Of a stretch of 54,007 nt of DNA, positions 1 to 54,007 are shown piece after piece. Each line of letters starts with the position of its first letter. Within the stretch, counting starts at the first letter, position 1. A program made the translations under genes and the position numbers. The DNA is from Candidatus Portnoybacteria bacterium (GTDB lineage: Bacteria; Patescibacteriota; Minisyncoccia; Portnoybacterales; GWB1-42-6), in the NCBI GenBank assembly GCA_016208745.1, contig JACQXN010000001.1, positions 1 to 54,007 on the forward strand, in the 5' to 3' direction. The notes under the pieces were generated by a model. That model was not told where the DNA came from. It searched no databases and worked only from the letters and a program-made list of their open reading frames with translations.

Positions 1-82
1 AACGTAGACGTAAAACATAGATTGTAGAGTTTTGGGCCATGCACCACGTTGGATGCATGGCCGTGAACCCTACGTGGTTCAC

Positions 83-120
83 GGCTCCGGCGGCAGGATA
101 GTTCGACAGGTTGCGACGGT
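83..120 (-). repeat. Degenerate direct duplicate of the 3' ~35 nt of tRNA-Asn (att-like remnant)
   Basis: 83-99 'ggctccggcggcaggat' is identical to the tRNA-Asn 3' end at 518-534. The following 'agttcgacaggttgcgac' is a decayed copy of T-arm 'tcgaacctgcgac'. Same orientation as the tRNA. Adjacent hairpin 61-85 'ccgtgaacc..ggttcacgg'. Confidence 0.6.
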
Positions 121-139
121 GAGCCCGTCGAACCGCTCA

Positions 140-445
140 CTATTTTTTCCTGCCGCAAGAATCATCAACAACCTCACGGCATTTGCTTAAACGAATCAAA
201 GTTTCTTTATCGCCTTTTATTAAGGCTTTCTTTTTTGCGGCACACCATCCTTTGATTTGCTTTTCACGATTTTCCGCTTCTTTGCGTGTCGCAAAATTTT
301 CAGTATGGATTAATTCTAAATCAGAAAACTTTTTTGTATAAAATGACTCTTTATTTAAATGTTGGCGTAATCGTCTTTGTATATTATCGGTAATACCGAC
401 ATAAAAAGTTTTCTGATCGCAAAAAAGAATATAGAGAGTCCACAT
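140..445 (-). CDS. Small GIY-YIG domain nuclease (YhbQ/UPF0213-like)
   Basis: Motifs 'YILFCDQKTFYVGITDNIQRRLRQH..ENFATRKEAENREKQIKGW' (GIY-YIG, Arg, Glu, Asn). The track ORF 140..577 runs through tRNA-Asn, so the start was moved to the internal Met 'MWTLYIL' at 445. Confidence 0.75.
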   Translation of the reverse strand: MWTLYILFCDQKTFYVGITDNIQRRLRQHLNKESFYTKKFSDLELIHTENFATRKEAENREKQIKGWCAAKKKALIKGDKETLIRLSKCREVVDDSCGRKK

Positions 446-517
446 ATTAATTAAGCCCAGAGCAATTCGGCTGAGCTTGTCGTCGAAAGAAGGGCAAATG
501 CCCTGAGCTTGTCGAAG

Positions 518-591
<74 letters not shown>

Positions 592-1248
592 ATATATTTA
601 GTTTTTAATATTATCATCTAGCCACTTTCTTCCTTGGCCAGACTTCAAAAAATGTTCTCTTTTTATTGCTTCTGTTCAGGCTTAGCTATCTACCTGTCGG
701 CAGACAGGCGCCGGAATAATTTTAATAACAGCCTTGTTTTGGATTATAACCTATAAAATATCATTTTTCAAATATTTCCCTAACAAAAAATTCTAATACA
801 CCTTTATATTAGAATTTTTATCAGCTAAGTTTTCTAACAGGATTTTTAGCGCTTTGTTTTATTCTTGCTTGGTTCAAAAAATAATCTGCAATCATCCATC
901 TTCTTTAAGCATTTTTCCAGCGCCTCTCCGCTCAGCCTTGGACAGCAATCTTTTGAAGATTGCAGTTTCTTTATAAATTCCTTTGTTTTTGCTCCATTTT
1001 TATTCATAGCGATAGTCTGGGGAGGTAACTCCCCTTTTTCTATTATAGGGTGTTTTTTTATTTTGGCAAGCCCCATCAATATTATGCAGAAATCTATGGT
1101 TTGTTTCGTCTTTTATAGTGAGGGGTCAGAAGATGAAAACTTTATTGGTAACGCGTCTTTGACCCCTCCTGGGGCCCAATCTTTCTTTCGGAGCAAAGGT
1201 CGGGGGAAGGAAGAATATAAATAATTAAAAAAAAGGAGATATACTAAC

Positions 1249-1965
1249 ATGATCACATTAAATAGTATGAAGAGTAAATTCGTAGCAGGAGCAACAGGCC
1301 TGACAATGATGGCCAGCATGGTGATGGCGCCAGCTGCTTCAGCGGCAATCTTGGGCGGCAATAATGATTTAGGGGATCTATTCGTCTTAGACCAGCTATT
1401 TGCTGGCGACGGAAGCGTCTTTGGCAATGACCGAAGAACAGTCGTCGTAGTTTCAGGCGATACCCTATCAGCTATTGCGGCAAGAGAATTAGGCGATGCC
1501 TCAAGGTTTTCCGAAATAGCCGATGCTAATGATATTGCCAATCCTAATCTCATATTCCCGGGACAAGTCTTGGTTATTCCAAGCAGCGCTTCCAGCGCCA
1601 GCACCAATTTGGGAGATCTGTTTATTTTAGACAGACTCTTTGACAACGGCAGCGGCGTGCTAAGCGGTGGGGACAATGATCTTGGCGATTTATTGGTCTT
1701 GGATCAATTGTTCGGATCAGATAACGGCATCTTTGGAGGGATGACCGGCGATAGTTCAAATCTGGGCAACCTTATAATCCTGGATGAATTATTTAACAAC
1801 GATAGCATAATCGGAGGCAACGGCATTATGGATAGCGACAATGATCTTGGCGACCTAATCATTCTTGATAAGTTGTTTGGCACAAGCAACGGTTTCCTTG
1901 GAGGCGTAACTGGCGATAGTTCAAATCTGGGCAATTTATTCATCCTTGATAAGCTCTTTGATTAA
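1249..1965 (+). CDS. Secreted LysM-domain protein with 6 tandem ~25-aa repeats (NxLGDLxxLDxLF..G..GGxxGD)
   Basis: N-terminal signal peptide. LysM 'VVVVSGDTLSAIAARELGDASRFSEIADANDIANPNLIFPGQVLVIP'. Near-identical DNA repeats, e.g. 'gatagttcaaatctgggcaa' at 1751 and 1915. AAGGAG RBS at 1234. Confidence 0.8.
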   Translation: MITLNSMKSKFVAGATGLTMMASMVMAPAASAAILGGNNDLGDLFVLDQLFAGDGSVFGNDRRTVVVVSGDTLSAIAARELGDASRFSEIADANDIANPNLIFPGQVLVIPSSASSASTNLGDLFILDRLFDNGSGVLSGGDNDLGDLLVLDQLFGSDNGIFGGMTGDSSNLGNLIILDELFNNDSIIGGNGIMDSDNDLGDLIILDKLFGTSNGFLGGVTGDSSNLGNLFILDKLFD

Positions 1966-2068
1966 AGAGCATGCCAGGCACGAATGATACTCAATTAAGC
2001 AAATAAGTCTCGCGTTAGCGGGGCTTATTTGTTGTTGTGGCTAATATATTCTTCGTGTAAAAAAATAA

Positions 2069-2119
2069 GGGGGATTCTTCGCCTTGAATCTAAAATAATT
2101 CAGGGCGAAGAATCCCCCC
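2069..2119. terminator. Bidirectional rho-independent terminator (20-bp stem)
   Basis: 'gggggattcttcgccttgaa' / loop 'tctaaaataa' / 'ttcagggcgaagaatccccc', flanked by A/T runs, between convergent genes. Confidence 0.8.
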
Positions 2120-2134
2120 AAAATTCGGAAGATT

Positions 2135-3370
2135 TTAATTAGAGACTTCTTGGGGAGTAGCTACAATAACGGAGATGCCAAGTTTATTTAATTCTTCAAT
2201 TAATCCTTCGGTATGTCCGGCGCCAAACTGAATCATGCCGATATTAAGGTTATTTTCTTTGAGCGCTTTAGCAAAATTCTCCGCTGTTTCTTTGTTTCTG
2301 ACATCAATAATAGTAGTTTCAATCGCCTTTTCTGATTCTTGGATGAGCGAATTAATTTGAGAGAGTGAAGTTATTGAGTTATACGGATTGTCGCTGCGGC
2401 TGGGAGCGGGCTGGCCTGAATTATCTTCCTGCGTTTGGAGATTTTGAAGCTCATTAAATGTTTCCTGAAATTGATTCAGGGCTTTTTTAAGCTCTGGAGA
2501 GGTGTCTGAACTTAGCGTTAAGATATCCGATTGGATGCATTGTTCGGGGTCAGTCTTCTTTTGCGTCTGACTCATATAAAGATTTCTGAGCATCGCTAAG
2601 GATTGGGAATTTGTGCCGTTGCTTTCAAGCTGGGTCTTTCGGTCTTTCTGATAAATATAATTTCTGGTTATTTGCGTGCATTGCGAAAGGGTTTCCGCGT
2701 CTTCGGAGCCATAAATCGTTAAATCCCCTCCTCTGGCTTTGAGCAGATAGGCCGCGCCTTTTAAGGCGATTTCTCTATCCAGCGTTGCGATGAAAGCATC
2801 TATATCTTTTGAAAACTTTATCTCAATAGACGGGCTAATTGTCCCATTGGCCATAGCTTCTTTTATCTGTTCTGCCTGTTTTACGAGCTTTTCTCGCAAA
2901 GCGATTTTTTCCGCCAAAATTTGAGTTTTTTCGTTGGACTGTTCAGGGCCGTATAAATCCCCTTCAATCATAACGAAATTAATGCCTGAGTTTTTCTGGA
3001 TATACGAAATAATTTCGTATATCTGGTTTTGGGCGATTTCAGCCTGGTTATTCATTGAATCGCTTGCCTGGCTGCCCGGATATTTATGGGTTTGCGGAAT
3101 AAGAACGGCCTGCGCCCATGAATTTGGCGCTGGGTGCTGGCTTATATCTCCCACGCAAGAAAGGCCTTCAAGGCCTATTAAGCAGGCTTCAAGATTTTTT
3201 GGCTGATTTTCTTCCGGAGACAAAAAATCACCAGCTTCAACTATCTGGCGAGAAAAAACAGCGTTTTTGTTGACTTTATCTCCAAAAACCAGTAAAGCAG
3301 AGACCGCTATAAAAGAAATCAGGCCAGCAAGGCCCAGCAGAATATACTTTCTTTTATTGGTAAATTGCAT
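2135..3370 (-). CDS. Membrane-anchored hypothetical protein with a C-terminal GAGH motif reminiscent of the TraB/GumN/Tiki family (tentative)
   Basis: 411-aa ORF with an N-terminal TM helix. 'MIQFGAGHTEGLIEELNKLGISV' resembles the TraB/GumN C-terminal motif. The N-terminal GTxH motif was not seen. Confidence 0.6.
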   Translation of the reverse strand: MQFTNKRKYILLGLAGLISFIAVSALLVFGDKVNKNAVFSRQIVEAGDFLSPEENQPKNLEACLIGLEGLSCVGDISQHPAPNSWAQAVLIPQTHKYPGSQASDSMNNQAEIAQNQIYEIISYIQKNSGINFVMIEGDLYGPEQSNEKTQILAEKIALREKLVKQAEQIKEAMANGTISPSIEIKFSKDIDAFIATLDREIALKGAAYLLKARGGDLTIYGSEDAETLSQCTQITRNYIYQKDRKTQLESNGTNSQSLAMLRNLYMSQTQKKTDPEQCIQSDILTLSSDTSPELKKALNQFQETFNELQNLQTQEDNSGQPAPSRSDNPYNSITSLSQINSLIQESEKAIETTIIDVRNKETAENFAKALKENNLNIGMIQFGAGHTEGLIEELNKLGISVIVATPQEVSN

Positions 3371-3653
3371 TGTTGCATTATATCAGGCTGAAAAATCATG
3401 TCAAGAGTTAAAAATAAAATTAAAAAGAAGGAAAATTTAATCAATTTTTAATATTAAAAGCCAAATCGCGCCAAGATAAATTTTAGAAGCCAATCTATTA
3501 AATTTAATCAATTTTTAATTAATCAATTATTAAGAAAAGTTTGCTTTAATAGTTTAATAGAAGAACAAACACCCTCTGCCCTCACTCCGTCCTTTTAGAA
3601 TATATCGTTGTCAAAAGATTTTATTCACCTCCTTTCTAAAAAACAGGACTCTG

Positions 3654-4217
3654 TTGCGCAGGGATAACGCCATGACCATGCAAAAAAGGGAAGAATTCGT
3701 TGCCATTTATAAAAAATATGCCCAGCCGGTGTATCGGTATTGTTTTTTTCGTGTCGGCTCAAAAGATCTGGCCGAAGAGTTAATGCAGGAAGCCTTTATT
3801 AAGACTTGGCAATACATTGTTGGCGGCAAAAAAATAGAGAACATCCGTTCCTTTCTCTATCAGGTTTCGCGCAACCTGATAATTGATTATTACAGACAAA
3901 GGGAGGCTAAATACAAAAAGACACTTAGCCTTGAAACAATAGGAGTTGAAACTATGAAAAACGGGTTGGCATATGAAAAAAAAGATGATTATGAAAAAAC
4001 TGATTTGTTGCGGGAAGTATTTTCTGTAATTGGGCGCCTGCCAAAAATGTACCAAGACTTATTGATTATGAAATACGTCCAAGACCTGCGGCCAAAAGAA
4101 ATCGCCAATATTTTGAAGGCGAGCAATAAGAATGTATCGGCCAAACTTAAAAGGGCGGAAAAGAAACTTAATTGGATTTTGGAAAATTCCGAGTTTGGAA
4201 AAAAGGTCGAAGCATAA
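3654..4217 (+). CDS. ECF-type RNA polymerase sigma-70 family factor
   Basis: Region 2 'YRYCFFRVGSKDLAEELMQEAFIKTWQ..LYQVSRNLIIDYYR'. Region 4 'LPKMYQDLLIMKYVQDLRPKEIANILKASNKNVSAKLKRAEKKL'. Confidence 0.85.
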   Translation: MRRDNAMTMQKREEFVAIYKKYAQPVYRYCFFRVGSKDLAEELMQEAFIKTWQYIVGGKKIENIRSFLYQVSRNLIIDYYRQREAKYKKTLSLETIGVETMKNGLAYEKKDDYEKTDLLREVFSVIGRLPKMYQDLLIMKYVQDLRPKEIANILKASNKNVSAKLKRAEKKLNWILENSEFGKKVEA

Positions 4218-4319
4218 AACTTCGTTTATTAAAAAAATTTGTTCTATAACTTTATATTGCGTAAGGCGGATGTTTAAAAAACAAATTCCGATTTCGTAAT
4301 TTAAGAGTTATTAAAAACC

Positions 4320-4781
4320 ATGAAAAAATTTAATCTTCAAAAAGGAGTAGCTAAATTGCCTATAATTCTTGCCGTTTTGGCAATCTTGATTGGGGTGGCT
4401 GCATTTATATTTTTCTTTGATAATATAAGAAATTCTCTTTCTCCAGCTTCCCAACTTGAAGGGTCAAATCAAGGAACCTCCCAGCAGCAGGCTCCCAAAG
4501 CCGATAAAACTTTCACTGTTGTCGGAGGCAATTATGAATTTTTACCCAAAGAAATTCGGGTAGAAGAAGGTGATCGCGTCAGAATTAATTTTGCCAGCGT
4601 TGAAGGAACTCATAATTGGGGTATTGACGAGTTTGATATCAGAACAAGAGATGCTCAAACTGGTCTGGCAACCGGAGTTGAATTTGTCGCTAACCAAGTC
4701 GGTGTTTTTGAATTTTATTCTAGCGTGGGAGACGACCGCCAGCGCGGCATGGAGGGGCGCGTTATCGTAGAGGCAAAATAG
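4320..4781 (+). CDS. Membrane-anchored cupredoxin-fold protein with incomplete copper ligands, immediately downstream of the ECF sigma
   Basis: N-terminal TM helix. 'FLPKEIRVEEGDRVRINFASVEGTHNWGIDEF..GVFEFYSSVGDDRQRGMEG'. His and Met are present; the canonical Cys and second His are absent. Confidence 0.7.
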   Translation: MKKFNLQKGVAKLPIILAVLAILIGVAAFIFFFDNIRNSLSPASQLEGSNQGTSQQQAPKADKTFTVVGGNYEFLPKEIRVEEGDRVRINFASVEGTHNWGIDEFDIRTRDAQTGLATGVEFVANQVGVFEFYSSVGDDRQRGMEGRVIVEAK

Positions 4782-4799
4782 TCGTGGTTTAAAATAAAA

Positions 4800-4832
4800 A
4801 AGAAGCATTGGTTTTTTGGCAATGCTTCTTTT
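4800..4832 (+). terminator. Rho-independent terminator
   Basis: 'aagaagcattg'/'caatgcttctt' hairpin followed by a T-run. Confidence 0.7.
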
Positions 4833-4856
4833 GGTTGAGTTTGATGAATAATACTA

Positions 4857-4924
4857 AATCCTCCCCAGCCCTCCCTAAAGGAGGGAGTAATTCCCCTCCT
4901 TTAGGAGGGGTTAAGGGAGATTTT
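4857..4924. repeat. Family A double-hairpin mini-repeat (copy A1, intergenic)
   Basis: 'aatcctccccagCCCTCCCtaaaGGAGGGagtaattCCCCTCCtttaGGAGGGGttaagggagatttt'. Related copies at 33857-33924, 46184-46275, and halves at 26344-26380 and 26739-26780. Confidence 0.85.
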
Positions 4925-4973
4925 CAGAAAGGACATCATTTAATGATGCTTAAAGGAGTGTTATTTACCAAAC

Positions 4974-6161
4974 TCAATAGCCTTTGAGTTTGCGTGATTG
5001 CTGATGCTGTCTGATTTTTTCAAGCGCCTTGGCTTCAATTTGGCGGATACGTTCTCTGGTTACGCCAAATTCTTTGCCGACTTCTTCTAGGGTATGGGTT
5101 ACCCCGTCATCCAATCCAAATCTCATTCTTAAAATCTTCTGTTCTCGGGGCGATAAGTCAATTAAAATTTCCTTTAGTTGCTGTTTTAATAATTTTCTGG
5201 CGGCAGATTGTGAAGGCAGAATTGTTTTTTCGTCTTCAATAAATTCGCCCAATGTTGAATCTTCTTCTCCTTCGCCAACCGGCGCCTCTAAAGAAACGGT
5301 TTCTTGCGAGATTTTCATAATTTGGCGCACCTTATCAAGCTCAATACCCATTTCAGCGGCGATTTCTTCAGGCAAGGGCTCTCTGCCCAAATCCTGCAAA
5401 AGCCGGCGCTTAACCTGCGTATATTTGGAAATTGTTTCAATCATATGCACAGGAATACGAATTGTCCGCGCCTGGTCAGCTAGAGCTCTGGTTATGGCTT
5501 GGCGAATCCACCAAGTGGCATAAGTTGAAAATTTATAACCTTTGCGCCAGTCATATTTTTCCACCGCTTTGAAAAGCCCGATGTTTCCTTCTTGAATTAA
5601 ATCAAGCAAAGTTAGATTAGGGCTGCGGCCGACATATCGCTTGGCAATGGAAACAACCAAACGCAAATTGGAGTTGATAAGCAGTTGTTTGGCTGATTCG
5701 TCTCCTTTCTCAATTCTTTTGGCCAGCTCCATTTCTTGTTCTTTGGAACCTAAAAGCGGCACCCGGCCAATTTCCTTTAAATACATCTGCACTGAATCTA
5801 GAGTTGCCTCATCAAGCCCAGCCATTAAGGGTTTTTTCAGCTCTTCTTCTGCATCAATTGGCGCATTATCTATAAGCTCTGTCGCATCAACAACTTTTAT
5901 GTTTGCGGCGTCTAATTTTTCATAAAGCTTCTCTAGCCCATGAATATCCCGTTCAACCTGCGGGATAATATGAAGAATTTCATTATCGGTAACAAATCCT
6001 TTTTGGCGGCCGCGTTCAATTAAAGCGTCAATTTCTTTATCAGAGATTGGCTCTTTTATTTTTTTAACGGGTTCGCCCGTTTCTTTTTTCGCCCGGAGCT
6101 TTTTCTTTTTTGACGGAGCAGCCCGCTTTATTTTTTTAACTTTCTTCTTCTTTTTTTTCAT
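4974..6161 (-). CDS. rpoD: RNA polymerase primary sigma factor RpoD (sigma-70)
   Basis: Regions 1.2 to 4 are conserved: '[29 protein letters not shown]', '[13 protein letters not shown]', '[15 protein letters not shown]'. Lys-rich N-terminus. Confidence 0.95.
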
Positions 6162-6162
6162 A

Positions 6163-7983
6163 TTATCCTTTTGTTAATTCAATTAGTTGCGTTGACAACT
6201 CTCTAAATTTTTCCAGATATTTTTCCATATTTTTTTTATCCTTTTGGGCTTGGGCTTCCTGGATATCAAAACTTAGTTTCACCATTTTTTCCCTGACTTT
6301 CATAATTTTTAATTCTCTAAGGCATATTTCTATTTCTTCAATAGCGGCCAGCTCATCTGTTGGGTATTGTTCAATCTTTAGCGAGAGATACTCCAGTTTT
6401 ATAACCAGCTCTGGCGTTAGTTTCTTTCTAAGGCTTTCCAAGCAAGAATTTCTTGGTTTTCCCTGAAGCGCGCAAAGCCCGTCAAAAATTTGGGCTAAAT
6501 GCTCATTAAAAAACAGCTTTTGATTGTGGTCAGAATTTTTTAAATGTTCGGGAAAATTTAAGTAAAGGGAGAGCAATTTTTCTTCAAGCTCCTGCGCTCT
6601 TGTTCTTTCCTCTATTTTTTGCGGCGTCTGCACAGTTGTCGCCAGGTTTGAAGAAGGAAGGGAAGCTTTTCTTAACTCGGAATAAAGAATTTTTTCGTCG
6701 GTTTTTAGGCGGCGAGCCATCTCCCCTATCCAATGAGACTGCTCTATCTGGTTAGAAATTTTCTTAATAACCGGCAGAAGGATTCTGGCAATTTGTTTTT
6801 TATCTTCCGGCCGCTCAGATTTAAATTTAGCAAAAGTGCAGTCAAAATAGTAATCAATAATTGGCATGGCTTCCTCTAATGTTTTTTGCCAAGCATCGGG
6901 CTCCTCTTTTATTAAGTCTGCCGGATCTTTTTTGTCTATTTTTATTATTTTTGCGTTGAGATCATTTTCTAGCGCCAAATCAATGCTTCGTTTGGTGGCG
7001 TTTTCTCCGGCCAGATCCATATCAAAAGCAAAAATCAGATTATCAGTATAACGCTTGATAATCTTAAGATGCTCGGCTGTTAGCGCTGTGCCCGAGCTTG
7101 CCACAACATTTTTTACGCCTGCCTGATGCGACATTATCACGTCTAGGTTTCCTTCAACAAGAATGCAGGAGTTTTTTTGCCGCAGATCCATTTTGGCAAA
7201 ATTCAAACCATAGAGCAGGCGGCTTTTATCATATAAAATCGTCTGAGGCGTATTGATATACTTGCCGGCATTTACATCTTCTTTGCCAAAAATCCGGCCG
7301 GCAAAACCGACAATTTGTCCCTGAATATCAAAAATCGGGAACATTATGCGGGAGCGAAAGCGATCATAATAATTTGGAATTTGTGATTTGGAATTTTTTT
7401 GGAAATTGGAAATTGGAAATTGGAAATTTTCATCCCGCTTTACAGCTAGCCCCGTATTAAAAATATCTTCATCGCTATAACCCCGTTCTCCCAGAAAAGC
7501 GCTGAGCGAATGCCATTCATCTGGTGCCCAGCCAAGCCGCCAATCCTTGATTGTTTGCGAGCTAAGCCCTCGTTCGCTTATCAGATATTCATACGCATTT
7601 TGGCCGGATTTTGTTGCTTCTAGCTGTTTTTGAAAAAATTTAGTTGCTAGTTCGCAAATTTCATAAAGCCGTTTCCTTTGGGTCTGGACAGCAGGGTCTT
7701 GTTTTTTCAGCACCACTCCTGCCCGCCGCGCTAAAATTCTTAAAGCGTCGCCAAATTCAACGCCTTCAATCTGTTTGACGAAGGCAAAAATGTCGCCGCC
7801 TGCGCCACAGCCAAAACAATGCCAAATTTGCCGTTCGGGCGAAACCATAAAAGAAGGGGTTTTTTCGGAATGAAAAGGACACGGGGCTCTATAATTTCGC
7901 CCCGCTTTTTGCAGCTTAACATAGGAGCCGACGACCTCAATAACGTCCAGCCGATTTTTTATTTCATCAACAGGCGAAAGCAT
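6163..7983 (-). CDS. dnaG: DNA primase DnaG
   Basis: CHC2 zinc finger '[30 protein letters not shown]'. TOPRIM '[16 protein letters not shown]'. dnaG-rpoD are adjacent (macromolecular synthesis operon). Confidence 0.95.
7401..7428. repeat. Perfect tandem heptanucleotide repeat (ggaaatt)x4 inside dnaG
   Basis: ggaaatt repeated four times. Encodes '..[12 protein letters not shown]..'. The unit is not a multiple of 3. Confidence 0.9.
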
Positions 7984-8374
7984 ATAGATTTAGCTACGGA
8001 ATACGGATAAGTACGGATATACAGATAAAATCAAAAATTCACTTGGGGGCAAGCAATGGTTTATGCGAATTTATCCGTGTCATCCGGGTGCAAATCCGGG
8101 CAATCCGGGTCGCCGTGAAATCACCTCTTAACAGGCATTTTAAGACATTCTTGAATCTTAACGTCTTTTATTTCAGGCCAGCATTCTTTCCCCCATTGCT
8201 CCATATCATAATGGTTCCAAACCCACCAAGCGCCATAAATTATCGCCGCCCAAATCACGAGTTTTAAAAAAATACGCATAAAGATTGTGTTTTTTTAAAT
8301 TATAGCCCTTTTTAGTGTTGGCGTCTACCCTTAAAAACTAAGGCTTTATCTATTATAGATTGCCAGTATATTGG

Positions 8375-9529
8375 CTAATCGCCAAAAATTTGTTGGTTAT
8401 CCGTTGATAGGCGCAGCGCTTCTTTGAGTTTGGGCGAGTCTACAAAATCATTCAAGACGCTATCTTGCTCAGCCAGAGAGATAAAAATACGCGCGTAGGT
8501 TTTATCCGAGCCATGCTGGGAATCGATTAATTCCTCATCTTTGCCCCCAAATTTCTTCATATCAGATAAATCATAAAAATTAAATCCGTAGTGATTAAAT
8601 AAATTTTCCAGTGTGCGGCTTAAGTTATCGGCAACAGCTTTATCCAAACTATCTATTGCCTGAATTTTTTGATACGCAACCAAGGCGTAAGGCGGCATAT
8701 AGCCAATAACAATTATATGGTATTTCTTACAGGCAGTCAGGAAGTCCTCTACGTTTTGCAAAGATTTTGTATCTAGCTCGCTTCCATATTCAAGGTTATT
8801 CTGACCGGGTTTAATCCTTGCGAGTATCTCGTCTATTGAACTTTTTAATATTGTCTGCTTATCGGGATTATTAATAAAATCATTATAATAAAAACTGCCA
8901 TCATTGCGGAATCCGTTTCCATTGGCGATTGCGTTTAAGCCAACTTGCGACATATCTGTTTTGTTTTGGAATACATCAGAGAGGCGAAACTTTTTTTGAA
9001 AATAGTCAAGGTATATCTTTCTCCAGCCATAGATAAAAAATTGTTCCCACGCCGGATCATTGGCCGTTGAGGACCGATGAAGAACAAAAACCTGATTAAT
9101 ATCTGTTGATTCGGGTTTAAAGCCGGGTTTAAACCATCGTTGGTCAGTCCCAAGAATAATAAATTTTGGCCGTTTTTCTGGCGGCAGGCTTTCCAAAAAA
9201 TTTACGAGGTCGCCGGATTCTTTGGCGCCGCCGCCGGCATTATAAAATGTTATTTCGGGGCGAAAAAACTCAGAACGGATATTCATTACCCTTGATGTGC
9301 CAAGAGCTAAAACTTGCGCGCCGCGCAGTTTTGCAGATAAAATTTTAAAATTTTTGTCAACATCGCTATAGGCGCGGCCAAATAAAACCGGACTAGAAGA
9401 TAATTGTTGTTCGGCCACCTTTTTTATGGACATCGCCTCTCCGCTGGACGTAAAAACTAAAAAAGGCAAAAAATATAAAAATGCCAGAGGCAAGCTGAAT
9501 AAAAAGATATTGCGTAAAAACTTTATCAT
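8375..9529 (-). CDS. DltD/AlgJ-like SGNH-fold envelope acyltransferase partner, signal-anchored
   Basis: N-terminal hydrophobic anchor, then 'SSPVLFGRAYSDVD..VLALGTSRVMN..FIILGTDQRWF'. Located directly downstream of the MBOAT gene. Start was placed at the internal Met at 9529; the track ORF start 9622 overlaps the MBOAT gene by 91 nt. Confidence 0.7.
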   Translation of the reverse strand: MIKFLRNIFLFSLPLAFLYFLPFLVFTSSGEAMSIKKVAEQQLSSSPVLFGRAYSDVDKNFKILSAKLRGAQVLALGTSRVMNIRSEFFRPEITFYNAGGGAKESGDLVNFLESLPPEKRPKFIILGTDQRWFKPGFKPESTDINQVFVLHRSSTANDPAWEQFFIYGWRKIYLDYFQKKFRLSDVFQNKTDMSQVGLNAIANGNGFRNDGSFYYNDFINNPDKQTILKSSIDEILARIKPGQNNLEYGSELDTKSLQNVEDFLTACKKYHIIVIGYMPPYALVAYQKIQAIDSLDKAVADNLSRTLENLFNHYGFNFYDLSDMKKFGGKDEELIDSQHGSDKTYARIFISLAEQDSVLNDFVDSPKLKEALRLSTDNQQIFGD

Positions 9530-9531
9530 AT

Positions 9532-11013
9532 CTAGAATTGAAAATAAATGAATGATTTTGCGCCAAGATAGCCAAGCATTAAAATCCATAGAATAACCAA
9601 ATAATAAGCGCCGAGACGCCAAGAAAGCGGCCAGCGAATAATCAAGTTTCTGATGGAGGTTGATTTGGCGGCAGAAAATTCCACGATTTCCATAAACAGG
9701 ATAGCCGCCAGTATTAAAGATAAAAATGCTTTACTAGAACCAATCGTCGCGATTGTCAGGACTTGATAACGCAAAAATTCAAAATCAAAAATTTGCGCTA
9801 AACCCTTAGGCAGGTTGCTAATGATATGCCAGGCATCATTCAATGTTTGGGCGCGGAAAAATACCCAGCTTATACAAACCAGACCAAATGTCGCTGCTAT
9901 CTGCCAGATACGATATATTTTTGGCCATTGTCGGGCGCCAAGCTTTTGCGCCAATTTTTCCCGCCATGTTTTTGTTGCTTGTCCAAAAATCAAATAAAAG
10001 CCATGGGTTGCCCCAAGCATAACAAATGTCCAGTTGGCGCCATGCCATAAACCAATCAAGACAAACGTGATAAACAAAGCCCAATAAAGCCTGACGCGGG
10101 TCTTTTTTTTGGCTGCCAGCGCCAAAGGATAATACATATAATCGCGCAGCCAGCTGGATAATGATATATGCCATCGCCGCCAGAATTCTGTAATTGATCT
10201 GGATGCGTAAGGGCGATCAAAATTTTTCACTAATTCAACTCCCAGCACCCTGGCTGAACCAATCGCGATATCTGAATAGCCGGAAAAATCACAATATAAT
10301 TGATAGGCGAAAAAAACAACGGCCAATAAAATCGCGGCAGAATTTGTCTGATAGAGACCGCCGTAAATTTTATCAACCATCAGCGCTAATTGATCAGCGA
10401 TAACCAATTTTTTAAAAAATCCCCAGAGCATCAATGTCAAGCCATCCATTACCCGTTCGTAATCAAAGCTTTTCTTTTGGTGAAGTTGAGGTAATAAATG
10501 TTGCGGCCGTTCAATCGGACCGGCGACTAACTGCGGGAAAAACATTACGTAGAGCGCATAAATTCCAAGATGTTTTTCTGCCGGATGCTTGCCCCGATAT
10601 ACTTCAATAACGTAACTTAAACTCTGAAAGATATGGAAAGATAAGCCAATGGGCAATATTAATTTTAGGCTTTGGACGGAATAATTCCAGTTGATAACGT
10701 CTGCGAGATAAGAAATATTTTGATTAAAGAAGTTAAAATATTTAAAAACGAGCAAAGTGCCCAAGTTGCCAATAATGCTTAGAATCAGCAAAAGTTTTCG
10801 TTTTTTTCCTTGCTGTTTTTCAATCATCCGCCCCAGAGAATAATCAAGAAGAATCAGAAAAACCAAAACTAAAATATACCAGGGCATAAACGACATATAA
10901 AAATAAGCGCTTGCCAATAACAAAAACACCCACTGATAGCGGCGCGGGATAAGAAAAAACGCAAATATTACTATCGGGAAAAAAATTAAAAAGGCTAGCG
11001 AATTAAAAAGCAT
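9532..11013 (-). CDS. MBOAT-family membrane O-acyltransferase (DltB/AlgI-like)
   Basis: Multi-TM protein. MBOAT His region 'WRRWHISLSSWLRDYMYYPL'. Confidence 0.9.
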   Translation of the reverse strand: MLFNSLAFLIFFPIVIFAFFLIPRRYQWVFLLLASAYFYMSFMPWYILVLVFLILLDYSLGRMIEKQQGKKRKLLLILSIIGNLGTLLVFKYFNFFNQNISYLADVINWNYSVQSLKLILPIGLSFHIFQSLSYVIEVYRGKHPAEKHLGIYALYVMFFPQLVAGPIERPQHLLPQLHQKKSFDYERVMDGLTLMLWGFFKKLVIADQLALMVDKIYGGLYQTNSAAILLAVVFFAYQLYCDFSGYSDIAIGSARVLGVELVKNFDRPYASRSITEFWRRWHISLSSWLRDYMYYPLALAAKKKTRVRLYWALFITFVLIGLWHGANWTFVMLGATHGFYLIFGQATKTWREKLAQKLGARQWPKIYRIWQIAATFGLVCISWVFFRAQTLNDAWHIISNLPKGLAQIFDFEFLRYQVLTIATIGSSKAFLSLILAAILFMEIVEFSAAKSTSIRNLIIRWPLSWRLGAYYLVILWILMLGYLGAKSFIYFQF

Positions 11014-11021
11014 ATCATTCC

Positions 11022-11783
11022 CTATTTCTTAAGAAAGAATTTATCAACTAAAATGTTTAGATTATCAGATTTGCCTTCTGTCTTTGAGCAAAGCAAAGAA
11101 ATAGTTTTTGCTACATCTTGCGGTTTTGTCAGCTGTTGATTTGGAAATTTTTCTTTTAGCAATTCAATAAATCGATCCGGTATGTCGGCATTGATGCCGC
11201 CGGCAATAAAGCCCGGGGCAATAGCATAAACCCTGACATTATATTGCTTCAACTCATTGGCAAATTCTTTCAGCAATCCCTTAAGTGCGGATTTAGCGGA
11301 AATATAACCGCCAAAATTTCCCGATACGAGATTTTCTTCAATCGCCGACGTTGTTAAGCCAATTAATGTTCCTTCCCGGCGCTGCTTTAATAACAAGGTA
11401 ATATTTTTAAAAAAACTAAAACCGCCGAACAGACCAACGTTAAACTGGGCCTTAAATGTTTCCAAATCAAGATCGCTGACTTTTTTTCTGATAATCGGGG
11501 AATTGGCGCAATGAATGCCTATATAAATCGGGCCGATATTTTTTTCTATTTTTTGCAATACCTTGGCAACCTCATCTGGATTTTTTATGTCGCATTGATA
11601 GACAAAAACATCGGGCGAAGAGAAGGATTCGCAAATTTTTTTTACTTCGCTTTTTGGGGTTTCATGATAAAGCAAGGCAACCGCAAAGCCATCTTTGGAT
11701 AATTGTTGGCCAATAGCTTTTCCTAATAACCCAAATCCCCCGCTGATAACAGCCAATCTTTTATTGTTATTTATTTTATTCAT
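11022..11783 (-). CDS. Short-chain dehydrogenase/reductase (SDR)
   Basis: Gly-rich NAD(P)-binding 'VISGGFGLLGKAIG'. Catalytic 'YISAKSALK' (YxxxK). Confidence 0.85.
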   Translation of the reverse strand: MNKINNNKRLAVISGGFGLLGKAIGQQLSKDGFAVALLYHETPKSEVKKICESFSSPDVFVYQCDIKNPDEVAKVLQKIEKNIGPIYIGIHCANSPIIRKKVSDLDLETFKAQFNVGLFGGFSFFKNITLLLKQRREGTLIGLTTSAIEENLVSGNFGGYISAKSALKGLLKEFANELKQYNVRVYAIAPGFIAGGINADIPDRFIELLKEKFPNQQLTKPQDVAKTISLLCSKTEGKSDNLNILVDKFFLKK

Positions 11784-11788
11784 AAACT

Positions 11789-12232
11789 TTATTTTAGGAC
11801 ACGGATAAGCGCCTGACCATCAACCAATAGATCTTCAGATGATTTATCAATGATTTTTGTAGATAGGGCAATAGTATGAAAAGCGTCATTTTTATGCAAA
11901 ATAATTCCGCTGACCAGAATTTGCTGTCCAGAAAGCATCGGCCGATGAAAATTTAGGCTCTGCGATAGATATAAGCTGTATTTGCCGGGCAATTCCATGC
12001 CAATAAGACGAGAAAAAAGCATACCGGCAATCATGCCGTGAGCAACCGGATATTTAAACTTGGTCTCTGATGCGTATTCGGGATCTGTATGTATAGGATT
12101 GGCATCTCCTGACAATTTAACAAAGTCCGCAATAACTTCGCCGTTAATTAAAAAATCAAACTCTGCTTTTTGTCCAATAAGCAATTGGTCGTAGGTAAAT
12201 TGTTTTAATTGATCAGGCATTTGTATCGCCAC
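11789..12232 (-). CDS. MaoC-like (R)-hydratase/dehydratase hot-dog protein
   Basis: 'SGDANPIHTDPEYASETKFKYPVAHGMIAGMLFSRLIG'. A GTG start is implied at 12232; an alternative ATG lies at 12220. Confidence 0.8.
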   Translation of the reverse strand: MAIQMPDQLKQFTYDQLLIGQKAEFDFLINGEVIADFVKLSGDANPIHTDPEYASETKFKYPVAHGMIAGMLFSRLIGMELPGKYSLYLSQSLNFHRPMLSGQQILVSGIILHKNDAFHTIALSTKIIDKSSEDLLVDGQALIRVLK

Positions 12233-12449
12233 CCTTTGATACTATTAAACTAATGACATCGGAAAAATTTTTTACCGACATAACCTCGTCATAATTAAAC
12301 TCGATATTAAATGCCTTTTCTACTTCCGAAACTAAAATAATGGCATTCAATGAATCCCAGCTGGAGGTATTTTCCGGCGACAATTCCGGACCGATTTTTG
12401 CTTCGTCAACTCCCAAGACGGCTGAAAATATTTTTGTTAAGCGGCTCAT
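12213..12449 (-). CDS. Acyl/peptidyl carrier protein (DltC/ACP-like)
   Basis: 78 aa. Phosphopantetheine attachment motif 'WDSLNAIILVSEVEKAF'. Confidence 0.85.
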   Translation of the reverse strand: MSRLTKIFSAVLGVDEAKIGPELSPENTSSWDSLNAIILVSEVEKAFNIEFNYDEVMSVKNFSDVISLIVSKGGDTNA

Positions 12450-14185
12450 AAGGATTTTTCTTTAATTGCGACCGATTGACTGAAATGTTGCGCGTTGCTA
12501 ATTAAATCCGGCAGGCCGATCGAATAATGAATAATCTCGTTGTCTTGATTTGTTTGGTTAAATCCAAGCGACGATAAAAAATCCTTAGCCGGTTTATTTT
12601 TCTGAGTTGGCGTAAAAGCGGCTGTTAATTGCCCAAATCCGCATCGGTCCAGCTCCCTTGCTAAATAATGCATAAATTTTTGCTCTACCCCGCGACCCAT
12701 GACCCGACAGCTCATTAAAAAAGTATCTAGATCGATAACGTCTCTATTTATTGGTTTTAAGACCGCTATAATTGTTTTGCCGTAATCGCCAAATTTATCT
12801 GATATGTTTCCTGAAAAAATCAGAGCGCCATCATCAATCAACTGTTCTATTTCTTTTTCAGAATAACGCTTAGTCGTTAAATTAAATTGGTTTGTTTTTA
12901 TGGTTAGTTGCGAAAGGCGGCCAATTGCCGCTCTGTTATTTTTTTCAATAATAATCTCGATATTTAAGGCCGCGATATAATCTTTGAGGTTTTTGGTTGA
13001 ATATAATATATTCTTTCGCTGGCGCTCATCCGCATACATTTTTGCTTTTTGCCAATCTTCTTCTGTCAGGCTAAATTGATTAAAAACATTGAGCGAATAT
13101 AAGGTCGGAACATAATGTTCTGGCGCTGGCGGCAATTCTGGCACAGCAACATCAGGCAACATAGAACGAACCAATCCTCGATTAACAGGATCGTCGTCAA
13201 TAAAAACAAGGCTGTCTAGTCCGATGTTAATTTCTTGTGCAATTTCGATCATATTTTTAGCTTTGTCTTCCCAATTCAGCCTAATTGCCGCAAAATGATT
13301 TTCTTTTAGAATCATATGAGGATTTTGAGCAAAAACTTCTGAAACATCTTCCGGATTATTCTTGCTGTTAATAGCCAGAATTATGCCCCGGTTATATAAA
13401 TCCAAAAGAGCATGTTGAAAATTTTGATAAGCCAAACCCGGATAATCAGGTCCAAGAGCAATGCCAAGCGGGCCTGTTTCGCCAACCACGCCGCCCCATA
13501 GGGTGTTATCCAAATCAAGAACAATGCATTTTTTTGTTTGGCCTAAAAGAGCCCGAATATAACTAGACCACTCCTGCGTTAAGGCCAAAAGAAAGTCATT
13601 ATTAAAAGGGATATCAAAGGCATAGAGCCCGCGAAAGTCTCTGATATGCCGTTCTCCTTGTTGTTGCGCCAAAGCATTAATGTCAAAGATATAAAGATTT
13701 TTTATTTCTTGGCTCAAATCCTTAAGTTTCTGATTGGCTTGTTGGATAAGAATAAATAGAGGGCTTAATTCAAAAAGATTGCCATAAGCGCCTAAATAAG
13801 GAATTAGAAAGCTTGTCATTATAACTGGCGCTGTTGTTTGCAGGCAATACTCTTTTACATCGGTTAATAATTCCAGAAAATGCTGCTCGTCAGAGGTAAA
13901 AGAGGATTTTAGATATGGATTAGCGTCAAAAAGAATAAAAGTGACGTCTGCCGGATTCTGATACAAAGCGCTTTGCCGGTTTTTTAAATGAAGATAATAT
14001 TGTTTATACGGAACAGCAAAAATTTCCGGATAAATTCCCTGGCTTAATAAAAAACCTTTGAGGATTTTTTGCAAAATCTCATCAGTAAAATTGGTAATTA
14101 AGTTAATTTTAATCTTTTTTTTGCCCCCGTCGTTTGGGGCGCCTTTGTTTGCGTTAGCTAATTTTAGATAGTCAAGCAGTTCCAT
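12446..14185 (-). CDS. FkbH-like HAD-superfamily (IIIC) domain protein with C-terminal GNAT-like domain (predicted glyceryl-ACP loader)
   Basis: HAD motif I 'CIVLDLDNTLWGGVVGE'. Architecture is typical of FkbH/OzmB-type enzymes. Confidence 0.75.
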   Translation of the reverse strand: MELLDYLKLANANKGAPNDGGKKKIKINLITNFTDEILQKILKGFLLSQGIYPEIFAVPYKQYYLHLKNRQSALYQNPADVTFILFDANPYLKSSFTSDEQHFLELLTDVKEYCLQTTAPVIMTSFLIPYLGAYGNLFELSPLFILIQQANQKLKDLSQEIKNLYIFDINALAQQQGERHIRDFRGLYAFDIPFNNDFLLALTQEWSSYIRALLGQTKKCIVLDLDNTLWGGVVGETGPLGIALGPDYPGLAYQNFQHALLDLYNRGIILAINSKNNPEDVSEVFAQNPHMILKENHFAAIRLNWEDKAKNMIEIAQEINIGLDSLVFIDDDPVNRGLVRSMLPDVAVPELPPAPEHYVPTLYSLNVFNQFSLTEEDWQKAKMYADERQRKNILYSTKNLKDYIAALNIEIIIEKNNRAAIGRLSQLTIKTNQFNLTTKRYSEKEIEQLIDDGALIFSGNISDKFGDYGKTIIAVLKPINRDVIDLDTFLMSCRVMGRGVEQKFMHYLARELDRCGFGQLTAAFTPTQKNKPAKDFLSSLGFNQTNQDNEIIHYSIGLPDLISNAQHFSQSVAIKEKSL

Positions 14186-14188
14186 AAT

Positions 14189-14536
14189 TTAAAAAGCGAC
14201 GGCAAAACCAGCGACATAATCTGTAGAATGCGATAAGCTGACTTTTAGTTGATAATTGTGCGCTTGTTTTGATAATAATCTAACCAGAGGCTTTTTACCT
14301 GCTTTAATGATTTCAAAATCGTGATACGTCAGGGTTTCAGGGCAAGCTTTAATGACCGCTTCTTTGACAGCAAGGCGCGACGCTAAAAAAATAGCTGGGT
14401 TATTGTGTGATTTAAATTGCTTGTATTCGGCTGGGGTTAAAATTAATTCTGCAGCTCTGGCCAGAAATTTAATTTTTTTAAAGCGTTCCAATTCGATAAT
14501 GTCAACACCCACACCGAATAATTTTGGCCGGTGCAT
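14189..14536 (-). CDS. acpS: Holo-ACP synthase (4'-phosphopantetheinyl transferase AcpS)
   Basis: 'FGVGVDIIELERFKK..ASRLAVKEAVIKA'. First gene of the operon. Confidence 0.85.
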   Translation of the reverse strand: MHRPKLFGVGVDIIELERFKKIKFLARAAELILTPAEYKQFKSHNNPAIFLASRLAVKEAVIKACPETLTYHDFEIIKAGKKPLVRLLSKQAHNYQLKVSLSHSTDYVAGFAVAF

Positions 14537-14568
14537 AAATTGCGTTTTTAAGCCTTATTTTTGAATTG

Positions 14569-14937
14569 CTATTCCACAATTATTTCCCCTGTCATATCAG
14601 GATGAATATCGCAACGATAAGAATAGCTACCTTTTTCAATAAAAGTCTTTTCAAATATGGCGCCGCAGATAATTTCTCCGCTATCCCAGCCTTCTCCGGT
14701 TACCGTATGGTTAACCGCATCTTCGTTTTGCCAGATGATTTTTGTGTTGCGAGGCACTTTTAAAACAGCCGGGTCAAATTTGAAATTCATTATTATGATT
14801 TTTTGTTCGCTGCCCTCTGTTAAGGGGACTTGATTAACTTCGTTTTTGTTGAATTTTTGAATAGCAAAAGCGGCTCCGACGGTTAGCGCTACTAAGACGA
14901 TTATAAGAATTAGTCTATTTTTCATATCAAATATCAT
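14569..14937 (-). CDS. Type-1 blue copper protein (plastocyanin/amicyanin-like cupredoxin), exported
   Basis: Signal/anchor, then complete ligand set: H in 'AVNHTVT' and 'YRCDIHPDMTGEI' (Cys-x2-His-x2-Met). Confidence 0.85.
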   Translation of the reverse strand: MIFDMKNRLILIIVLVALTVGAAFAIQKFNKNEVNQVPLTEGSEQKIIIMNFKFDPAVLKVPRNTKIIWQNEDAVNHTVTGEGWDSGEIICGAIFEKTFIEKGSYSYRCDIHPDMTGEIIVE

Positions 14938-14946
14938 ATGATTGCT

Positions 14947-15432
14947 TTATGCGATTTGCGCAAAAAGCACGACATAGTTTTTGCCGTATTTCTTGGCGCA
15001 TTTGGGGCAGGTGGTATAAGAAAAATAAATTTTCTTTAGTTCTTTGCCTTTGGATTTTATATATTCTTCCATTTCTTTGGCCCATTTGCCGACATTCTGA
15101 TACGGCCCCTCAAAAACTTTTGTTAAGAAAGTTCCGGAAATCGTTGCCATTTTGGCACCGGGCACTTCTTTCAAAACATCAATATAAATATCCGATCCCC
15201 AGAGAGATTTTTCGTCGGTCAGCATTAATTGATACGGCGCTTTTGCGCCAGCGTCCTCTATAAGTTCAATATTCTTAATGATTTTGGCGCCCATATTAAG
15301 CGGGATATGGAAAAAACTTGTTACATGGTCTTTGACAAAAATTTTATTATCCCAAGTTATCTCTTTTTCCTGCCACGGTTCGGGATTAAAAGGGTCGCAG
15401 CAGCCTGTTGGTTTGATTGTTTGATGATCCAT
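14947..15432 (-). CDS. Hypothetical protein with C-terminal CPKC motif
   Basis: 161-aa ORF; no family recognised. Confidence 0.6.
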   Translation of the reverse strand: MDHQTIKPTGCCDPFNPEPWQEKEITWDNKIFVKDHVTSFFHIPLNMGAKIIKNIELIEDAGAKAPYQLMLTDEKSLWGSDIYIDVLKEVPGAKMATISGTFLTKVFEGPYQNVGKWAKEMEEYIKSKGKELKKIYFSYTTCPKCAKKYGKNYVVLFAQIA

Positions 15433-15451
15433 ATATTAATAAAATATTCGT

Positions 15452-15583
15452 ATTCTCCCTCCCCTCCTCAGATGAGGAGGGCTTCGGCCGTGAGCTCAGC
15501 CGAACGGGAATAAAAGGGGAGGTGTTGATTCTGAATTCAACACCCCACCTGAATCCTCCCCTCATCTGAGGGGAGGAGGAATT
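15452..15583. repeat. Family B MITE-like element (copy B1, intergenic) with ~22-bp terminal inverted repeats
   Basis: TIRs 'attctccctcccctcctcagatgagg' ... 'cctcatctgaggggaggaggaatt'. Internal hairpins 'ttcggccgtgagctcagccgaa' and 'gtgttgattctgaattcaacac'. Second copy at 38214-38310. Confidence 0.85.
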
Positions 15584-15590
15584 GGAATAA

Positions 15591-16427
15591 TTATTTATTG
15601 ACTTTATTTATATACTCCCAAAAAATATTCATTAAATATCTTGTATTTTCTCCCACCTTCCCATTCCCTATTTTATTATCGTCAATTTTAACCACCGGCA
15701 CAATACCTCTTGAAGTTGAGGAAATGAAAGCTTCGCTGGCGCCAAGCGCTTCCTTTAATTTAAGCGGCCGTTCGATCACTTTAAATTTATTTTTTGCCAA
15801 TTTTAAAATTAATCCCCTCCTTGTGCCGTGCAATATGTTTTCTTTCGCCGTAATTAACGAGTTGTTTTTGAATATAAAAAAGTTGCAGGTCGCGCCTTCC
15901 AGAACAAATCCTTTTGAGGTATAGAGAATTTCAAAAGCCTTCTTTTTTTCTTTAAGCCCCATTAGGCTCATCATGGTAGCGTAATTATTTGATTTTGCTT
16001 CGGGTTTTTCTCTTTGATGCTCGCAGGTTATCATTTTTACGCCTTTTTCATAGATATGGGGCGGGCATTCAGGCAATTCTTTCGTTGTAATAAAAAATGT
16101 CGGGCAATCATAATCGCAAGTTATGCCATTTTGGCTTTCCCCGCCGGTTAGAACGATTCTTATGGCAGCGTCTTCTATTTTGTTTTTAGCCAAAAGGCTT
16201 AAAATTATATTCCCTACTTCTTTTTTTGAAGCAGGGACTTTAAGATTTAAGCTTTTGGCTGATTTTTCAAAGCGGGCAAGATGTTCGTTTAATAAAAATG
16301 GTTTGCCATTATAAGTTCTTAAATAATCAAAAACTCCATATCCGCGCAAAAGGCCGATATCATTGATGCTAACTTTGGCTTTTTCTTCGGGAATGACTTT
16401 TCCGTTTAGATAGCAATATTTTGGCAT
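15591..16427 (-). CDS. Class IV PLP-dependent aminotransferase (branched-chain/D-amino-acid aminotransferase family)
   Basis: 'LNGKVIPEEKAKVSINDIGLLRGYGVFD', 'IRIVLTGGE'. Confidence 0.85.
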   Translation of the reverse strand: MPKYCYLNGKVIPEEKAKVSINDIGLLRGYGVFDYLRTYNGKPFLLNEHLARFEKSAKSLNLKVPASKKEVGNIILSLLAKNKIEDAAIRIVLTGGESQNGITCDYDCPTFFITTKELPECPPHIYEKGVKMITCEHQREKPEAKSNNYATMMSLMGLKEKKKAFEILYTSKGFVLEGATCNFFIFKNNSLITAKENILHGTRRGLILKLAKNKFKVIERPLKLKEALGASEAFISSTSRGIVPVVKIDDNKIGNGKVGENTRYLMNIFWEYINKVNK

Positions 16428-16488
16428 AACAATAGCATAGCACGACTTTTTGAATTGTGAAATCTAATCTCCCGAGTTTGGTCAATAA

Positions 16489-16726
16489 TGTCATTCCGGC
16501 CTTGCCTGCCCGCCGGTAGGCAGGGAATCCAGCCCCCTCTCTTAAGATAAGAGAGGGGTAGGGTGAGTTATGAATTAAAATTATAACTCCTCCCACCCTC
16601 CTCTTATATTAAGAGGAGGAGTAAATATGGATTTCCGCTGGAGTTTACCCCGTACTACGATACGGGGCGGGAGGTGGATTTATTCGTATGTGCGAAATTC
16701 GGATGAATTTTTCGCTATTCGGATAC
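16489..16726. repeat. Composite intergenic block of stacked palindromic mini-repeats
   Basis: Partial family C 'tgtcattccggcc..cagggaatcc'. Hairpins 'ccctctcttaagataagagaggg' and 'ctcctcttatattaagaggag'. 'ccccgtactacgatacggggcggg' module. Family D copy 16678-16726 'atttattcgtatgtgcgaaattcggatgaatttttcgctattcggatac'. Confidence 0.8.
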
Positions 16727-16774
16727 AAAAAAGCCCTCGGGTATTCCGGGGGCTAGATGTTATATGAAGTGATT

Positions 16775-16978
16775 TTACGTTTGAGCTTTATCATCTTCAT
16801 CTTTCAGGTAGCGCGGCGCGAAAAGTTCAAGGGTTTTTTCAAAAGTCGGATCAACCCTTTTAAGATAGGCGTGTGTTTCGGCCAATGGGCTGATACCTTT
16901 TTTCCTGATTTCTTCGTGATTTTGATAAAGCTCTATCGTTCGCATGGAAATATACAATTCAGCTTCTTTGCTCGGCAT
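16775..16978 (-). CDS. Small hypothetical protein (67 aa), 4th gene of a small-gene operon
   Basis: AGGAGA RBS 7 nt upstream. Confidence 0.55.
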   Translation of the reverse strand: MPSKEAELYISMRTIELYQNHEEIRKKGISPLAETHAYLKRVDPTFEKTLELFAPRYLKDEDDKAQT

Positions 16979-16996
16979 AATTTTCTCTCCTTTTTT

Positions 16997-17161
16997 CTAC
17001 TTGCATATTGCTTTACCAAGAAGTTCCGCATAGAAGTCAGCCATTGGGTCGTCACTTTTAATAATCGGCGGCTCAGGTTTATGACCTAAAATAAGTTCAT
17101 GGAATGAAACTTTCGTCTCTACCAATTTTCCATCTTTATCTCTCTTAATCATGGTCGCCAT
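16997..17161 (-). CDS. Small hypothetical protein (54 aa), not in ORF track
   Basis: ORF 'MATMIKRDKDGKLVETKVSFHELILGHKPEPPIIKSDDPMADFYAELLGKAICK' with AAGGAGA RBS 4 nt upstream. Fills the gap between flanking small genes. Confidence 0.5.
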   Translation of the reverse strand: MATMIKRDKDGKLVETKVSFHELILGHKPEPPIIKSDDPMADFYAELLGKAICK

Positions 17162-17172
17162 TTCTTCTCCTT

Positions 17173-17397
17173 TTATCCAAAAGGTCTATCCAAAGCATGG
17201 GCGGCGGCAACAAACCTAGCTCTTTCTTCCTCTTTTATCTTCGCTTGAAATTCTTCTATCTCTTCGGCAGTGTGGCCCAATGTGCCCGGAACTATTTTTA
17301 TGATCCCTTCTTTTATTTTTCTTTGCCGCTCAGCCACTTCTTTTTTAAAATCCGCGATTACTTGTTCTTTAGTCTTGATCGGAAATTCATCAGGCAT
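17173..17397 (-). CDS. Small hypothetical acidic helical protein (74 aa)
   Basis: GGGAGGGG RBS upstream. Overlaps the upstream gene by 8 nt. Confidence 0.6.
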   Translation of the reverse strand: MPDEFPIKTKEQVIADFKKEVAERQRKIKEGIIKIVPGTLGHTAEEIEEFQAKIKEEERARFVAAAHALDRPFG

Positions 17398-17584
17398 CTT
17401 TTATCCCCTCCCTTTGTTTCTCTCGCCAATGCCGTCGGCCAATTTCTTCAATGTGCTCTTGGGCCGCAATCAGCTCTTTGGGATGCAAATGAGCCAATTG
17501 CATGACAGCTAATTGGGCGCTGATTAAATTATTATCATAATCATCATCTGGTAAAATTGGCCTGCCGCTTTTAGTGAATTCCAT
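17390..17584 (-). CDS. Small hypothetical protein (64 aa), first gene of the small-gene operon
   Basis: GGGAGGT RBS upstream. A palindromic operator-like site lies at 17617-17667. Confidence 0.6.
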   Translation of the reverse strand: MEFTKSGRPILPDDDYDNNLISAQLAVMQLAHLHPKELIAAQEHIEEIGRRHWREKQREGIKDA

Positions 17585-17690
17585 TTAAATACCTCCCTTT
17601 TGTAAAAGAACAAATTTGTTGAATCTAATCTGTCGATGTTCGACGTCGGCAGAAATTATCGACGTCGGACATCAATAATATAAGCTAATT

Positions 17691-18056
17691 TTACGCCACT
17701 CTTTTCTTTTTCCATCCGAGAATAAACAAAATTCCTATAAAAAACGCCGGGCCGGCGATTTGCAGAGCCCATGCAATCATATACCACTCAAAAGGATTTC
17801 TCATTAATAAAACAATATATATTAAGCCAGCCAGAATAAAAGCGATTCCTCCGACTATTTCGTATTTCCAGGATATTAAAAGGACAGCCAATAAGGCAAG
17901 CGCTGGAATATTATGGATAAACAGCCCAAGCATTATTTGCCAAAAGCCCGATTCAGATTCAAAGACATCCAAAGAAAACAGCGCTAAAAATAATATAAAT
18001 ATTATAGATAAAATCCTCGGCGTCCAAAAGACGAATTTACTAACATTTTTTTGCAT
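17691..18056 (-). CDS. Integral membrane protein (4 TM), hypothetical
   Basis: 121 aa, four predicted hydrophobic segments. Confidence 0.7.
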   Translation of the reverse strand: MQKNVSKFVFWTPRILSIIFILFLALFSLDVFESESGFWQIMLGLFIHNIPALALLAVLLISWKYEIVGGIAFILAGLIYIVLLMRNPFEWYMIAWALQIAGPAFFIGILFILGWKKKRVA

Positions 18057-18146
18057 AGTTTTTAAGACAGTGGCATATTGCTAATTTAATTATAGGTTAG
18101 TTGCTTGAATCTGGCAACTTATGAATAAAAAGTCAAAATAAAAAAC

Positions 18147-18166
18147 CACCTTTCATGAAAGGTGGC
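18147..18166 (-). terminator. Rho-independent terminator
   Basis: 'ccacctttc atg aaaggtgg' with an A-run on the plus strand (T-run on minus) immediately 3' of gene 18177..18326. Confidence 0.7.
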
Positions 18167-18176
18167 GCTGGAAATT

Positions 18177-18326
18177 TTAAAAATTAAATCCGAGTTTCCC
18201 CAGAACGATAAGGCCAATAATGGCTGCCAAACAGCCCATAGCTTTGAATCGCCGGGTTTTGCCCCAAATTCCCAAGCCTAAGCCGAGGCCGGTTATCAGG
18301 CAAGCCGCAGTTGTCAGATATTCCAT
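18177..18326 (-). CDS. Small membrane protein (49 aa)
   Basis: Start moved to the internal Met at 18326, which has an AAGGAGG RBS 7 nt upstream. Gly-rich TM segment. Confidence 0.55.
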   Translation of the reverse strand: MEYLTTAACLITGLGLGLGIWGKTRRFKAMGCLAAIIGLIVLGKLGFNF

Positions 18327-18475
18327 AATAGTCCTCCTTATTTTGTTGTCAGTGTACAATTTGATCTATTATCTTACATCTAATTTACTTATGTGTCAAT
18401 TTTTTGTCTATCAGCCTTTTTCTTTTAACACAAAATAGCACTTAGTTGGCGCCTAATCTATAAAAACTAAAACAT

Positions 18476-18850
18476 TCAAGCGTCAACCAAAATTTTAAAT
18501 CCTCCATAAGCCATGCGTTTTTCGTCAAAGGGCATTGGCTTGTCTTTGTATTTAGGATCGTTCATCATCGGGTCTTTCATGACTTTGGCGTTTACTTGGT
18601 CGCGATGGCTGCGGGATTTATAAACGATATAGGAAAAAATAACCGTTTCGCTTGGTTTAAGCTTAAGCATTTTAGGAAACGGTAGCCCCCATTTGGGATA
18701 TAAATCGTCGCCAACGCACTCTTTATAATCCAGCGCGCCGTATTTTCGCCAAGCTTTGCCTCCGTCTTGCGCCATTTTGCGGTAAGCCGACAAATTCTTT
18801 TTTGGCACCACTAGGACAAATCCATCAACATATTTTGCTGTTTTGGTCAT
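18476..18850 (-). CDS. DUF1428-family protein
   Basis: 'YVDGFVLVVPKKNLSAYRKMA..YPKWG' is typical of DUF1428 (YbaA-like). Confidence 0.7.
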   Translation of the reverse strand: MTKTAKYVDGFVLVVPKKNLSAYRKMAQDGGKAWRKYGALDYKECVGDDLYPKWGLPFPKMLKLKPSETVIFSYIVYKSRSHRDQVNAKVMKDPMMNDPKYKDKPMPFDEKRMAYGGFKILVDA

Positions 18851-18872
18851 GTTTTTTTAAGTTAAAAAATTA

Positions 18873-19379
18873 TTATTGATTTTTATATGCCCGCTTAAGG
18901 GCCGCGATATCAATTTTTTTCATTTCAAGCATTGCTTTCATAACTTTTTCTGATTTTTCATGGTCAGGATCATTTAACATCTCGCCTAAAATAACAGGAG
19001 CGATTTGCCAAGATAGACCATATTTATCTTTAAGCCAGCCGCATATTTGCGCTTTTTCGTCCCCGCCTTCGGTGAGTTTTTCCCAATAATAATCAATTTC
19101 TTCCTGCGTCTTGCAATTAACCAAAAGCGATATGGCTTCGGTAAATTTAAATTCCGGTCCGCCGTTTAACGCGATAAATTCTTGTCCAAAAAGCTTAAAT
19201 ACAACTGTCATTACTGAGCCAGCCGGTTTTCCCGAGACTTCTTCGGCCGCTTTTGGGTAGCGGGTAATATTTTCTATTTTTGTTTTTTTCCCGCTAAAAG
19301 CGGAGAAAATAGAGACATAGAAATTTACTGCTTCTTCGGCCTTATCATCGAACCATAGGTGTGGAATGATTTTTTGCAT
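18873..19379 (-). CDS. VOC-superfamily protein (PhnB / 3-demethylubiquinone-9 methyltransferase-domain type)
   Basis: '[37 protein letters not shown]'. Confidence 0.75.
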
Positions 19380-19395
19380 AGGTTTATTTTTTTCG

Positions 19396-19794
19396 TTACA
19401 TTACTTTTGTTGGTTGCAGCATGCTATTTAGGTTACCCTCTGTGTCATAAAACGAAACATATAGCCCAACTCCCGGTATATCCATTGGCTCACCATTAAC
19501 TTTGCCGCCCGCTTCCTGAACTTTTTTTATATGTTCTTTTATGTCGTCTACCGCAATAACCACTGACGGATGTTGCGATGGATTATCGTCTGTTTTTTGA
19601 AAAAAACCGCCGTTTATCACGCCGGGTTTCTTTGGCCCTTTTTTATCAGACTCGGTTGTCATCACTACAACATAATCCCCCATTTCAGGACCCATTTGTT
19701 TCGTTTCCCAGCCAAAAACGCTGGTATAAAAATTAGAGATGCGTTTTTTATCTTGGGCTGGCATTTCAAAATGTACAACAGGATTCATTTTCAT
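19396..19794 (-). CDS. VOC-family glyoxalase/bleomycin-resistance-fold protein
   Basis: '[51 protein letters not shown]'. Confidence 0.75.
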
Positions 19795-19894
19795 AAGTTT
19801 GGTTTGTTAATACTTATTACTAATTTTTATAGTTATTATCCGACCTTTTATAATTTTATTCTTTTCTAGATTAAATTATTATTAATTTTTAAAA

Positions 19895-20296
19895 TCAGTT
19901 TCGTTCAATCTTATTAGCGATGCGGATCATTTGTTTTTCTAGCGATTCGGTCCTTCTCTCTATGCGTCTCAATTTCCTCTCTGGCTCCCCTAATTTCCGT
20001 TCCAATTTTCTCTGTTCGGATCTTATGGCGTTTAAAATTTTGCGTGGCTCGCGTTGGATTTCACGCTCAATTTTATTAATTTCCTGTTGCTTCTTTCTCT
20101 CAATGCGCTCTGGGGTTCTCTCGATCTGTCTGATAAAACGATTTCTATCATTGACTCTGCTCTCAATTTTATCTAAGCTATCCTCTAGCGAATCTAAAAA
20201 TCCTAAATCACTAACTGCGTCAGCTGATTTAATATTAAGTCCGTAAATTAAGAATAAAATACCAAGAATTATTAAGGTTAGTGAAAGATTTTTCAT
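19895..20296 (-). CDS. Secreted coiled-coil protein, Glu/Arg-rich (ERK repeats)
   Basis: Signal peptide, then 'IERKKQQEINKIEREIQREPRKI..RKLERKLGEPERKLRRIERR'. Confidence 0.65.
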   Translation of the reverse strand: MKNLSLTLIILGILFLIYGLNIKSADAVSDLGFLDSLEDSLDKIESRVNDRNRFIRQIERTPERIERKKQQEINKIEREIQREPRKILNAIRSEQRKLERKLGEPERKLRRIERRTESLEKQMIRIANKIERN

Positions 20297-20335
20297 AATA
20301 CCCCCCCCTTAATAAATAAGACGAATTGGCAATTG

Positions 20336-20375
20336 AAAAACCACGTTAACAACGGAATGTTTAGCGTGGTTTTTG
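20336..20375. terminator. Bidirectional terminator hairpin
   Basis: 'aaaaaccacg..cgtggttttt', flanked by an A-run and a T-run. Lies 3' of the radical-SAM operon. Confidence 0.7.
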
Positions 20376-20380
20376 AGGTA

Positions 20381-20440
20381 GAAATTGGCGGAAGGGGCGG
20401 GTATCCTTCGCTCGTCTAGGCGAGCTTCGGAATACCAATT
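20381..20440. repeat. attL-like direct repeat: degenerate partial copy of tRNA-Ser 3' end (left island boundary)
   Basis: 20382-20402 'aaattggcggaaggggcggg' versus 24383-24403 'aaattggcggaaggagcggg' (20/21 identical, same orientation). Downstream 'gctcgtctaggcgagc' and 'ggaatacc' resemble a decayed anticodon arm and variable arm. Confidence 0.7.
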
Positions 20441-20464
20441 CTTTCTTTGTTTTTTGCGCGCCGC

Positions 20465-22276
20465 CTAACTTTTATCCATTTCTGATTTTAATCTATTTTG
20501 ACTTAAAAACAAAACTTCATTATCGTTTCCATTTTTTCCAATCGCCTGCCAAGGTTGTGTTATATTTCCTTTTCTTCCCGTGTAAAAAACCAAAGAACAA
20601 TCCAGTCGTGGTTTTGTTTCGTTTATATTTTTTATATACCTTTTGTAAAAAGGAATATATTTTATAAAAAATGATCTTATGAAATCGTCAAAATCTCTGA
20701 AAATTTTTGATTCTTCTTCCACCACTCTGTAAATAATATAATCTTTTGCAGCTTCTCTGCTTCTTTCCAAAATTTTTTCTTCCGACTCCAAATCGTTTCC
20801 GAAAATATTTTTTCTGGCATTTAAAACCAACTTCTCAAAGTCCGGCTGATTACATATGTCTTTTCCAATATTTTCTTTAGTTTCTGATAAATGTTTTTCA
20901 AAATCGACTGAATATTTTTCGTAAAGTGTTGATATGGGGATTACCGAAAATAATCCGTTATATTTATCCGCAATGTTGGTCAAAGTTTGAACATATTTCT
21001 CCGTTTTTTCTTTTGGAATTTTATTTACATTTTGCACTCTTCCGTCTCCGGGCGAAACAAAAATTTTCAGACCCGGACTATAAATTTTTACGACTTCTAC
21101 ACTAATTCTTTGTAAATTTTCCAATGTTGCTTCCTCGCATAATTCGGCGTTATCAACCAGTAAATTTGGATTTTTGCAACCGCCCCAAAATTGAAAAAAT
21201 CTAATGGGCAGATTTTTAGAAACTTTTCTTTCTATTTTTTCCAAAACTAACTTTTTCACATCTTCGGGCGGTAACGCACCTGCTCTAAATTTTTTATTAG
21301 TCAAAATTTTATATATTTTCTCGGCCAATTCACTATTTTCTTTTTCTAAAAAATTCCGACTATGTTTATCTCTATCCCTTAACTTTATAAATTTTTCGGA
21401 GGTAATTAAATCGTATAAACTTTTATCTCTAATACTTCCTACTTCATCGGTAATATTTGCGTCAGTATGATAAACATTTCCGAAAATATCTATTTGAGCC
21501 ACAAATTTATACCGCCTTCGGTCAGCTCCAACAATCGGAGAGTCTGGAGTCCATTCATAGCCAAATTGTTTTTTATCAATTTCCGACAACTTTTTATACA
21601 AAACTTCTGTTTTTTCTTTTGGTAATTTCATTTCTTCCTTCGCTCGTCCAGTTATAGTTGCTATTTCAATCCAAGGGATTATTCCATTTTTTCGGCAAAA
21701 AATAAATAATTCGGGTATTTCTCGATAATTGTCCTCGCAAATAATGGAATTTAAAGCTAATCTTTTGTCTTTGGCGAATCCTATATCAACCAACATTTTT
21801 ATTTTTTCTAAAAATATTTTTTGCGCTCCTTTTAATCCGACTAATTTGTCATTTATTTCGGGATTGAAAGAATTCAGCTTAACCATTAAATTCACATCTC
21901 TTTCATTCAACCATTCCGCAAGTTCTTTGCTTAAAAGCAAGCTGTTTGTAAATAAAACTACTCTTAAATCCAGACTTTTTATAAAATCAATCAACTCTTT
22001 CAGGTTTCTATACAATAAAGGTTCCCCGCTTCCAGTTATGCTTACGACTTTTATTCCCAAATCTTTTGCTTGCTTAATGTTGTTTTTTATTTCATCTAAA
22101 GATAGTTTTGTTTTGTTGTTTTCTCTTTTTTCACTAATAAAGGGAGCATTACTTAGACAATAAACACACTTGAGATTACATTCCTCAATTACATGTATTC
22201 TTAATTCCAATAAAAGATTATTATTTTCAAAATCTTTTTCGGAAAAATCAATCGCTTTCAGAAATGGTGGTTTCAT
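20465..22276 (-). CDS. Radical SAM enzyme (MoaA/viperin-like CxxxCxxC core) fused to a ~300-aa C-terminal domain of unknown function
   Basis: 'IEECNLKCVYCLSNAPF' (Cx3Cx2C). 'VVSITGSGEPLL' SAM-binding GGE-like motif. No recognisable family in the C-terminal half. Very AT-rich gene. Confidence 0.8.
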   Translation of the reverse strand: MKPPFLKAIDFSEKDFENNNLLLELRIHVIEECNLKCVYCLSNAPFISEKRENNKTKLSLDEIKNNIKQAKDLGIKVVSITGSGEPLLYRNLKELIDFIKSLDLRVVLFTNSLLLSKELAEWLNERDVNLMVKLNSFNPEINDKLVGLKGAQKIFLEKIKMLVDIGFAKDKRLALNSIICEDNYREIPELFIFCRKNGIIPWIEIATITGRAKEEMKLPKEKTEVLYKKLSEIDKKQFGYEWTPDSPIVGADRRRYKFVAQIDIFGNVYHTDANITDEVGSIRDKSLYDLITSEKFIKLRDRDKHSRNFLEKENSELAEKIYKILTNKKFRAGALPPEDVKKLVLEKIERKVSKNLPIRFFQFWGGCKNPNLLVDNAELCEEATLENLQRISVEVVKIYSPGLKIFVSPGDGRVQNVNKIPKEKTEKYVQTLTNIADKYNGLFSVIPISTLYEKYSVDFEKHLSETKENIGKDICNQPDFEKLVLNARKNIFGNDLESEEKILERSREAAKDYIIYRVVEEESKIFRDFDDFIRSFFIKYIPFYKRYIKNINETKPRLDCSLVFYTGRKGNITQPWQAIGKNGNDNEVLFLSQNRLKSEMDKS

Positions 22277-22488
22277 AGTTTAATCAGTTCGTCCAGGGAA
22301 ATGTCTAAGGCCTTGGCGATTTTTGCCATAACAAAAACTGATGGCTTTTTAATTACTCCTGTTTCAACTTTAGTTAATGTCGTATAAGGAACATCTGCCT
22401 TTCTTGCAAAATCGTCTTGTGAAAGTTCCAGTTTTTGCCGAAGTGATTTTATTTTTTTCCCCAATTTATTGTCTTGACTACTTTCCAT
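22273..22488 (-). CDS. XRE-family helix-turn-helix transcriptional regulator
   Basis: 'KLGKKIKSLRQKLELSQDDFARKADVPYTTLTKVETG'. The stop overlaps the radical-SAM start by 4 nt. Confidence 0.85.
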   Translation of the reverse strand: MESSQDNKLGKKIKSLRQKLELSQDDFARKADVPYTTLTKVETGVIKKPSVFVMAKIAKALDISLDELIKL

Positions 22489-22569
22489 AATTTGATAACA
22501 TTAAATTGTTCTGCTATAATTCCATACAGTTATATGCTAACAAATTTTTATGTTTTAAGCAAGCGAATT

Positions 22570-22760
22570 TTAGGGAGTACATCTGTTGTGTGCGCACGGG
22601 AGGGCGGGGCAAACACAACTTCCTTTCTGGCGGCGCATTTCGCAAAGCGAAATACGAAAAATTGCGGCGGCGAAAAAAGAAGCGGCGAAAGCGAGGGCGG
22701 GCAAAAATTCCTTCCCCCCAACCCCCTTCCTTTTTGCCCGCCCGAGCGGAAAAGTTTTTA
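22570..22760. other. GC- and purine-rich, stop-codon-poor structured non-coding region (candidate recombination site or ncRNA)
   Basis: Nested hairpins 'gttgtgtg..cacaac', 'catttcgcaaagcgaaat', and a 13-bp stem 'gggcgggcaaaaa..tttttgcccgccc'. Three 'ggcggcg' repeats. Open in 5 reading frames. Confidence 0.5.
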
Positions 22761-22865
22761 TCAAAATTTGCAATCCGGATTTTCGTCAAAAAAATCAACC
22801 AATCTTTTTTCTTTCGTCTCTGGCGAAAGGTAAAGAGATAATTTAATTTTGACTGCCCAAATAAT

Positions 22866-24482
22866 ATGACAAACGAAAATCAAACCAAGAAGTTTTTTAT
22901 CTACGCCCGCAAGTCAACAGACAGCGAAGACAGGCAAATTCGCAGTATTGCCGATCAACTTGCTGAATTGCGAGAGCTAGCGAGAAAAGAAAACATTGAT
23001 GTTGTTGATACTTTGGTAGAAAAGCAAACTGCGAAAAAGCCCGGACGGCCTGTCTTCGCTGAAATGTTAAAAAGAATTGAAGCGGGCGAAGCCGAGGGAA
23101 TTTTAGCGTGGCACCCCGATAGATTGGCGAGAAATTCCGTTGACGGCGGACAAATCATTTATCTTGTGGATACCGGAATAATCAAAGAGCTAAAATTCCC
23201 AACTTTTTGGTTTGATCCAACTCCGCAAGGCAAATTTATGCTTTCAATCGCTTTCGGGCAGTCAAAATACTACATTGATAATCTTTCGGAAAATATCAAA
23301 AGAGGACATCGGCAAAAATTGAAAAACGGTTTATGGCCTCAAATGGCTCCGCTTGGTTATCTCAACAACAAAGAGACAAAACAGATTTATGTGGACAAAG
23401 AAAAATCACAGCTTATTAAAAAGGCATTTGAGGCCTACGCGAGTGGAAAAAATACGCTTAAAGAAATCCGAAAGATTATCAATGATCTCGGCTTGAAAGG
23501 GCGGCGAGGTTCTTTGCTTTCTGTTTCCAATTATCAATATCTTTTACAAAATCCTTTTTACTATGGATTGATAAGGTATAACGGCGAATATTTTGAAGGA
23601 AAGCACGAACCGATTATTTCAAAGAAACTTTTTGACGAAACGCAAGAAGTGATGAAAAGAAAATCTAAACCACAAAAATCAGATGAGATGAAATTTTTTC
23701 TTTACAGAGGATTTTTCCGTTGCGGGGAATGTGGATTTACCATAACGGCGGATAAAAAGATAAAACCGAGCGGGAAAGAATACATCTACTATTACTGCAC
23801 CAAGAAAAATCCAAACCACATCTGCTCGCAAAATGTTTTTACCAGAGAAGAAAAAATTTCATCTCAAATCAACGAAGCCATACAAAAAGTCTCTTTGCCC
23901 GATGATTGGGCTGATAAAATGCTGAACGAATTAGAAAAAGAGAAAAACGAGAAAGCCCAATCATCTCGCTTTTTTGCTCAAAAAATTCAAGACGAAATAA
24001 AAACGATTGACGAAAAGCTGGAAAAACTGATGAACGCTTATCTTGAAAACGCCTTAAACCTTGCCGAATATCGGGAAGCCAAAAACAAACTCGTCAATCA
24101 AAAACAGCTTTTGAAAGACAAACTGACAGCTTTTGAGCAAAAAAGCAATAATCGGTTCGAACTCGCCGCCAAATTCATAAACTCCGTAAAACAAGCCGAA
24201 ATTATCGCTTTGCAAGAAAATCCCGAACAGGGTCGGGATTTTCTAAAAAAGATTGGTTCGAACTTCCGTTTGAGCGGGCAGAAATTGTTTTTGGATTTCA
24301 AAAATCCCTTCAAAATCCTCACGGAAGCCGAGCCCCGCCTCTGGCGGGGCGAGGCAACAATCGCCCAAAAGTCGCAATCTGAAAATTGGCGGAAGGAGCG
24401 GGATTCGAACCCGCGATACCTTGCGGTATACTCGCTTTCCAAGCGAGCGCACTCGGCCTCTATGCGACCCTTCCTGAATTAG
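22866..24482 (+). CDS. Large serine recombinase (resolvase catalytic domain + recombinase domain + zinc ribbon)
   Basis: Catalytic 'FFIYARKSTDSEDRQ' (Ser nucleophile), 'GILAWHPDRLARN'. Zinc ribbon 'FFRCGECGF..YYYCTKK'. The last ~32 codons run antisense through tRNA-Ser, so the true stop may be earlier or the overlap is real. Confidence 0.85.
   Translation: MTNENQTKKFFIYARKSTDSEDRQIRSIADQLAELRELARKENIDVVDTLVEKQTAKKPGRPVFAEMLKRIEAGEAEGILAWHPDRLARNSVDGGQIIYLVDTGIIKELKFPTFWFDPTPQGKFMLSIAFGQSKYYIDNLSENIKRGHRQKLKNGLWPQMAPLGYLNNKETKQIYVDKEKSQLIKKAFEAYASGKNTLKEIRKIINDLGLKGRRGSLLSVSNYQYLLQNPFYYGLIRYNGEYFEGKHEPIISKKLFDETQEVMKRKSKPQKSDEMKFFLYRGFFRCGECGFTITADKKIKPSGKEYIYYYCTKKNPNHICSQNVFTREEKISSQINEAIQKVSLPDDWADKMLNELEKEKNEKAQSSRFFAQKIQDEIKTIDEKLEKLMNAYLENALNLAEYREAKNKLVNQKQLLKDKLTAFEQKSNNRFELAAKFINSVKQAEIIALQENPEQGRDFLKKIGSNFRLSGQKLFLDFKNPFKILTEAEPRLWRGEATIAQKSQSENWRKERDSNPRYLAVYSLSKRAHSASMRPFLN
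24387..24474 (-). tRNA. tRNA-Ser (anticodon GGA), type II with long variable arm, CCA encoded
   Basis: Acceptor GGAAGGG/TCCTTCC. Anticodon stem CTCGC/GCGAG with loop TTGGAAA. Variable arm ATACC-GCAA-GGTAT. T-arm GCGGGTTCGAATCCCGC. Ends GCCA. Confidence 0.85.
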
Positions 24483-24729
24483 AAAATAGGTATTTTATTC
24501 TTTCCCTTCCCTTCCCCGTTTTTAAAAACCTTTCTTCCTTTAACGAATCTCTTTTTAATGTGAACGCTTCATAATATACTAATAACCAAGGAATGCCTTT
24601 TGATGTATAGGGTGATTTACCATTATTGTGATAAATTAACCGCTGGCGAAGATCATTGGTGCTACCGATATATCTTTTATTTAATTTTTTACTAAATAAA
24701 ATATAGACGTAATACATAATTCTGTACAC
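24460..24729 (-). CDS. Small GIY-YIG domain nuclease (second copy of the family)
   Basis: 'YYVYILFSKKLNKRYIGSTNDLRQRLIYHN..WLLVYYEAFTLKRDSLKEERFLKTGKGR'. The 3' end overlaps the tRNA-Ser 5' end by ~12 nt. Confidence 0.7.
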   Translation of the reverse strand: MYRIMYYVYILFSKKLNKRYIGSTNDLRQRLIYHNNGKSPYTSKGIPWLLVYYEAFTLKRDSLKEERFLKTGKGRERIKYLFSNSGRVA

Positions 24730-24778
24730 CCCCGCCCGAGGTGTGATCGGCCTCCCCGCCCGAGGCGGGTGCGCCTTG

Positions 24779-24798
24779 GGCGCATATGCGACCCTTCC
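24779..24798. repeat. Partial duplicate of tRNA-Ser 5' end
   Basis: 'ggcgcatatgcgacccttcct' versus the tRNA 5' region 24455-24476 'ggcctctatgcgacccttcct'. Flanks the GIY-YIG gene on the side opposite the intact tRNA. Confidence 0.6.
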
Positions 24799-24802
24799 TA
24801 AT

Positions 24803-24826
24803 TTGTCGCTGCCGGACAGCGACAGA
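24803..24826. terminator. Conserved palindromic hairpin (REP/terminator-like), one of two identical copies
   Basis: 'ttgtcgctgccggacagcgacag'. Near-identical 'ttgtcgctgtccgacagcgacag' at 37186-37208. Both copies sit at convergent gene ends. Confidence 0.65.
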
Positions 24827-24834
24827 GTGTTTAA

Positions 24835-25710
24835 TCAATCTATCAAAGTATACCCGTTATTCTTTCTAATAAAATTCAAAATTCTTCCATTAAAAATTAA
24901 GTTAAATGCCGGGCTGCCTGTTTCCATTTCCGAAACAATTTTATTAGACGCAGAAACTAATGAATGTAATCCTTTCGCTTTTAATTTGGCTCCGTAAAGT
25001 TTGGGGATTCTAAAATTCTGAAGTATCTTATTCTTTAAGGTATATGTATTCCTTGGCCTGCACTTAGCTAAGAATACGGAAAACACCGAGCCAGAGCTCA
25101 AAAAAGCAATGATTAATTGTTCAAATTCCAAACCGTATCTTTCGGATTTGCTTAATTTTAAAAATTTTTCCGCAAACTTATTATTATAAACTCGCAGTCC
25201 AGCAAATAGATCTCTGGCTCTATACCCCATAGTCGCCGCTATCTCTTCTCCGAAAAGCAGTACGTTTTTTCTGTACACATTGATTTTTTTAAGTTCTTCT
25301 GGGTATCTGTCACCGATAACCATAATTGGTTTGCTGGATTCACGAATCGATCCAATCTTTTTTAATAAATTTGGTATATTTGAGGGTGGATAGTCATTGT
25401 CCCCGTCAATCTGAATAATATATTTTATTTTCCAGCCAGAATTTAATATTCTTTTTAGTCCCCTGCGGACTGCTTCGGCCTTCCCTTTGTTTTTATTTAA
25501 TCTAATGAATAGGTCCGTGGTGGGAAAATTTGATTTATCTAAGTTTGCGCCATCATCAACTACGACTAATTTGCCTGCATAATTTCCTATTTCATGGATT
25601 ACTTTTTTCAATTTTTTTATCGCTCTAAGATAATCCGAGCTTAGCGGATCAAAATAAAAAGGAATTAGGCCAACGATCTCATCTTTTGTCGGTATCGGGC
25701 TTCTGTTCAT
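24835..25710 (-). CDS. Family 2 glycosyltransferase (polyprenyl-phosphate sugar transferase-like)
   Basis: 'LVVVDDGANLD..NKGKAEAVRRGL..IQIDGDNDYPP' (GT-A DxD). Confidence 0.8.
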   Translation of the reverse strand: MNRSPIPTKDEIVGLIPFYFDPLSSDYLRAIKKLKKVIHEIGNYAGKLVVVDDGANLDKSNFPTTDLFIRLNKNKGKAEAVRRGLKRILNSGWKIKYIIQIDGDNDYPPSNIPNLLKKIGSIRESSKPIMVIGDRYPEELKKINVYRKNVLLFGEEIAATMGYRARDLFAGLRVYNNKFAEKFLKLSKSERYGLEFEQLIIAFLSSGSVFSVFLAKCRPRNTYTLKNKILQNFRIPKLYGAKLKAKGLHSLVSASNKIVSEMETGSPAFNLIFNGRILNFIRKNNGYTLID

Positions 25711-25749
25711 ATATTGTTATTAGGCAGTGATAGGATTTAACCGGTTTAT

Positions 25750-26319
25750 TTATTTTTCTCTCGCCTCTCCGTAAATAATCTTATAATGTTCCGGATCAAA
25801 CCATTCTTGATTTTCCGGCGACATTAATTTATTGCCAAGCCAGCCGGCTAAATGTCTGCGCTCACCGCTATTATTTTTTTCAAAAAATTGGCTTTGCCAA
25901 TTTAAAAATTCTTCTTTACCTAATGTCTTTTCTCTAAATTTTTGATAAATCAGTAAATCTTTTTCAGTTAACGCGGCTGGGTCAAGCTCTATAATATCGG
26001 GATTATATTCGGGTTTATAGTCGCTGTTTCTAACCTTTTTCTCAAATTCATCCACTCTCTTTTCTAACTCCGTTTGTTTTAAACCAACAATTTCTTGCCG
26101 GATTTTTTCTAATTCCTCATTTTTTGAAACAGGGTTTTCCGTGTCTTTGTAATGATGGCTGAAAACATCTTCAACTAATTTTTCTTGTTCTTCTGGGGGG
26201 AGATTTTTATAAAGAGGGCTGTGATTCAGCGTTTCTTGAGCTTCTTTTTTTGCCAAATACTCCTGAAGTTCTGCTTCAGTTTTTTCTGGCTGTGGGTTTT
26301 CAAAGTTTTGGGGGTCCAT
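25750..26319 (-). CDS. Acidic hypothetical protein
   Basis: 189-aa ORF, Glu/Lys-rich; no family recognised. Confidence 0.6.
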   Translation of the reverse strand: MDPQNFENPQPEKTEAELQEYLAKKEAQETLNHSPLYKNLPPEEQEKLVEDVFSHHYKDTENPVSKNEELEKIRQEIVGLKQTELEKRVDEFEKKVRNSDYKPEYNPDIIELDPAALTEKDLLIYQKFREKTLGKEEFLNWQSQFFEKNNSGERRHLAGWLGNKLMSPENQEWFDPEHYKIIYGEAREK

Positions 26320-26343
26320 AGCGCTGTTATTTTTATATAGGTT

Positions 26344-26380
26344 AGCTCCCTCCTTTTTAAAGGAGGGGTGGGGTGGATTT
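26344..26380. repeat. Family A half-element (hairpin-2 half) flanking the DUF559 gene
   Basis: 'ctccctcctttttaaaggaggggtggggtggattt' matches the second half of A1. Confidence 0.7.
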
Positions 26381-26385
26381 ATATT

Positions 26386-26736
26386 TTAAATCTCATTGCG
26401 TATTTTCTCAACAACGTTATCTATATTTCTCAGGACGTCCAGATTGGTGAATCGTAATATCCGTAATCCTAAATTTTTCAAATACAAGTCTCTTTTTCTG
26501 TCCGCAACTATATTTTTTGTTTCGTAATGTTGTCCGCCGTCAATTTCAATAACTAATTTTGCTCTATCACAATAGAAATCAACAATATAATTATCTATTG
26601 GCTTTTGTCTGTTGAATAAACAATCCTTGATTTGCCTTTTTCTTATCTTTGACCAAAGTAACTTTTCGGCGTCAGTCAACCTCGACCTCAAGTCTCTACT
26701 TTTCGATTTTAGATAAGACACGTATCTTAAAGGCAT
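26386..26736 (-). CDS. DUF559 endonuclease-domain protein (Vsr/restriction-endonuclease-like fold)
   Basis: 'EKLLWSKIRKRQ..FNRQKPIDNYIVDFYCDRAKLVIEIDGGQHYE..DRKRDLYLKNLGLRILRF'. Confidence 0.75.
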   Translation of the reverse strand: MPLRYVSYLKSKSRDLRSRLTDAEKLLWSKIRKRQIKDCLFNRQKPIDNYIVDFYCDRAKLVIEIDGGQHYETKNIVADRKRDLYLKNLGLRILRFTNLDVLRNIDNVVEKIRNEI

Positions 26737-26738
26737 AA

Positions 26739-26780
26739 ATCCCTCCTAGCCTCCCTTTAAAAAGGGAGGGAAAAAATTTA
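26739..26780. repeat. Family A half-element (hairpin-1 half) flanking the DUF559 gene
   Basis: 'aatccctcctagcctccctttaaaaagggaggga' matches the first half of A1. Confidence 0.7.
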
Positions 26781-26892
26781 AGTGGTCATTCCACGTAGAA
26801 TACGTACCCGCTCCTCTATTGGCGGGTGGGTCACCCCGCACCAGAGTTTGCTTCGCACACACGGTACGGGGCAAGACTCATTGCAATCTAAA

Positions 26893-27789
26893 CTAAATGG
26901 ACATTTCTCGTAATATACGCACTCGTTCGTCTGTCGGTGGATGAGTCATAAATAGCGAGGAAATTTTTTTACCTTTGAAAGGATTAGTAATATATAAATG
27001 CGCAGTGGCTTTATTGGCAACTCTTAATGGTGTTTGGTCGCCTGCGATTTTTTCAAGAGCCGAGGCAAGGCCTTCGGGGTATCTGGTTAAAAGCGCGCCG
27101 TCAGCGTCAGCCAAAAACTCTCTTTTGCGGGAGATTGCCAGTTGAATTAAAGTCGTGATAAGCGGCGAAAGAATAGCTAAAATTACGCCAACCAGCGCTA
27201 AAATCGCGCCAAGTTGTCCGCCCTGCCTATCGTTATCTCTATTCCGGCCGCCAAAAAAAGAAAATCTTAAAAACCAGTCAGAGAGCAAGGCGACAAGGCC
27301 GACCAAAACAACGATGACGGTTGATAATAAAATGTCGCGATTGCCAATATGTGAAAGTTCGTGGGCGATCACTCCCTCAAGCTCGCTTCTGTTTAATTTT
27401 TCAAGCAAGCCTCGCGTGACAGCAATAACCGCGTGTTCTTTGTTGCGACCGGTGGCAAAAGCATTTGGCGCCATATCGTCAATAATATAAATTTTTGGCA
27501 GAGGCAAACCGGCGGTAATGCAAAGATTTTCAACAATATGATAAAGCTCGGGATTTTTTTCGTGCTTAACTTCATGCGCCCGATTAACTGCCAAAGCGAT
27601 TTTATCGGAATACCAATAAGAGATAAAACTCATCAGCGAGCTAAAAATCACCGCAAAAACTAAAATCGCGGGGCTGTTAAAATTATAACTAAAAACATAG
27701 CCGAGCCCGATTATAAAAACTAAAAATACGCTGATTAGAATCCAAGTTTTTAAAACATTTTTTGAAGCATGGGTATAAAGTGTTGCCAT
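26893..27789 (-). CDS. htpX: Zinc metalloprotease HtpX (peptidase M48)
   Basis: TM helices, 'HELSHIGNRD' (HExxH) and a downstream Glu. Typical HtpX length. Confidence 0.9.
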   Translation of the reverse strand: MATLYTHASKNVLKTWILISVFLVFIIGLGYVFSYNFNSPAILVFAVIFSSLMSFISYWYSDKIALAVNRAHEVKHEKNPELYHIVENLCITAGLPLPKIYIIDDMAPNAFATGRNKEHAVIAVTRGLLEKLNRSELEGVIAHELSHIGNRDILLSTVIVVLVGLVALLSDWFLRFSFFGGRNRDNDRQGGQLGAILALVGVILAILSPLITTLIQLAISRKREFLADADGALLTRYPEGLASALEKIAGDQTPLRVANKATAHLYITNPFKGKKISSLFMTHPPTDERVRILREMSI

Positions 27790-27913
27790 ATTGATAAATT
27801 AGCATAACCGAGCTTTATTTTCAATATAATTACGCCTCGCTAGTTCTATTAAAATAAAATGTGTACAATGTTTACGCGATAGCGTATTTATTATACACAT
27901 CTAGAAAATTAAA

Positions 27914-27945
27914 AAGCCAAGGCGATAAAGTTGCCTTGGCTTTTG
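27914..27945. terminator. Rho-independent terminator hairpin
   Basis: 'aagccaaggc gataaagtt gccttggctt' with a T-run on the minus strand, 3' of gene 27963..28277. Confidence 0.7.
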
Positions 27946-27962
27946 GTGTAGTTGGCTATCTC

Positions 27963-28277
27963 TTAACTGACGGCGCGGAGCGGTGGTCGACCCTTTTCAG
28001 CTTTTTCATATCCTCGAAAAGGCTGGCCGTGCGCCTCAACGATGCTTTTGAAGGTTTGAAATTTGCCATTGCGGGAAGCGGCGGTTTCGGCTGATTTACG
28101 AATGTCGTAAAACTTTACAAACCGATTTTGTCGTTTTGCGACATCAATGATGCCAGTGTGGCAATCATCGCAGACCGGCTGTGTAATCCACTTTTCTCCC
28201 TCCTTTTTCAAGGGAAGGGAATAATGGATTTCTCTTACCTCTCCACAAGTTACGCATTTCTCAGTACTCATTCCCAT
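27963..28277 (-). CDS. Small zinc-ribbon protein (CxxC..CxxC)
   Basis: 'CVTCGE..CDDCHTG'; 104 aa. Confidence 0.6.
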   Translation of the reverse strand: MGMSTEKCVTCGEVREIHYSLPLKKEGEKWITQPVCDDCHTGIIDVAKRQNRFVKFYDIRKSAETAASRNGKFQTFKSIVEAHGQPFRGYEKAEKGRPPLRAVS

Positions 28278-28459
28278 GACCTTAACCCTCCTTATGTGGT
28301 ATTTTTATTTAAATAACTAACTCTCTCCGATTCCCCATTCAATCATATCTAGTTAACTTTGTCAAGCCCAAACGATTATACAGCACTACTTTGTCCAAAA
28401 AACTCAAAAAACCGAAAAAACAGGCCGCTAGACCTGTTTTTAGTGAATTTTATCTTAAG

Positions 28460-30292
28460 TTATAATTTCGCCGATAAGGGCAGAGAGATTACAAACGTTG
28501 TTCCTTTATTTTCAACACTTGATACCTCTATGGTTCCTCCATGGCGCTCAATAATATTTTTGGCTATATAAAGGCCGAGGCCAGAGCCTGAAGTCTGAAA
28601 CAGCAAGGCATTCTCGCCGCGGAAAAATTTAGTAAACAATCTTTCAATTTGTTTTTTTGGTATGCCGATGCCTGAATCTTTTACGGTTAGCTTGACCAAA
28701 TCCGTCTTTTTCTCCAGCTTGATGGAGATCTTTCCTCCGGGCGAAGTATATTTTATGGCGTTATCAATCAGATTATCCATAGCCAGAGCAAACTTTTCTT
28801 TATCTATATTAAGCTCGGGGATATTTTCTTTCCCTAGCTCTAATGAAAATTGTATTCCCTTTTCTTTGGCTGGCCCTTGATATCTTTTAAAAACTTCTTC
28901 AATAACGGAAAGGAGGCCAACGGGCTTAAAAATAAATCCGAATTTACCTTCTTCTACATGCGCGACATTAAGAAGATCATTGATTAATATTATGGTATGA
29001 TTGACAGCGCTGACGCCGCCTTCTATAACTCTTTGCTGTTCCTGATTTAACGCCCCAGTCTCTTTCTCAAGAAGCGCCAAAAACGACCATTTAATGCCCG
29101 TTAACGGGGTTCGCAGTTGATGAGCGGCGATAGAAACAAATTGGGATTTCATAGCATCTATCTCTTTTTCTCTTGTTGTGTCAATCATAACAATCAGGAA
29201 TCCGATTAAGTCTTCATGGTGCATAACCGGCGCCACCTTTAAATTAAATACTCTTTTAATCGGTTCGTTAATTGAAAATTCACGCACTTCATTGTCTATT
29301 TTTATATCTCCGCCAAAAGTTTTTAATAAAGATGCTAATCTGGTGGAGGTTGTTTCTCCGATATATTTATTAATAATCTGCTTTTCTGAAATTTCAAGAA
29401 TTTTTTGGGCTTCAGGATTAATAAACCGGATTTTTTTGTTCTCATCCAATAAAATAAGGCCGTCTGGAAAATTTGTCAGGGCGGCAACGGTTTTATTTCT
29501 TTCGGTCTCCGCTTCATCTCTTGCCCCTTCAAGCGCCTTTTGCGAGCTTTTAAGATCGTTAACCATTTTATTAAAAGTAGTAGCCAGCTGCCCAATTTCA
29601 TCTTTGGAATCGATTTTGACTTCAATAAATTGACCGCGGCCAATTTTTTCGGCCGCTGTTTGCAGTTTTTTTATCGGCTTAACAATATTTTTGCTTAACA
29701 GAACGGCAATAAAGGCAACTAAAGCGATAATCCCAAAGAAAAATGCAAAATTAGAAAGCATCATATCTCTTTGCGCCTTAACAACGGATTTTTCTGAAAT
29801 TCCTAAATAAAAAATCCACGGCTTTTCGTAAACCGGAGATTTTATCAAATGGGTTATTAGTTTTATTTTCTCGCCGGTTTTATAAAAAAAACTATCCTTA
29901 ATTTCAGTATCTTGATCGCCTGATGGGAAATCATTAATGATTTTGCCAAAGTCATCAGTATTGTTTGCCAGATAAATTTCCCCGTTTGGTTTAACGACCC
30001 ACCAAAATACTATATCTTCGCTTTCCCCCACTTTTTTTAATGCTTCCAGTGGCCAGACGTTTGTATATTGAGCATGAACAATAATATTTGAAACCACCTC
30101 TGCGAGCTTAACATTTTTTTCTACCAAGTTCTCTTTAATCATTTTCGTCTCAGACCAGATAGAAACAGCAAGAATAACAGAAGCTGATATCAGCGACGCC
30201 AGCAAGGTCACTAGTAAAATTTTATTCAGAATTGACTTGAATTTCGGCATGATTTGATACGAAAACACCATAACTCTACCGATGTCAGGCAT
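28460..30292 (-). CDS. Membrane sensor histidine kinase (HAMP/PAS + HisKA + HATPase)
   Basis: 'FVSIAAHQLRTPLTGI' H-box. 'DSGIGIPKKQIERLF..GSGLGLYIAKNIIERHGG' G-boxes. Confidence 0.9.
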   Translation of the reverse strand: MPDIGRVMVFSYQIMPKFKSILNKILLVTLLASLISASVILAVSIWSETKMIKENLVEKNVKLAEVVSNIIVHAQYTNVWPLEALKKVGESEDIVFWWVVKPNGEIYLANNTDDFGKIINDFPSGDQDTEIKDSFFYKTGEKIKLITHLIKSPVYEKPWIFYLGISEKSVVKAQRDMMLSNFAFFFGIIALVAFIAVLLSKNIVKPIKKLQTAAEKIGRGQFIEVKIDSKDEIGQLATTFNKMVNDLKSSQKALEGARDEAETERNKTVAALTNFPDGLILLDENKKIRFINPEAQKILEISEKQIINKYIGETTSTRLASLLKTFGGDIKIDNEVREFSINEPIKRVFNLKVAPVMHHEDLIGFLIVMIDTTREKEIDAMKSQFVSIAAHQLRTPLTGIKWSFLALLEKETGALNQEQQRVIEGGVSAVNHTIILINDLLNVAHVEEGKFGFIFKPVGLLSVIEEVFKRYQGPAKEKGIQFSLELGKENIPELNIDKEKFALAMDNLIDNAIKYTSPGGKISIKLEKKTDLVKLTVKDSGIGIPKKQIERLFTKFFRGENALLFQTSGSGLGLYIAKNIIERHGGTIEVSSVENKGTTFVISLPLSAKL

Positions 30293-30310
30293 CGGTAGAG
30301 TCTTTTAATT

Positions 30311-30356
30311 AATTCGGATGTGCGAAATTCGGATGGATTTTCGCTATTCGGGTACC
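30311..30356. repeat. Family D ~46-bp repeat (copy D2)
   Basis: 'aattcggatgtgcgaaattcggatggattttcgctattcgggtacc'. Other copies at 16678-16726, 48962-49004 and 49239-49284. Confidence 0.8.
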
Positions 30357-30357
30357 T

Positions 30358-31764
30358 TTATTGAGAGAATATAATCATTGAACCAATCAGGTTGCCATGT
30401 TCATTTCCCCAGCCCTTTAACAAGCCCTGCTCTCCGAAAGTAAAGTTGCCTATATAAGGCAGGTTTCCAGTCACGCTGTTTATTATAAGAGGCATTTTCT
30501 TTAATTCGTCTTCCGGAACGCCTAACATCGTGCAGGCGCAGTAGGTATAGATCCCAAATAAGCCGTCACCTTCCTTTATGCCTTCCGAGTTCATTGCTTT
30601 CAAAGCAGTCGTTTGGCCACGATTTAAAAGCAATTCCCAGTTTCCATGCATCATGGTGATCTTATCTCCTTCGTAAACATTAGCAAAAGTGCTTAAGGCC
30701 TTCTCTGGCAAAATAACATCTTTAACTGAAATTGCCAGATCATGCATTTCTTTATTGGCGCCCGGAATGACTCTCGCTAAAGGATTATAAGTGGTTGTTT
30801 TTACAACATTACAGGCTAAGCTTCCTTCTCCGGCAAGCTCATTTTTAATCAACCCGCCTGTCCATTCATTATAGACTTCTGCGGCCGGCTTATTATCAAT
30901 TTCATAGATAATTCTGCCTTTGGATTTAGTCACTGTTCCTTCGTGCTCCGTGACAAAGTAGCCCGCGTCATAATTCCAGCCGACTTTCAAATCTGTAAAG
31001 AACACTGTTACAACCAAGCCATTGCCATAAACCTCGCTGTTGTTAATTTCTTTCCACTTGCCGCTAAAATCATTATCAGCTGCCGAGCCTCCCAAAATCG
31101 GAGTATTATTTCCGACTACCTCTTCCATTCCCTTCAAAATATCTTCTTCATTGCCATAGCTAGCTGTTATATAAACGATTGGAGGTATTTGTCCTTCTTT
31201 GCCTGCATTGGCAATCGCTTCCAGAATCGCTTTTTTACCCGCTTCCTTGGCTGTTAAACTTTCGCTTACTTCCGCGCCGGCAACTCCAAAATCAATTCTG
31301 GGAGAATTTACCGCCATCAAAGCAAGTGAATTCATATTTTCTCCCTTAAGCATACTATCTTTAGTAATAACATGTACCGAAGACGTCCCGCCGTGTAATT
31401 TTGCCTGAGGGAAAGTGTTCCTTACTTCTTTTACAACCTCCTCAACATCGTAGCCTGCCGTCACAAAAAGAAGAATCCACTCAGGGGACTGGCCTTTTAA
31501 TCCGGTTATTACAGAAGCTGATGCTTCAGCAACCGCCTCTTTAATATTAGTCTTCTCGCTTGAACCGTATCCAGCTTGTCCAGCAGCTTGTCCGCTTTGC
31601 TCAAAAGGCTTTTGGCCCGGGGTTATAGTTGAGGTTTTGTTTCTTTGACCGGTTACAAAATACATAATCCCAACGGCGATGATTAATAAAACGACTATCA
31701 AACCGACAATTTTTATGCGGTTTGAAATGTCGGGCAGATTTTGCCCTTTTGGCTGTGTATCCAT
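30358..31764 (-). CDS. Membrane-anchored FIST-domain sensor protein
   Basis: N-terminal TM helix, then a FIST N/C-like extracytoplasmic region. Sits between the response-regulator and HK genes. Confidence 0.65.
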   Translation of the reverse strand: MDTQPKGQNLPDISNRIKIVGLIVVLLIIAVGIMYFVTGQRNKTSTITPGQKPFEQSGQAAGQAGYGSSEKTNIKEAVAEASASVITGLKGQSPEWILLFVTAGYDVEEVVKEVRNTFPQAKLHGGTSSVHVITKDSMLKGENMNSLALMAVNSPRIDFGVAGAEVSESLTAKEAGKKAILEAIANAGKEGQIPPIVYITASYGNEEDILKGMEEVVGNNTPILGGSAADNDFSGKWKEINNSEVYGNGLVVTVFFTDLKVGWNYDAGYFVTEHEGTVTKSKGRIIYEIDNKPAAEVYNEWTGGLIKNELAGEGSLACNVVKTTTYNPLARVIPGANKEMHDLAISVKDVILPEKALSTFANVYEGDKITMMHGNWELLLNRGQTTALKAMNSEGIKEGDGLFGIYTYCACTMLGVPEDELKKMPLIINSVTGNLPYIGNFTFGEQGLLKGWGNEHGNLIGSMIIFSQ

Positions 31765-31925
31765 TTTTTTATCCTAGATAACAAAATGTAGAATTTGAGG
31801 GGGATGCTACATTTTGCGATTTAGAGATTTGTATTAAAAATTTGACGGATAGCTTTATTATTCGCCAAATTTATTTAAAAGTTATTTAAATGATAACACT
31901 TTTTTAATAACTAGAAATCCACAAT

Positions 31926-32735
31926 TTATTTCTGGGCAAGAATTTTTCTTACTTTTTCCACTATCTCTGCTGGCGAAGCATTTGCTTTTACAACATAGTC
32001 TGTTGCTCCTTCGGACATTCCTTTTTCTATTTCATTGTCCTGCCCGAGATTTGAAGCAACAATAACAGGAATATTTTTAAATTTATCTTCCCCCTTTAAT
32101 TCTTTTAAGAAAGTAAAACCATCCATTCCCGGCAACACAATATCCAGCAAAATTAAATCAACGATATTTGCAGAAAGCACTTCCCGGGCTTGTCCGGCAT
32201 TTGAGGCTCTAAGAATCAAATAGCCATCTTGGCTAAATTTTCGCTCAAGAAGATTTGCCATAAACATATCGTCTTCCACAATTAAGATGTTGTGGCCTGG
32301 TTTCTGGTCTTTAGCCGGAGAAGGCTTTTTTTCTTTGTTGGCTGGCTTTTCTTCTTCTGCCTTAATAACCTCGCTGACTTTTGCCAGCACCTCGTCGGGA
32401 TTAAAATTAAGCTTTATTAAATAATCTCTAACCCCCGCTTTTAAAGCCTGGTCGATTTCAACTGGCTGACCGGAATTTGAAATTACAATGATAGGAAGAT
32501 CAGGCAGAACTTTTTTTTCAACAAGCTCTTCAATAAGCTGTGTCCCATTAAGCTTTGGAAGCAACATGTCAAGAAGAACTAAATCGGGCTTTTTCTCATT
32601 AATCAGCCTCAACCCGGTTTCACCATCCAAGGCGGACTCAACATTATAGCCGGCCTTTTTTAATTTTTGGATTAAAAGATTTGACATTACTTCTTCGTCT
32701 TCAATAAGGACAATTGTTTTTTGTTGATTAGACAT
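31926..32735 (-). CDS. Response regulator with two CheY-like receiver domains, no output domain
   Basis: Two 'D..LLD..LP..G' receiver modules (Asp at 'LVLLDMLLP' and 'LILLDIVLP'). Confidence 0.85.
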   Translation of the reverse strand: MSNQQKTIVLIEDEEVMSNLLIQKLKKAGYNVESALDGETGLRLINEKKPDLVLLDMLLPKLNGTQLIEELVEKKVLPDLPIIVISNSGQPVEIDQALKAGVRDYLIKLNFNPDEVLAKVSEVIKAEEEKPANKEKKPSPAKDQKPGHNILIVEDDMFMANLLERKFSQDGYLILRASNAGQAREVLSANIVDLILLDIVLPGMDGFTFLKELKGEDKFKNIPVIVASNLGQDNEIEKGMSEGATDYVVKANASPAEIVEKVRKILAQK

Positions 32736-33399
32736 TGTTTAAAAAATTATGCGCCGCTAAATCACAAAGCAAAGCATGTAATTTTTTAGCGCAAAAATTA
32801 AGAATGATTAGTATTTATATTATACTATTAATGGAAAATTTAATAAAAGATACTTATCCCCACATCTTAACAAGGCGGGGGGATTTATCAGTAAGGGCTG
32901 GGTTGATTTTATTCTTGCGGGCTTTTTGGATGTAAAAAAGCCGGACTTTGTGTCTGGCTTTGAAATGAGAAGCTTTATTCTTTTTCTCCATCATGCTCTC
33001 TTAAAAATTCGGTTTGCTCTTTTATTCTCTGGCATTTTGCCTTAAGTTGTTCATCTGTGAGCTGCCCGACTGGAATTCCCAGTTCATGCGCCGCCGCAAC
33101 CTTTATAGCTCCCGATTGCTCAAATGAATCCAATTTTATACCTCCTTTTAATTTAGGTGTAGTGTACTAACATCATTATATCGCAAAATAAAAGGCCCGC
33201 CAAGGCCTTGAAAAATATACCTTGGCGGGCAAAGTCAGCTACCTTCGCAGCAATGAGCCGCGCGAGGCACAAAGAACCGTTTCTTTGTCATTATAGTACT
33301 CACCTCCTTCGCGCTGGATTTTGGGAATCTATCCCTATCTTTATTATACCAAACTTGTCAAGGGATTTACTTAAAACTCGGTAAACAATAGTGCATTTT

Positions 33400-33512
33400 T
33401 GTCATTCCCGCCCGCTTCGCCGTAGCTTCAGCGAGGCGAGCGAAAGCGGGAATCCAGGTTTTCCGTTTTTTTCTTCATCAAATCTGGATTCCAGGTCAAG
33501 CCTGGAATGACA
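33400..33512. repeat. Family C MITE-like element (copy C1, intergenic) with 9-bp TIRs tgtcattcc/ggaatgaca
   Basis: 'tgtcattcccgc..gcgggaatcc' hairpin plus 'attccaggtcaagcctggaat' hairpin. Shorter copy in uvrC at 46421-46488; partial copy at 16489-16533. Confidence 0.8.
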
Positions 33513-33543
33513 TAAAAATAATGCTCTTCACCGAAATCTTTTC

Positions 33544-33723
33544 TTAACGGCTGCTTCGTCTTATTAGCGCCCGGGAGCCGTAAATGAATAATAGGATTAT
33601 CGTGGTGAAAGTGTTAATTTTAAAATAATTTCCACCAGAGAGATAGCAGATAGAATTTACTATAATAAAAGTCGCCACCACGCAAACAATATATTCTTTG
33701 AAGAAACCCTTAAAGAAGCCCAT
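33544..33723 (-). CDS. Small membrane protein (59 aa)
   Basis: Start moved to the second Met, which has a GGGAGGGG RBS 5 nt upstream. One TM helix. Confidence 0.45.
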   Translation of the reverse strand: MGFFKGFFKEYIVCVVATFIIVNSICYLSGGNYFKINTFTTIILLFIYGSRALIRRSSR

Positions 33724-33856
33724 AAATTCCCCTCCCATTTTTGGTGTTTTTAAAAAACTAACTAGATAAGAAATTGTAGCAGATTTTAAGAAAAAATTAA
33801 AGGGCCCGGGATAGATGGGCCTCTTTTTAAATCCGTCAAAATGGTTATGATAGCAA

Positions 33857-33924
33857 AATCCCTCCCAGCCTCCCCTAAAGGGGAGGGGCCGTTTCCCTCC
33901 TTTAGGAGGGATTAAGGGAGATTT
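33857..33924. repeat. Family A double-hairpin repeat (copy A2), just 3' of groEL
   Basis: 'aaatccctcccagcctcccctaaaggggaggggccgtttccctcctttaggagggattaagggagattt'. Confidence 0.85.
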
Positions 33925-33937
33925 ACATTCATTAATT

Positions 33938-35569
<1,632 letters not shown>

Positions 35570-35682
35570 TCAATTGAAATTTATAGAAATATGCGGCCTC
35601 GTGGCCGCGAAATATATAGAAATTCATTGCTATTAATTTCGCGAGCGGAGCGAGCAAATTTCAACTAATTTCTGTTAATTTT

Positions 35683-35976
35683 TTACTCAATAATTGCTAA
35701 AATGTCCTCCTCGCGTGCAATAAGATACTCTTTTCCATCAACCTTTATTTCGCTCGGTCCGTATTTTGTAAATATCACGACATCGCCTTTTTTGACGCCC
35801 AGAGGAATTCTTTTTTCGCCGTCTTCGTCAAATTTTCCCGGGCCAACAGCGATAACCTTGCCTTTTTCCGGCCGCTCTTTGGAGGCGGTTTCTGGCAAGA
35901 TAATGCCGCCTTTGGATTTTTGTTCATTTGAAAGCGGCTCTATAATAACTCGGTCTGAAAGAGGTTTAAGCATCAT
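35683..35976 (-). CDS. groES: Co-chaperonin GroES (Hsp10)
   Basis: 'LKPLSDRVIIEP..EKGKVIAVGPG..GDVVIFTKYGPSEIKVDGKEYLIARE'. Confidence 0.95.
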   Translation of the reverse strand: MMLKPLSDRVIIEPLSNEQKSKGGIILPETASKERPEKGKVIAVGPGKFDEDGEKRIPLGVKKGDVVIFTKYGPSEIKVDGKEYLIAREEDILAIIE

Positions 35977-36083
35977 GAATTGTAGAAGCCAAATTACGCA
36001 AATTAAATCTACGCAAATTTACGCCAAAATTTTTGCGTTTTTTTTGGCGTGGATTTTATTGGCGTTTTTTTCGCTTCTATAGG

Positions 36084-36110
36084 TTAGCACTCTATTAATC
36101 TGACTGCTAA
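36084..36110. promoter_or_regulatory. CIRCE inverted repeat (HrcA operator) upstream of groES
   Basis: 'TTAGCACTC-tattaatct-GACTGCTAA' versus consensus TTAGCACTC-N9-GAGTGCTAA. Lies 108 bp upstream of the groES start. Confidence 0.8.
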
Positions 36111-36218
36111 TAAGGTATTTTATGCAAAGGCTGAAAACTTGTCAAGCTTGACAGAATGAGTTAAAATATGGAAAAAGCTCTTAAACAACTAAAAATATAG
36201 CTAAAAAGGGGGTAAAAA

Positions 36219-36386
36219 ATGAAAAACTTCTTTGAGGTGGTTGATAGCGGAGATTGGGGCATGGCGATATGTTATACAGTCGCCACCTTGCTTATCCTTG
36301 ATTTCCTATATAACTGGTCTGGGCCGATAGAAGATTGGTTCCATTATTTATTTCATAAAGGAGGCAAGCGTTGTGATAATAAATAA
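36219..36386 (+). CDS. Small hypothetical protein (55 aa), not in ORF track
   Basis: GGGGG RBS 7 nt upstream. 'MKNFFEVVDSGDWGMAICYTVATLLILDFLYNWSGPIEDWFHYLFHKGGKRCDNK'. Confidence 0.4.
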   Translation: MKNFFEVVDSGDWGMAICYTVATLLILDFLYNWSGPIEDWFHYLFHKGGKRCDNK

Positions 36387-36533
36387 TGCCACGCCAACTG
36401 ATCTGATTTTTGACTTCTCATTCATATTCGCTATCCTTTTTGTTATCGCTATTTTTATAATGATAGTGAGAGCTCAACAAAAACCAAGAAAACTAAGAAA
36501 GAAAAAACGACAGAAAGAAAAGGAGGTATTGGT

Positions 36534-37148
36534 ATGAAAAAGATTACAGATCGCGCAAGAGAAAAAATGCTTTTGTTTTTTTCTATCGCCTTGGCCATTC
36601 TTATAGCGTTATTCATATTTGATATGGCAACTTCAGCCGCCTTGGCCGGAGACAGGCATCATGGCGGTTATCACAGCAGAAGTGGTCAGCGAAGTTATAG
36701 CGGCGGGTACCATAGTGGGTTCAGCAACAGAAACCGCAGCGGGTATCATAACCTTAGCAACAGATACCACAGCAGTTACCGCAACTATAGCGGCAGCAGG
36801 TACTATAGCGGCCATAGCAACAGATATTATGGCGGGTACAACAACCGATACCATGGTGGTTACCATAGATACGGCGGTTACGGCTATTATTCACATCGTC
36901 ACATCAATGGCGATTTCTGGTGGGGCCTAGGCGCTGGATTGCTGGCTGGACCTTTGCTTGGCGGATGGACAAGCCCGGGTTACGGCTATTACGGCGGCGG
37001 ATATAATTATTACCCCCAACGACATTACGGCTATTCGCCGTACCGTTCCGGCGGCTACGATGGGTACAGCAGAAGCTACAACCGCATCTGGGTCGCTCCT
37101 TTCTGGAACGGCTGGGAATGGGTTCCCGGCCACTGGGAATACTATTGA
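36534..37148 (+). CDS. Exported low-complexity Gly/Tyr/Ser/Arg/His-rich protein
   Basis: AAGGAGG RBS and N-terminal TM/signal. Repeats such as 'GGYHS', 'NRYHGGYHRYGGYGYY', 'SPGYGYYGGGYNYY'. Trp-rich C-terminus 'WVAPFWNGWEWVPGHWEYY'. Confidence 0.7.
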   Translation: MKKITDRAREKMLLFFSIALAILIALFIFDMATSAALAGDRHHGGYHSRSGQRSYSGGYHSGFSNRNRSGYHNLSNRYHSSYRNYSGSRYYSGHSNRYYGGYNNRYHGGYHRYGGYGYYSHRHINGDFWWGLGAGLLAGPLLGGWTSPGYGYYGGGYNYYPQRHYGYSPYRSGGYDGYSRSYNRIWVAPFWNGWEWVPGHWEYY

Positions 37149-37185
37149 ATTTAATTCCCGCTCAAGTAATTGGGCGGGATTTTAA

Positions 37186-37208
37186 TTTGTCGCTGTCCGA
37201 CAGCGACA
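37186..37208. terminator. Second copy of the conserved hairpin 'ttgtcgctgNccgacagcgacag' between convergent genes
   Basis: Near-identical to 24803-24826. Confidence 0.65.
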
Positions 37209-37214
37209 GGATAT

Positions 37215-40154
37215 TTATTTCAAGTATTTCCCGGTATAACTTTTTTTATTCTTGACTATATCTTTGATTTTCCCCTCTACCACAATATATCCTCCTTCAT
37301 CCCCGCCTTCTGGGCCTAAATCAATAATCCAGTCGGCGGTTTTTATTACTTCGGGATTATGCTCAATCACCAAAACCGTATTGCCGCGCGAAACCAGCGC
37401 GTGTAAAACGCTTAATAACTTATTAATATCGTCAAAATGCAAACCAGTTGTTGGCTCATCTAAAATATAAAGAGTCCGGCCGGTTGCGCGGCGGGCAAGT
37501 TCTGTGGCTAATTTTATTCTTTGTGCTTCGCCGCCAGAAAGCGTTGTGGCTGGCTGGCCAAGCTTCATATAACCCAAGCCAACTTGATTCAATGTTTCTA
37601 ATCGCTGACGAATTGCCGGAATATTTTTAAAAAATTTATTTGCCTCTTCAATAGACATTGCCAAAACATCAGCAATATTTTTTCCTTTAAATTCTATTTC
37701 CAGCGCTTCTTTGTTGTATCGCTTGCCATGGCATTCCTCACATTCCACATAAACATCGGGTAAAAAATACATTTCTATTTTTTTAGAACCATCGCCCTGA
37801 CAAGCTTCGCATCGGCCACCCTTGACATTGAAGCTAAAACGGCCTGCCTGATATCCGCGCAAGCGCGATTCCTGCGTTTGGGCAAATAAATCGCGGATAT
37901 ATGTAAAAACGCCGGTATAGGTTGCGGGATTTGAACGGGGCGTTCGGCCAATTGGCGATTGGTCAACAATAATTACTTTGTCTATGTTTTCTTTGCCTAA
38001 AATTTCTTTGTACGCGCCAGGCTCTTCATGCGCGCCATAAAATTCTTTGCTCAAAGCCGCGCCCAAAATATCGTTTATTAATGTGCTTTTTCCAGAACCC
38101 GAAACACCGGTTACGCAAACAAATTTTTCCAAAGGAATTTTAGCGTTAATGTTTTTTAGATTATGTTCGGTGGCGCTTTTAATTTCAAGATACGAATCTT
38201 TTGTTGTCTTTGATTCATTCCTCCCCTCCTCAGTTGAGGAGGGGTCGGGGGAGGTGGTGTTCAGCACCCCTCCTTTTATTCCTTCCCTTATCTGAGGGGA
38301 GGAGGAATTTTTATTTATGACAATTTTACGGCGACCACTCAAATAATCCGCCGTCAGCGTATGCGCGGATTTTAATTGGCTGGGCGTTCCTTGAAATATA
38401 ACTTTGCCGCCGTTTTCGCCAGCAGCAGGCCCTATATCAATTAACCAGTCAGCTGATTTCATTGTTTGCTCGTCATGTTCAACAACAATGACTGTATTTC
38501 CTAAATCGCGCAGTTTTTTTAGCGTTTCAATCAAGCGGCTCATATCTCTTTGGTGCAAACCAATAGACGGCTCATCTAAAATATAGACAACGCCCGAAAG
38601 CCCCGAGCCAATTTGCGTAGCCAGACGAATCCTTTGACCTTCTCCGCCAGATAAAGTTGTGGCTGATCGTTCAATGGTTAAATATTCCAAGCCAACATCA
38701 ATTAAAAACTGCAATCGCGCCAAAATTTCTTTTATGATGCTGTTTGCGATTTTTGATTCATTAACGCTTAATTTTAGTTTACGAAAAAAATCTACTGCTT
38801 TTTCAACGCTCATTTCAGATATCTGATTTATCGCAATCCCGTTTATTTTCACAGCCAAAGCCTCTGGTTTCAATCTTTTTCCAAGACAAGTCGGACATTT
38901 TTTAATCAACATATATTTTTCAATTTCTGCCCGCGAAAAATCAGATTCTGTTTCTTTCCAGCGCCTTTGTAAATTTGGAATCACGCCTTCAAATTTATTG
39001 TCTCCGTATAAAATCCTGTCGATGTCGGACGTCGACAGATTCTTAACCGAGGTATTCATTGAAAAATGATGACGCTTAGCGACCTCTGATAATTGCCAAT
39101 AATACCAGCCTTGCCGGCCAACCCGATGAGATGCTGTGGCCCAAGGTCTGATTGCGCCTTCAGCCAATGTTAAATTAGGATTTGGGATAACGAGCTTTGG
39201 ATCAATTTCCAGTTTTGTGCCCAGGCCCTGACAATCAGGGCAAGCGCCATAAGGGCTGTTGAAAGAAAAAATTCTTGGCGCGATTTCTGGCAAACTAATG
39301 CCGCATTTTTCGCAAGCGAAGAGTTCGGAAAAAATTAAATCCGAATCGCTTACCGCCAACCGCCTACCGCCTACCGCCTTCTTTGTATTTTCTTTTTTCT
39401 GGCTGTAGTCGGTAGTCGGTAGTCGATTGACTATTATAACTCCTTGCCCCAATTTCAACGCCGTTTCCACAGAATCAGCAATCCGCGCGCGAAATTCAGG
39501 ATCCTTTTTTTCTTCCAAAGACAACCTATCAACCACTACCTCCACATCATGCTTCTTCTGTTTGTCTAATTTTAATTCCATTGCTTCATCAACCCGATGC
39601 ACAACGCCGTCAACTCTAACGCGCACAAACCCGGCTTTTAAAATCTGCTCTAAAACTCCCTGATGCTCACCTTTGCGGCCGCGAACCATTGGCCCGAGAA
39701 CCATAATCTGGCTGTCTTTCGGCAATTCAAGGATTTTTTCAACAATTTGACTGGCGCTTTGTCTTTTTATCAGTTGGCCGCATTGCGGGCAATATGGCTT
39801 GCCGATTCTGGCAAATAAAAGACGGAGATAATCATATACCTCCGTTATTGTGCCTAAAGTTGAGCGCGGATTGCGCGAAACGCTTTTTTGGTCAATAGCA
39901 ATCGCAGGCGAAAGCCCTTCAATTTTATCAACATCCGGTTTATCCATCACGCCCAAAAACTGCCGCGCATAAGCAGATAAACTTTCAACATAGCGGCGCT
40001 GGCCTTCAGCGTAAATTGTATCAAACGCCAAAGAAGATTTTCCCGAACCCGAAAGACCGGTTATTACAACCAGTTTATTTTTAGGGATATCCAAGTCTAT
40101 ATTTTTTAAGTTGTGGACTCGAGCGCCCCTAATTTTTATAAAATCTTGCAGCAT
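37215..40154 (-). CDS. uvrA: Excinuclease ABC subunit A (UvrA), carrying two in-frame mini-repeat insertions
   Basis: Two ABC ATPase modules: '[23 protein letters not shown]', '[13 protein letters not shown]', LSGGE signatures. Zinc fingers '[15 protein letters not shown]'. 979 aa. Confidence 0.95.
38214..38310. repeat. Family B element copy B2 inserted in-frame in uvrA inter-domain linker
   Basis: 'attcattcctcccctcctcagttgaggagggg..tatctgaggggaggaggaatt'. Encodes '..[27 protein letters not shown]..' between the 'YLSGRRKI' and '[14 protein letters not shown]' segments, which are near-contiguous in other UvrA proteins. Confidence 0.8.
39348..39425. repeat. Inverted tandem 'taccgcc' repeat element inserted in-frame in uvrA
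   Basis: 'cgcttaccgccaaccgcctaccgcctaccgcc' ... 'ggctgtagtcggtagtcggtagtcg'. Encodes '[20 protein letters not shown]', an extra ~20 aa just before zinc-finger '[13 protein letters not shown]'. Confidence 0.7.
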
Positions 40155-40274
40155 AGAAAAAATTTAAACATTTCAAACATTGATTATACATTATTTTTTA
40201 AAGTCCGGCAAGACAATGCTAGCGAAAAAACAAAAAAGCGGCTTAGAAAAACCAAGCCGCTATATTAAAATGCG

Positions 40275-40745
40275 CTAAACTATTTCTTCAAATAACAAAT
40301 CCCCCATATCGTTATAGGGAGCGTAAAAAAGCTGAACTTCTGCTTCCGGTAAAATTTTATTCAGCTCCTGTCGAGCTATTTTTAGATCGTTAACCTGCTT
40401 GCCTTTCAAGAAATCTCCGGTCGCCTTTTCTTTATGAATGCTTTCATACCAAGAACATCCAGCTTCTGCGATGCAGATAACCCTTTTTATTTTGTGGGCT
40501 GTAATTAAGAATAAACAGCGCTCGGTATCTGTCATCTTAAATTTATACTGCATACCGCCAGCCGCAAAAAACTGGGCTCCTCCGGGCACCGCGAATCTGT
40601 CAAACGACGCGATTCCCAAATCATGCAAAATAAAATCGTCGATCTGCTGCTGCCGGAGATGGTTGCTGCAATGAATAATCAACGCCGGAGGCACTTCTTG
40701 TCCGCAACATTTAACTAAATTTTCAAAACATATGCCTTCTGTCAT
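40275..40745 (-). CDS. Hypothetical protein
   Basis: Start placed at the internal Met (MTEGICF), which has an AAGGAGG RBS. No family recognised. Confidence 0.6.
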   Translation of the reverse strand: MTEGICFENLVKCCGQEVPPALIIHCSNHLRQQQIDDFILHDLGIASFDRFAVPGGAQFFAAGGMQYKFKMTDTERCLFLITAHKIKRVICIAEAGCSWYESIHKEKATGDFLKGKQVNDLKIARQELNKILPEAEVQLFYAPYNDMGDLLFEEIV

Positions 40746-40759
40746 TCTTATCCTCCTTT

Positions 40760-41767
40760 TTATCCGCAATCGGGACAAAATCCATCTTTATCTAATTCGT
40801 CTGCGCATTCATGGCAATAAGCATTTTCATCTTCGCAATCTGGATTGGCGCAGCGGATAAGCCGGGAGCTTGTAGCAGGACTACCACAAGAAGAACAATC
40901 AGTTTCTTCTTCGCCTGAACAGTCAGAACAAAAGCCAGTCTCATTTAACAACCGGTTGGCACAATCCTTGCAATAATCATCATCTCTCGGGCAACCAGGA
41001 TTAGCGCAACGGATTTCTGTGTCTCTATCAATAAGCTCTTGACAATTTCCTCCATCGCAATAGAACGTAGCGCAGTCTTCGCAATATCCGCGCTCGCTCA
41101 ACCCATCTTTGCACTCTTCACAAAAAGCGATTTCGCAATGATCAAAGCTTCTGCATTTAAAAGCTCTTGATTCAATGACTCCTTCTCTACAATCAGAACA
41201 CTGAATCGTATCTTCCTTGCTACAAACCATACACTTTCCTTTATCATCAACATGCTGGCAGAAAGAAATTTTCTGGCTCTCTTTCTCACATTCTTTTTTT
41301 TCTTCCTCAGGGACACTTTTTTTAGGTTCATCGAGAGCTTCTTTTTCAAGATATACTCCCTTTAAGCATTCTTCAAAATCATGGCCACAATAAGGACAAC
41401 TTTCTGGAATTTTTGGCGCAACCGGTTCTTGAACTAGCTGTGGATCTCTTGAAATATCAGGAATACTTGCAAGGGTCATTTTCGTATCGTTCGCAAGCGA
41501 GGCAGTAAATATGACTGCCAATTCCTCTTTGCTTATGTATCCTGGTACGATTCTTTCGTTAACAAGCCGTCGATAATTTTCTTTACCCTCTTCGATGGTT
41601 TTTATAAGACTATCTGCCGGAATTCTTGAAAGGAGCAGGCAAACTATAAATTCCATCGGCGAATAGGGCGAACCTGGTAATTCAAGCTTTTTCCAATCAG
41701 CCTTTATCTGCGGCCAAATTGACAAACCTTCTTTAACCTCAAACGAAATAACATCTTTCAAATCCAT
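40760..41767 (-). CDS. Cysteine-rich modular protein (repeated 'RCANPxCxxxxxYCxxCAxxLxxxGFCxDC' modules)
   Basis: More than 40 Cys, arranged in repeated CxxC-containing modules in the C-terminal two-thirds. Confidence 0.65.
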   Translation of the reverse strand: MDLKDVISFEVKEGLSIWPQIKADWKKLELPGSPYSPMEFIVCLLLSRIPADSLIKTIEEGKENYRRLVNERIVPGYISKEELAVIFTASLANDTKMTLASIPDISRDPQLVQEPVAPKIPESCPYCGHDFEECLKGVYLEKEALDEPKKSVPEEEKKECEKESQKISFCQHVDDKGKCMVCSKEDTIQCSDCREGVIESRAFKCRSFDHCEIAFCEECKDGLSERGYCEDCATFYCDGGNCQELIDRDTEIRCANPGCPRDDDYCKDCANRLLNETGFCSDCSGEEETDCSSCGSPATSSRLIRCANPDCEDENAYCHECADELDKDGFCPDCG

Positions 41768-41848
41768 TTTCCGTCCTTCTCTTTATAATTTTGTAAAGTA
41801 ACAAGCCTTTATACGAATAAGATATTTAATCAAAAAAGTCGCAGCTTG

Positions 41849-41878
41849 TCAAATAAAAAAGGCGCAGCTAATATCAAC
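41849..41878 (-). terminator. Rho-independent terminator 3' of the flotillin gene
   Basis: 'aggcgcagct..ctgcgcct' with a T-run on the minus strand. Confidence 0.7.
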
Positions 41879-41921
41879 TGCGCCTTCGGTCTTATTTTTT
41901 GAATAAAAGAACTATTTCAGT

Positions 41922-43820
41922 TTATTCGGCTGGGCTGTCAGTTTTCTTGTCCTGGATTGTCTCCGCCACCTTTTGAAGCGATGCGATGCTCGTGATTGAA
42001 GACATATCAATGCCGAATCTGTTCAGAATAGGAGCAAGGACTGGCAATAGAGCCTTGAACCCATCGCCACCATTAAGAAATCCGTCAACCAGATTACTCA
42101 TGCCAACGCCTTGAGAAAACTTCTGGGTCATTTTGGCTAAGGTGTCCGGGTCGCCATAGATATTCATATTGGCTCCGGCCATCATTCCGCCTATAGCTCC
42201 GGCAAATGCGACTCCGATTTTTTCTGCCGCTTGGATTTTCAGCTGGCCAAGAGTTAGTTCAACGGAAACAGTTTGGGAAGCAGCCTTAGCTTCAAGCTCC
42301 GGCTTGAGAACTTCCTGGACCCGTCTTTGGTCAACGTCAACCTGGTTGTTGGACACACTGACCGGCACCATTTGAATAGCCAGATCACCTTCAGCTCTCT
42401 TGGTTTTTTCAACTAGCTCAGCTTCAGCAGCTCTTGTCTTTGCCAAGTAATCGGCCTCTGCCGCCTCCTTACGGCCTTGGGCTTCTTTAGAGATTGTATA
42501 GGCTTTGACATCTGCCTTCATCTGGGCGTCCTGTCGTTCTTTTTCAATTTCCGCCTGCTTATCAATTATCGCCTTTGCTTTTTGGCGTTCGGCCTGAGAG
42601 GTGACAGAAACGGTTTCAATCGCCTGTTTCGCTCTCTCGGCTTCAGCCTCGGCCTTATTTCTTTTTGCCTCTGCTTCGGCTCTCTGGGCGTCTGTTTCCG
42701 CGATGGCGATAAGCTTTTGCCGAGATGTTACCTCAACCTGTTTATCCTTTTCCACATTGGCTGTGGCAACGACCTTTTCCATTTCTACGCCAGCGGTTTG
42801 AACCTGCTGTTCTTTGGTCACGTTTTCCAAAGCAATTGCCCGGTCTTTCTCTATACCTCTCCGGGCGATAAGCTCCTGATTTTGAAGCTCAGCCACAGAT
42901 GCTTCTTTATCCTGATTTGCCTTGTATGCCCTTACGTCGCGATCCTGGTCAGCGGTTTTAAAATTTAATTCCTGATCCTGAGCAAGAATGGCTGATGCGG
43001 TCTCAACATTTTTCTTTTTAACTGCGAGCTCCGCATCTCTTTTGAATTCATTCTCTTGGACAAGAGCCGCCGAAACAACTTGTTGCAGGTTTTTCAGTCC
43101 CTGCGCATCGAATTGATTGTTAGGATCCATAACTTCCCTTGGCGCCTGGTCGAGCCGCGAGATGGTAACGTCTTCCAGCTCCAAGCCATTTTGCTTTAGG
43201 CCGTCTTTTACGACTTCCATAACCGCACTCTTGAAAGTGCTTCGGTCAAGGTTTAGGTCTTCAAGGCTTCTCTTGGCCGCGACGGTCCTTAGAGCATCAA
43301 TCAATTTTTCCTGCTCTAGGGCCTTGACTCTTTCAACTTGCTGGTCTAGCACCCGATCGTCTGATGCGCCTCCTACTCTACCGGCAGAAATTTTGCTACC
43401 CAATGTTCTGGCAGCCGATTTTATGCCTTCCTCATCGGGATTTACTCGAATGTAAAATTCTGCCATAACCTCAGCCCGAAGCTTATCATTTGTAATCAAA
43501 GAATCTTTCCCTTTTCTCTCAACCACGATTTTCATCGTTTCAAGAGACACGGGAATAATTTCATGGAGGAAACCAATAATGATCCTTCCGTGATCCTTGA
43601 TTACCTCGGCCCCGCCTTTTCCTGTCTTAAGGAAAGCCATATTTCCTTTAGCTTTCACATACAGATTGCTGAAGATCAGGCCGATGCCGCCTATCAGAAT
43701 AAAGAATAGGCCTACGCCATACCAGATAAATTGGGCAAAGCCAGAGATAAAAACGTATGAAGCGGATATGATCAATAACCCCATAATCAGTAAAAATCCG
43801 ATAAGTCCCTTGACTCCCAT
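41922..43820 (-). CDS. Flotillin-like SPFH/band-7 protein (YqiK/FloT-like) with long Ala/Glu/Lys coiled coil
   Basis: Start moved to the internal Met 'MGVKGLIGFL', which has an AAGGAGG RBS; the track's N-terminal 57 aa are basic junk. Two TM helices, SPFH core 'LETMKIVVERKGKDSLITNDKLRAEVMAEFYIRV', then an EA-rich repeat region. Confidence 0.85.
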   Translation of the reverse strand: MGVKGLIGFLLIMGLLIISASYVFISGFAQFIWYGVGLFFILIGGIGLIFSNLYVKAKGNMAFLKTGKGGAEVIKDHGRIIIGFLHEIIPVSLETMKIVVERKGKDSLITNDKLRAEVMAEFYIRVNPDEEGIKSAARTLGSKISAGRVGGASDDRVLDQQVERVKALEQEKLIDALRTVAAKRSLEDLNLDRSTFKSAVMEVVKDGLKQNGLELEDVTISRLDQAPREVMDPNNQFDAQGLKNLQQVVSAALVQENEFKRDAELAVKKKNVETASAILAQDQELNFKTADQDRDVRAYKANQDKEASVAELQNQELIARRGIEKDRAIALENVTKEQQVQTAGVEMEKVVATANVEKDKQVEVTSRQKLIAIAETDAQRAEAEAKRNKAEAEAERAKQAIETVSVTSQAERQKAKAIIDKQAEIEKERQDAQMKADVKAYTISKEAQGRKEAAEADYLAKTRAAEAELVEKTKRAEGDLAIQMVPVSVSNNQVDVDQRRVQEVLKPELEAKAASQTVSVELTLGQLKIQAAEKIGVAFAGAIGGMMAGANMNIYGDPDTLAKMTQKFSQGVGMSNLVDGFLNGGDGFKALLPVLAPILNRFGIDMSSITSIASLQKVAETIQDKKTDSPAE

Positions 43821-43843
43821 GTTTCTTTTCCTCCTTTTGTTTT

Positions 43844-44581
43844 TTATTCTGTTGGTCTGCCGTTTGCAGAAAAAATTTCTTGCAAGACGGGTTTGCGTTT
43901 TACGACAAATCTGTCTTCCTTTTGAGAAAAAAACAATAAAATTATCTCGCTTGCTTCGGGGATTATGTCTTCTTCTGGTTCTGTGCGGCAATAAACATTA
44001 TGGATAGTGCCGCAATCATCCGATACTGTTGCGCGCCCCGAAGAAGAATCAATATTAACCGAAGCTATTCCGATTTTCCCAACTAAGGATTCCGGTCCGA
44101 TGGCAGACGTGCCTTTCTTTGGCATTATTTTTGCCACTCTTAATGACACGAACCGCGTGAAAGAAAAAGCAAAAAATGTTGCAATGCTAAGTGAGAACCA
44201 GAAATATAGAATTGGGGGAAAGAAAAATCCAACAAAGATTGAATTACTGACTAATCCAATAAAACCCCAGGAAATTCCAAATACCATAAGCACAATACCT
44301 AAAGGACATTTTCCAATGCCCATAAAGTTAAAAATGCTTTGGATTATTCCTTCTTGAGCATGTCCAATGTCATGATCTGTATCGTGGTCATGATCGTGAT
44401 CATAACTATGGCCGAGGTCTATGTCGTGATCGTGATCAAAATCATGATCGTGCTCAGCCGAGATATCAGCGCCAGAACCGCTTGGGTGCATAAGCTCAAA
44501 AAGAAGATAAAAAAACCAAGCAACAATAGCAGCGAAAAAAACAGCATTATACCAATCATAAATCAAAGAGTGCAAAGACAT
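43844..44581 (-). CDS. NfeD-like membrane protein (YqiJ-type flotillin partner) with His/Asp-rich tract
   Basis: Start at the internal Met, which has a GGAGGTG RBS. 'HDHDFDHDHDIDLGHSYDHDHDHDTDHD' tract. C-terminal OB-fold 'GKIGIASVNIDSSSGRATVSD..HNVYCRTEPEEDI'. Confidence 0.8.
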   Translation of the reverse strand: MSLHSLIYDWYNAVFFAAIVAWFFYLLFELMHPSGSGADISAEHDHDFDHDHDIDLGHSYDHDHDHDTDHDIGHAQEGIIQSIFNFMGIGKCPLGIVLMVFGISWGFIGLVSNSIFVGFFFPPILYFWFSLSIATFFAFSFTRFVSLRVAKIMPKKGTSAIGPESLVGKIGIASVNIDSSSGRATVSDDCGTIHNVYCRTEPEEDIIPEASEIILLFFSQKEDRFVVKRKPVLQEIFSANGRPTE

Positions 44582-44612
44582 TCTTTCACCTCCTTCCTGA
44601 CAAAAAATATTT

Positions 44613-45431
44613 CTATTCTTTCTTCTCGGTTTTCGGCGCGGCGACAAAAACTTTCTGATCAGACAACAATCCGCCAATTGGCGGACTCGAAAGCAACTTT
44701 AGCGCTTTCGTTGCCGGATCTTCTGGGGCGATGATTTCCGCATCTATAACCCCGCCTTCAATTGCCGCCCGCTCTTTCAGTTTTTTGTATGCTTCCTGAA
44801 AAGCGGCCTTTTTCATTACCTGACCCACCTCTTCATCAAGGCCAAGCGATGTGGAGTCTTTGATTAAGTTCTGAGCCATCAACTTTGCAGTTGAAAGATC
44901 AATGGAATCAGCCAGGCTTTTGTAGGTTTGCTTGCCCTCGATTTGGGCTAGGGCATCACCTTCAAGCTTTCTAGCTTTTTCCACCATGGAATTTAGCTCC
45001 AGCTGCAAAACCCGTCTTGGTAAGTCTTTCGACGCTTCTTCGGCCGCCGCGAATTGCTTCCGTGCTTCCGCTACAAGCGTCTGAGCATTTTTATCCGCGA
45101 CTTCATATTGTTCGGTCGCAGAATCAATCTTTTCGCCTATGGCGAGCTTGAGCGCAAGTATTCTTTGCGCCTCTCCGCTGTTTCCCGCTTTCTCAGCAAC
45201 AAGAGCGAGACGATTTAATTCCTGATGTTGGGTTACCAATTTTTGCAGTTCTTTTCTCTGAACTGTGACGGAAATAACTGCCGCTGTCGCGGCCTCCCCT
45301 CTTGCGTTTGCCAGCTCAATGTCCAGTCTGACCGCTTCCTGTAATCTCTGAGTGGTTGTTTTTGAAGTTTCTGCTTCCTGCTCTCCTAAGAGAACGCCTA
45401 CCACTTCTTTAAGTTTCGCAATGAGTCCCAT
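44613..45431 (-). CDS. PspA/IM30 (Vipp1) family protein
   Basis: Start at the internal Met 'MGLIAKLKEVV', which has an AGGAGG RBS. Coiled coil 'LDIELANARGEAATAAV..LQLELNSMVEKARKLEGDALAQIEGK'. Confidence 0.8.
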   Translation of the reverse strand: MGLIAKLKEVVGVLLGEQEAETSKTTTQRLQEAVRLDIELANARGEAATAAVISVTVQRKELQKLVTQHQELNRLALVAEKAGNSGEAQRILALKLAIGEKIDSATEQYEVADKNAQTLVAEARKQFAAAEEASKDLPRRVLQLELNSMVEKARKLEGDALAQIEGKQTYKSLADSIDLSTAKLMAQNLIKDSTSLGLDEEVGQVMKKAAFQEAYKKLKERAAIEGGVIDAEIIAPEDPATKALKLLSSPPIGGLLSDQKVFVAAPKTEKKE

Positions 45432-45478
45432 CTTGTTTCCTCCTTGTTGTTTCAATTAAGCTTCTGTTAATACAGAAA

Positions 45479-45655
45479 CTACGGGTTTTTAGATAAAAGA
45501 TACGAGACAATCGCTGCCAGAAATGCCGCAAATAGCAAAACCGGCAGGCTTATTATTATTGCCTTTAATATTTTAAGGATAACTATCAAGGCTATCCCAA
45601 TAATAAAAAGGCCAATAAACTTTCTCCAAAACCTTTTGGCATTAATCCGAGCCAT
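45479..45655 (-). CDS. Small membrane protein (58 aa) upstream of pspA, not in ORF track
   Basis: GGAGGG RBS. 'MARINAKRFWRKFIGLFIIGIALIVILKILKAIIISLPVLLFAAFLAAIVSYLLSKNP' (two TM helices). Confidence 0.5.
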   Translation of the reverse strand: MARINAKRFWRKFIGLFIIGIALIVILKILKAIIISLPVLLFAAFLAAIVSYLLSKNP

Positions 45656-45819
45656 AATCTTTCCCTCCTCTCGCTAAAATCTTTTATTTTGTTGACAAGG
45701 TGCAATAGTTCTTATTAACATATTTATTATTCTGTGTCAAGATAATTTAAAGAACTGGGGCATTTCCGCTTTCTTTGAAAAAATCATAGAATAAGCGTAT
45801 AATGAATCGATAAAAATCC

Positions 45820-47079
45820 GTGAAAAATAATCCTATTGGAAAACTCAAAAAACTGCCACAAAAACCGGGCGTATATACGTTAAAAGATAAGGCCGGCCGG
45901 CTGATTTATATTGGCAAAGCGATAAATCTGCGAAATCGCGTAAGATCGCATTTTTCTAGAACAAGTATTTTTTATAAAAATGACTTAGCTAATATTGTCG
46001 CTGATATCGACTGGATTGAAACAAAAAATGAGAAGCAAGCATTGCTTTTAGAAAACGAGCTGATAAAAAAATATCAGCCTCGCTACAATATTCAATGGCG
46101 TGATGATAAAAGTTATTTCTGGGTAAGATTTACGAATGACGAATGGCCAAGGGTGATAGTGGCGCATAAAGGTAGTCTAATAAATTCTCCCCAGCCCTCC
46201 CCCGTATCAAGTACGGGGCGGGCTCTAAAGGGAGGGAGTGATTCCCCTCCTTTAGGAGGGGTTAGGGGAGATTTTATCGGTCCTTTTGTCTCTGGCCGCG
46301 AATTGCGAAAAACTTTGCGAGCCTTAAGAAAAATATTTCCTTTTCGCACTTGCAAAAATTCCTATGATAAGCCCTGCTTGCAATGGCACTTGGGATTATG
46401 TCCGGCACATAAACCGCATTATCATTCCCGTGAAAGCGGGAATCTAGAAGATAAAAAATCTGGATTCCGGGTCAAGCCCGGAATGACAAAAGAGAGTCAG
46501 ATAGATAAATACCTAAACTCTCTCGTCGCCCTCTCTCAATTCCTCCGTCTCTACGCCGGCGAAAAAATTCGCATTGAGGCTTATGATATTTCTAATATTC
46601 AAGGGAATTACGCGACTGGATCAATGATTGTTTTTTATGGAAACAAACCATCAAAATCAGACTATCGTAGATTTAAGATAAAAACGATAAAAGGCGCAAA
46701 TGATGTGGCAATGATAAAAGAAGTTTTAAAACGCCGCCTCGGACACCCCGAATGGCCCTATCCGGATTTGATTTTGATTGACGGCGGCCTTGCGCAGCTT
46801 AATGCCGCGGTCTCGTCTATTAGCAAGCAACTACCATCCACCGCTATTATAGCGCTTGCGAAACAACAAGAAGAAATTTATACTGAATATAGTAGTAAGC
46901 CTCTTAAAGTTAATCCGTTGCCTGAGTCATTTAGATTAACTTTTCAGCATATCAGAGATGAGGCTCATAGATTTGCTATTTTTTATTATCGCTACCTTCA
47001 TGCGACAAGAGACTTTAGAAGAACTAGAAAAAAAGTTACAAAAACGCGCTTTGGCGCGGCAAAAGAAAAAGAAACCTAA
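45820..47079 (+). CDS. uvrC: UvrC-like excinuclease subunit (GIY-YIG + Cys motif + RNase-H-like endonuclease domain; lacks UvrBC and HhH regions), carrying two in-frame mini-repeat insertions
   Basis: GIY-YIG 'GVYTLKDKAGRLIYIGKAINLRNRVRSHF'. 'FPFRTCKNSYDKPCLQWHLGLC'. 'IEAYDISNIQGNYATGSMIVF..ILIDGG'. 419 aa. Confidence 0.8.
   Translation: MKNNPIGKLKKLPQKPGVYTLKDKAGRLIYIGKAINLRNRVRSHFSRTSIFYKNDLANIVADIDWIETKNEKQALLLENELIKKYQPRYNIQWRDDKSYFWVRFTNDEWPRVIVAHKGSLINSPQPSPVSSTGRALKGGSDSPPLGGVRGDFIGPFVSGRELRKTLRALRKIFPFRTCKNSYDKPCLQWHLGLCPAHKPHYHSRESGNLEDKKSGFRVKPGMTKESQIDKYLNSLVALSQFLRLYAGEKIRIEAYDISNIQGNYATGSMIVFYGNKPSKSDYRRFKIKTIKGANDVAMIKEVLKRRLGHPEWPYPDLILIDGGLAQLNAAVSSISKQLPSTAIIALAKQQEEIYTEYSSKPLKVNPLPESFRLTFQHIRDEAHRFAIFYYRYLHATRDFRRTRKKVTKTRFGAAKEKET
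46184..46275. repeat. Family A element copy A3 (with an extra 'ccccgtatcaagtacggggcggg' module) inserted in-frame in uvrC
   Basis: 'attctccccagccctcccccgtatcaagtacggggcgggctctaaagggagggagtgattcccctcctttaggaggggttaggggagatttt'. Encodes 'SPQPSPVSSTGRALKGGSDSPPLGGVRGDF' between the GIY-YIG domain and the Cys motif. Confidence 0.8.
46421..46488. repeat. Family C element copy C2 inserted in-frame in uvrC
   Basis: 'atcattcccgtgaaagcgggaatctagaag..tctggattccgggtcaagcccggaatgaca'. Encodes 'HYHSRESGNLEDKKSGFRVKPGMTKES'. Confidence 0.75.
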
Positions 47080-47259
47080 AATGCGAGTTTCTGGTAAAAG
47101 CGTTTTTGCTCTTCATAAAATCATCCGCAAGAAATAGCGGGTGATTTTGTTTTTATTGACAAGCGGCCTAAGAAGTAATAAAAATAAGTTGCGTTCTGTT
47201 GATCAGATCGCATCGTACCTTAAAAACTCTGTTGAGCAGAGAAAAGAAAGGAAGATTTT

Positions 47260-48456
47260 ATGGAACAGGAAGAATTGGATTTAATGCGCAAAGAAGGCAA
47301 GGAATGGACGGCCAGAGAGTTGATTGAAGGCTCTGGCGGGGTACTGGATAATTTTATCTTGCGAGAGATTGTCGAATGTTCCTCTTCTCCGAAAGCAGCT
47401 GACGAATATATTAAATTGCTCGGCTGGCCGAACAATGTGGCAAAAAAAGTTAGGAACGCGAGCCGATTAAAATTCAAGTTTCCCAAACAATGGGAACTCT
47501 TCAAGGAAAGTTCGGTTCGCCCAGTTGAAATTTTTTCTTTTTGCCAGATAGCTACACCATTTTTATTTAAACACGGGGTCGAGATAAGCGACGGAATAGT
47601 TTTTGAAAAAGCCACACGAAGTTTCAAGCATTGGCCGTTATTACTTCGAGATTTTCGATGCTATGCGCCCAGATGTTCGTCGCTGGACGGCGAATATAAA
47701 AAAGAAAAAGCTACTACAACGAAAAGAATCGATGGACTTACTTTTCGCATGGATCACAATCTAATTAACCATGACTATACTACTATTCTAAATTGCGAGC
47801 TAGGATCAATGGGCGCACTTATTTTCTGTAAAGACAATTTTCTGCGCATTGAAAGCAAGCATTTTATCGCTCTTAGCTGTTCTTCTTTTTTCTATGAACC
47901 GTGGGCACCAGGAGAAACCGCCTTCCCCGTTTGGAGAAAAGTTATCCAAATTCAAGAGAAAAAACCGGCTGCTTTTTATTTGGACAGGATAAGGATTAAC
48001 GTAAGACAAGATAATATCCCGCCTTATACTTATCCGGATATTGGCGAATTGGTTTTTGAAAGAATAATACCTGTGTCTTCAAAATATGAAGCTGTGTTCA
48101 CTGTTGTGTATAAAATTCATGATATGATCAGCGAGCGATTAGCTCCTTTGTATTGTGTAAGAAGCAAACAATATCGATCTTTAGTCTACAGCATTCACCC
48201 GATTGTTTATAGAAACAAGAATCCAAATAGTCCGTTTATACTTTTTAATGAAGCTTTCTCTTCTAATGAAACATTTGACAGCAAGGCTTATTCTTTCGCT
48301 GCGGAAAACCTTAAGGATCTCTGTGAGCATTTCTATAGCAACGATCCGGTCGATGAAAGATTTTCAATCCACGCTGTTATTGGCGATGTGTTCTTTGCTC
48401 AAGAACCAAAGACTTTAATTGATCTTTTGCTCTCGGCAAAATCATCAAGTAACTAA
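47260..48456 (+). CDS. Hypothetical protein (398 aa)
   Basis: Long ORF; no recognisable motif. Confidence 0.6.
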   Translation: MEQEELDLMRKEGKEWTARELIEGSGGVLDNFILREIVECSSSPKAADEYIKLLGWPNNVAKKVRNASRLKFKFPKQWELFKESSVRPVEIFSFCQIATPFLFKHGVEISDGIVFEKATRSFKHWPLLLRDFRCYAPRCSSLDGEYKKEKATTTKRIDGLTFRMDHNLINHDYTTILNCELGSMGALIFCKDNFLRIESKHFIALSCSSFFYEPWAPGETAFPVWRKVIQIQEKKPAAFYLDRIRINVRQDNIPPYTYPDIGELVFERIIPVSSKYEAVFTVVYKIHDMISERLAPLYCVRSKQYRSLVYSIHPIVYRNKNPNSPFILFNEAFSSNETFDSKAYSFAAENLKDLCEHFYSNDPVDERFSIHAVIGDVFFAQEPKTLIDLLLSAKSSSN

Positions 48457-48466
48457 CAATTCCGAT

Positions 48467-48495
48467 GGACGAAATCAAAATTTCGTCCATTTTTT
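48467..48495 (+). terminator. Rho-independent terminator
   Basis: 'atggacgaaat caaa atttcgtccat' followed by a T-run. Confidence 0.75.
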
Positions 48496-48597
48496 TATTC
48501 TCAATAAATATATCATCAAAATATTGACCACTATCCTTATATCGTGATAATCTTATAAATAAGTGAATTTGCCCTGTTTATTTTTCTTTCTTAAACA

Positions 48598-48963
48598 ATG
48601 AGCTTTATTATAAGAATTTTAGCTAATTCTTTGGCGATTTATTTGATCGCCTATTTAATTAAGGGGGTTGATTTTGATGGCGGCTGGAAAATGCTGCTTT
48701 TAGCCGGCTTTGTCCTTTCGCTAATTAACATCGTCATAAAACCGATTGTCAAATTTATTTCTTTGCCTTTAATTATTTTAACTTTTGGCGTTTTTTCATT
48801 AGTTATAAATATTTTAATGCTTTGGCTGCTGACAAAAATAATTCCGGATTTAAGCATCAGCGGAATAATGGCTTTTATCTGGTCAACTATTATTGTCAGC
48901 GCGGTCAATATTATAATTAATTGGCTGGCCAAAAAACCATCGTCAAACAATAATATACACTAA
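48598..48963 (+). CDS. DUF360/phage-holin-family-4-like small membrane protein
   Basis: 4 TM helices. 'LANSLAIYLIAYLI..FGVFSLVINILMLWLL' resembles the YvlD/holin-4 family. Confidence 0.6.
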   Translation: MSFIIRILANSLAIYLIAYLIKGVDFDGGWKMLLLAGFVLSLINIVIKPIVKFISLPLIILTFGVFSLVINILMLWLLTKIIPDLSISGIMAFIWSTIIVSAVNIIINWLAKKPSSNNNIH

Positions 48964-49004
48964 TTCGTATAGGCGTATTTGCGTGAATTTACGCCATTCG
49001 GATG
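48962..49004. repeat. Family D repeat copy D3 (overlaps secG 5' region)
   Basis: 'aattcgtataggcgtatttgcgtgaatttacgccattcggatgc'. Confidence 0.7.
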
Positions 49005-49012
49005 CAATCAAT

Positions 49013-49234
49013 ATGCTTAAAACTATAATCGAAATTTCACAAATTATTATTTCTGTTATATTAATAACCGTTGTTTTGCTTCAGCAACGCGGCTCCGGCT
49101 CCTCGGCTATTATGGGCGGCGGCGGTGCTTCTTATTACACAAAACGCGGTTTTGAAAAAGTCCTTTATATATTAACTATTATTTTAGGCGCCTTATTTTT
49201 GGTTACCGCCTTGGTTAATATTGCAATCCATTAA
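49013..49234 (+). CDS. secG: Preprotein translocase subunit SecG
   Basis: 'ISVILITVVLLQQRGSGSSAIMGGGGASYYTKRGFEKVLYILTIILGALFLV'. Start taken at the internal Met 'MLKTII', because the track's upstream extension lies inside a repeat. Confidence 0.75.
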   Translation: MLKTIIEISQIIISVILITVVLLQQRGSGSSAIMGGGGASYYTKRGFEKVLYILTIILGALFLVTALVNIAIH

Positions 49235-49238
49235 TTAT

Positions 49239-49284
49239 TATTCGTATGTGCGTAATTTGGATGAATTTGCGCTATTCGGATACT
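49239..49284. repeat. Family D repeat copy D4
   Basis: 'ttattcgtatgtgcgtaatttggatgaatttgcgctattcggatac'. Confidence 0.75.
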
Positions 49285-51024
49285 GCTATTTTTACTCATC
49301 TTAAAAACTTCTTCTCTTTTTTCGGAAATATTGCCTGGCCCTCCTCTTATCAATGGACTCAGTTTTTTAAAGTTGTAAGCAAAAGAGAGCGTAATTTATT
49401 TTTCGTTTTTTTATTTTTTACCATCGCTTCTTTAGTTTTTATTGGCGCAAGATATTATCTTGGCAACACAGAGGTCGCCCCAGCCAAAGGCGGCAGCTAT
49501 ACCGAAGGCATTATCGGTTCGCCAAGATATTTAAATCCGATTCTTGCACAAACAAATGACGCTGACCGTGATATAGTCCGTATTATTTTTGCCAGCCTCT
49601 TAAAGTATGACGGGCAAGGCAATCTTATCAATGATTTAGCCGAAAGCTATACTATTGGAAATAACGGAAAAATATACGAGGTCAAAATTAAACAGAACGC
49701 CTTTTGGCATGATGGCCAAAAGCTGACCAGCGATGATGTGGTCTTTACAATCAAGGCTATTCAACAGCCTGAATATCAAAGCCCCCTAAGAATCAATTGG
49801 CAGGGCGTGGAAGTTGAAAAAATAGATGATTTAAATGTTCGTTTTAAGCTAAAAAATGCTTATGCTCCCTTTTTATACAATCTAACTTTTGGTGTTTTGC
49901 CAAAACATATCTGGCAGGATGTCGCCACAACTGATTTTCATTTAAGCGAACAAAATTTAAAACCGATTGGCTCGGGACCTTATGTTTTTAAAAAACTGGA
50001 GAGAAATAAAGACGGCCTGATTAAAATAATTGAGCTGGAAGCATTTAACAAATATCACAACGACGGACCTTATCTTAAAAACATTAACCTTAAGTTTTAT
50101 CCAGACGAAGAAAGCGCTATCGATGCTTGGCAAAAATCAGAAATTCAAGGGATAAATTTTATTTCTCCAAAAAATCAATCCAGAATAAAAAATCAACAAA
50201 CAGGATTAAATATCTATTCCCTAACCCTGCCAAGATACTTTGCGCTTTTTATAAATCAGACGCAAAACAAGGCCTTGGCTGATAAAAATGTCAGACAGGC
50301 GCTGGCGCACGCGATAGATAAAGACAGTTTGCTTACTGAGGTTTTGGATGGAGCAGGGAAAAAAGTTGACTCGCCTGTTCTTGAAGGCATGATTGGCTAT
50401 TCAGACCAGACAAAGATTTATGAATTTGACCTAGAAAAAGCAAAAAACATTCTTGACGAAGCCGGCTGGAAAGACGCCAATAATGATGGCTTCAGGGAAA
50501 AAGCCGAAACGAATTTAGAGTTTTCTTTAGTCACAATTCCTTGGACAGAATTTTCCCAAACCGCGGATTTGCTTAAAAAAAACTGGGAGGCAATCGGCGC
50601 CAAAGTTAGCATTGAAACCAAAGACGCGACCAGCCTTCAGCAGGAAAATATTCGCCCGCGCCAATACCAAATGCTTCTTTTTGGAGAACTTTTAAATATT
50701 GATCCCGATCCTTTTTCTTTCTGGCATTCCACCCAAACCAAAGACCCGGGCTTAAATCTGGCGCTTTACGAAAATGCCCAAGTGGACGCTATTTTGCAAG
50801 ACGCTAGGCAAGATCTTGATCCTGTCTCAAGAGCTAATAAATATCAGCAATTCAGCCAAATTATTACAGAGGACTTGCCGGCCATTTTCCTTTATACGCC
50901 AGATTATCTCTACCCTATTTTAAATAAATTCAAGGGCGTTGATTTAAAAATTCTCGTTATGCCCTCAGACCGCTTTTCGCAAATAGAAAAATGGTATAGC
51001 GAAACAGCGAGAGTCTGGAAATAG
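49246..51024 (+). CDS. ABC transporter substrate-binding protein, family 5 (oligopeptide/dipeptide/nickel type); start uncertain
   Basis: N-terminal TM anchor 'LFFVFLFFTIASLVFIG'. Family-5 SBP-like body ('GGSYTEGIIGSPRYLNP', 'PVGSGPY'). The track start lies inside repeat D4, so the true start is probably downstream. Confidence 0.7.
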   Translation: MCVIWMNLRYSDTAIFTHLKNFFSFFGNIAWPSSYQWTQFFKVVSKRERNLFFVFLFFTIASLVFIGARYYLGNTEVAPAKGGSYTEGIIGSPRYLNPILAQTNDADRDIVRIIFASLLKYDGQGNLINDLAESYTIGNNGKIYEVKIKQNAFWHDGQKLTSDDVVFTIKAIQQPEYQSPLRINWQGVEVEKIDDLNVRFKLKNAYAPFLYNLTFGVLPKHIWQDVATTDFHLSEQNLKPIGSGPYVFKKLERNKDGLIKIIELEAFNKYHNDGPYLKNINLKFYPDEESAIDAWQKSEIQGINFISPKNQSRIKNQQTGLNIYSLTLPRYFALFINQTQNKALADKNVRQALAHAIDKDSLLTEVLDGAGKKVDSPVLEGMIGYSDQTKIYEFDLEKAKNILDEAGWKDANNDGFREKAETNLEFSLVTIPWTEFSQTADLLKKNWEAIGAKVSIETKDATSLQQENIRPRQYQMLLFGELLNIDPDPFSFWHSTQTKDPGLNLALYENAQVDAILQDARQDLDPVSRANKYQQFSQIITEDLPAIFLYTPDYLYPILNKFKGVDLKILVMPSDRFSQIEKWYSETARVWK

Positions 51025-51150
51025 AAATCCAAATTCCAAAATCCAAATTATTCCAAATCAAATCCAAAGCTCAAAATCCAAAATAATTAATTTAGTCATT
51101 TGGATTTGGGATTTGATTTGACATTTGAAATTTGGATTTTGAAATTATTC
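51017..51150. repeat. ~130-bp imperfect palindrome built from 'aaatccaaa'/'tttggattt' oligo repeats
   Basis: Left arm rich in 'aaatccaaa', right arm in 'tttggattt', centred on 'taattaatttag'. Intergenic between the SBP and PGI genes. Confidence 0.7.
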
Positions 51151-51151
51151 A

Positions 51152-51955
51152 ATGATTAGTCTCCAACAAAATTCCGGCCTTCCAATTATTCTAAACGACA
51201 AAGGATCTTTAGAATTTAAGCCACCGCTTGAGCCAGTTTTGCCGTCAGTTAGAAAAATTTCTGATATGCGGGAGTATTTGGCAAATCCGAAAGCAGATTT
51301 TGCTGGTGAAGATGTTTATTTTATGTATCGTGGCGTCTTTCTACCTCAAGACAAAAAAAAATTTGAAAAATTGCATCTCCGCTATGATTTAACAATTCTA
51401 AAACCCGGCTTAATCGGCAAAGAATTCGTAAAAACAATCGGCCATTTCCATCCCAAAAAACCGGGCACAGAAACCAGATATCCGGAAGTCTACGAAGTCA
51501 TTTCAGGCCAGGCGTTATTTTTAATTCAGAAGATGGACGAAGAATTTAATCAAATCAACGAAGTTTATTTTATTGAAGCGAAAGAAACCCAAAAAGCAAT
51601 CATCCCGCCAGGCTTTGGCCATGTAACCTGCAACATTGGAAAAGAACCGTTGGTTATGGCTAATTGGGTAGAGAATTCGTTTGAATCAATTTACGAGCCA
51701 TTTAAAAAATTCCACGGCGCAGCATATTATTTTACGGCTGGCAAAGACGGCAAACTAGAAATTATTCCAAATAAAAACTTTCCTTCTCTGCCTGAAATTA
51801 ATAAACTAGAACCGAGAGACCTGTCTGAATTTGGACTTGTAAAATCCGAACCTATGTATAAAACTGGACAAAAATCACCGGATATGCTACAATTTATCAT
51901 CTCTCCAGAACTCTATCTAAATAAGCTAACTATTGATCTCTGTTTTAAAAAATAA
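51152..51955 (+). CDS. pgi: Cupin-type (archaeal-type) glucose-6-phosphate isomerase
   Basis: Signature 'TIGHFHPKKPGTETRYPEVYEVISG' (TxGHxHx..E..Y) and 'IIPPGFGHVTCN' metal/active-site motifs of the cupin PGI family. Confidence 0.75.
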   Translation: MISLQQNSGLPIILNDKGSLEFKPPLEPVLPSVRKISDMREYLANPKADFAGEDVYFMYRGVFLPQDKKKFEKLHLRYDLTILKPGLIGKEFVKTIGHFHPKKPGTETRYPEVYEVISGQALFLIQKMDEEFNQINEVYFIEAKETQKAIIPPGFGHVTCNIGKEPLVMANWVENSFESIYEPFKKFHGAAYYFTAGKDGKLEIIPNKNFPSLPEINKLEPRDLSEFGLVKSEPMYKTGQKSPDMLQFIISPELYLNKLTIDLCFKK

Positions 51956-52059
51956 TTAGAAACTATCTGGCAAGTCCCTTTTTGCTATAATTTCGTAATC
52001 TTGGCTATAAAAAGACTTGCTAAATAATTTCTGCGAGATAGGAGGCTCTTTAGTTTTGT

Positions 52060-53514
52060 ATGGCAAATTCCAGCAAAAGCTATCTTTTTGGAGTTGTTTT
52101 GGCCGGCGGAAATGGCAGCCGCCTTTGGCCAGTTTCAAGGGAGCTTTTTCCCAAGCACCTTCTTTCTATAAATGATGCCCAGAGCCTACTTCAGGCAACC
52201 GTTACCAGAATAGAAAAATTGATTCCCCCGCGGAATATATCTATTGTTACCAATCAAAAGCATCTTCCTGATATAAAAACTCAGCTAAATTTTTTTGAAC
52301 GCAGCCAGAAAGGAATGGCCTTGGAACAATTAATCTCCGAGCCCTGCGGACGTAATACCGCGCCGGCTATTGCTTTGGCGGCGATGCGTCTTTATTTGGA
52401 AAATCCCGAGTCAATAATGATTGTTTTGCCTTCGGATCATTTAATTCAAGAAGAAGAAAAATTTTTAGAACTGCTAAAATATAGTCTTCAAATAGCCGTT
52501 AAAGGATACCTCGTCACTTTTGGAATAGTTCCCAGCTCCCCGGAAACCGGTTATGGTTATATAAAAAAGGGGGAACTCATTGCGCAACAAGCAAATAAGA
52601 AAGCTTATCTGGCAGATGGTTTTTTTGAAAAACCAAACCAAGAATTGGCTAAAGAATATTTAGATTCAGGTCAATATTTTTGGAATTCTGGCATCTTTGT
52701 TTGGAAGACAAAAGAAATTTTGAGGGCGATAAAGATTTTTTTACCGGATGTTTTCGGGACGATTTCTGAAATATCAACGCTAGAGCTTCAAGGAGATAAA
52801 AATGCGCAGATTGAAGAAATTTATCAAAATCTCGAACCTATTTCTATTGATAAGGGATGCTTGGAAAAATCAGATAAGATTGTCGTGATTCCGGCGCAAA
52901 TCAATTGGAACGATATCGGTTCTTGGGATAAAATTCTTCAAGTTTTGCCAAAAGATGGAAAAGGAAATTTCATTAAAGAAGGCGCCATCAATGTAGGTTG
53001 TGAAAATTCGCTTATCTTAAGCAACGAACGCTTAACAGCGGCTATTGGGCTAAAAGATATTGCTGTTGTAGATACAAAAGACGCTCTTTTAATATGCCAT
53101 TTGCCAGAGGCGCAAAAAGTAAGAAATGTTTTCAATGACCTTTTGGAAAAACAGGCGACAGAAGCGATTGAACCAAAAAGCTCTATCCGGCCATGGGGTC
53201 AATGGAGCATTATTGAAGAAGGATTGGGCTATAAAATAAAAAAAATCATAGTTAATCCCGGCCAATCTTTGAGCCTGCAGGCGCATAAACACCGGTCTGA
53301 ATATTGGATTATTACACAAGGCCGGGCCGAAATCGAAAAAGACGAAGATTTAATTTTCCTCAACAAAAACCAAACTATTTTTTTGCCTCTGGGCTGTTGC
53401 CATCGCTTATCTAATCCCGGACAAGATATTCTGGAAATTATTGAAATCCAAACCGGCGATTATTTAGGAGAAGACGACATTGTCAGGTTTCAAGATAGAT
53501 ACGGACGGACATAG
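52060..53514 (+). CDS. manC: Mannose-1-phosphate guanylyltransferase / mannose-6-phosphate isomerase (type II PMI-GMP, ManC/CpsB)
   Basis: N-terminal nucleotidyltransferase 'GVVLAGGNGSRLWPVSRELFPKHL'. C-terminal cupin PMI domain 'GQSLSLQAHKHRSEYWIITQGRAEIEKDED'. Confidence 0.9.
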   Translation: MANSSKSYLFGVVLAGGNGSRLWPVSRELFPKHLLSINDAQSLLQATVTRIEKLIPPRNISIVTNQKHLPDIKTQLNFFERSQKGMALEQLISEPCGRNTAPAIALAAMRLYLENPESIMIVLPSDHLIQEEEKFLELLKYSLQIAVKGYLVTFGIVPSSPETGYGYIKKGELIAQQANKKAYLADGFFEKPNQELAKEYLDSGQYFWNSGIFVWKTKEILRAIKIFLPDVFGTISEISTLELQGDKNAQIEEIYQNLEPISIDKGCLEKSDKIVVIPAQINWNDIGSWDKILQVLPKDGKGNFIKEGAINVGCENSLILSNERLTAAIGLKDIAVVDTKDALLICHLPEAQKVRNVFNDLLEKQATEAIEPKSSIRPWGQWSIIEEGLGYKIKKIIVNPGQSLSLQAHKHRSEYWIITQGRAEIEKDEDLIFLNKNQTIFLPLGCCHRLSNPGQDILEIIEIQTGDYLGEDDIVRFQDRYGRT

Positions 53515-53568
53515 CTATTTTCCCTCTCTTTTTCAAAGAGGAGGAACGATAAAAATTAACAAAGTTAT

Positions 53569-53652
53569 GGGCGAGTGGCGGAACTGGCAGACGCGCACGG
53601 TTCAGGGCCGTGTGGTAGTAATACCATGGAGGTTCAAGTCCTCTCTCGCCCA
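53569..53652 (+). tRNA. tRNA-Leu (anticodon CAG), type II
   Basis: Acceptor GGGCGAG/CTCGCCC. Anticodon stem CACGG/CCGTG with loop TTCAGGG. Long variable arm TGGTA..TACCA. T-arm GGAGGTTCAAGTCCTCT. Discriminator A; CCA not encoded. Confidence 0.8.
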
Positions 53653-53780
53653 CAACATTAACTAAACTAAAAGTTAAAAATGAAAAACTAAAAATTTAGG
53701 TATCAAAATTTTTAAATTTTGATAAATTTTAGATTTACCTTGTCGTTTTTCCTTTTTCAATTTTACTTTTTAAATTTTAT

Positions 53781-54007
53781 ATGATTACTCAAACGACTAA
53801 ACGCCGCTCGCAAAGAGCCGGCGCAAAACAACAAAATAAAATAAAACAACCAGACTCATTAAAAATCATACCGCTTGGCGGACAAGAAGAAGTCGGTCGC
53901 AATATGACGGTTTTTGAATATGGCAACGATATTATAATCTTGGATATGGGCATTCAATTTCCCGAAGAGGATATGCCCGGCATTGATTATATTATTCCCA
54001 ATATTGA
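53781..54007 (+). CDS. rnj: Ribonuclease J (metallo-beta-lactamase family), 5' partial at window end
   Basis: 'LKIIPLGGQEEVGRNMTVFEYGNDIIILDMGIQFPEEDMPGIDYIIPNI' is the RNase J N-terminus. Confidence 0.8.
   Translation, partial: MITQTTKRRSQRAGAKQQNKIKQPDSLKIIPLGGQEEVGRNMTVFEYGNDIIILDMGIQFPEEDMPGIDYIIPNI

Follow-up and report, generated by a model that had tools for sequence, protein, structure and literature searches.

A DUF559 nuclease gene framed by inverted triplex-motif repeats, and the coupling of its subfamily to such repeats across many phyla

REP/REPIN-RAYT systems consist of a small nuclease-type gene flanked by inverted hairpin repeats, together with many gene-less singlets and inverted doublets, and the copies keep a stable chromosomal context from sample to sample. 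MITEs and the Rickettsia palindromic elements are short palindromic elements.

BoxC was first described in Escherichia coli and was followed by the PIT elements and then by TM/TMECO in Holder et al. 2015 (PMC4666352); these repeats have been known since the 1990s, with earlier work by Bachellier and by Hoyne/Maher. The class II intrastrand triplex motif consists of a 5′ pyrimidine domain, a loop, a purine domain, a short loop and a mirroring 3′ reverse-Hoogsteen domain, with G.GC, A.AT and T.AT as the triads (PMC4666352). The TMECO pattern CCCTCNCCC-N3-6-GGGNGAGGG-N3-GGGNGAGGG forms a stable triplex in vitro, and there are 23 TM copies in MG1655 and 3610 across 262 proteobacterial genomes (PMC4666352). 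TMs stall polymerase in vitro and TM loci show an excess of rearrangement; no function, and no activity that would provide mobility, was found near TM repeats (PMC4666352).

DUF559 is a very large protein family of unknown function that is represented in E. coli K-12 by YcjD. The repeat kind and the protein family are each already known, and their pairing seems to be unreported: no literature was found that ties DUF559 to BoxC/PIT/TM repeats, and the DUF559 papers found do not treat repeats. The coupling described here gives BoxC/PIT/TM repeats a first candidate partner enzyme and DUF559 a candidate partner repeat, and it makes the old question on TM repeats directly testable through TM cutting, TM copy number and local rearrangement.

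The DUF559 gene and its two flanking units

The window, meaning the whole stretch of DNA analysed, is a contig assigned to a Candidatus Portnoybacteria (CPR) MAG; it is 54,007 nt long and has a GC content of 39.6%. The gene, its neighbours and the two repeat units that frame it are located as follows.

26386..26736, minus strand: DUF559 ORF of 116 aa, Vsr-like, PD-(D/E)XK superfamily (PF04480, E=2e-35)
26893-27789, minus strand: htpX (M48 peptidase HtpX), upstream neighbour of the DUF559 ORF
25750-26319, minus strand: gene for a 189-aa protein without a Pfam match, downstream neighbour of the DUF559 ORF
26738..26769, minus strand: 5′ flank unit Y, read on the gene strand as CCTCCCTTT-TT-AAAGGGAGG-CTA-GGAGGGATT, then T-ATG
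26348..26379, plus strand: 3′ flank unit X, CCCTCCTTT-TT-AAAGGAGGG-GTG-GGGTGGATT, beginning 6 nt past the stop codon

The neighbouring genes all lie on the same strand as the ORF, and an exact look-up of the 189-aa protein returned no record.

The PF04480 match covers residues 9-115 with 121.4 bits (gathering cut-off, 20.6), and Asp53, Glu64, Asp66 and His70 (D53, E64, D66, H70) are invariant in an alignment of 39 homologues. A profile search of the PDB with hmmsearch recovers 3HRL (E=4e-27), a Neisseria DUF559 protein of unknown function (PDB), and the catalytic domain of I-Bth0305I (3R3P, E=2e-4). The AF2 model has a pLDDT of 89.4, and its Foldseek matches are 3hrl (E=7e-7), I-Bth0305I (E=8e-5), the nuclease domains of PvuRts1I/AbaSI, and Vsr (E~0.07). 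The modelled structure has a Vsr-like PD-(D/E)XK nuclease fold, and the Vsr-like catalytic core is intact. The invariant residues, the PDB profile matches and the AF2 model with its Foldseek matches make it very probable that the protein works as a hydrolytic nuclease of the Vsr clade.

Vsr itself has the same fold and a partly similar active-site geometry, but the Foldseek similarity is weak (E~0.07) and the Vsr motif is D..H..H whereas the window protein has D..ExD..H. The adjacent genes checked (HtpX and the 189-aa protein) include no Dcm-type methyltransferase, so membership in the Vsr repair system proper is not supported. Databases name many of the homologues 'very-short-patch-repair endonuclease'. 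The Vsr-like homing endonucleases, comprising I-Bth0305I and the free-standing enzymes of fractured genes (Dassa 2009, PMC2677866), are similar in two respects: the catalytic domain of I-Bth0305I is homologous (hmmsearch E=2e-4, Foldseek TM 0.66-0.77), and the window gene is likewise a compact, selfish-looking ORF between genes. Unlike them, the window cassette has no intron, intein, split gene or extra DNA-binding domain, and its borders are repeats instead of one conserved target gene.

On the plus strand, the left side of the ORF reads CCCTCCTTT-TT-AAAGGAGGG at 26348-26367 followed by GTG-GGGTGGATT up to 26379, and the right side reads AATCCCTCC-TAG at 26738-26749 followed by CCTCCCTTT-AA-AAAGGGAGG at 26750-26769. 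Read along the gene, the flanks are TTTTTTCCCTCCCTTTTTAAAGGGAGGCTAGGAGGGATTT-ATG (5′) and TAA-AATATAAATCCACCCCACCCCTCCTTTAAAAAGGAGGGAGC (3′). Units X and Y are inverted with the third-strand segments of both pointing toward the gene, and together the flanks form a 31-nt inverted repeat that is 81% complementary (I12: 26352-26382 / 26735-26765). The third-strand segment of unit Y doubles as the Shine-Dalgarno sequence AGGAGG, located 8 nt before the ATG. ViennaRNA, which models the hairpins and not triplexes, folds both flanks as DNA into hairpins with 8-9-bp stems (-7.7 and -7.9 kcal/mol), and the fold of unit X has z=-3.5. The arrangement CCCTCC-N3-12-GGAGGG occurs 7 times in the window, where 100 shuffles lead to an expectation of 0.00. 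With a second arm and a hairpin fold in each, the flanks are more than the generic GGAGG of a ribosome-binding site. No T-run follows either hairpin in the window sequence, and the flanks match no Rfam family at the gathering score or at E up to 10.

Family A, the triplex motif and gene-less copies

Four doublets elsewhere in the window have a bearing on the origin of the flanks.

4852..4926, no strand assigned: family-A head-to-head doublet X-TAATT-Y (repeats D1, I22), between the 3′ ends of convergent genes
33852..33927, no strand assigned: family-A doublet (repeat D1), 10 nt 3′ of the groEL stop codon
46178..46277, no strand assigned: family-A doublet with a nested CCCCGTA..TACGGGG hairpin (repeats D1, D17), in frame within uvrC
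16534..16621, plus strand: ORF-less tail-to-tail doublet, Y - ATG A ATT TAA AATTATAA - X

The preliminary description of the locus had placed the gene between the second half of one family-A repeat and the first half of another. Alignment of the flanks with the halves of the copies at 4852, 33852 and 46178 confirms this layout: all share a C-rich arm, an A/T loop, a G-rich arm, 2-3 nt and RGGRGRGGATTT, and the G-rich tail ends in ATTT in both flanks and in the three family-A copies. On the plus strand, the flank on the left has the make-up of the second half (hairpin plus G-rich tail) and the one on the right that of the first half (C-rich tail plus hairpin). The flanks are not identical copies of family A but a sister variant, in which the A/T stem extension and the loop are longer. 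The earlier account missed that each family-A half is itself a complete class II intrastrand triplex motif unit. Its suggestion that the gene had been inserted with target duplication does not hold, as the flanks are inverted and not direct, and no direct duplication is seen in the window sequence where the cassette or any of the three family-A copies meets its surroundings. The same account counted the gene as the third small nuclease-fold gene bracketed by repeats in the window; Pfam identifies no other such gene there, and uvrC and uvrA, which both carry repeats within their reading frames, are the further nuclease-related genes affected. The uvrC ORF with its doublet is still open at 419 aa and has the GIY-YIG and UvrC_RNaseH domains. 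The observation itself is confirmed and its interpretation is partly supported.

The family-A doublets are structured. The copy at 4852..4926 folds as DNA at -19.9 kcal/mol (z=-4.3), the copy at 46178..46277 has a fold with z=-4.9, and the copy at 33852..33927 folds as two hairpins that are closed by tail-tail pairing. The doublet at 16534-16621 is colinear with the cassette minus the ORF in a pairwise alignment to the joined cassette flanks. It retains the ATG, the last codon with the stop, and the lineage-specific spacer AAT(A/T)TATAA, and for this reason it is probably an internal-deletion derivative of the DUF559 cassette.

Each unit consists of a pyrimidine arm, a loop, a purine arm, a 3-nt linker and a mirrored purine/T tail. 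The tail mirrors the purine arm in 151 units and copies it directly in 41. The mirror analysis was repeated with no condition placed on the tail, using the triad code G.G, A.A, T.A and arms with a mean length of 8.1 nt. Mirroring extends over the whole purine arm in 301 of 969 hairpin-sides from all loci compared to 36 in the direct-copy control, and tails swapped in from other hairpins averaged 63 and reached at most 87. Linker length has a sharp peak at 3 nt (227/346), and the tail base opposite an arm A is A in 308 cases, T in 100, G in 6 and C in 3. Both window flanks have 9/9 allowed triads and a 3-nt linker, with T opposite A in unit X. Their sequences fit the definition of a class II intrastrand triplex motif of the BoxC/PIT/TM kind. 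Purine-motif triplexes cannot form in RNA (PMC4666352), and the constraint on the flanks therefore acts at the DNA level.

The window units share with BoxC/PIT/TM the class II layout, a G/C-rich composition, and a dispersed, mostly intergenic distribution, often as inverted ('palindromic') pairs. TMECO was described in Proteobacteria, whereas the window units have other sequences and come from a CPR bacterium; the window arms CCTCCCTTT and CCCTCCTTT depart from the strict TMECO pattern. The TMECO triplex was seen in vitro, whereas that of the window variant is predicted from its sequence. In the window two units enclose a DUF559 nuclease gene, whereas neither a mobility gene nor an enzyme gene was reported with TM (PMC4666352).

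The exact unit pattern, searched in one genome per species, occurs at 118 or more loci in very diverse phyla. These include Acinetobacter, Geomonas, Uliginosibacterium, Gallionellales, deltaproteobacteria, Dehalococcoidales, Nitrospirota, Peribacteria, SR1, Saccharibacteria and other CPR groups. Gene-less doublets far outnumber the gene copies. DUF559 is present in only 7 of the 118 unit loci among the matches listed, and in 6 of these 7 it lies within ~150 nt of a unit; several of the 7 may be one orthologous Acinetobacter locus. Doublets among the matches listed are head-to-head in 70 cases, tail-to-tail in 12 and direct in 35, and most copies listed have the head-to-head form X-linker-Y with tails outward, as in family A. 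Abutted tail-to-tail junctions without an ORF are found at L072 (..AGGAGGGATTT/AAATCCTCCCC..) and L116. No transposase, RAYT-like or other neighbour family recurs beside the units among the unit loci listed, and a viral collection yielded 1 match to the unit pattern, making it almost absent there.

DUF559 homologues and their repeats

Homologues of the window gene carry the same kind of flanks at other locations. P0002 (76% identity; locus L003/4) follows BacA, P0004 (73% identity; L005) follows HtpX, and P0006 (67% identity; L006-8) lies between a dTDP-sugar isomerase and an epimerase in a sugar-nucleotide operon; all three have nearly identical flanks, 5′ TTTTCCTCCCTTTTTAAAGGGAGGTTAGGAGGGATTT-ATG and 3′ TAA-ATCCACCCCAGCCCTCCTTTAAAAAGGAGGGAG. 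Unit Y is near-identical in L003, L005, L006 and L228, and 3′ flanks homologous to unit X are found in L003, L005 and L228. The Portnoybacteria paralogue P0064 (64% identity), located between TatD and Def, has the flanks CCCCTCCTTTAGGAGGGGTTAGGGGAGATTTAA-ATG and TAA-ATCCTCCCCAGCCCTCCCTAAAGGGAGGG, which are exact halves of the family-A element of the window and correspond to the halves of the doublet at 4852..4926. The link between gene and repeat drawn in the preliminary description thus recurs in other DUF559 copies. The P0006 reading frame runs through its 3′ flank to give ..HPNPPLKRRE, and many homologues read into the units, with C-termini like ..NPPxPSFKKEG and N-termini like ..SPPLGGVRGDF.

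A metagenome scan with the 39-sequence alignment gave 80 loci at 43-66% identity. Units were counted with a strict detector (perfect stem, C/T-only 5′ arm, G-rich tail), and ORFs of at least 120 aa from the same metagenome loci were the controls. A unit is present within 45 nt upstream of the start in 44 of 75 DUF559 genes versus 4 of 109 control ORFs, and within 45 nt downstream of the stop in 27 of 69 versus 11 of 126. Units occur on both sides in 19 of 65 DUF559 loci, and the background is 0.31 units per kb. The enrichment at DUF559 homologues is ~5- to 15-fold over control ORFs, with p-values that are optimistic because the counted units are related by descent. Unit tails abut the start and stop codons and always point inward, and the tail-to-ATG distance is 0 to 14 nt among homologues. 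The arm sequence varies by protein clade (CCCCTCC, CCCCCC, CCCTCCCCC, CTCTCCC and others) and the architecture is constant. Pairs of proteins that share an arm type have an identity of 0.53 and pairs that differ in it one of 0.46, a difference reached by 0 of 1000 permutations; hairpin type co-varies with protein clade. Several DUF559 paralogues can share one genome or contig. These data show that a DUF559 subfamily is physically coupled to triplex units across many phyla. The flanked homologues elsewhere and the enrichment over control ORFs make a mobile nuclease cassette or nuclease-linked repeats, as proposed in the earlier account, a reasonable reading.

The DUF559 gene of E. coli K-12, ycjD (b1289, 117 aa), has sapF and fabI as its neighbours. 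A full BoxC/TM unit, CCCCTCGCCCCTCTGGGGAGAGGGTTAGGGTGAGGGG, which is a TMECO family member, is located 167 nt (~170 nt) downstream, and a degenerate unit overlaps the ycjD stop codon. The supplementary table of Holder et al. lists this TM with ycjD as its neighbour, without comment (PMC4666352). The 56-nt unit is present in all 5426 complete E. coli genomes at a median of 18 places; ycjD is single copy in 3378 of the 5426 and missing from 38%, and TM units persist in the ycjD-less genomes. TM places were counted in 59 chromosomes sampled at even steps down the ranking, with the ycjD-locus unit as a proxy for ycjD. The median number of TM places is 20 (range 14-29, n=38) where the ycjD-locus unit is retained and 4 (range 1-22, n=21) in the other chromosomes, a difference with a Mann-Whitney p=8e-9 that ignores phylogroup and takes ycjD by proxy. 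This correspondence is only suggestive that the presence of the ycjD locus tracks TM copy number.

Readings of the association

The window locus is on balance best read as a conserved nuclease cassette, unit Y-DUF559-unit X, that is functionally tied to triplex repeats, is comparable to REP-RAYT or a free-standing homing endonuclease, and would spread in a homing-like manner, within genomes and occasionally between them; we hold this to be somewhat probable. The cassette units and the ORF-less family-A doublets are members of one repeat family. We infer that DUF559 may be the cognate endonuclease of the units, nicking or cutting there. It would recognise one of two targets, the hairpin/triplex that folds on single-stranded DNA or the tail-to-tail junction, a palindrome in which GGGATTT abuts AAATCCC, the candidate sequence being ...GGAGGGATTT/AAATCCCTCC... 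A 116-aa hydrolytic nuclease cannot rejoin DNA, so spread would need host break repair, which would copy from another copy with the ~30-nt units as short homology arms. The ORF, and perhaps the units too, could spread in this way within a genome and at times laterally, and the reported instability of genomes near TM repeats would then follow from cuts by DUF559. Such a mechanism would account for an ORF that fits exactly between the tails, for the lack of target duplications and for the unrelated contexts, and also for several paralogues per genome and unstable TM loci. Against this reading, the exact P0064 and P0011 proteins each occur in one stable context over many samples, and hence there is no sign of recent transposition, and TM units persist in E. 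coli without ycjD.

Several known classes of element were compared with the locus. REP-RAYT is similar in having inverted flanking copies (here I12) and many gene-less inverted doublets (here the 70 head-to-head among the matches listed). The RAYT enzyme is an HUH Y1 transposase, whereas the window enzyme is a hydrolytic Vsr-like PD-(D/E)XK nuclease; the GTAG/CGTC tag is absent here, the window repeat has a mirrored third-strand segment, and several paralogues per genome are possible. REP-RAYT proper was rejected because the flanked gene is DUF559 and not Y1_Tnp, with no RAYT-like family near the units listed. The ORF-less derivative at 16534-16621 and the in-frame insertions in uvrC and uvrA resemble MITEs and Rickettsia palindromic elements. 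Unlike MITEs, the window elements have no transposase and no target-site duplication was seen, and an insertion sequence or MITE was set aside on the same grounds despite the 31-nt inverted repeat. An integron attC or cassette array does not fit, as units rarely precede an ORF and there is no R′/R″ core. Insertion of the gene into the linker of a family-A doublet is inconsistent with a gene that abuts the tails and not the linker, and phage carriage with the 1 match in the viral collection.

Three other explanations of the association were weighed. DUF559 could be a host maintenance nuclease that, in the manner of Vsr, clears triplex or hairpin obstacles at TM repeats during replication or repair, with flanking units that are a by-product or autoregulatory, and that spreads neither gene nor repeats. 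This would suit a Vsr-like fold with a conserved active site, copies found in a single stable context in many samples, the single-copy state of ycjD in E. coli, and the in vitro polymerase stalling and locus instability associated with TMs (PMC4666352). We consider it unlikely because the same ORF-plus-flank unit is found in unrelated gene contexts, several paralogues occur per genome or contig, the ORF-less derivative at 16534-16621 exists, and ycjD, unlike a housekeeping gene, is missing from 38% of E. coli genomes. The fixed position of the units, with tails inward and abutting the start and stop codons on both sides, argues against independent triplex repeats, arising through another factor or replication errors, that gather at DUF559 genes for causes other than what the protein does, such as a preference for inserting at A/T-rich borders or hitch-hiking in variable regions. 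The ~5- to 15-fold enrichment over neighbouring ORFs and the co-variation of arm type with protein clade also count against such gathering, as does the lack of any other recurrent neighbour family or transposase among the unit loci listed. Independence is improbable on this evidence, even though most units lie far from DUF559 (7/118 loci among the matches listed), units persist in ycjD-less E. coli, and insertions are in frame within uvrA and uvrC.

The last explanation is that the gene was acquired horizontally and that its flanks only serve expression, as a 5′ hairpin with a Shine-Dalgarno sequence and a 3′ hairpin that stabilizes the transcript, their resemblance to family A being incidental. 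AGGAGG is indeed located 8 nt before the ATG, and hairpins at the 5′ and 3′ ends of mRNAs are common, but the mirrored third-strand rule, the T opposite A and the 3-nt linker have no RNA rationale. Moreover, there is no T-run after either hairpin, the tail-to-ATG distance ranges from 0 to 14 nt, and identical units exist as hundreds of gene-less copies, making this explanation very improbable. A broader version of the nuclease cassette reading is tentative. The DUF559 subfamily including E. coli YcjD might be triplex-repeat-specific endonucleases that with their repeats form a phylum-spanning class of selfish/symbiotic element, whose spread and instability would arise by structure-specific cutting followed by host repair. 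Confirmation would establish a partnership of the REP-RAYT type that relies on another nuclease fold and on non-B (triplex) DNA.

No pair of filled and empty orthologous alleles was recovered among the htpX relatives or at the E. coli ycjD locus, which also counts against the cassette reading. The closest HtpX relatives (83-84% identity) have an unrelated Zn-ribbon gene next to htpX and offer no comparable junction. In E. coli genomes that lack ycjD, the interval from sapF to fabI holds a different TetR/RND island, the junction is devoid of a unit, and hence there is no empty site.

Two further features stand between the live htpX stop (26893) and the DUF559 cassette.

26778-26834, minus strand: relic second copy of the htpX 3′ end (..THPPIEERVRILRGMTT and stop), part of 26778..26871
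26834-26871, minus strand: CCCCGCACC..GGTACGGGG hairpin, beside the htpX relic

The relic was read by comparison with the htpX ends of L005 and L127-L134 and is, as judged from the sequence, ~70% identical in nucleotides to the live 3′ end.

Relic gene ends and contig ends beside DUF559 genes

The interval between the stop codon of the live htpX gene and the DUF559 cassette holds the remnant of a second htpX 3′ end.

26778-26871, relic htpX 3′ end, last 18 codons (VTHPPIEERVRILRGMTT, then stop), together with its hairpin

The relic is preceded by a 38-nt hairpin. The relic and live ends have about 70% nucleotide identity with mostly synonymous differences, and the lineage-specific ERVRILR sequence is common to both. 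The cassette may have arrived together with a piece of the htpX gene of a related strain, or a small insertion may instead have replaced the htpX 3′ end.

A relic gene end also lies beside ycjD, the DUF559 gene of E. coli K-12. The region downstream of ycjD (L217, NC_000913.3 1351040-1351410) contains, in order from the ycjD 3′ end, a relic duplicate of that 3′ end (..ETVLENIRQGLNR..), a partial unit and a full BoxC/TM unit. The ycjD gene is missing from 38% of complete E. coli genomes, and most genomes of this kind, with ycjD presence inferred by proxy, carry far fewer TM copies.

On the contigs carrying the DUF559 homologue P0011 (L228-L236), a pair of co-oriented DUF559 paralogues lies 1.6 kb apart, separated by a GT4 glycosyltransferase gene in the opposite orientation; each paralogue has its own flanking units. 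Two Logan contigs encoding a protein identical to the window's DUF559 protein (L001 and L002) both end exactly 34 nt beyond the stop codon, within the 3′ unit, as would be expected if assembly had stopped at a repeat.

Repeats within excision-repair genes

Repeats are inserted in two excision-repair genes of the window.

45820-47079, + strand, uvrC homologue with GIY-YIG and UvrC_RNaseH domains
46178-46277, uvrC insert 1, a family-A doublet with a CCCCGTA..TACGGGG hairpin nested within it
about 46400-46491, uvrC insert 2, a different kind of repeat consisting of ATTCCC-N8-GGGAAT followed by GGATTCCGGGTCAAGCCCGGAATGACA
37215-40154, − strand, uvrA homologue of 979 aa
38220-38303, in-frame hairpin-repeat insertion in uvrA

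The uvrC frame remains open across both in-frame insertions, and these recall the Rickettsia palindromic elements, which also lie within genes. The uvrA insert belongs to the CCCCTCCTCAGTTGAGGAGGGG family, which occurs again at 15438-15599.

Triplex-unit arrangements and other repeat families

Regular tandem arrays are a further arrangement of triplex units in other genomes.

L053 149-725, Dehalococcoidales MAG, period about 182 nt
L077 1168-1595, Peribacteria MAG, period about 198 nt
L126 3660-3889, period about 99 nt

The head-to-head doublet can also form the center of a larger element that is bounded by separate terminal inverted repeats, either gagtccataat..attatggac or tctcaaaattg..caattgtgaga; this arrangement occurs in genomes of deltaproteobacteria, Syntrophaceae and Nitrospirota (L015, L020, L031, L078, L111 and L010, L058, L084, L114, L123).

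Other repeat families also occur in the window.

33480-33515 and 46456-46491 (D18), also 33400-33450, hairpin family GGATTCCrGGTCAAGCCyGGAATGACA
16682-16732, 30312-30362 and 49240-49290 (D3), three intergenic copies of a 51-nt repeat, ATTCGGATGTGCGAAATTCGGATG..
24799-24833, 37183-37217, 39012-39046, 17630-17653 and 30276-30299 (D4/D8), CTGTCGnTG..CGACAG palindromes at gene ends

The partner sequence of the D18 hairpin family is ATTCCCGC..GCGGGAAT. Its ATTCCC-N8-GGGAAT form is the same as that of the Neisseria dRS3 repeats. The D3 repeat is unrelated to family A, and one D4/D8 palindrome, the copy at 39012-39046, lies within the uvrA ORF.

Follow-up and report, generated by a model that had tools for sequence, protein, structure and literature searches.

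In-frame palindromic repeats within uvrA and a short uvrC of Candidatus Portnoybacteria resemble Rickettsia palindromic elements in behaviour

Rickettsia palindromic elements (Ogata et al. 2000 and 2002, as summarised in PMC10969869) are dispersed repeats of ~70-150 nt that lie between genes and also, in frame, within unrelated housekeeping genes, where each family contributes its own peptide at positions that the fold tolerates, several families sharing one genome. REP sequences are imperfect palindromes of 20-40 nt with a GTAG or CGTC head (PMC3733652); as inverted doublets they form REPINs, which RAYT (transposase-like) genes are thought to mobilise (PMC3116915). Homing endonucleases of the I-Bth0305I type, which have a Vsr-like fold, have been grouped with DUF559 (PMC3424549). 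So far, the evidence that selfish palindromes colonise housekeeping proteins in frame has come mainly from a single genus, Rickettsia. Does the same process operate elsewhere? Here we describe short structured repeats inside two excision-repair genes of Candidatus Portnoybacteria bacterium. The window analysed is the whole stretch of 54,007 nt at positions 1 to 54,007 of contig JACQXN010000001.1 (assembly GCA_016208745.1). Literature searches, whose coverage was incomplete, returned no report of such elements in Patescibacteria.

In-frame repeats in uvrA and uvrC

The product of the window's uvrA gene (Table 1) is 100% identical to a Portnoybacteria UvrA in NCBI and matches known structures over its full length (2r6f, E=0; 3pih; 9gxk). 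A Pfam search places UvrA_inter, UvrA_DNA-bind and ABC_tran in it, and it has the two ABC ATPase halves with Walker and signature motifs, zinc modules and UvrB-binding and insertion (DNA-binding) domains of a class I UvrA, the invariant residues being taken from an alignment of 32 homologues that included the window protein. The second host gene encodes a short form of UvrC that is common to the whole clade. The UVR and HhH domains of canonical UvrC are absent from it, GIY-YIG and UvrC_RNaseH being its only Pfam domains.

Table 1. Positions of the host genes, repeat copies and DUF559 locus in the window
Feature	Position	Strand	Description
A1	4856..4923		Intergenic family A doublet between convergent genes
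Candidate fifth in-frame repeat	7371..7428	-	Period-7 array inside dnaG; 20-residue peptide
B1	15450..15590		Intergenic family B copy between co-oriented aminotransferase and hydrolase genes
Family A-type half-module	26350..26382	-	Immediately after the DUF559 stop codon; forms an inverted repeat with the upstream module
DUF559 gene	26386..26736	-	116 aa; Vsr-like PD-(D/E)xK endonuclease fold; PF04480, E 2e-35; 3hrl, E 6e-20
Family A-type half-module	26737..26770	-	Directly upstream of the DUF559 start codon
C1	33401..33511		Intergenic family C copy
A2	33856..33924		Intergenic family A doublet, directly downstream of groEL
uvrA	37215..40154	-	979 aa, intact, continuous ORF; hosts two in-frame repeat inserts
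B2	38214..38310	-	Double-hairpin repeat in the UvrA linker between the two ATPase halves, aa ~616-648
Heptamer ('taccgcc') element	39340..39425	-	Two period-7 tandem arrays, inverted relative to each other; aa ~244-270, where the UvrB-binding domain ends
Short uvrC-like gene	45820..47079	+	419 aa: GIY-YIG domain, Cys motif, RNase H-like endonuclease domain
A3	46184..46277	+	Family A doublet (L-half + R-half), in frame, UvrC aa ~122-152
C2	46421..46491	+	Family C element, in frame, UvrC aa ~198-228, after the Cys motif
Period-7 array pair	51025..51146		Intergenic, inverted; designed like the uvrA heptamer element, units related to the dnaG array

Each of the two genes holds two stop-free, hairpin-forming inserts of ~20-32 codons. 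A sequence-only reading of the window had proposed such structured repeats within intact uvrA and uvrC, and open reading frames, shared blocks and folding all bear it out. The same reading claimed exact intergenic counterparts; three of the four inserts do share 24-45-nt blocks with intergenic copies (93-96% identity, E to 3e-16), but only the terminal modules are conserved, and the interiors differ. B2 matches B1 over one terminal block of 24 nt (95.8%, E 4.7e-6) and a second of 30 nt (93.3%, E 3e-7), both E values referring to a 54-kb search space. A3 matches A1 over 45 nt (95.6%, E 3e-16) and A2 over 30 nt, and C2 matches C1 over 33 nt (93.9%, E 4e-9). Families A, B and C each have intergenic and intragenic copies, and elements measure 68-141 nt. 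The terminal inverted repeats are AAATCCTCCCC...GGGGAGATTT in family A and ATTCCTCCCC...GGGGAGGAGGAAT in family B, of which only two copies are known, neither with an associated gene; a gene partner for families B and C was sought in the window and none was found. The small ORFs around C1 and within a repeat cluster at 16.4-17.7 kb were uninformative.

The fourth insert, the uvrA heptamer element, is built from 4.7 units of CGCCTAC and 3.0 units of GTAGTCG, and Tandem Repeats Finder confirmed its inverted arrays at 39347-39379 and 39405-39425. It had been listed with the inserts that have an intergenic counterpart; a search of the window for a second copy found none, and that part of the claim falls. 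The array inside dnaG adds ~10 residues relative to 2au3 and is weakly similar to 51028-51052 (E 0.044), a slight indication that it is possibly a fifth in-frame repeat.

The elements fold with z = -3.4 to -6.7, none of 200 shuffles folding as well, and their mRNA hairpins have energies of -26.8 to -54 kcal/mol. At the upper end of structure, the intergenic copy B1 folds at -76 kcal/mol (z = -6.7). B2, read as mRNA, is one long hairpin of -48 kcal/mol (z = -4.15), a stability that none of 200 shuffles reached, and the heptamer element has z = -3.4. A single long hairpin is formed by A1, A3, B1 and B2 alike, and 16 distinct doublets occur across loci. Nested within A3 is a mini-hairpin at 46200-46218, while C2 consists of two hairpins, tcattcccg..cgggaat and attccggg..cccggaatgac. 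Each element is open in just one or two of the six frames, and the host gene reads one of those frames.

Where in the proteins do the inserts fall? The phmmer alignment of UvrA with 2r6f breaks exactly at both of them, the heptamer insert adding ~24 aa relative to residues 255-257 of the structure and B2 ~31 aa relative to residues 620-627. In otherwise confident AlphaFold models, pLDDT drops below 50 at UvrA 248-270 (heptamer site) and 617-651 (B2) and at UvrC 129-149 (A3), 201-208 and 212-215 (both C2). Mapped onto structures, then, the insertion points coincide with gaps against the PDB entry in UvrA and with low-confidence coils at all four sites, in keeping with the proposal that the inserts form Gly/Ser/Pro/charged loops at permissive positions. 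Two details needed correction. The peptide first given for B2 included 'SKTTKDS', which belongs to the flanking linker, the insert itself encoding 32 residues; and A3 and C2 had both been placed between the GIY-YIG domain and the Cys motif, which holds for A3 but not for C2 (aa 198-228), which follows C194-P-A-H. A candidate tryptic peptide spanning a UvrC insert is GGSDSPPLGGVR.

Database searches with the elements gave little. No element was assigned to an Rfam family, whether the gathering threshold or a limit of E<=1 was applied; below threshold there were only matches to generic hairpins, among them miRNA precursors and whalefall-1, which scored 20.9 bits where the cut-off is 37. Viral contigs scanned for families A and B yielded 0 matches and 1 irrelevant match, with no hint of carriage by phages. 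A protein-database search with the B2 and A peptides concatenated returned no candidate with three common 5-residue words. The flanks of ~15 full copies, read by eye, showed no consistent direct repeat of the kind left by target-site duplication.

The same sites in relatives

We compared the four sites in alignments of 32 UvrA and 33 UvrC homologues. The homologues carry 0 to ~45 extra residues there, and the extra peptides are recognisable as products of at least five palindromic DNA families, which are scattered over the neighbour-joining trees. The lineage specificity expected from the earlier account is seen in L110, the closest relative with a contig: both of its uvrC sites are empty, and its UvrA linker holds a different palindrome. 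Another relative, L106, has family C hairpins, confirmed in the DNA, at both UvrA sites, and the heptamer insert that P0003 carries at the same UvrA site looks homologous to that of the window. Nearly all UvrA proteins of the Portnoybacteria clade have ~30-45 extra linker residues, whichever family supplies them, and some relatives, with UvrA of 919-926 aa and UvrC of 347-363 aa, have no inserts at all. Orthologous segments of similar length had been held to count against the idea of insertion. Such segments are indeed present, but they belong to different palindromic families, which extends the finding to recurrent colonisation instead of refuting it. Judged from these alignments, the four sites are hot spots, loops that are colonised again and again. 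The divergence between a filled uvrC site (window) and an empty one (L109) is too high to give a nucleotide-exact insertion point.

Is excision repair a special target? All four inserts lie in repair genes, and weight had been placed on this. A 29-mer of family A occurs 26 times in at least nine Patescibacteria genomes, however, and four of these copies stand in frame in unrelated proteins of other Patescibacteria genomes (one Mur ligase-like, one O-antigen-ligase-like, and two of 722 and 761 aa), to which the window adds the dnaG heptamer array. The link to excision repair thus does not appear to be special. The description of these genes as essential is also open to dispute, excision-repair genes not being essential in most bacteria.

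We put at roughly 0.78 the probability that the inserts are repeats akin to Rickettsia palindromic elements that selection has sifted, leaving those with open frames in permissive loops. They are copies of short, modular, GC-rich double-hairpin repeats, abundant in the Portnoybacteria genome and in its Patescibacteria relatives and built from half-modules (a C-run/G-run hairpin with a short tail) that combine and nest. New copies would arise genome-wide, and those surviving within genes would be the ones whose length is a multiple of 3 nt, whose frame is free of stops and whose site is a loop or linker able to tolerate ~20-45 extra disordered residues. UvrA has two such tolerant places, the linker that joins the ATPase halves and the point where the UvrB-binding domain ends, and the short UvrC has two loops, one before and one after the Cys motif. 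Across lineages, different families have occupied, vacated and reoccupied these loops, and the inserts would be translated as Gly/Pro/Ser/charged coils that probably make little or no difference to repair.

Could the inserts instead have been put to use, either as flexible linkers that tune UvrA-UvrB/UvrC interdomain geometry or as mRNA hairpins that regulate translation? The UvrA linker keeps its extra length across the clade while its sequence varies, as such a role might lead one to expect, and the A insert is more conserved than the uvrC around it. A3 and the copy that L108 carries at this site share 93% of their nucleotides, whereas the two genes are elsewhere 67-76% identical. Simple neutral decay does not account for this difference, which calls for recent re-insertion, gene conversion or selection. 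Exaptation nevertheless strikes us as unlikely in view of the relatives that lack inserts altogether, the unrelated sequence families that occupy one site, the predicted disorder of the inserts and the presence of the same element in unrelated proteins. An origin on the spot, through slippage or through duplication of low-complexity sequence driven by hairpins, would suit the uvrA heptamer and dnaG arrays, since tandem arrays grow by slippage and these period-7 arrays have no convincing second copy in the window. It does not suit B2, A3 and C2, whose long and specific terminal modules recur in intergenic copies and in other genomes, and the homologous-looking heptamer insert of P0003 fits a single inherited event with local change thereafter; as a general account, local origin is quite improbable.

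It is also conceivable that the inserts never reach the protein, being passed over by translational bypassing or removed by RNase III-type excision. GC-rich palindromic 'byp' elements cause translational bypassing in yeast mitochondria, and intervening sequences in rRNA genes are a known trait of candidate phyla radiation genomes; both these precedents and the great stability of the mRNA hairpins lend the idea some colour. Against it, every in-gene copy, here and in four genes of other genomes, is stop-free and of frame-keeping length, and is read in one of its 1-2 open frames; skipping is disfavoured because an open-frame constraint would be pointless in a segment that is skipped, and cutting of the mRNA would part the two halves of each protein. 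We give this possibility very little credence, and even less to an artefact in which a repeat was mis-joined into a gene during metagenome assembly. The genome is metagenome-assembled and repeats are classic break points, yet the coding sequence runs on in frame on either side of every insert, and the same phenomenon is met at four sites in dozens of independent assemblies (JGI, ENA, NCBI, Logan).

The DUF559 gene and family A half-modules

How might palindromic repeats of this kind spread? The sole window gene that shares family A modules encodes a DUF559 protein, and there the modules, each a hairpin with a GGGGAGATTT tail, face the opposite way. The upstream module matches A2 over 19 nt at 95%, and its tail, GGAGGGATTT, adjoins the DUF559 ATG and resembles a ribosome-binding site. 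The arrangement is not peculiar to the window, the order R-half, gene, L-half being seen at five loci. Among metagenomic DUF559 loci, 50 of 71 (70%) have inverted-repeat flanks that score 14 or more, a level reached by 1.3% of 150 control ORFs; both tails are present at 44 of 63 loci. Similarity between the proteins is tracked by similarity between their flanks (rho 0.55; 0 of 500 permutations as high), a correlation that could stem from shared host ancestry. A cassette with an in-frame stop codon is present in duplicate, at two loci of one genome bin. The upstream hairpin shows modest covariation, with compensatory changes in 4 of 6 pairs, which says little because the stems are mostly C-G runs.

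The dispersed doublet runs from L-half to R-half with its tails outward, whereas the DUF559 cassette runs R-half, gene, L-half with its tails inward; this opposite orientation rules out the doublet as a simple deletion derivative of the cassette. Were the gene absent, the tail junction of the cassette, GGGGAGATTT joined to AAATCTCCCC, would be a perfect palindrome, and 8 gene-less tail-to-tail doublets were found. The flanks could also be expression signals and not substrates, the 5' hairpin and ribosome-binding site serving at one end and the 3' hairpin at the other. No Y1_Tnp or other transposase was present among the ORFs scanned (the largest in the window, at least 80 aa, overlapping shadow ORFs being skipped), and the window contains no parent insertion sequence that combines the same terminal repeats with a transposase. 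Literature searches, again of incomplete coverage, found nothing linking DUF559 to repeats.

The bracketing of its gene by the same half-modules makes the DUF559 endonuclease the most likely agent that may spread family A, and mobilisation of this kind would parallel that of RAYT genes bracketed by REP sequences. A broader reading, that DUF559, a widespread Vsr-fold protein, is the nuclease of an unrecognised, REPIN-like class of palindromic mobile elements that remodel conserved proteins such as UvrA, UvrC and a Mur ligase-like protein at permissive loops, is one we hold only tentatively and think doubtful. Other palindrome families may be served in this way by small GIY-YIG nuclease genes.

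Significance and comparison with known systems

Our findings suggest that in-frame colonisation by palindromes also takes place, at large scale, in the candidate phyla radiation, a very large group of reduced genomes unrelated to Rickettsia. They also bring a type of evidence that Rickettsia does not offer, namely orthologous loops whose occupying family differs from lineage to lineage, which amounts to a natural test of where proteins can tolerate insertions and of the rate at which inserts turn over. Much of the length variation of conserved proteins in candidate phyla radiation bacteria may be repeat-derived, and segments of such origin should be masked in annotation and in phylogenomic alignments. 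Translated repeats are likely to account for many of the small 'hypothetical proteins' of these genomes. For DUF559, a large family of uncharacterised proteins, the association suggests a function that can be tested, possibly as another class of enzyme that, like RAYTs, maintains REP-like repeats.

How do these elements compare with those already described? Elhai et al. (2008, cited in PMC3116915) are said to have described small dispersed repeats of cyanobacteria whose hairpin units of 19-27 nt nest in repeats and genes, and fungal mitochondria contain double-hairpin elements or GC clusters. The ccccgtatcaagtacgggg mini-hairpin, which nests in both repeats and genes, recalls the former and the double-hairpin architecture the latter, but hosts and sequences differ. 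[quoted passage not shown] DUF559 belongs to the same superfamily as the Vsr-like-fold homing endonucleases (I-Bth0305I, 3r3p), which are free-standing or intron-borne, and its gene sits amid a would-be palindrome of which gene-less junctions exist. It is found without intron or intein, however, and its putative 'site' is itself a multicopy repeat.

The likeness to the REPIN-RAYT system extends to short imperfect palindromes that occur as singlets and as inverted doublets forming long hairpins, to insertion of elements beside and into each other, to the lack of a visible target-site duplication and to a small nuclease-type gene bracketed by the same palindromes. The GTAG/CGTC head of REPs is absent, the modules ending instead in AAATC(C/T)CCCC, AATTCCTCC or GTCATTCC; the bracketed gene encodes a DUF559 PD-(D/E)xK endonuclease of Vsr-like fold and not a Y1 HUH transposase; and the repeats are often inside genes, whereas REPs are extragenic by definition. 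The resemblance to Rickettsia palindromic elements, proposed at the outset, is borne out in behaviour: dispersed palindromes occur both between and within genes, keep the reading frame open and occupy positions compatible with the fold. The likeness proposed is one of behaviour, in a host that is a member of the Patescibacteria and not an alpha-proteobacterium. Unlike their Rickettsia counterparts, the elements described here are modular, composed of half-modules and nested mini-hairpins; one family is linked to a nuclease gene, and a given protein site may hold one family in one lineage and another elsewhere.

Repeat insertions in uvrA and uvrC

Are the repeats inside uvrA and uvrC real? Shared blocks, folding and open frames all indicate that they are. 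In a search of the 54-kb window, B2, the copy of family B in uvrA, shares two terminal blocks with the intergenic B1, one of 24 nt at 96% (E 5e-6) and one of 30 nt at 93% (E 3e-7). Their interiors are unlike, and the two are thus related copies rather than the exact counterparts that the sequence-only reading had described. A3 matches A1 over 45 nt at 96% (E 3e-16) and has 30 nt in common with A2, while C2 matches C1 over 33 nt at 94% (E 4e-9). The 'taccgcc' period-7 element of uvrA had also been credited with an intergenic counterpart; within-window comparison found no second copy. All six elements tested fold more stably than shuffled sequences (z -3.4 to -6.7; 0 of 200 shuffles equally stable), with B2 and A3, in the mRNA sense, each forming a single long hairpin (about -50 kcal/mol). 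Each element has only one or two stop-free frames out of six, and the host gene uses one of them. A sliding fold scan along all 54 kb recovers these elements together with further intergenic palindrome clusters, which are very stable (to -76 kcal/mol) and contain modules of the same kinds, including a gtcattcc…ggaatcc hairpin. Two Rfam matches, to whalefall-1 RNA in A1 and to L20_leader, lie below threshold and are probably due to chance.

Features of the window (GC about 39%)
Feature	Position	Strand	Description
uvrA	37215-40154	minus	intact; UvrA_inter, UvrA_DNA-bind, ABC domains
uvrC	45820-47079	plus	short form, 419 aa; GIY-YIG, Cys motif, RNase H-like endonuclease domain
DUF559 gene	26386-26736	minus	116 aa; Pfam E 2e-35; nearest structure 3hrl, uncharacterised 'endonuclease-like protein'
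A1	4856-4923		family A
A2	33856-33924		family A
A3	46184-46277		family A, in uvrC
B1	15450-15590		family B, intergenic
B2	38214-38310		family B, inside uvrA ORF
C1	33401-33511		family C
C2	46421-46491		family C, in uvrC
Period-7 element	39340-39425		in uvrA; inverted tandem-array pair, CGCCTAC x4.7 + GTAGTCG x3.0
Period-7 arrays	7371-7428; 51025-51146; 39347-39425		dnaG; intergenic; uvrA
Mini-hairpins	46200-46218; 16648-16670		CCCCGTA-n(3-6)-TACGGGG
Palindrome clusters	1-170; 2046-2140; 16486-16630; 24711-24830; 37106-37225		intergenic; 2046-2140 a near-perfect stem of 20 bp
whalefall-1 match	4858-4913	minus	20.9 bits, cut-off 37
L20_leader match	40224-40351	minus	35 bits, cut-off 58.7; upstream of ORF 40275-40778
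Small GIY-YIG gene	140-447	minus	stand-alone nuclease
tRNA-Asn	517-592	minus	adjoins small GIY-YIG gene
Serine recombinase	22866-24482	plus	large; Resolvase, Recombinase, Zn-ribbon domains
tRNA-Ser(gga)	24387-24474	minus	overlapped by 3' end of recombinase
Low-GC stretch	20000-22300		GC 0.32-0.34
His/Asp-rich coding repeat	44367-44456		in YqiJ-like membrane protein, ORF 43844-44677 (minus)
~33-nt repeats	36719-36863		in Gly/Tyr-rich ORF 36534-37148 (plus), without Pfam match

The window UvrA aligns from end to end with solved UvrA structures. When it is aligned by phmmer with Geobacillus UvrA (2r6f), the alignment falls into three blocks that break exactly at both inserts: residues 243-268 correspond to chain residues 255-257 (~24 residues more, where the UvrB-binding domain ends) and residues 615-653 to 620-627 (~31 extra, in the linker between the ATPase halves). 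In the AlphaFold model (mean pLDDT 74), residues 248-270 and 617-651 lack secondary structure and have a pLDDT under 50. For UvrC, solved homologues cover the two end domains only; in its model, with a mean pLDDT of 79, the A3 and C2 inserts are the stretches that score under 50 (129-149, 201-208 and 212-215). Mapped onto structures, as the sequence-only reading had proposed, the UvrA inserts are thus gaps relative to 2r6f and all four inserts are low-pLDDT regions; C2, previously placed before the Cys motif, lies after it.

Domain and structure searches found no UVR or HhH domain in the window UvrC, an architecture common to all its nearest relatives. Across the clade (homologues P0121-P0240) UvrC is short, ~330-450 aa, lacking UVR (UvrB-binding) and the C-terminal (HhH)2, with UVR present again in more distant relatives (P0207 onward).

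Reuse of the insertion sites among relatives

Alignments of 32 UvrA and 33 UvrC homologues within the clade (49-80% identity) show that all four sites are highly variable in length, from no insert to ~45 extra residues; insert-free homologues measure 919-926 aa (UvrA) and 327-363 aa (UvrC). The inserted peptides are recognisable as translations of distinct palindromic DNA families: family C in two frames ('VIPAKAGIQ…SRVKPGMT' and 'HSRESGN…KPGMT'), family A ('NPPQPSLKGG..SPPLGGVRGDF'), the further types 'HPERSEGSPANAGRHKVGDSSASGLRMT' and 'VIARSEATKQS…/…APRND', and heptamer-type peptides ('KSQIPNSK'). Peptides of this last type, from period-7 arrays, fill the UvrA hot spots of P0008, P0040 and P0043. 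On neighbour-joining trees computed without the insert columns, insert types are interspersed with empty sites.

Of the relatives with a contig, the closest (L110; UvrA 79% identical, gene order the same) has both uvrC sites empty; its UvrA linker contains an unrelated palindrome (-46 kcal/mol), and no copy of families A, B or C was found in 19.6 kb. In another relative (L106; UvrA 70% identical), both UvrA sites are occupied by family C hairpins that match window C2 at 93-96% over 25-28 nt, and the mini-hairpin nested in window A3 (ccccgtatcaggtacgggg) is present too. From the alignments, trees and DNA of these relatives it follows that the inserts are lineage-specific, bearing out the earlier proposal, and that the sites are recurrent hot spots. 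Judged from sequence, the same permissive loops are used recurrently by different families across a large clade. An assembly artefact is ruled out by the same pattern in many independent assemblies.

A third A-like insert ('NSPQPPLILRGG') lies inside the GIY-YIG domain of one relative's UvrC (L108, P0124), so inserts are not limited to interdomain linkers. Between the window and L108 uvrC genes, nucleotide identity is 67-76% in conserved domains versus 93% in the family A insert, which has the same location in both, and a family A 29-mer is letter-perfect between species-level genomes. Why is the insert so well conserved? Neutral decay of an old insert, in its simple form, is excluded as an explanation of these observations. 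Three others could serve: the element inserted recently and independently, other copies converted it, or a protein that reads the sequence constrains it.

Family A beyond excision repair and its association with DUF559

Scanning one genome per species with the 29-nt right half of family A yielded 26 exact copies in at least nine Patescibacteria genomes. Four of these lie in frame within unrelated genes of other genomes, encoding a 722-aa protein, an O-antigen-ligase-like membrane protein that has a family C insert too, a Mur ligase-like protein, and a 761-aa protein in which the element is read on the opposite strand. The genes read the element only in its two stop-free frames, as 'NPPQPSLKGG…' or 'KSPLTPPKGG…'. 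The special tie to excision repair suggested by the window's four inserts is therefore not supported. Window dnaG contains an in-frame period-7 array (~10 extra residues compared with Aquifex primase) that matches the intergenic array weakly (E 0.044). Period-7 arrays, often inverted pairs, are a separate structural repeat class.

Family A elements consist of two half-modules arranged as a doublet, each half a C-run/G-run hairpin with a short tail: the L-half is AAATCCTCCCCAGCCCTCC-loop-GGAGGG and the R-half CCCCTCC-TTTA-GGAGGGG-TTAGGGGAGATTT. Solo halves are common, and the architecture of the repeats is modular and nested. A mini-hairpin of 19-23 nt, similar to the very small dispersed repeats of cyanobacteria, recurs within elements of families A and C in several genomes, nested in them (outside the window at L106 10802, L023 6284 and L024 1010).

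The window's DUF559 gene, which encodes a small protein with a Vsr-like endonuclease fold, lies between two A-type halves, the R-half preceding it and the L-half following, with the R tail GGAGGGATTT abutting the ATG; the same order occurs in 4 of the 26 genome matches. Eighty metagenomic loci with relatives of this gene were fetched, 71 with enough flank. In 50 of the 71 the upstream and downstream flanks make up an inverted repeat with a score of 14 or more (mean 17.2 versus 7.0 for shuffles); among 150 control ORFs from these loci, 1.3% reach that score. A single plan (C-run stem, A/T loop, G-run stem, 2-4 nt, G-run-ATT(T/A)) recurs in 58 of 63 distinct upstream flanks, with the tail 0-20 nt from the ATG; both tails are present at 44 of 63 loci. 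Flanks are more alike the more similar the DUF559 proteins are (Spearman 0.55; 0/500 permutations as high). The statistical association of family A with DUF559 is strong.

The DUF559 flanks could be no more than expression signals, and the flank-protein correlation could be due to host phylogeny. Gene-less tail-to-tail doublets occur in eight cases, and one genome bin (KR13_N2.mb.37; L003 7395-7661 and L020) has, on two contigs, cassettes that are 95.5% identical with unrelated upstream DNA. Both contain the same in-frame TAA at codon 89 with conserved sequence in frame beyond, and represent either a duplicated pseudogene or read-through. Tails point outward in the dispersed doublet and inward in the DUF559 cassette; the doublet resembles what joining the ends of a circular or tandem cassette would give, and is unlike a deletion derivative. 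How the elements spread is inferred, with DUF559 the candidate enzyme for family A. Literature searches found no paper linking DUF559 to repeats; its PD-(D/E)xK superfamily group also includes Vsr and a homing endonuclease (PMC3424549). For family B, no partner gene was found, nor any copy outside the window among the relatives' loci and viral contigs scanned.

The window's small GIY-YIG gene is flanked by 'ccttcgacaagctcagg'-type palindromes, and three more such genes in other Patescibacteria loci (L003, L006, L010) have palindrome or inverted-repeat flanks. By analogy with DUF559 and family A, this may be a second nuclease-palindrome pairing. The serine recombinase and the adjoining low-GC stretch, which encodes a radical-SAM/DIT1-like fusion protein, may be an integrated island.

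Comparison with known repeat systems

The proposed analogy with Rickettsia palindromic elements is apt as an analogy of behaviour, apart from the question of membership in those families. REP/RAYT systems are defined by a GTAG or CGTC head and a Y1 transposase. The window elements have neither head, and no Y1 or DDE transposase was found among the scanned window ORFs, so membership is rejected. The RAYT-REP link was first drawn from the same kind of evidence as that presented here (PMC3116915), with a PD-(D/E)xK nuclease now the candidate partner instead.
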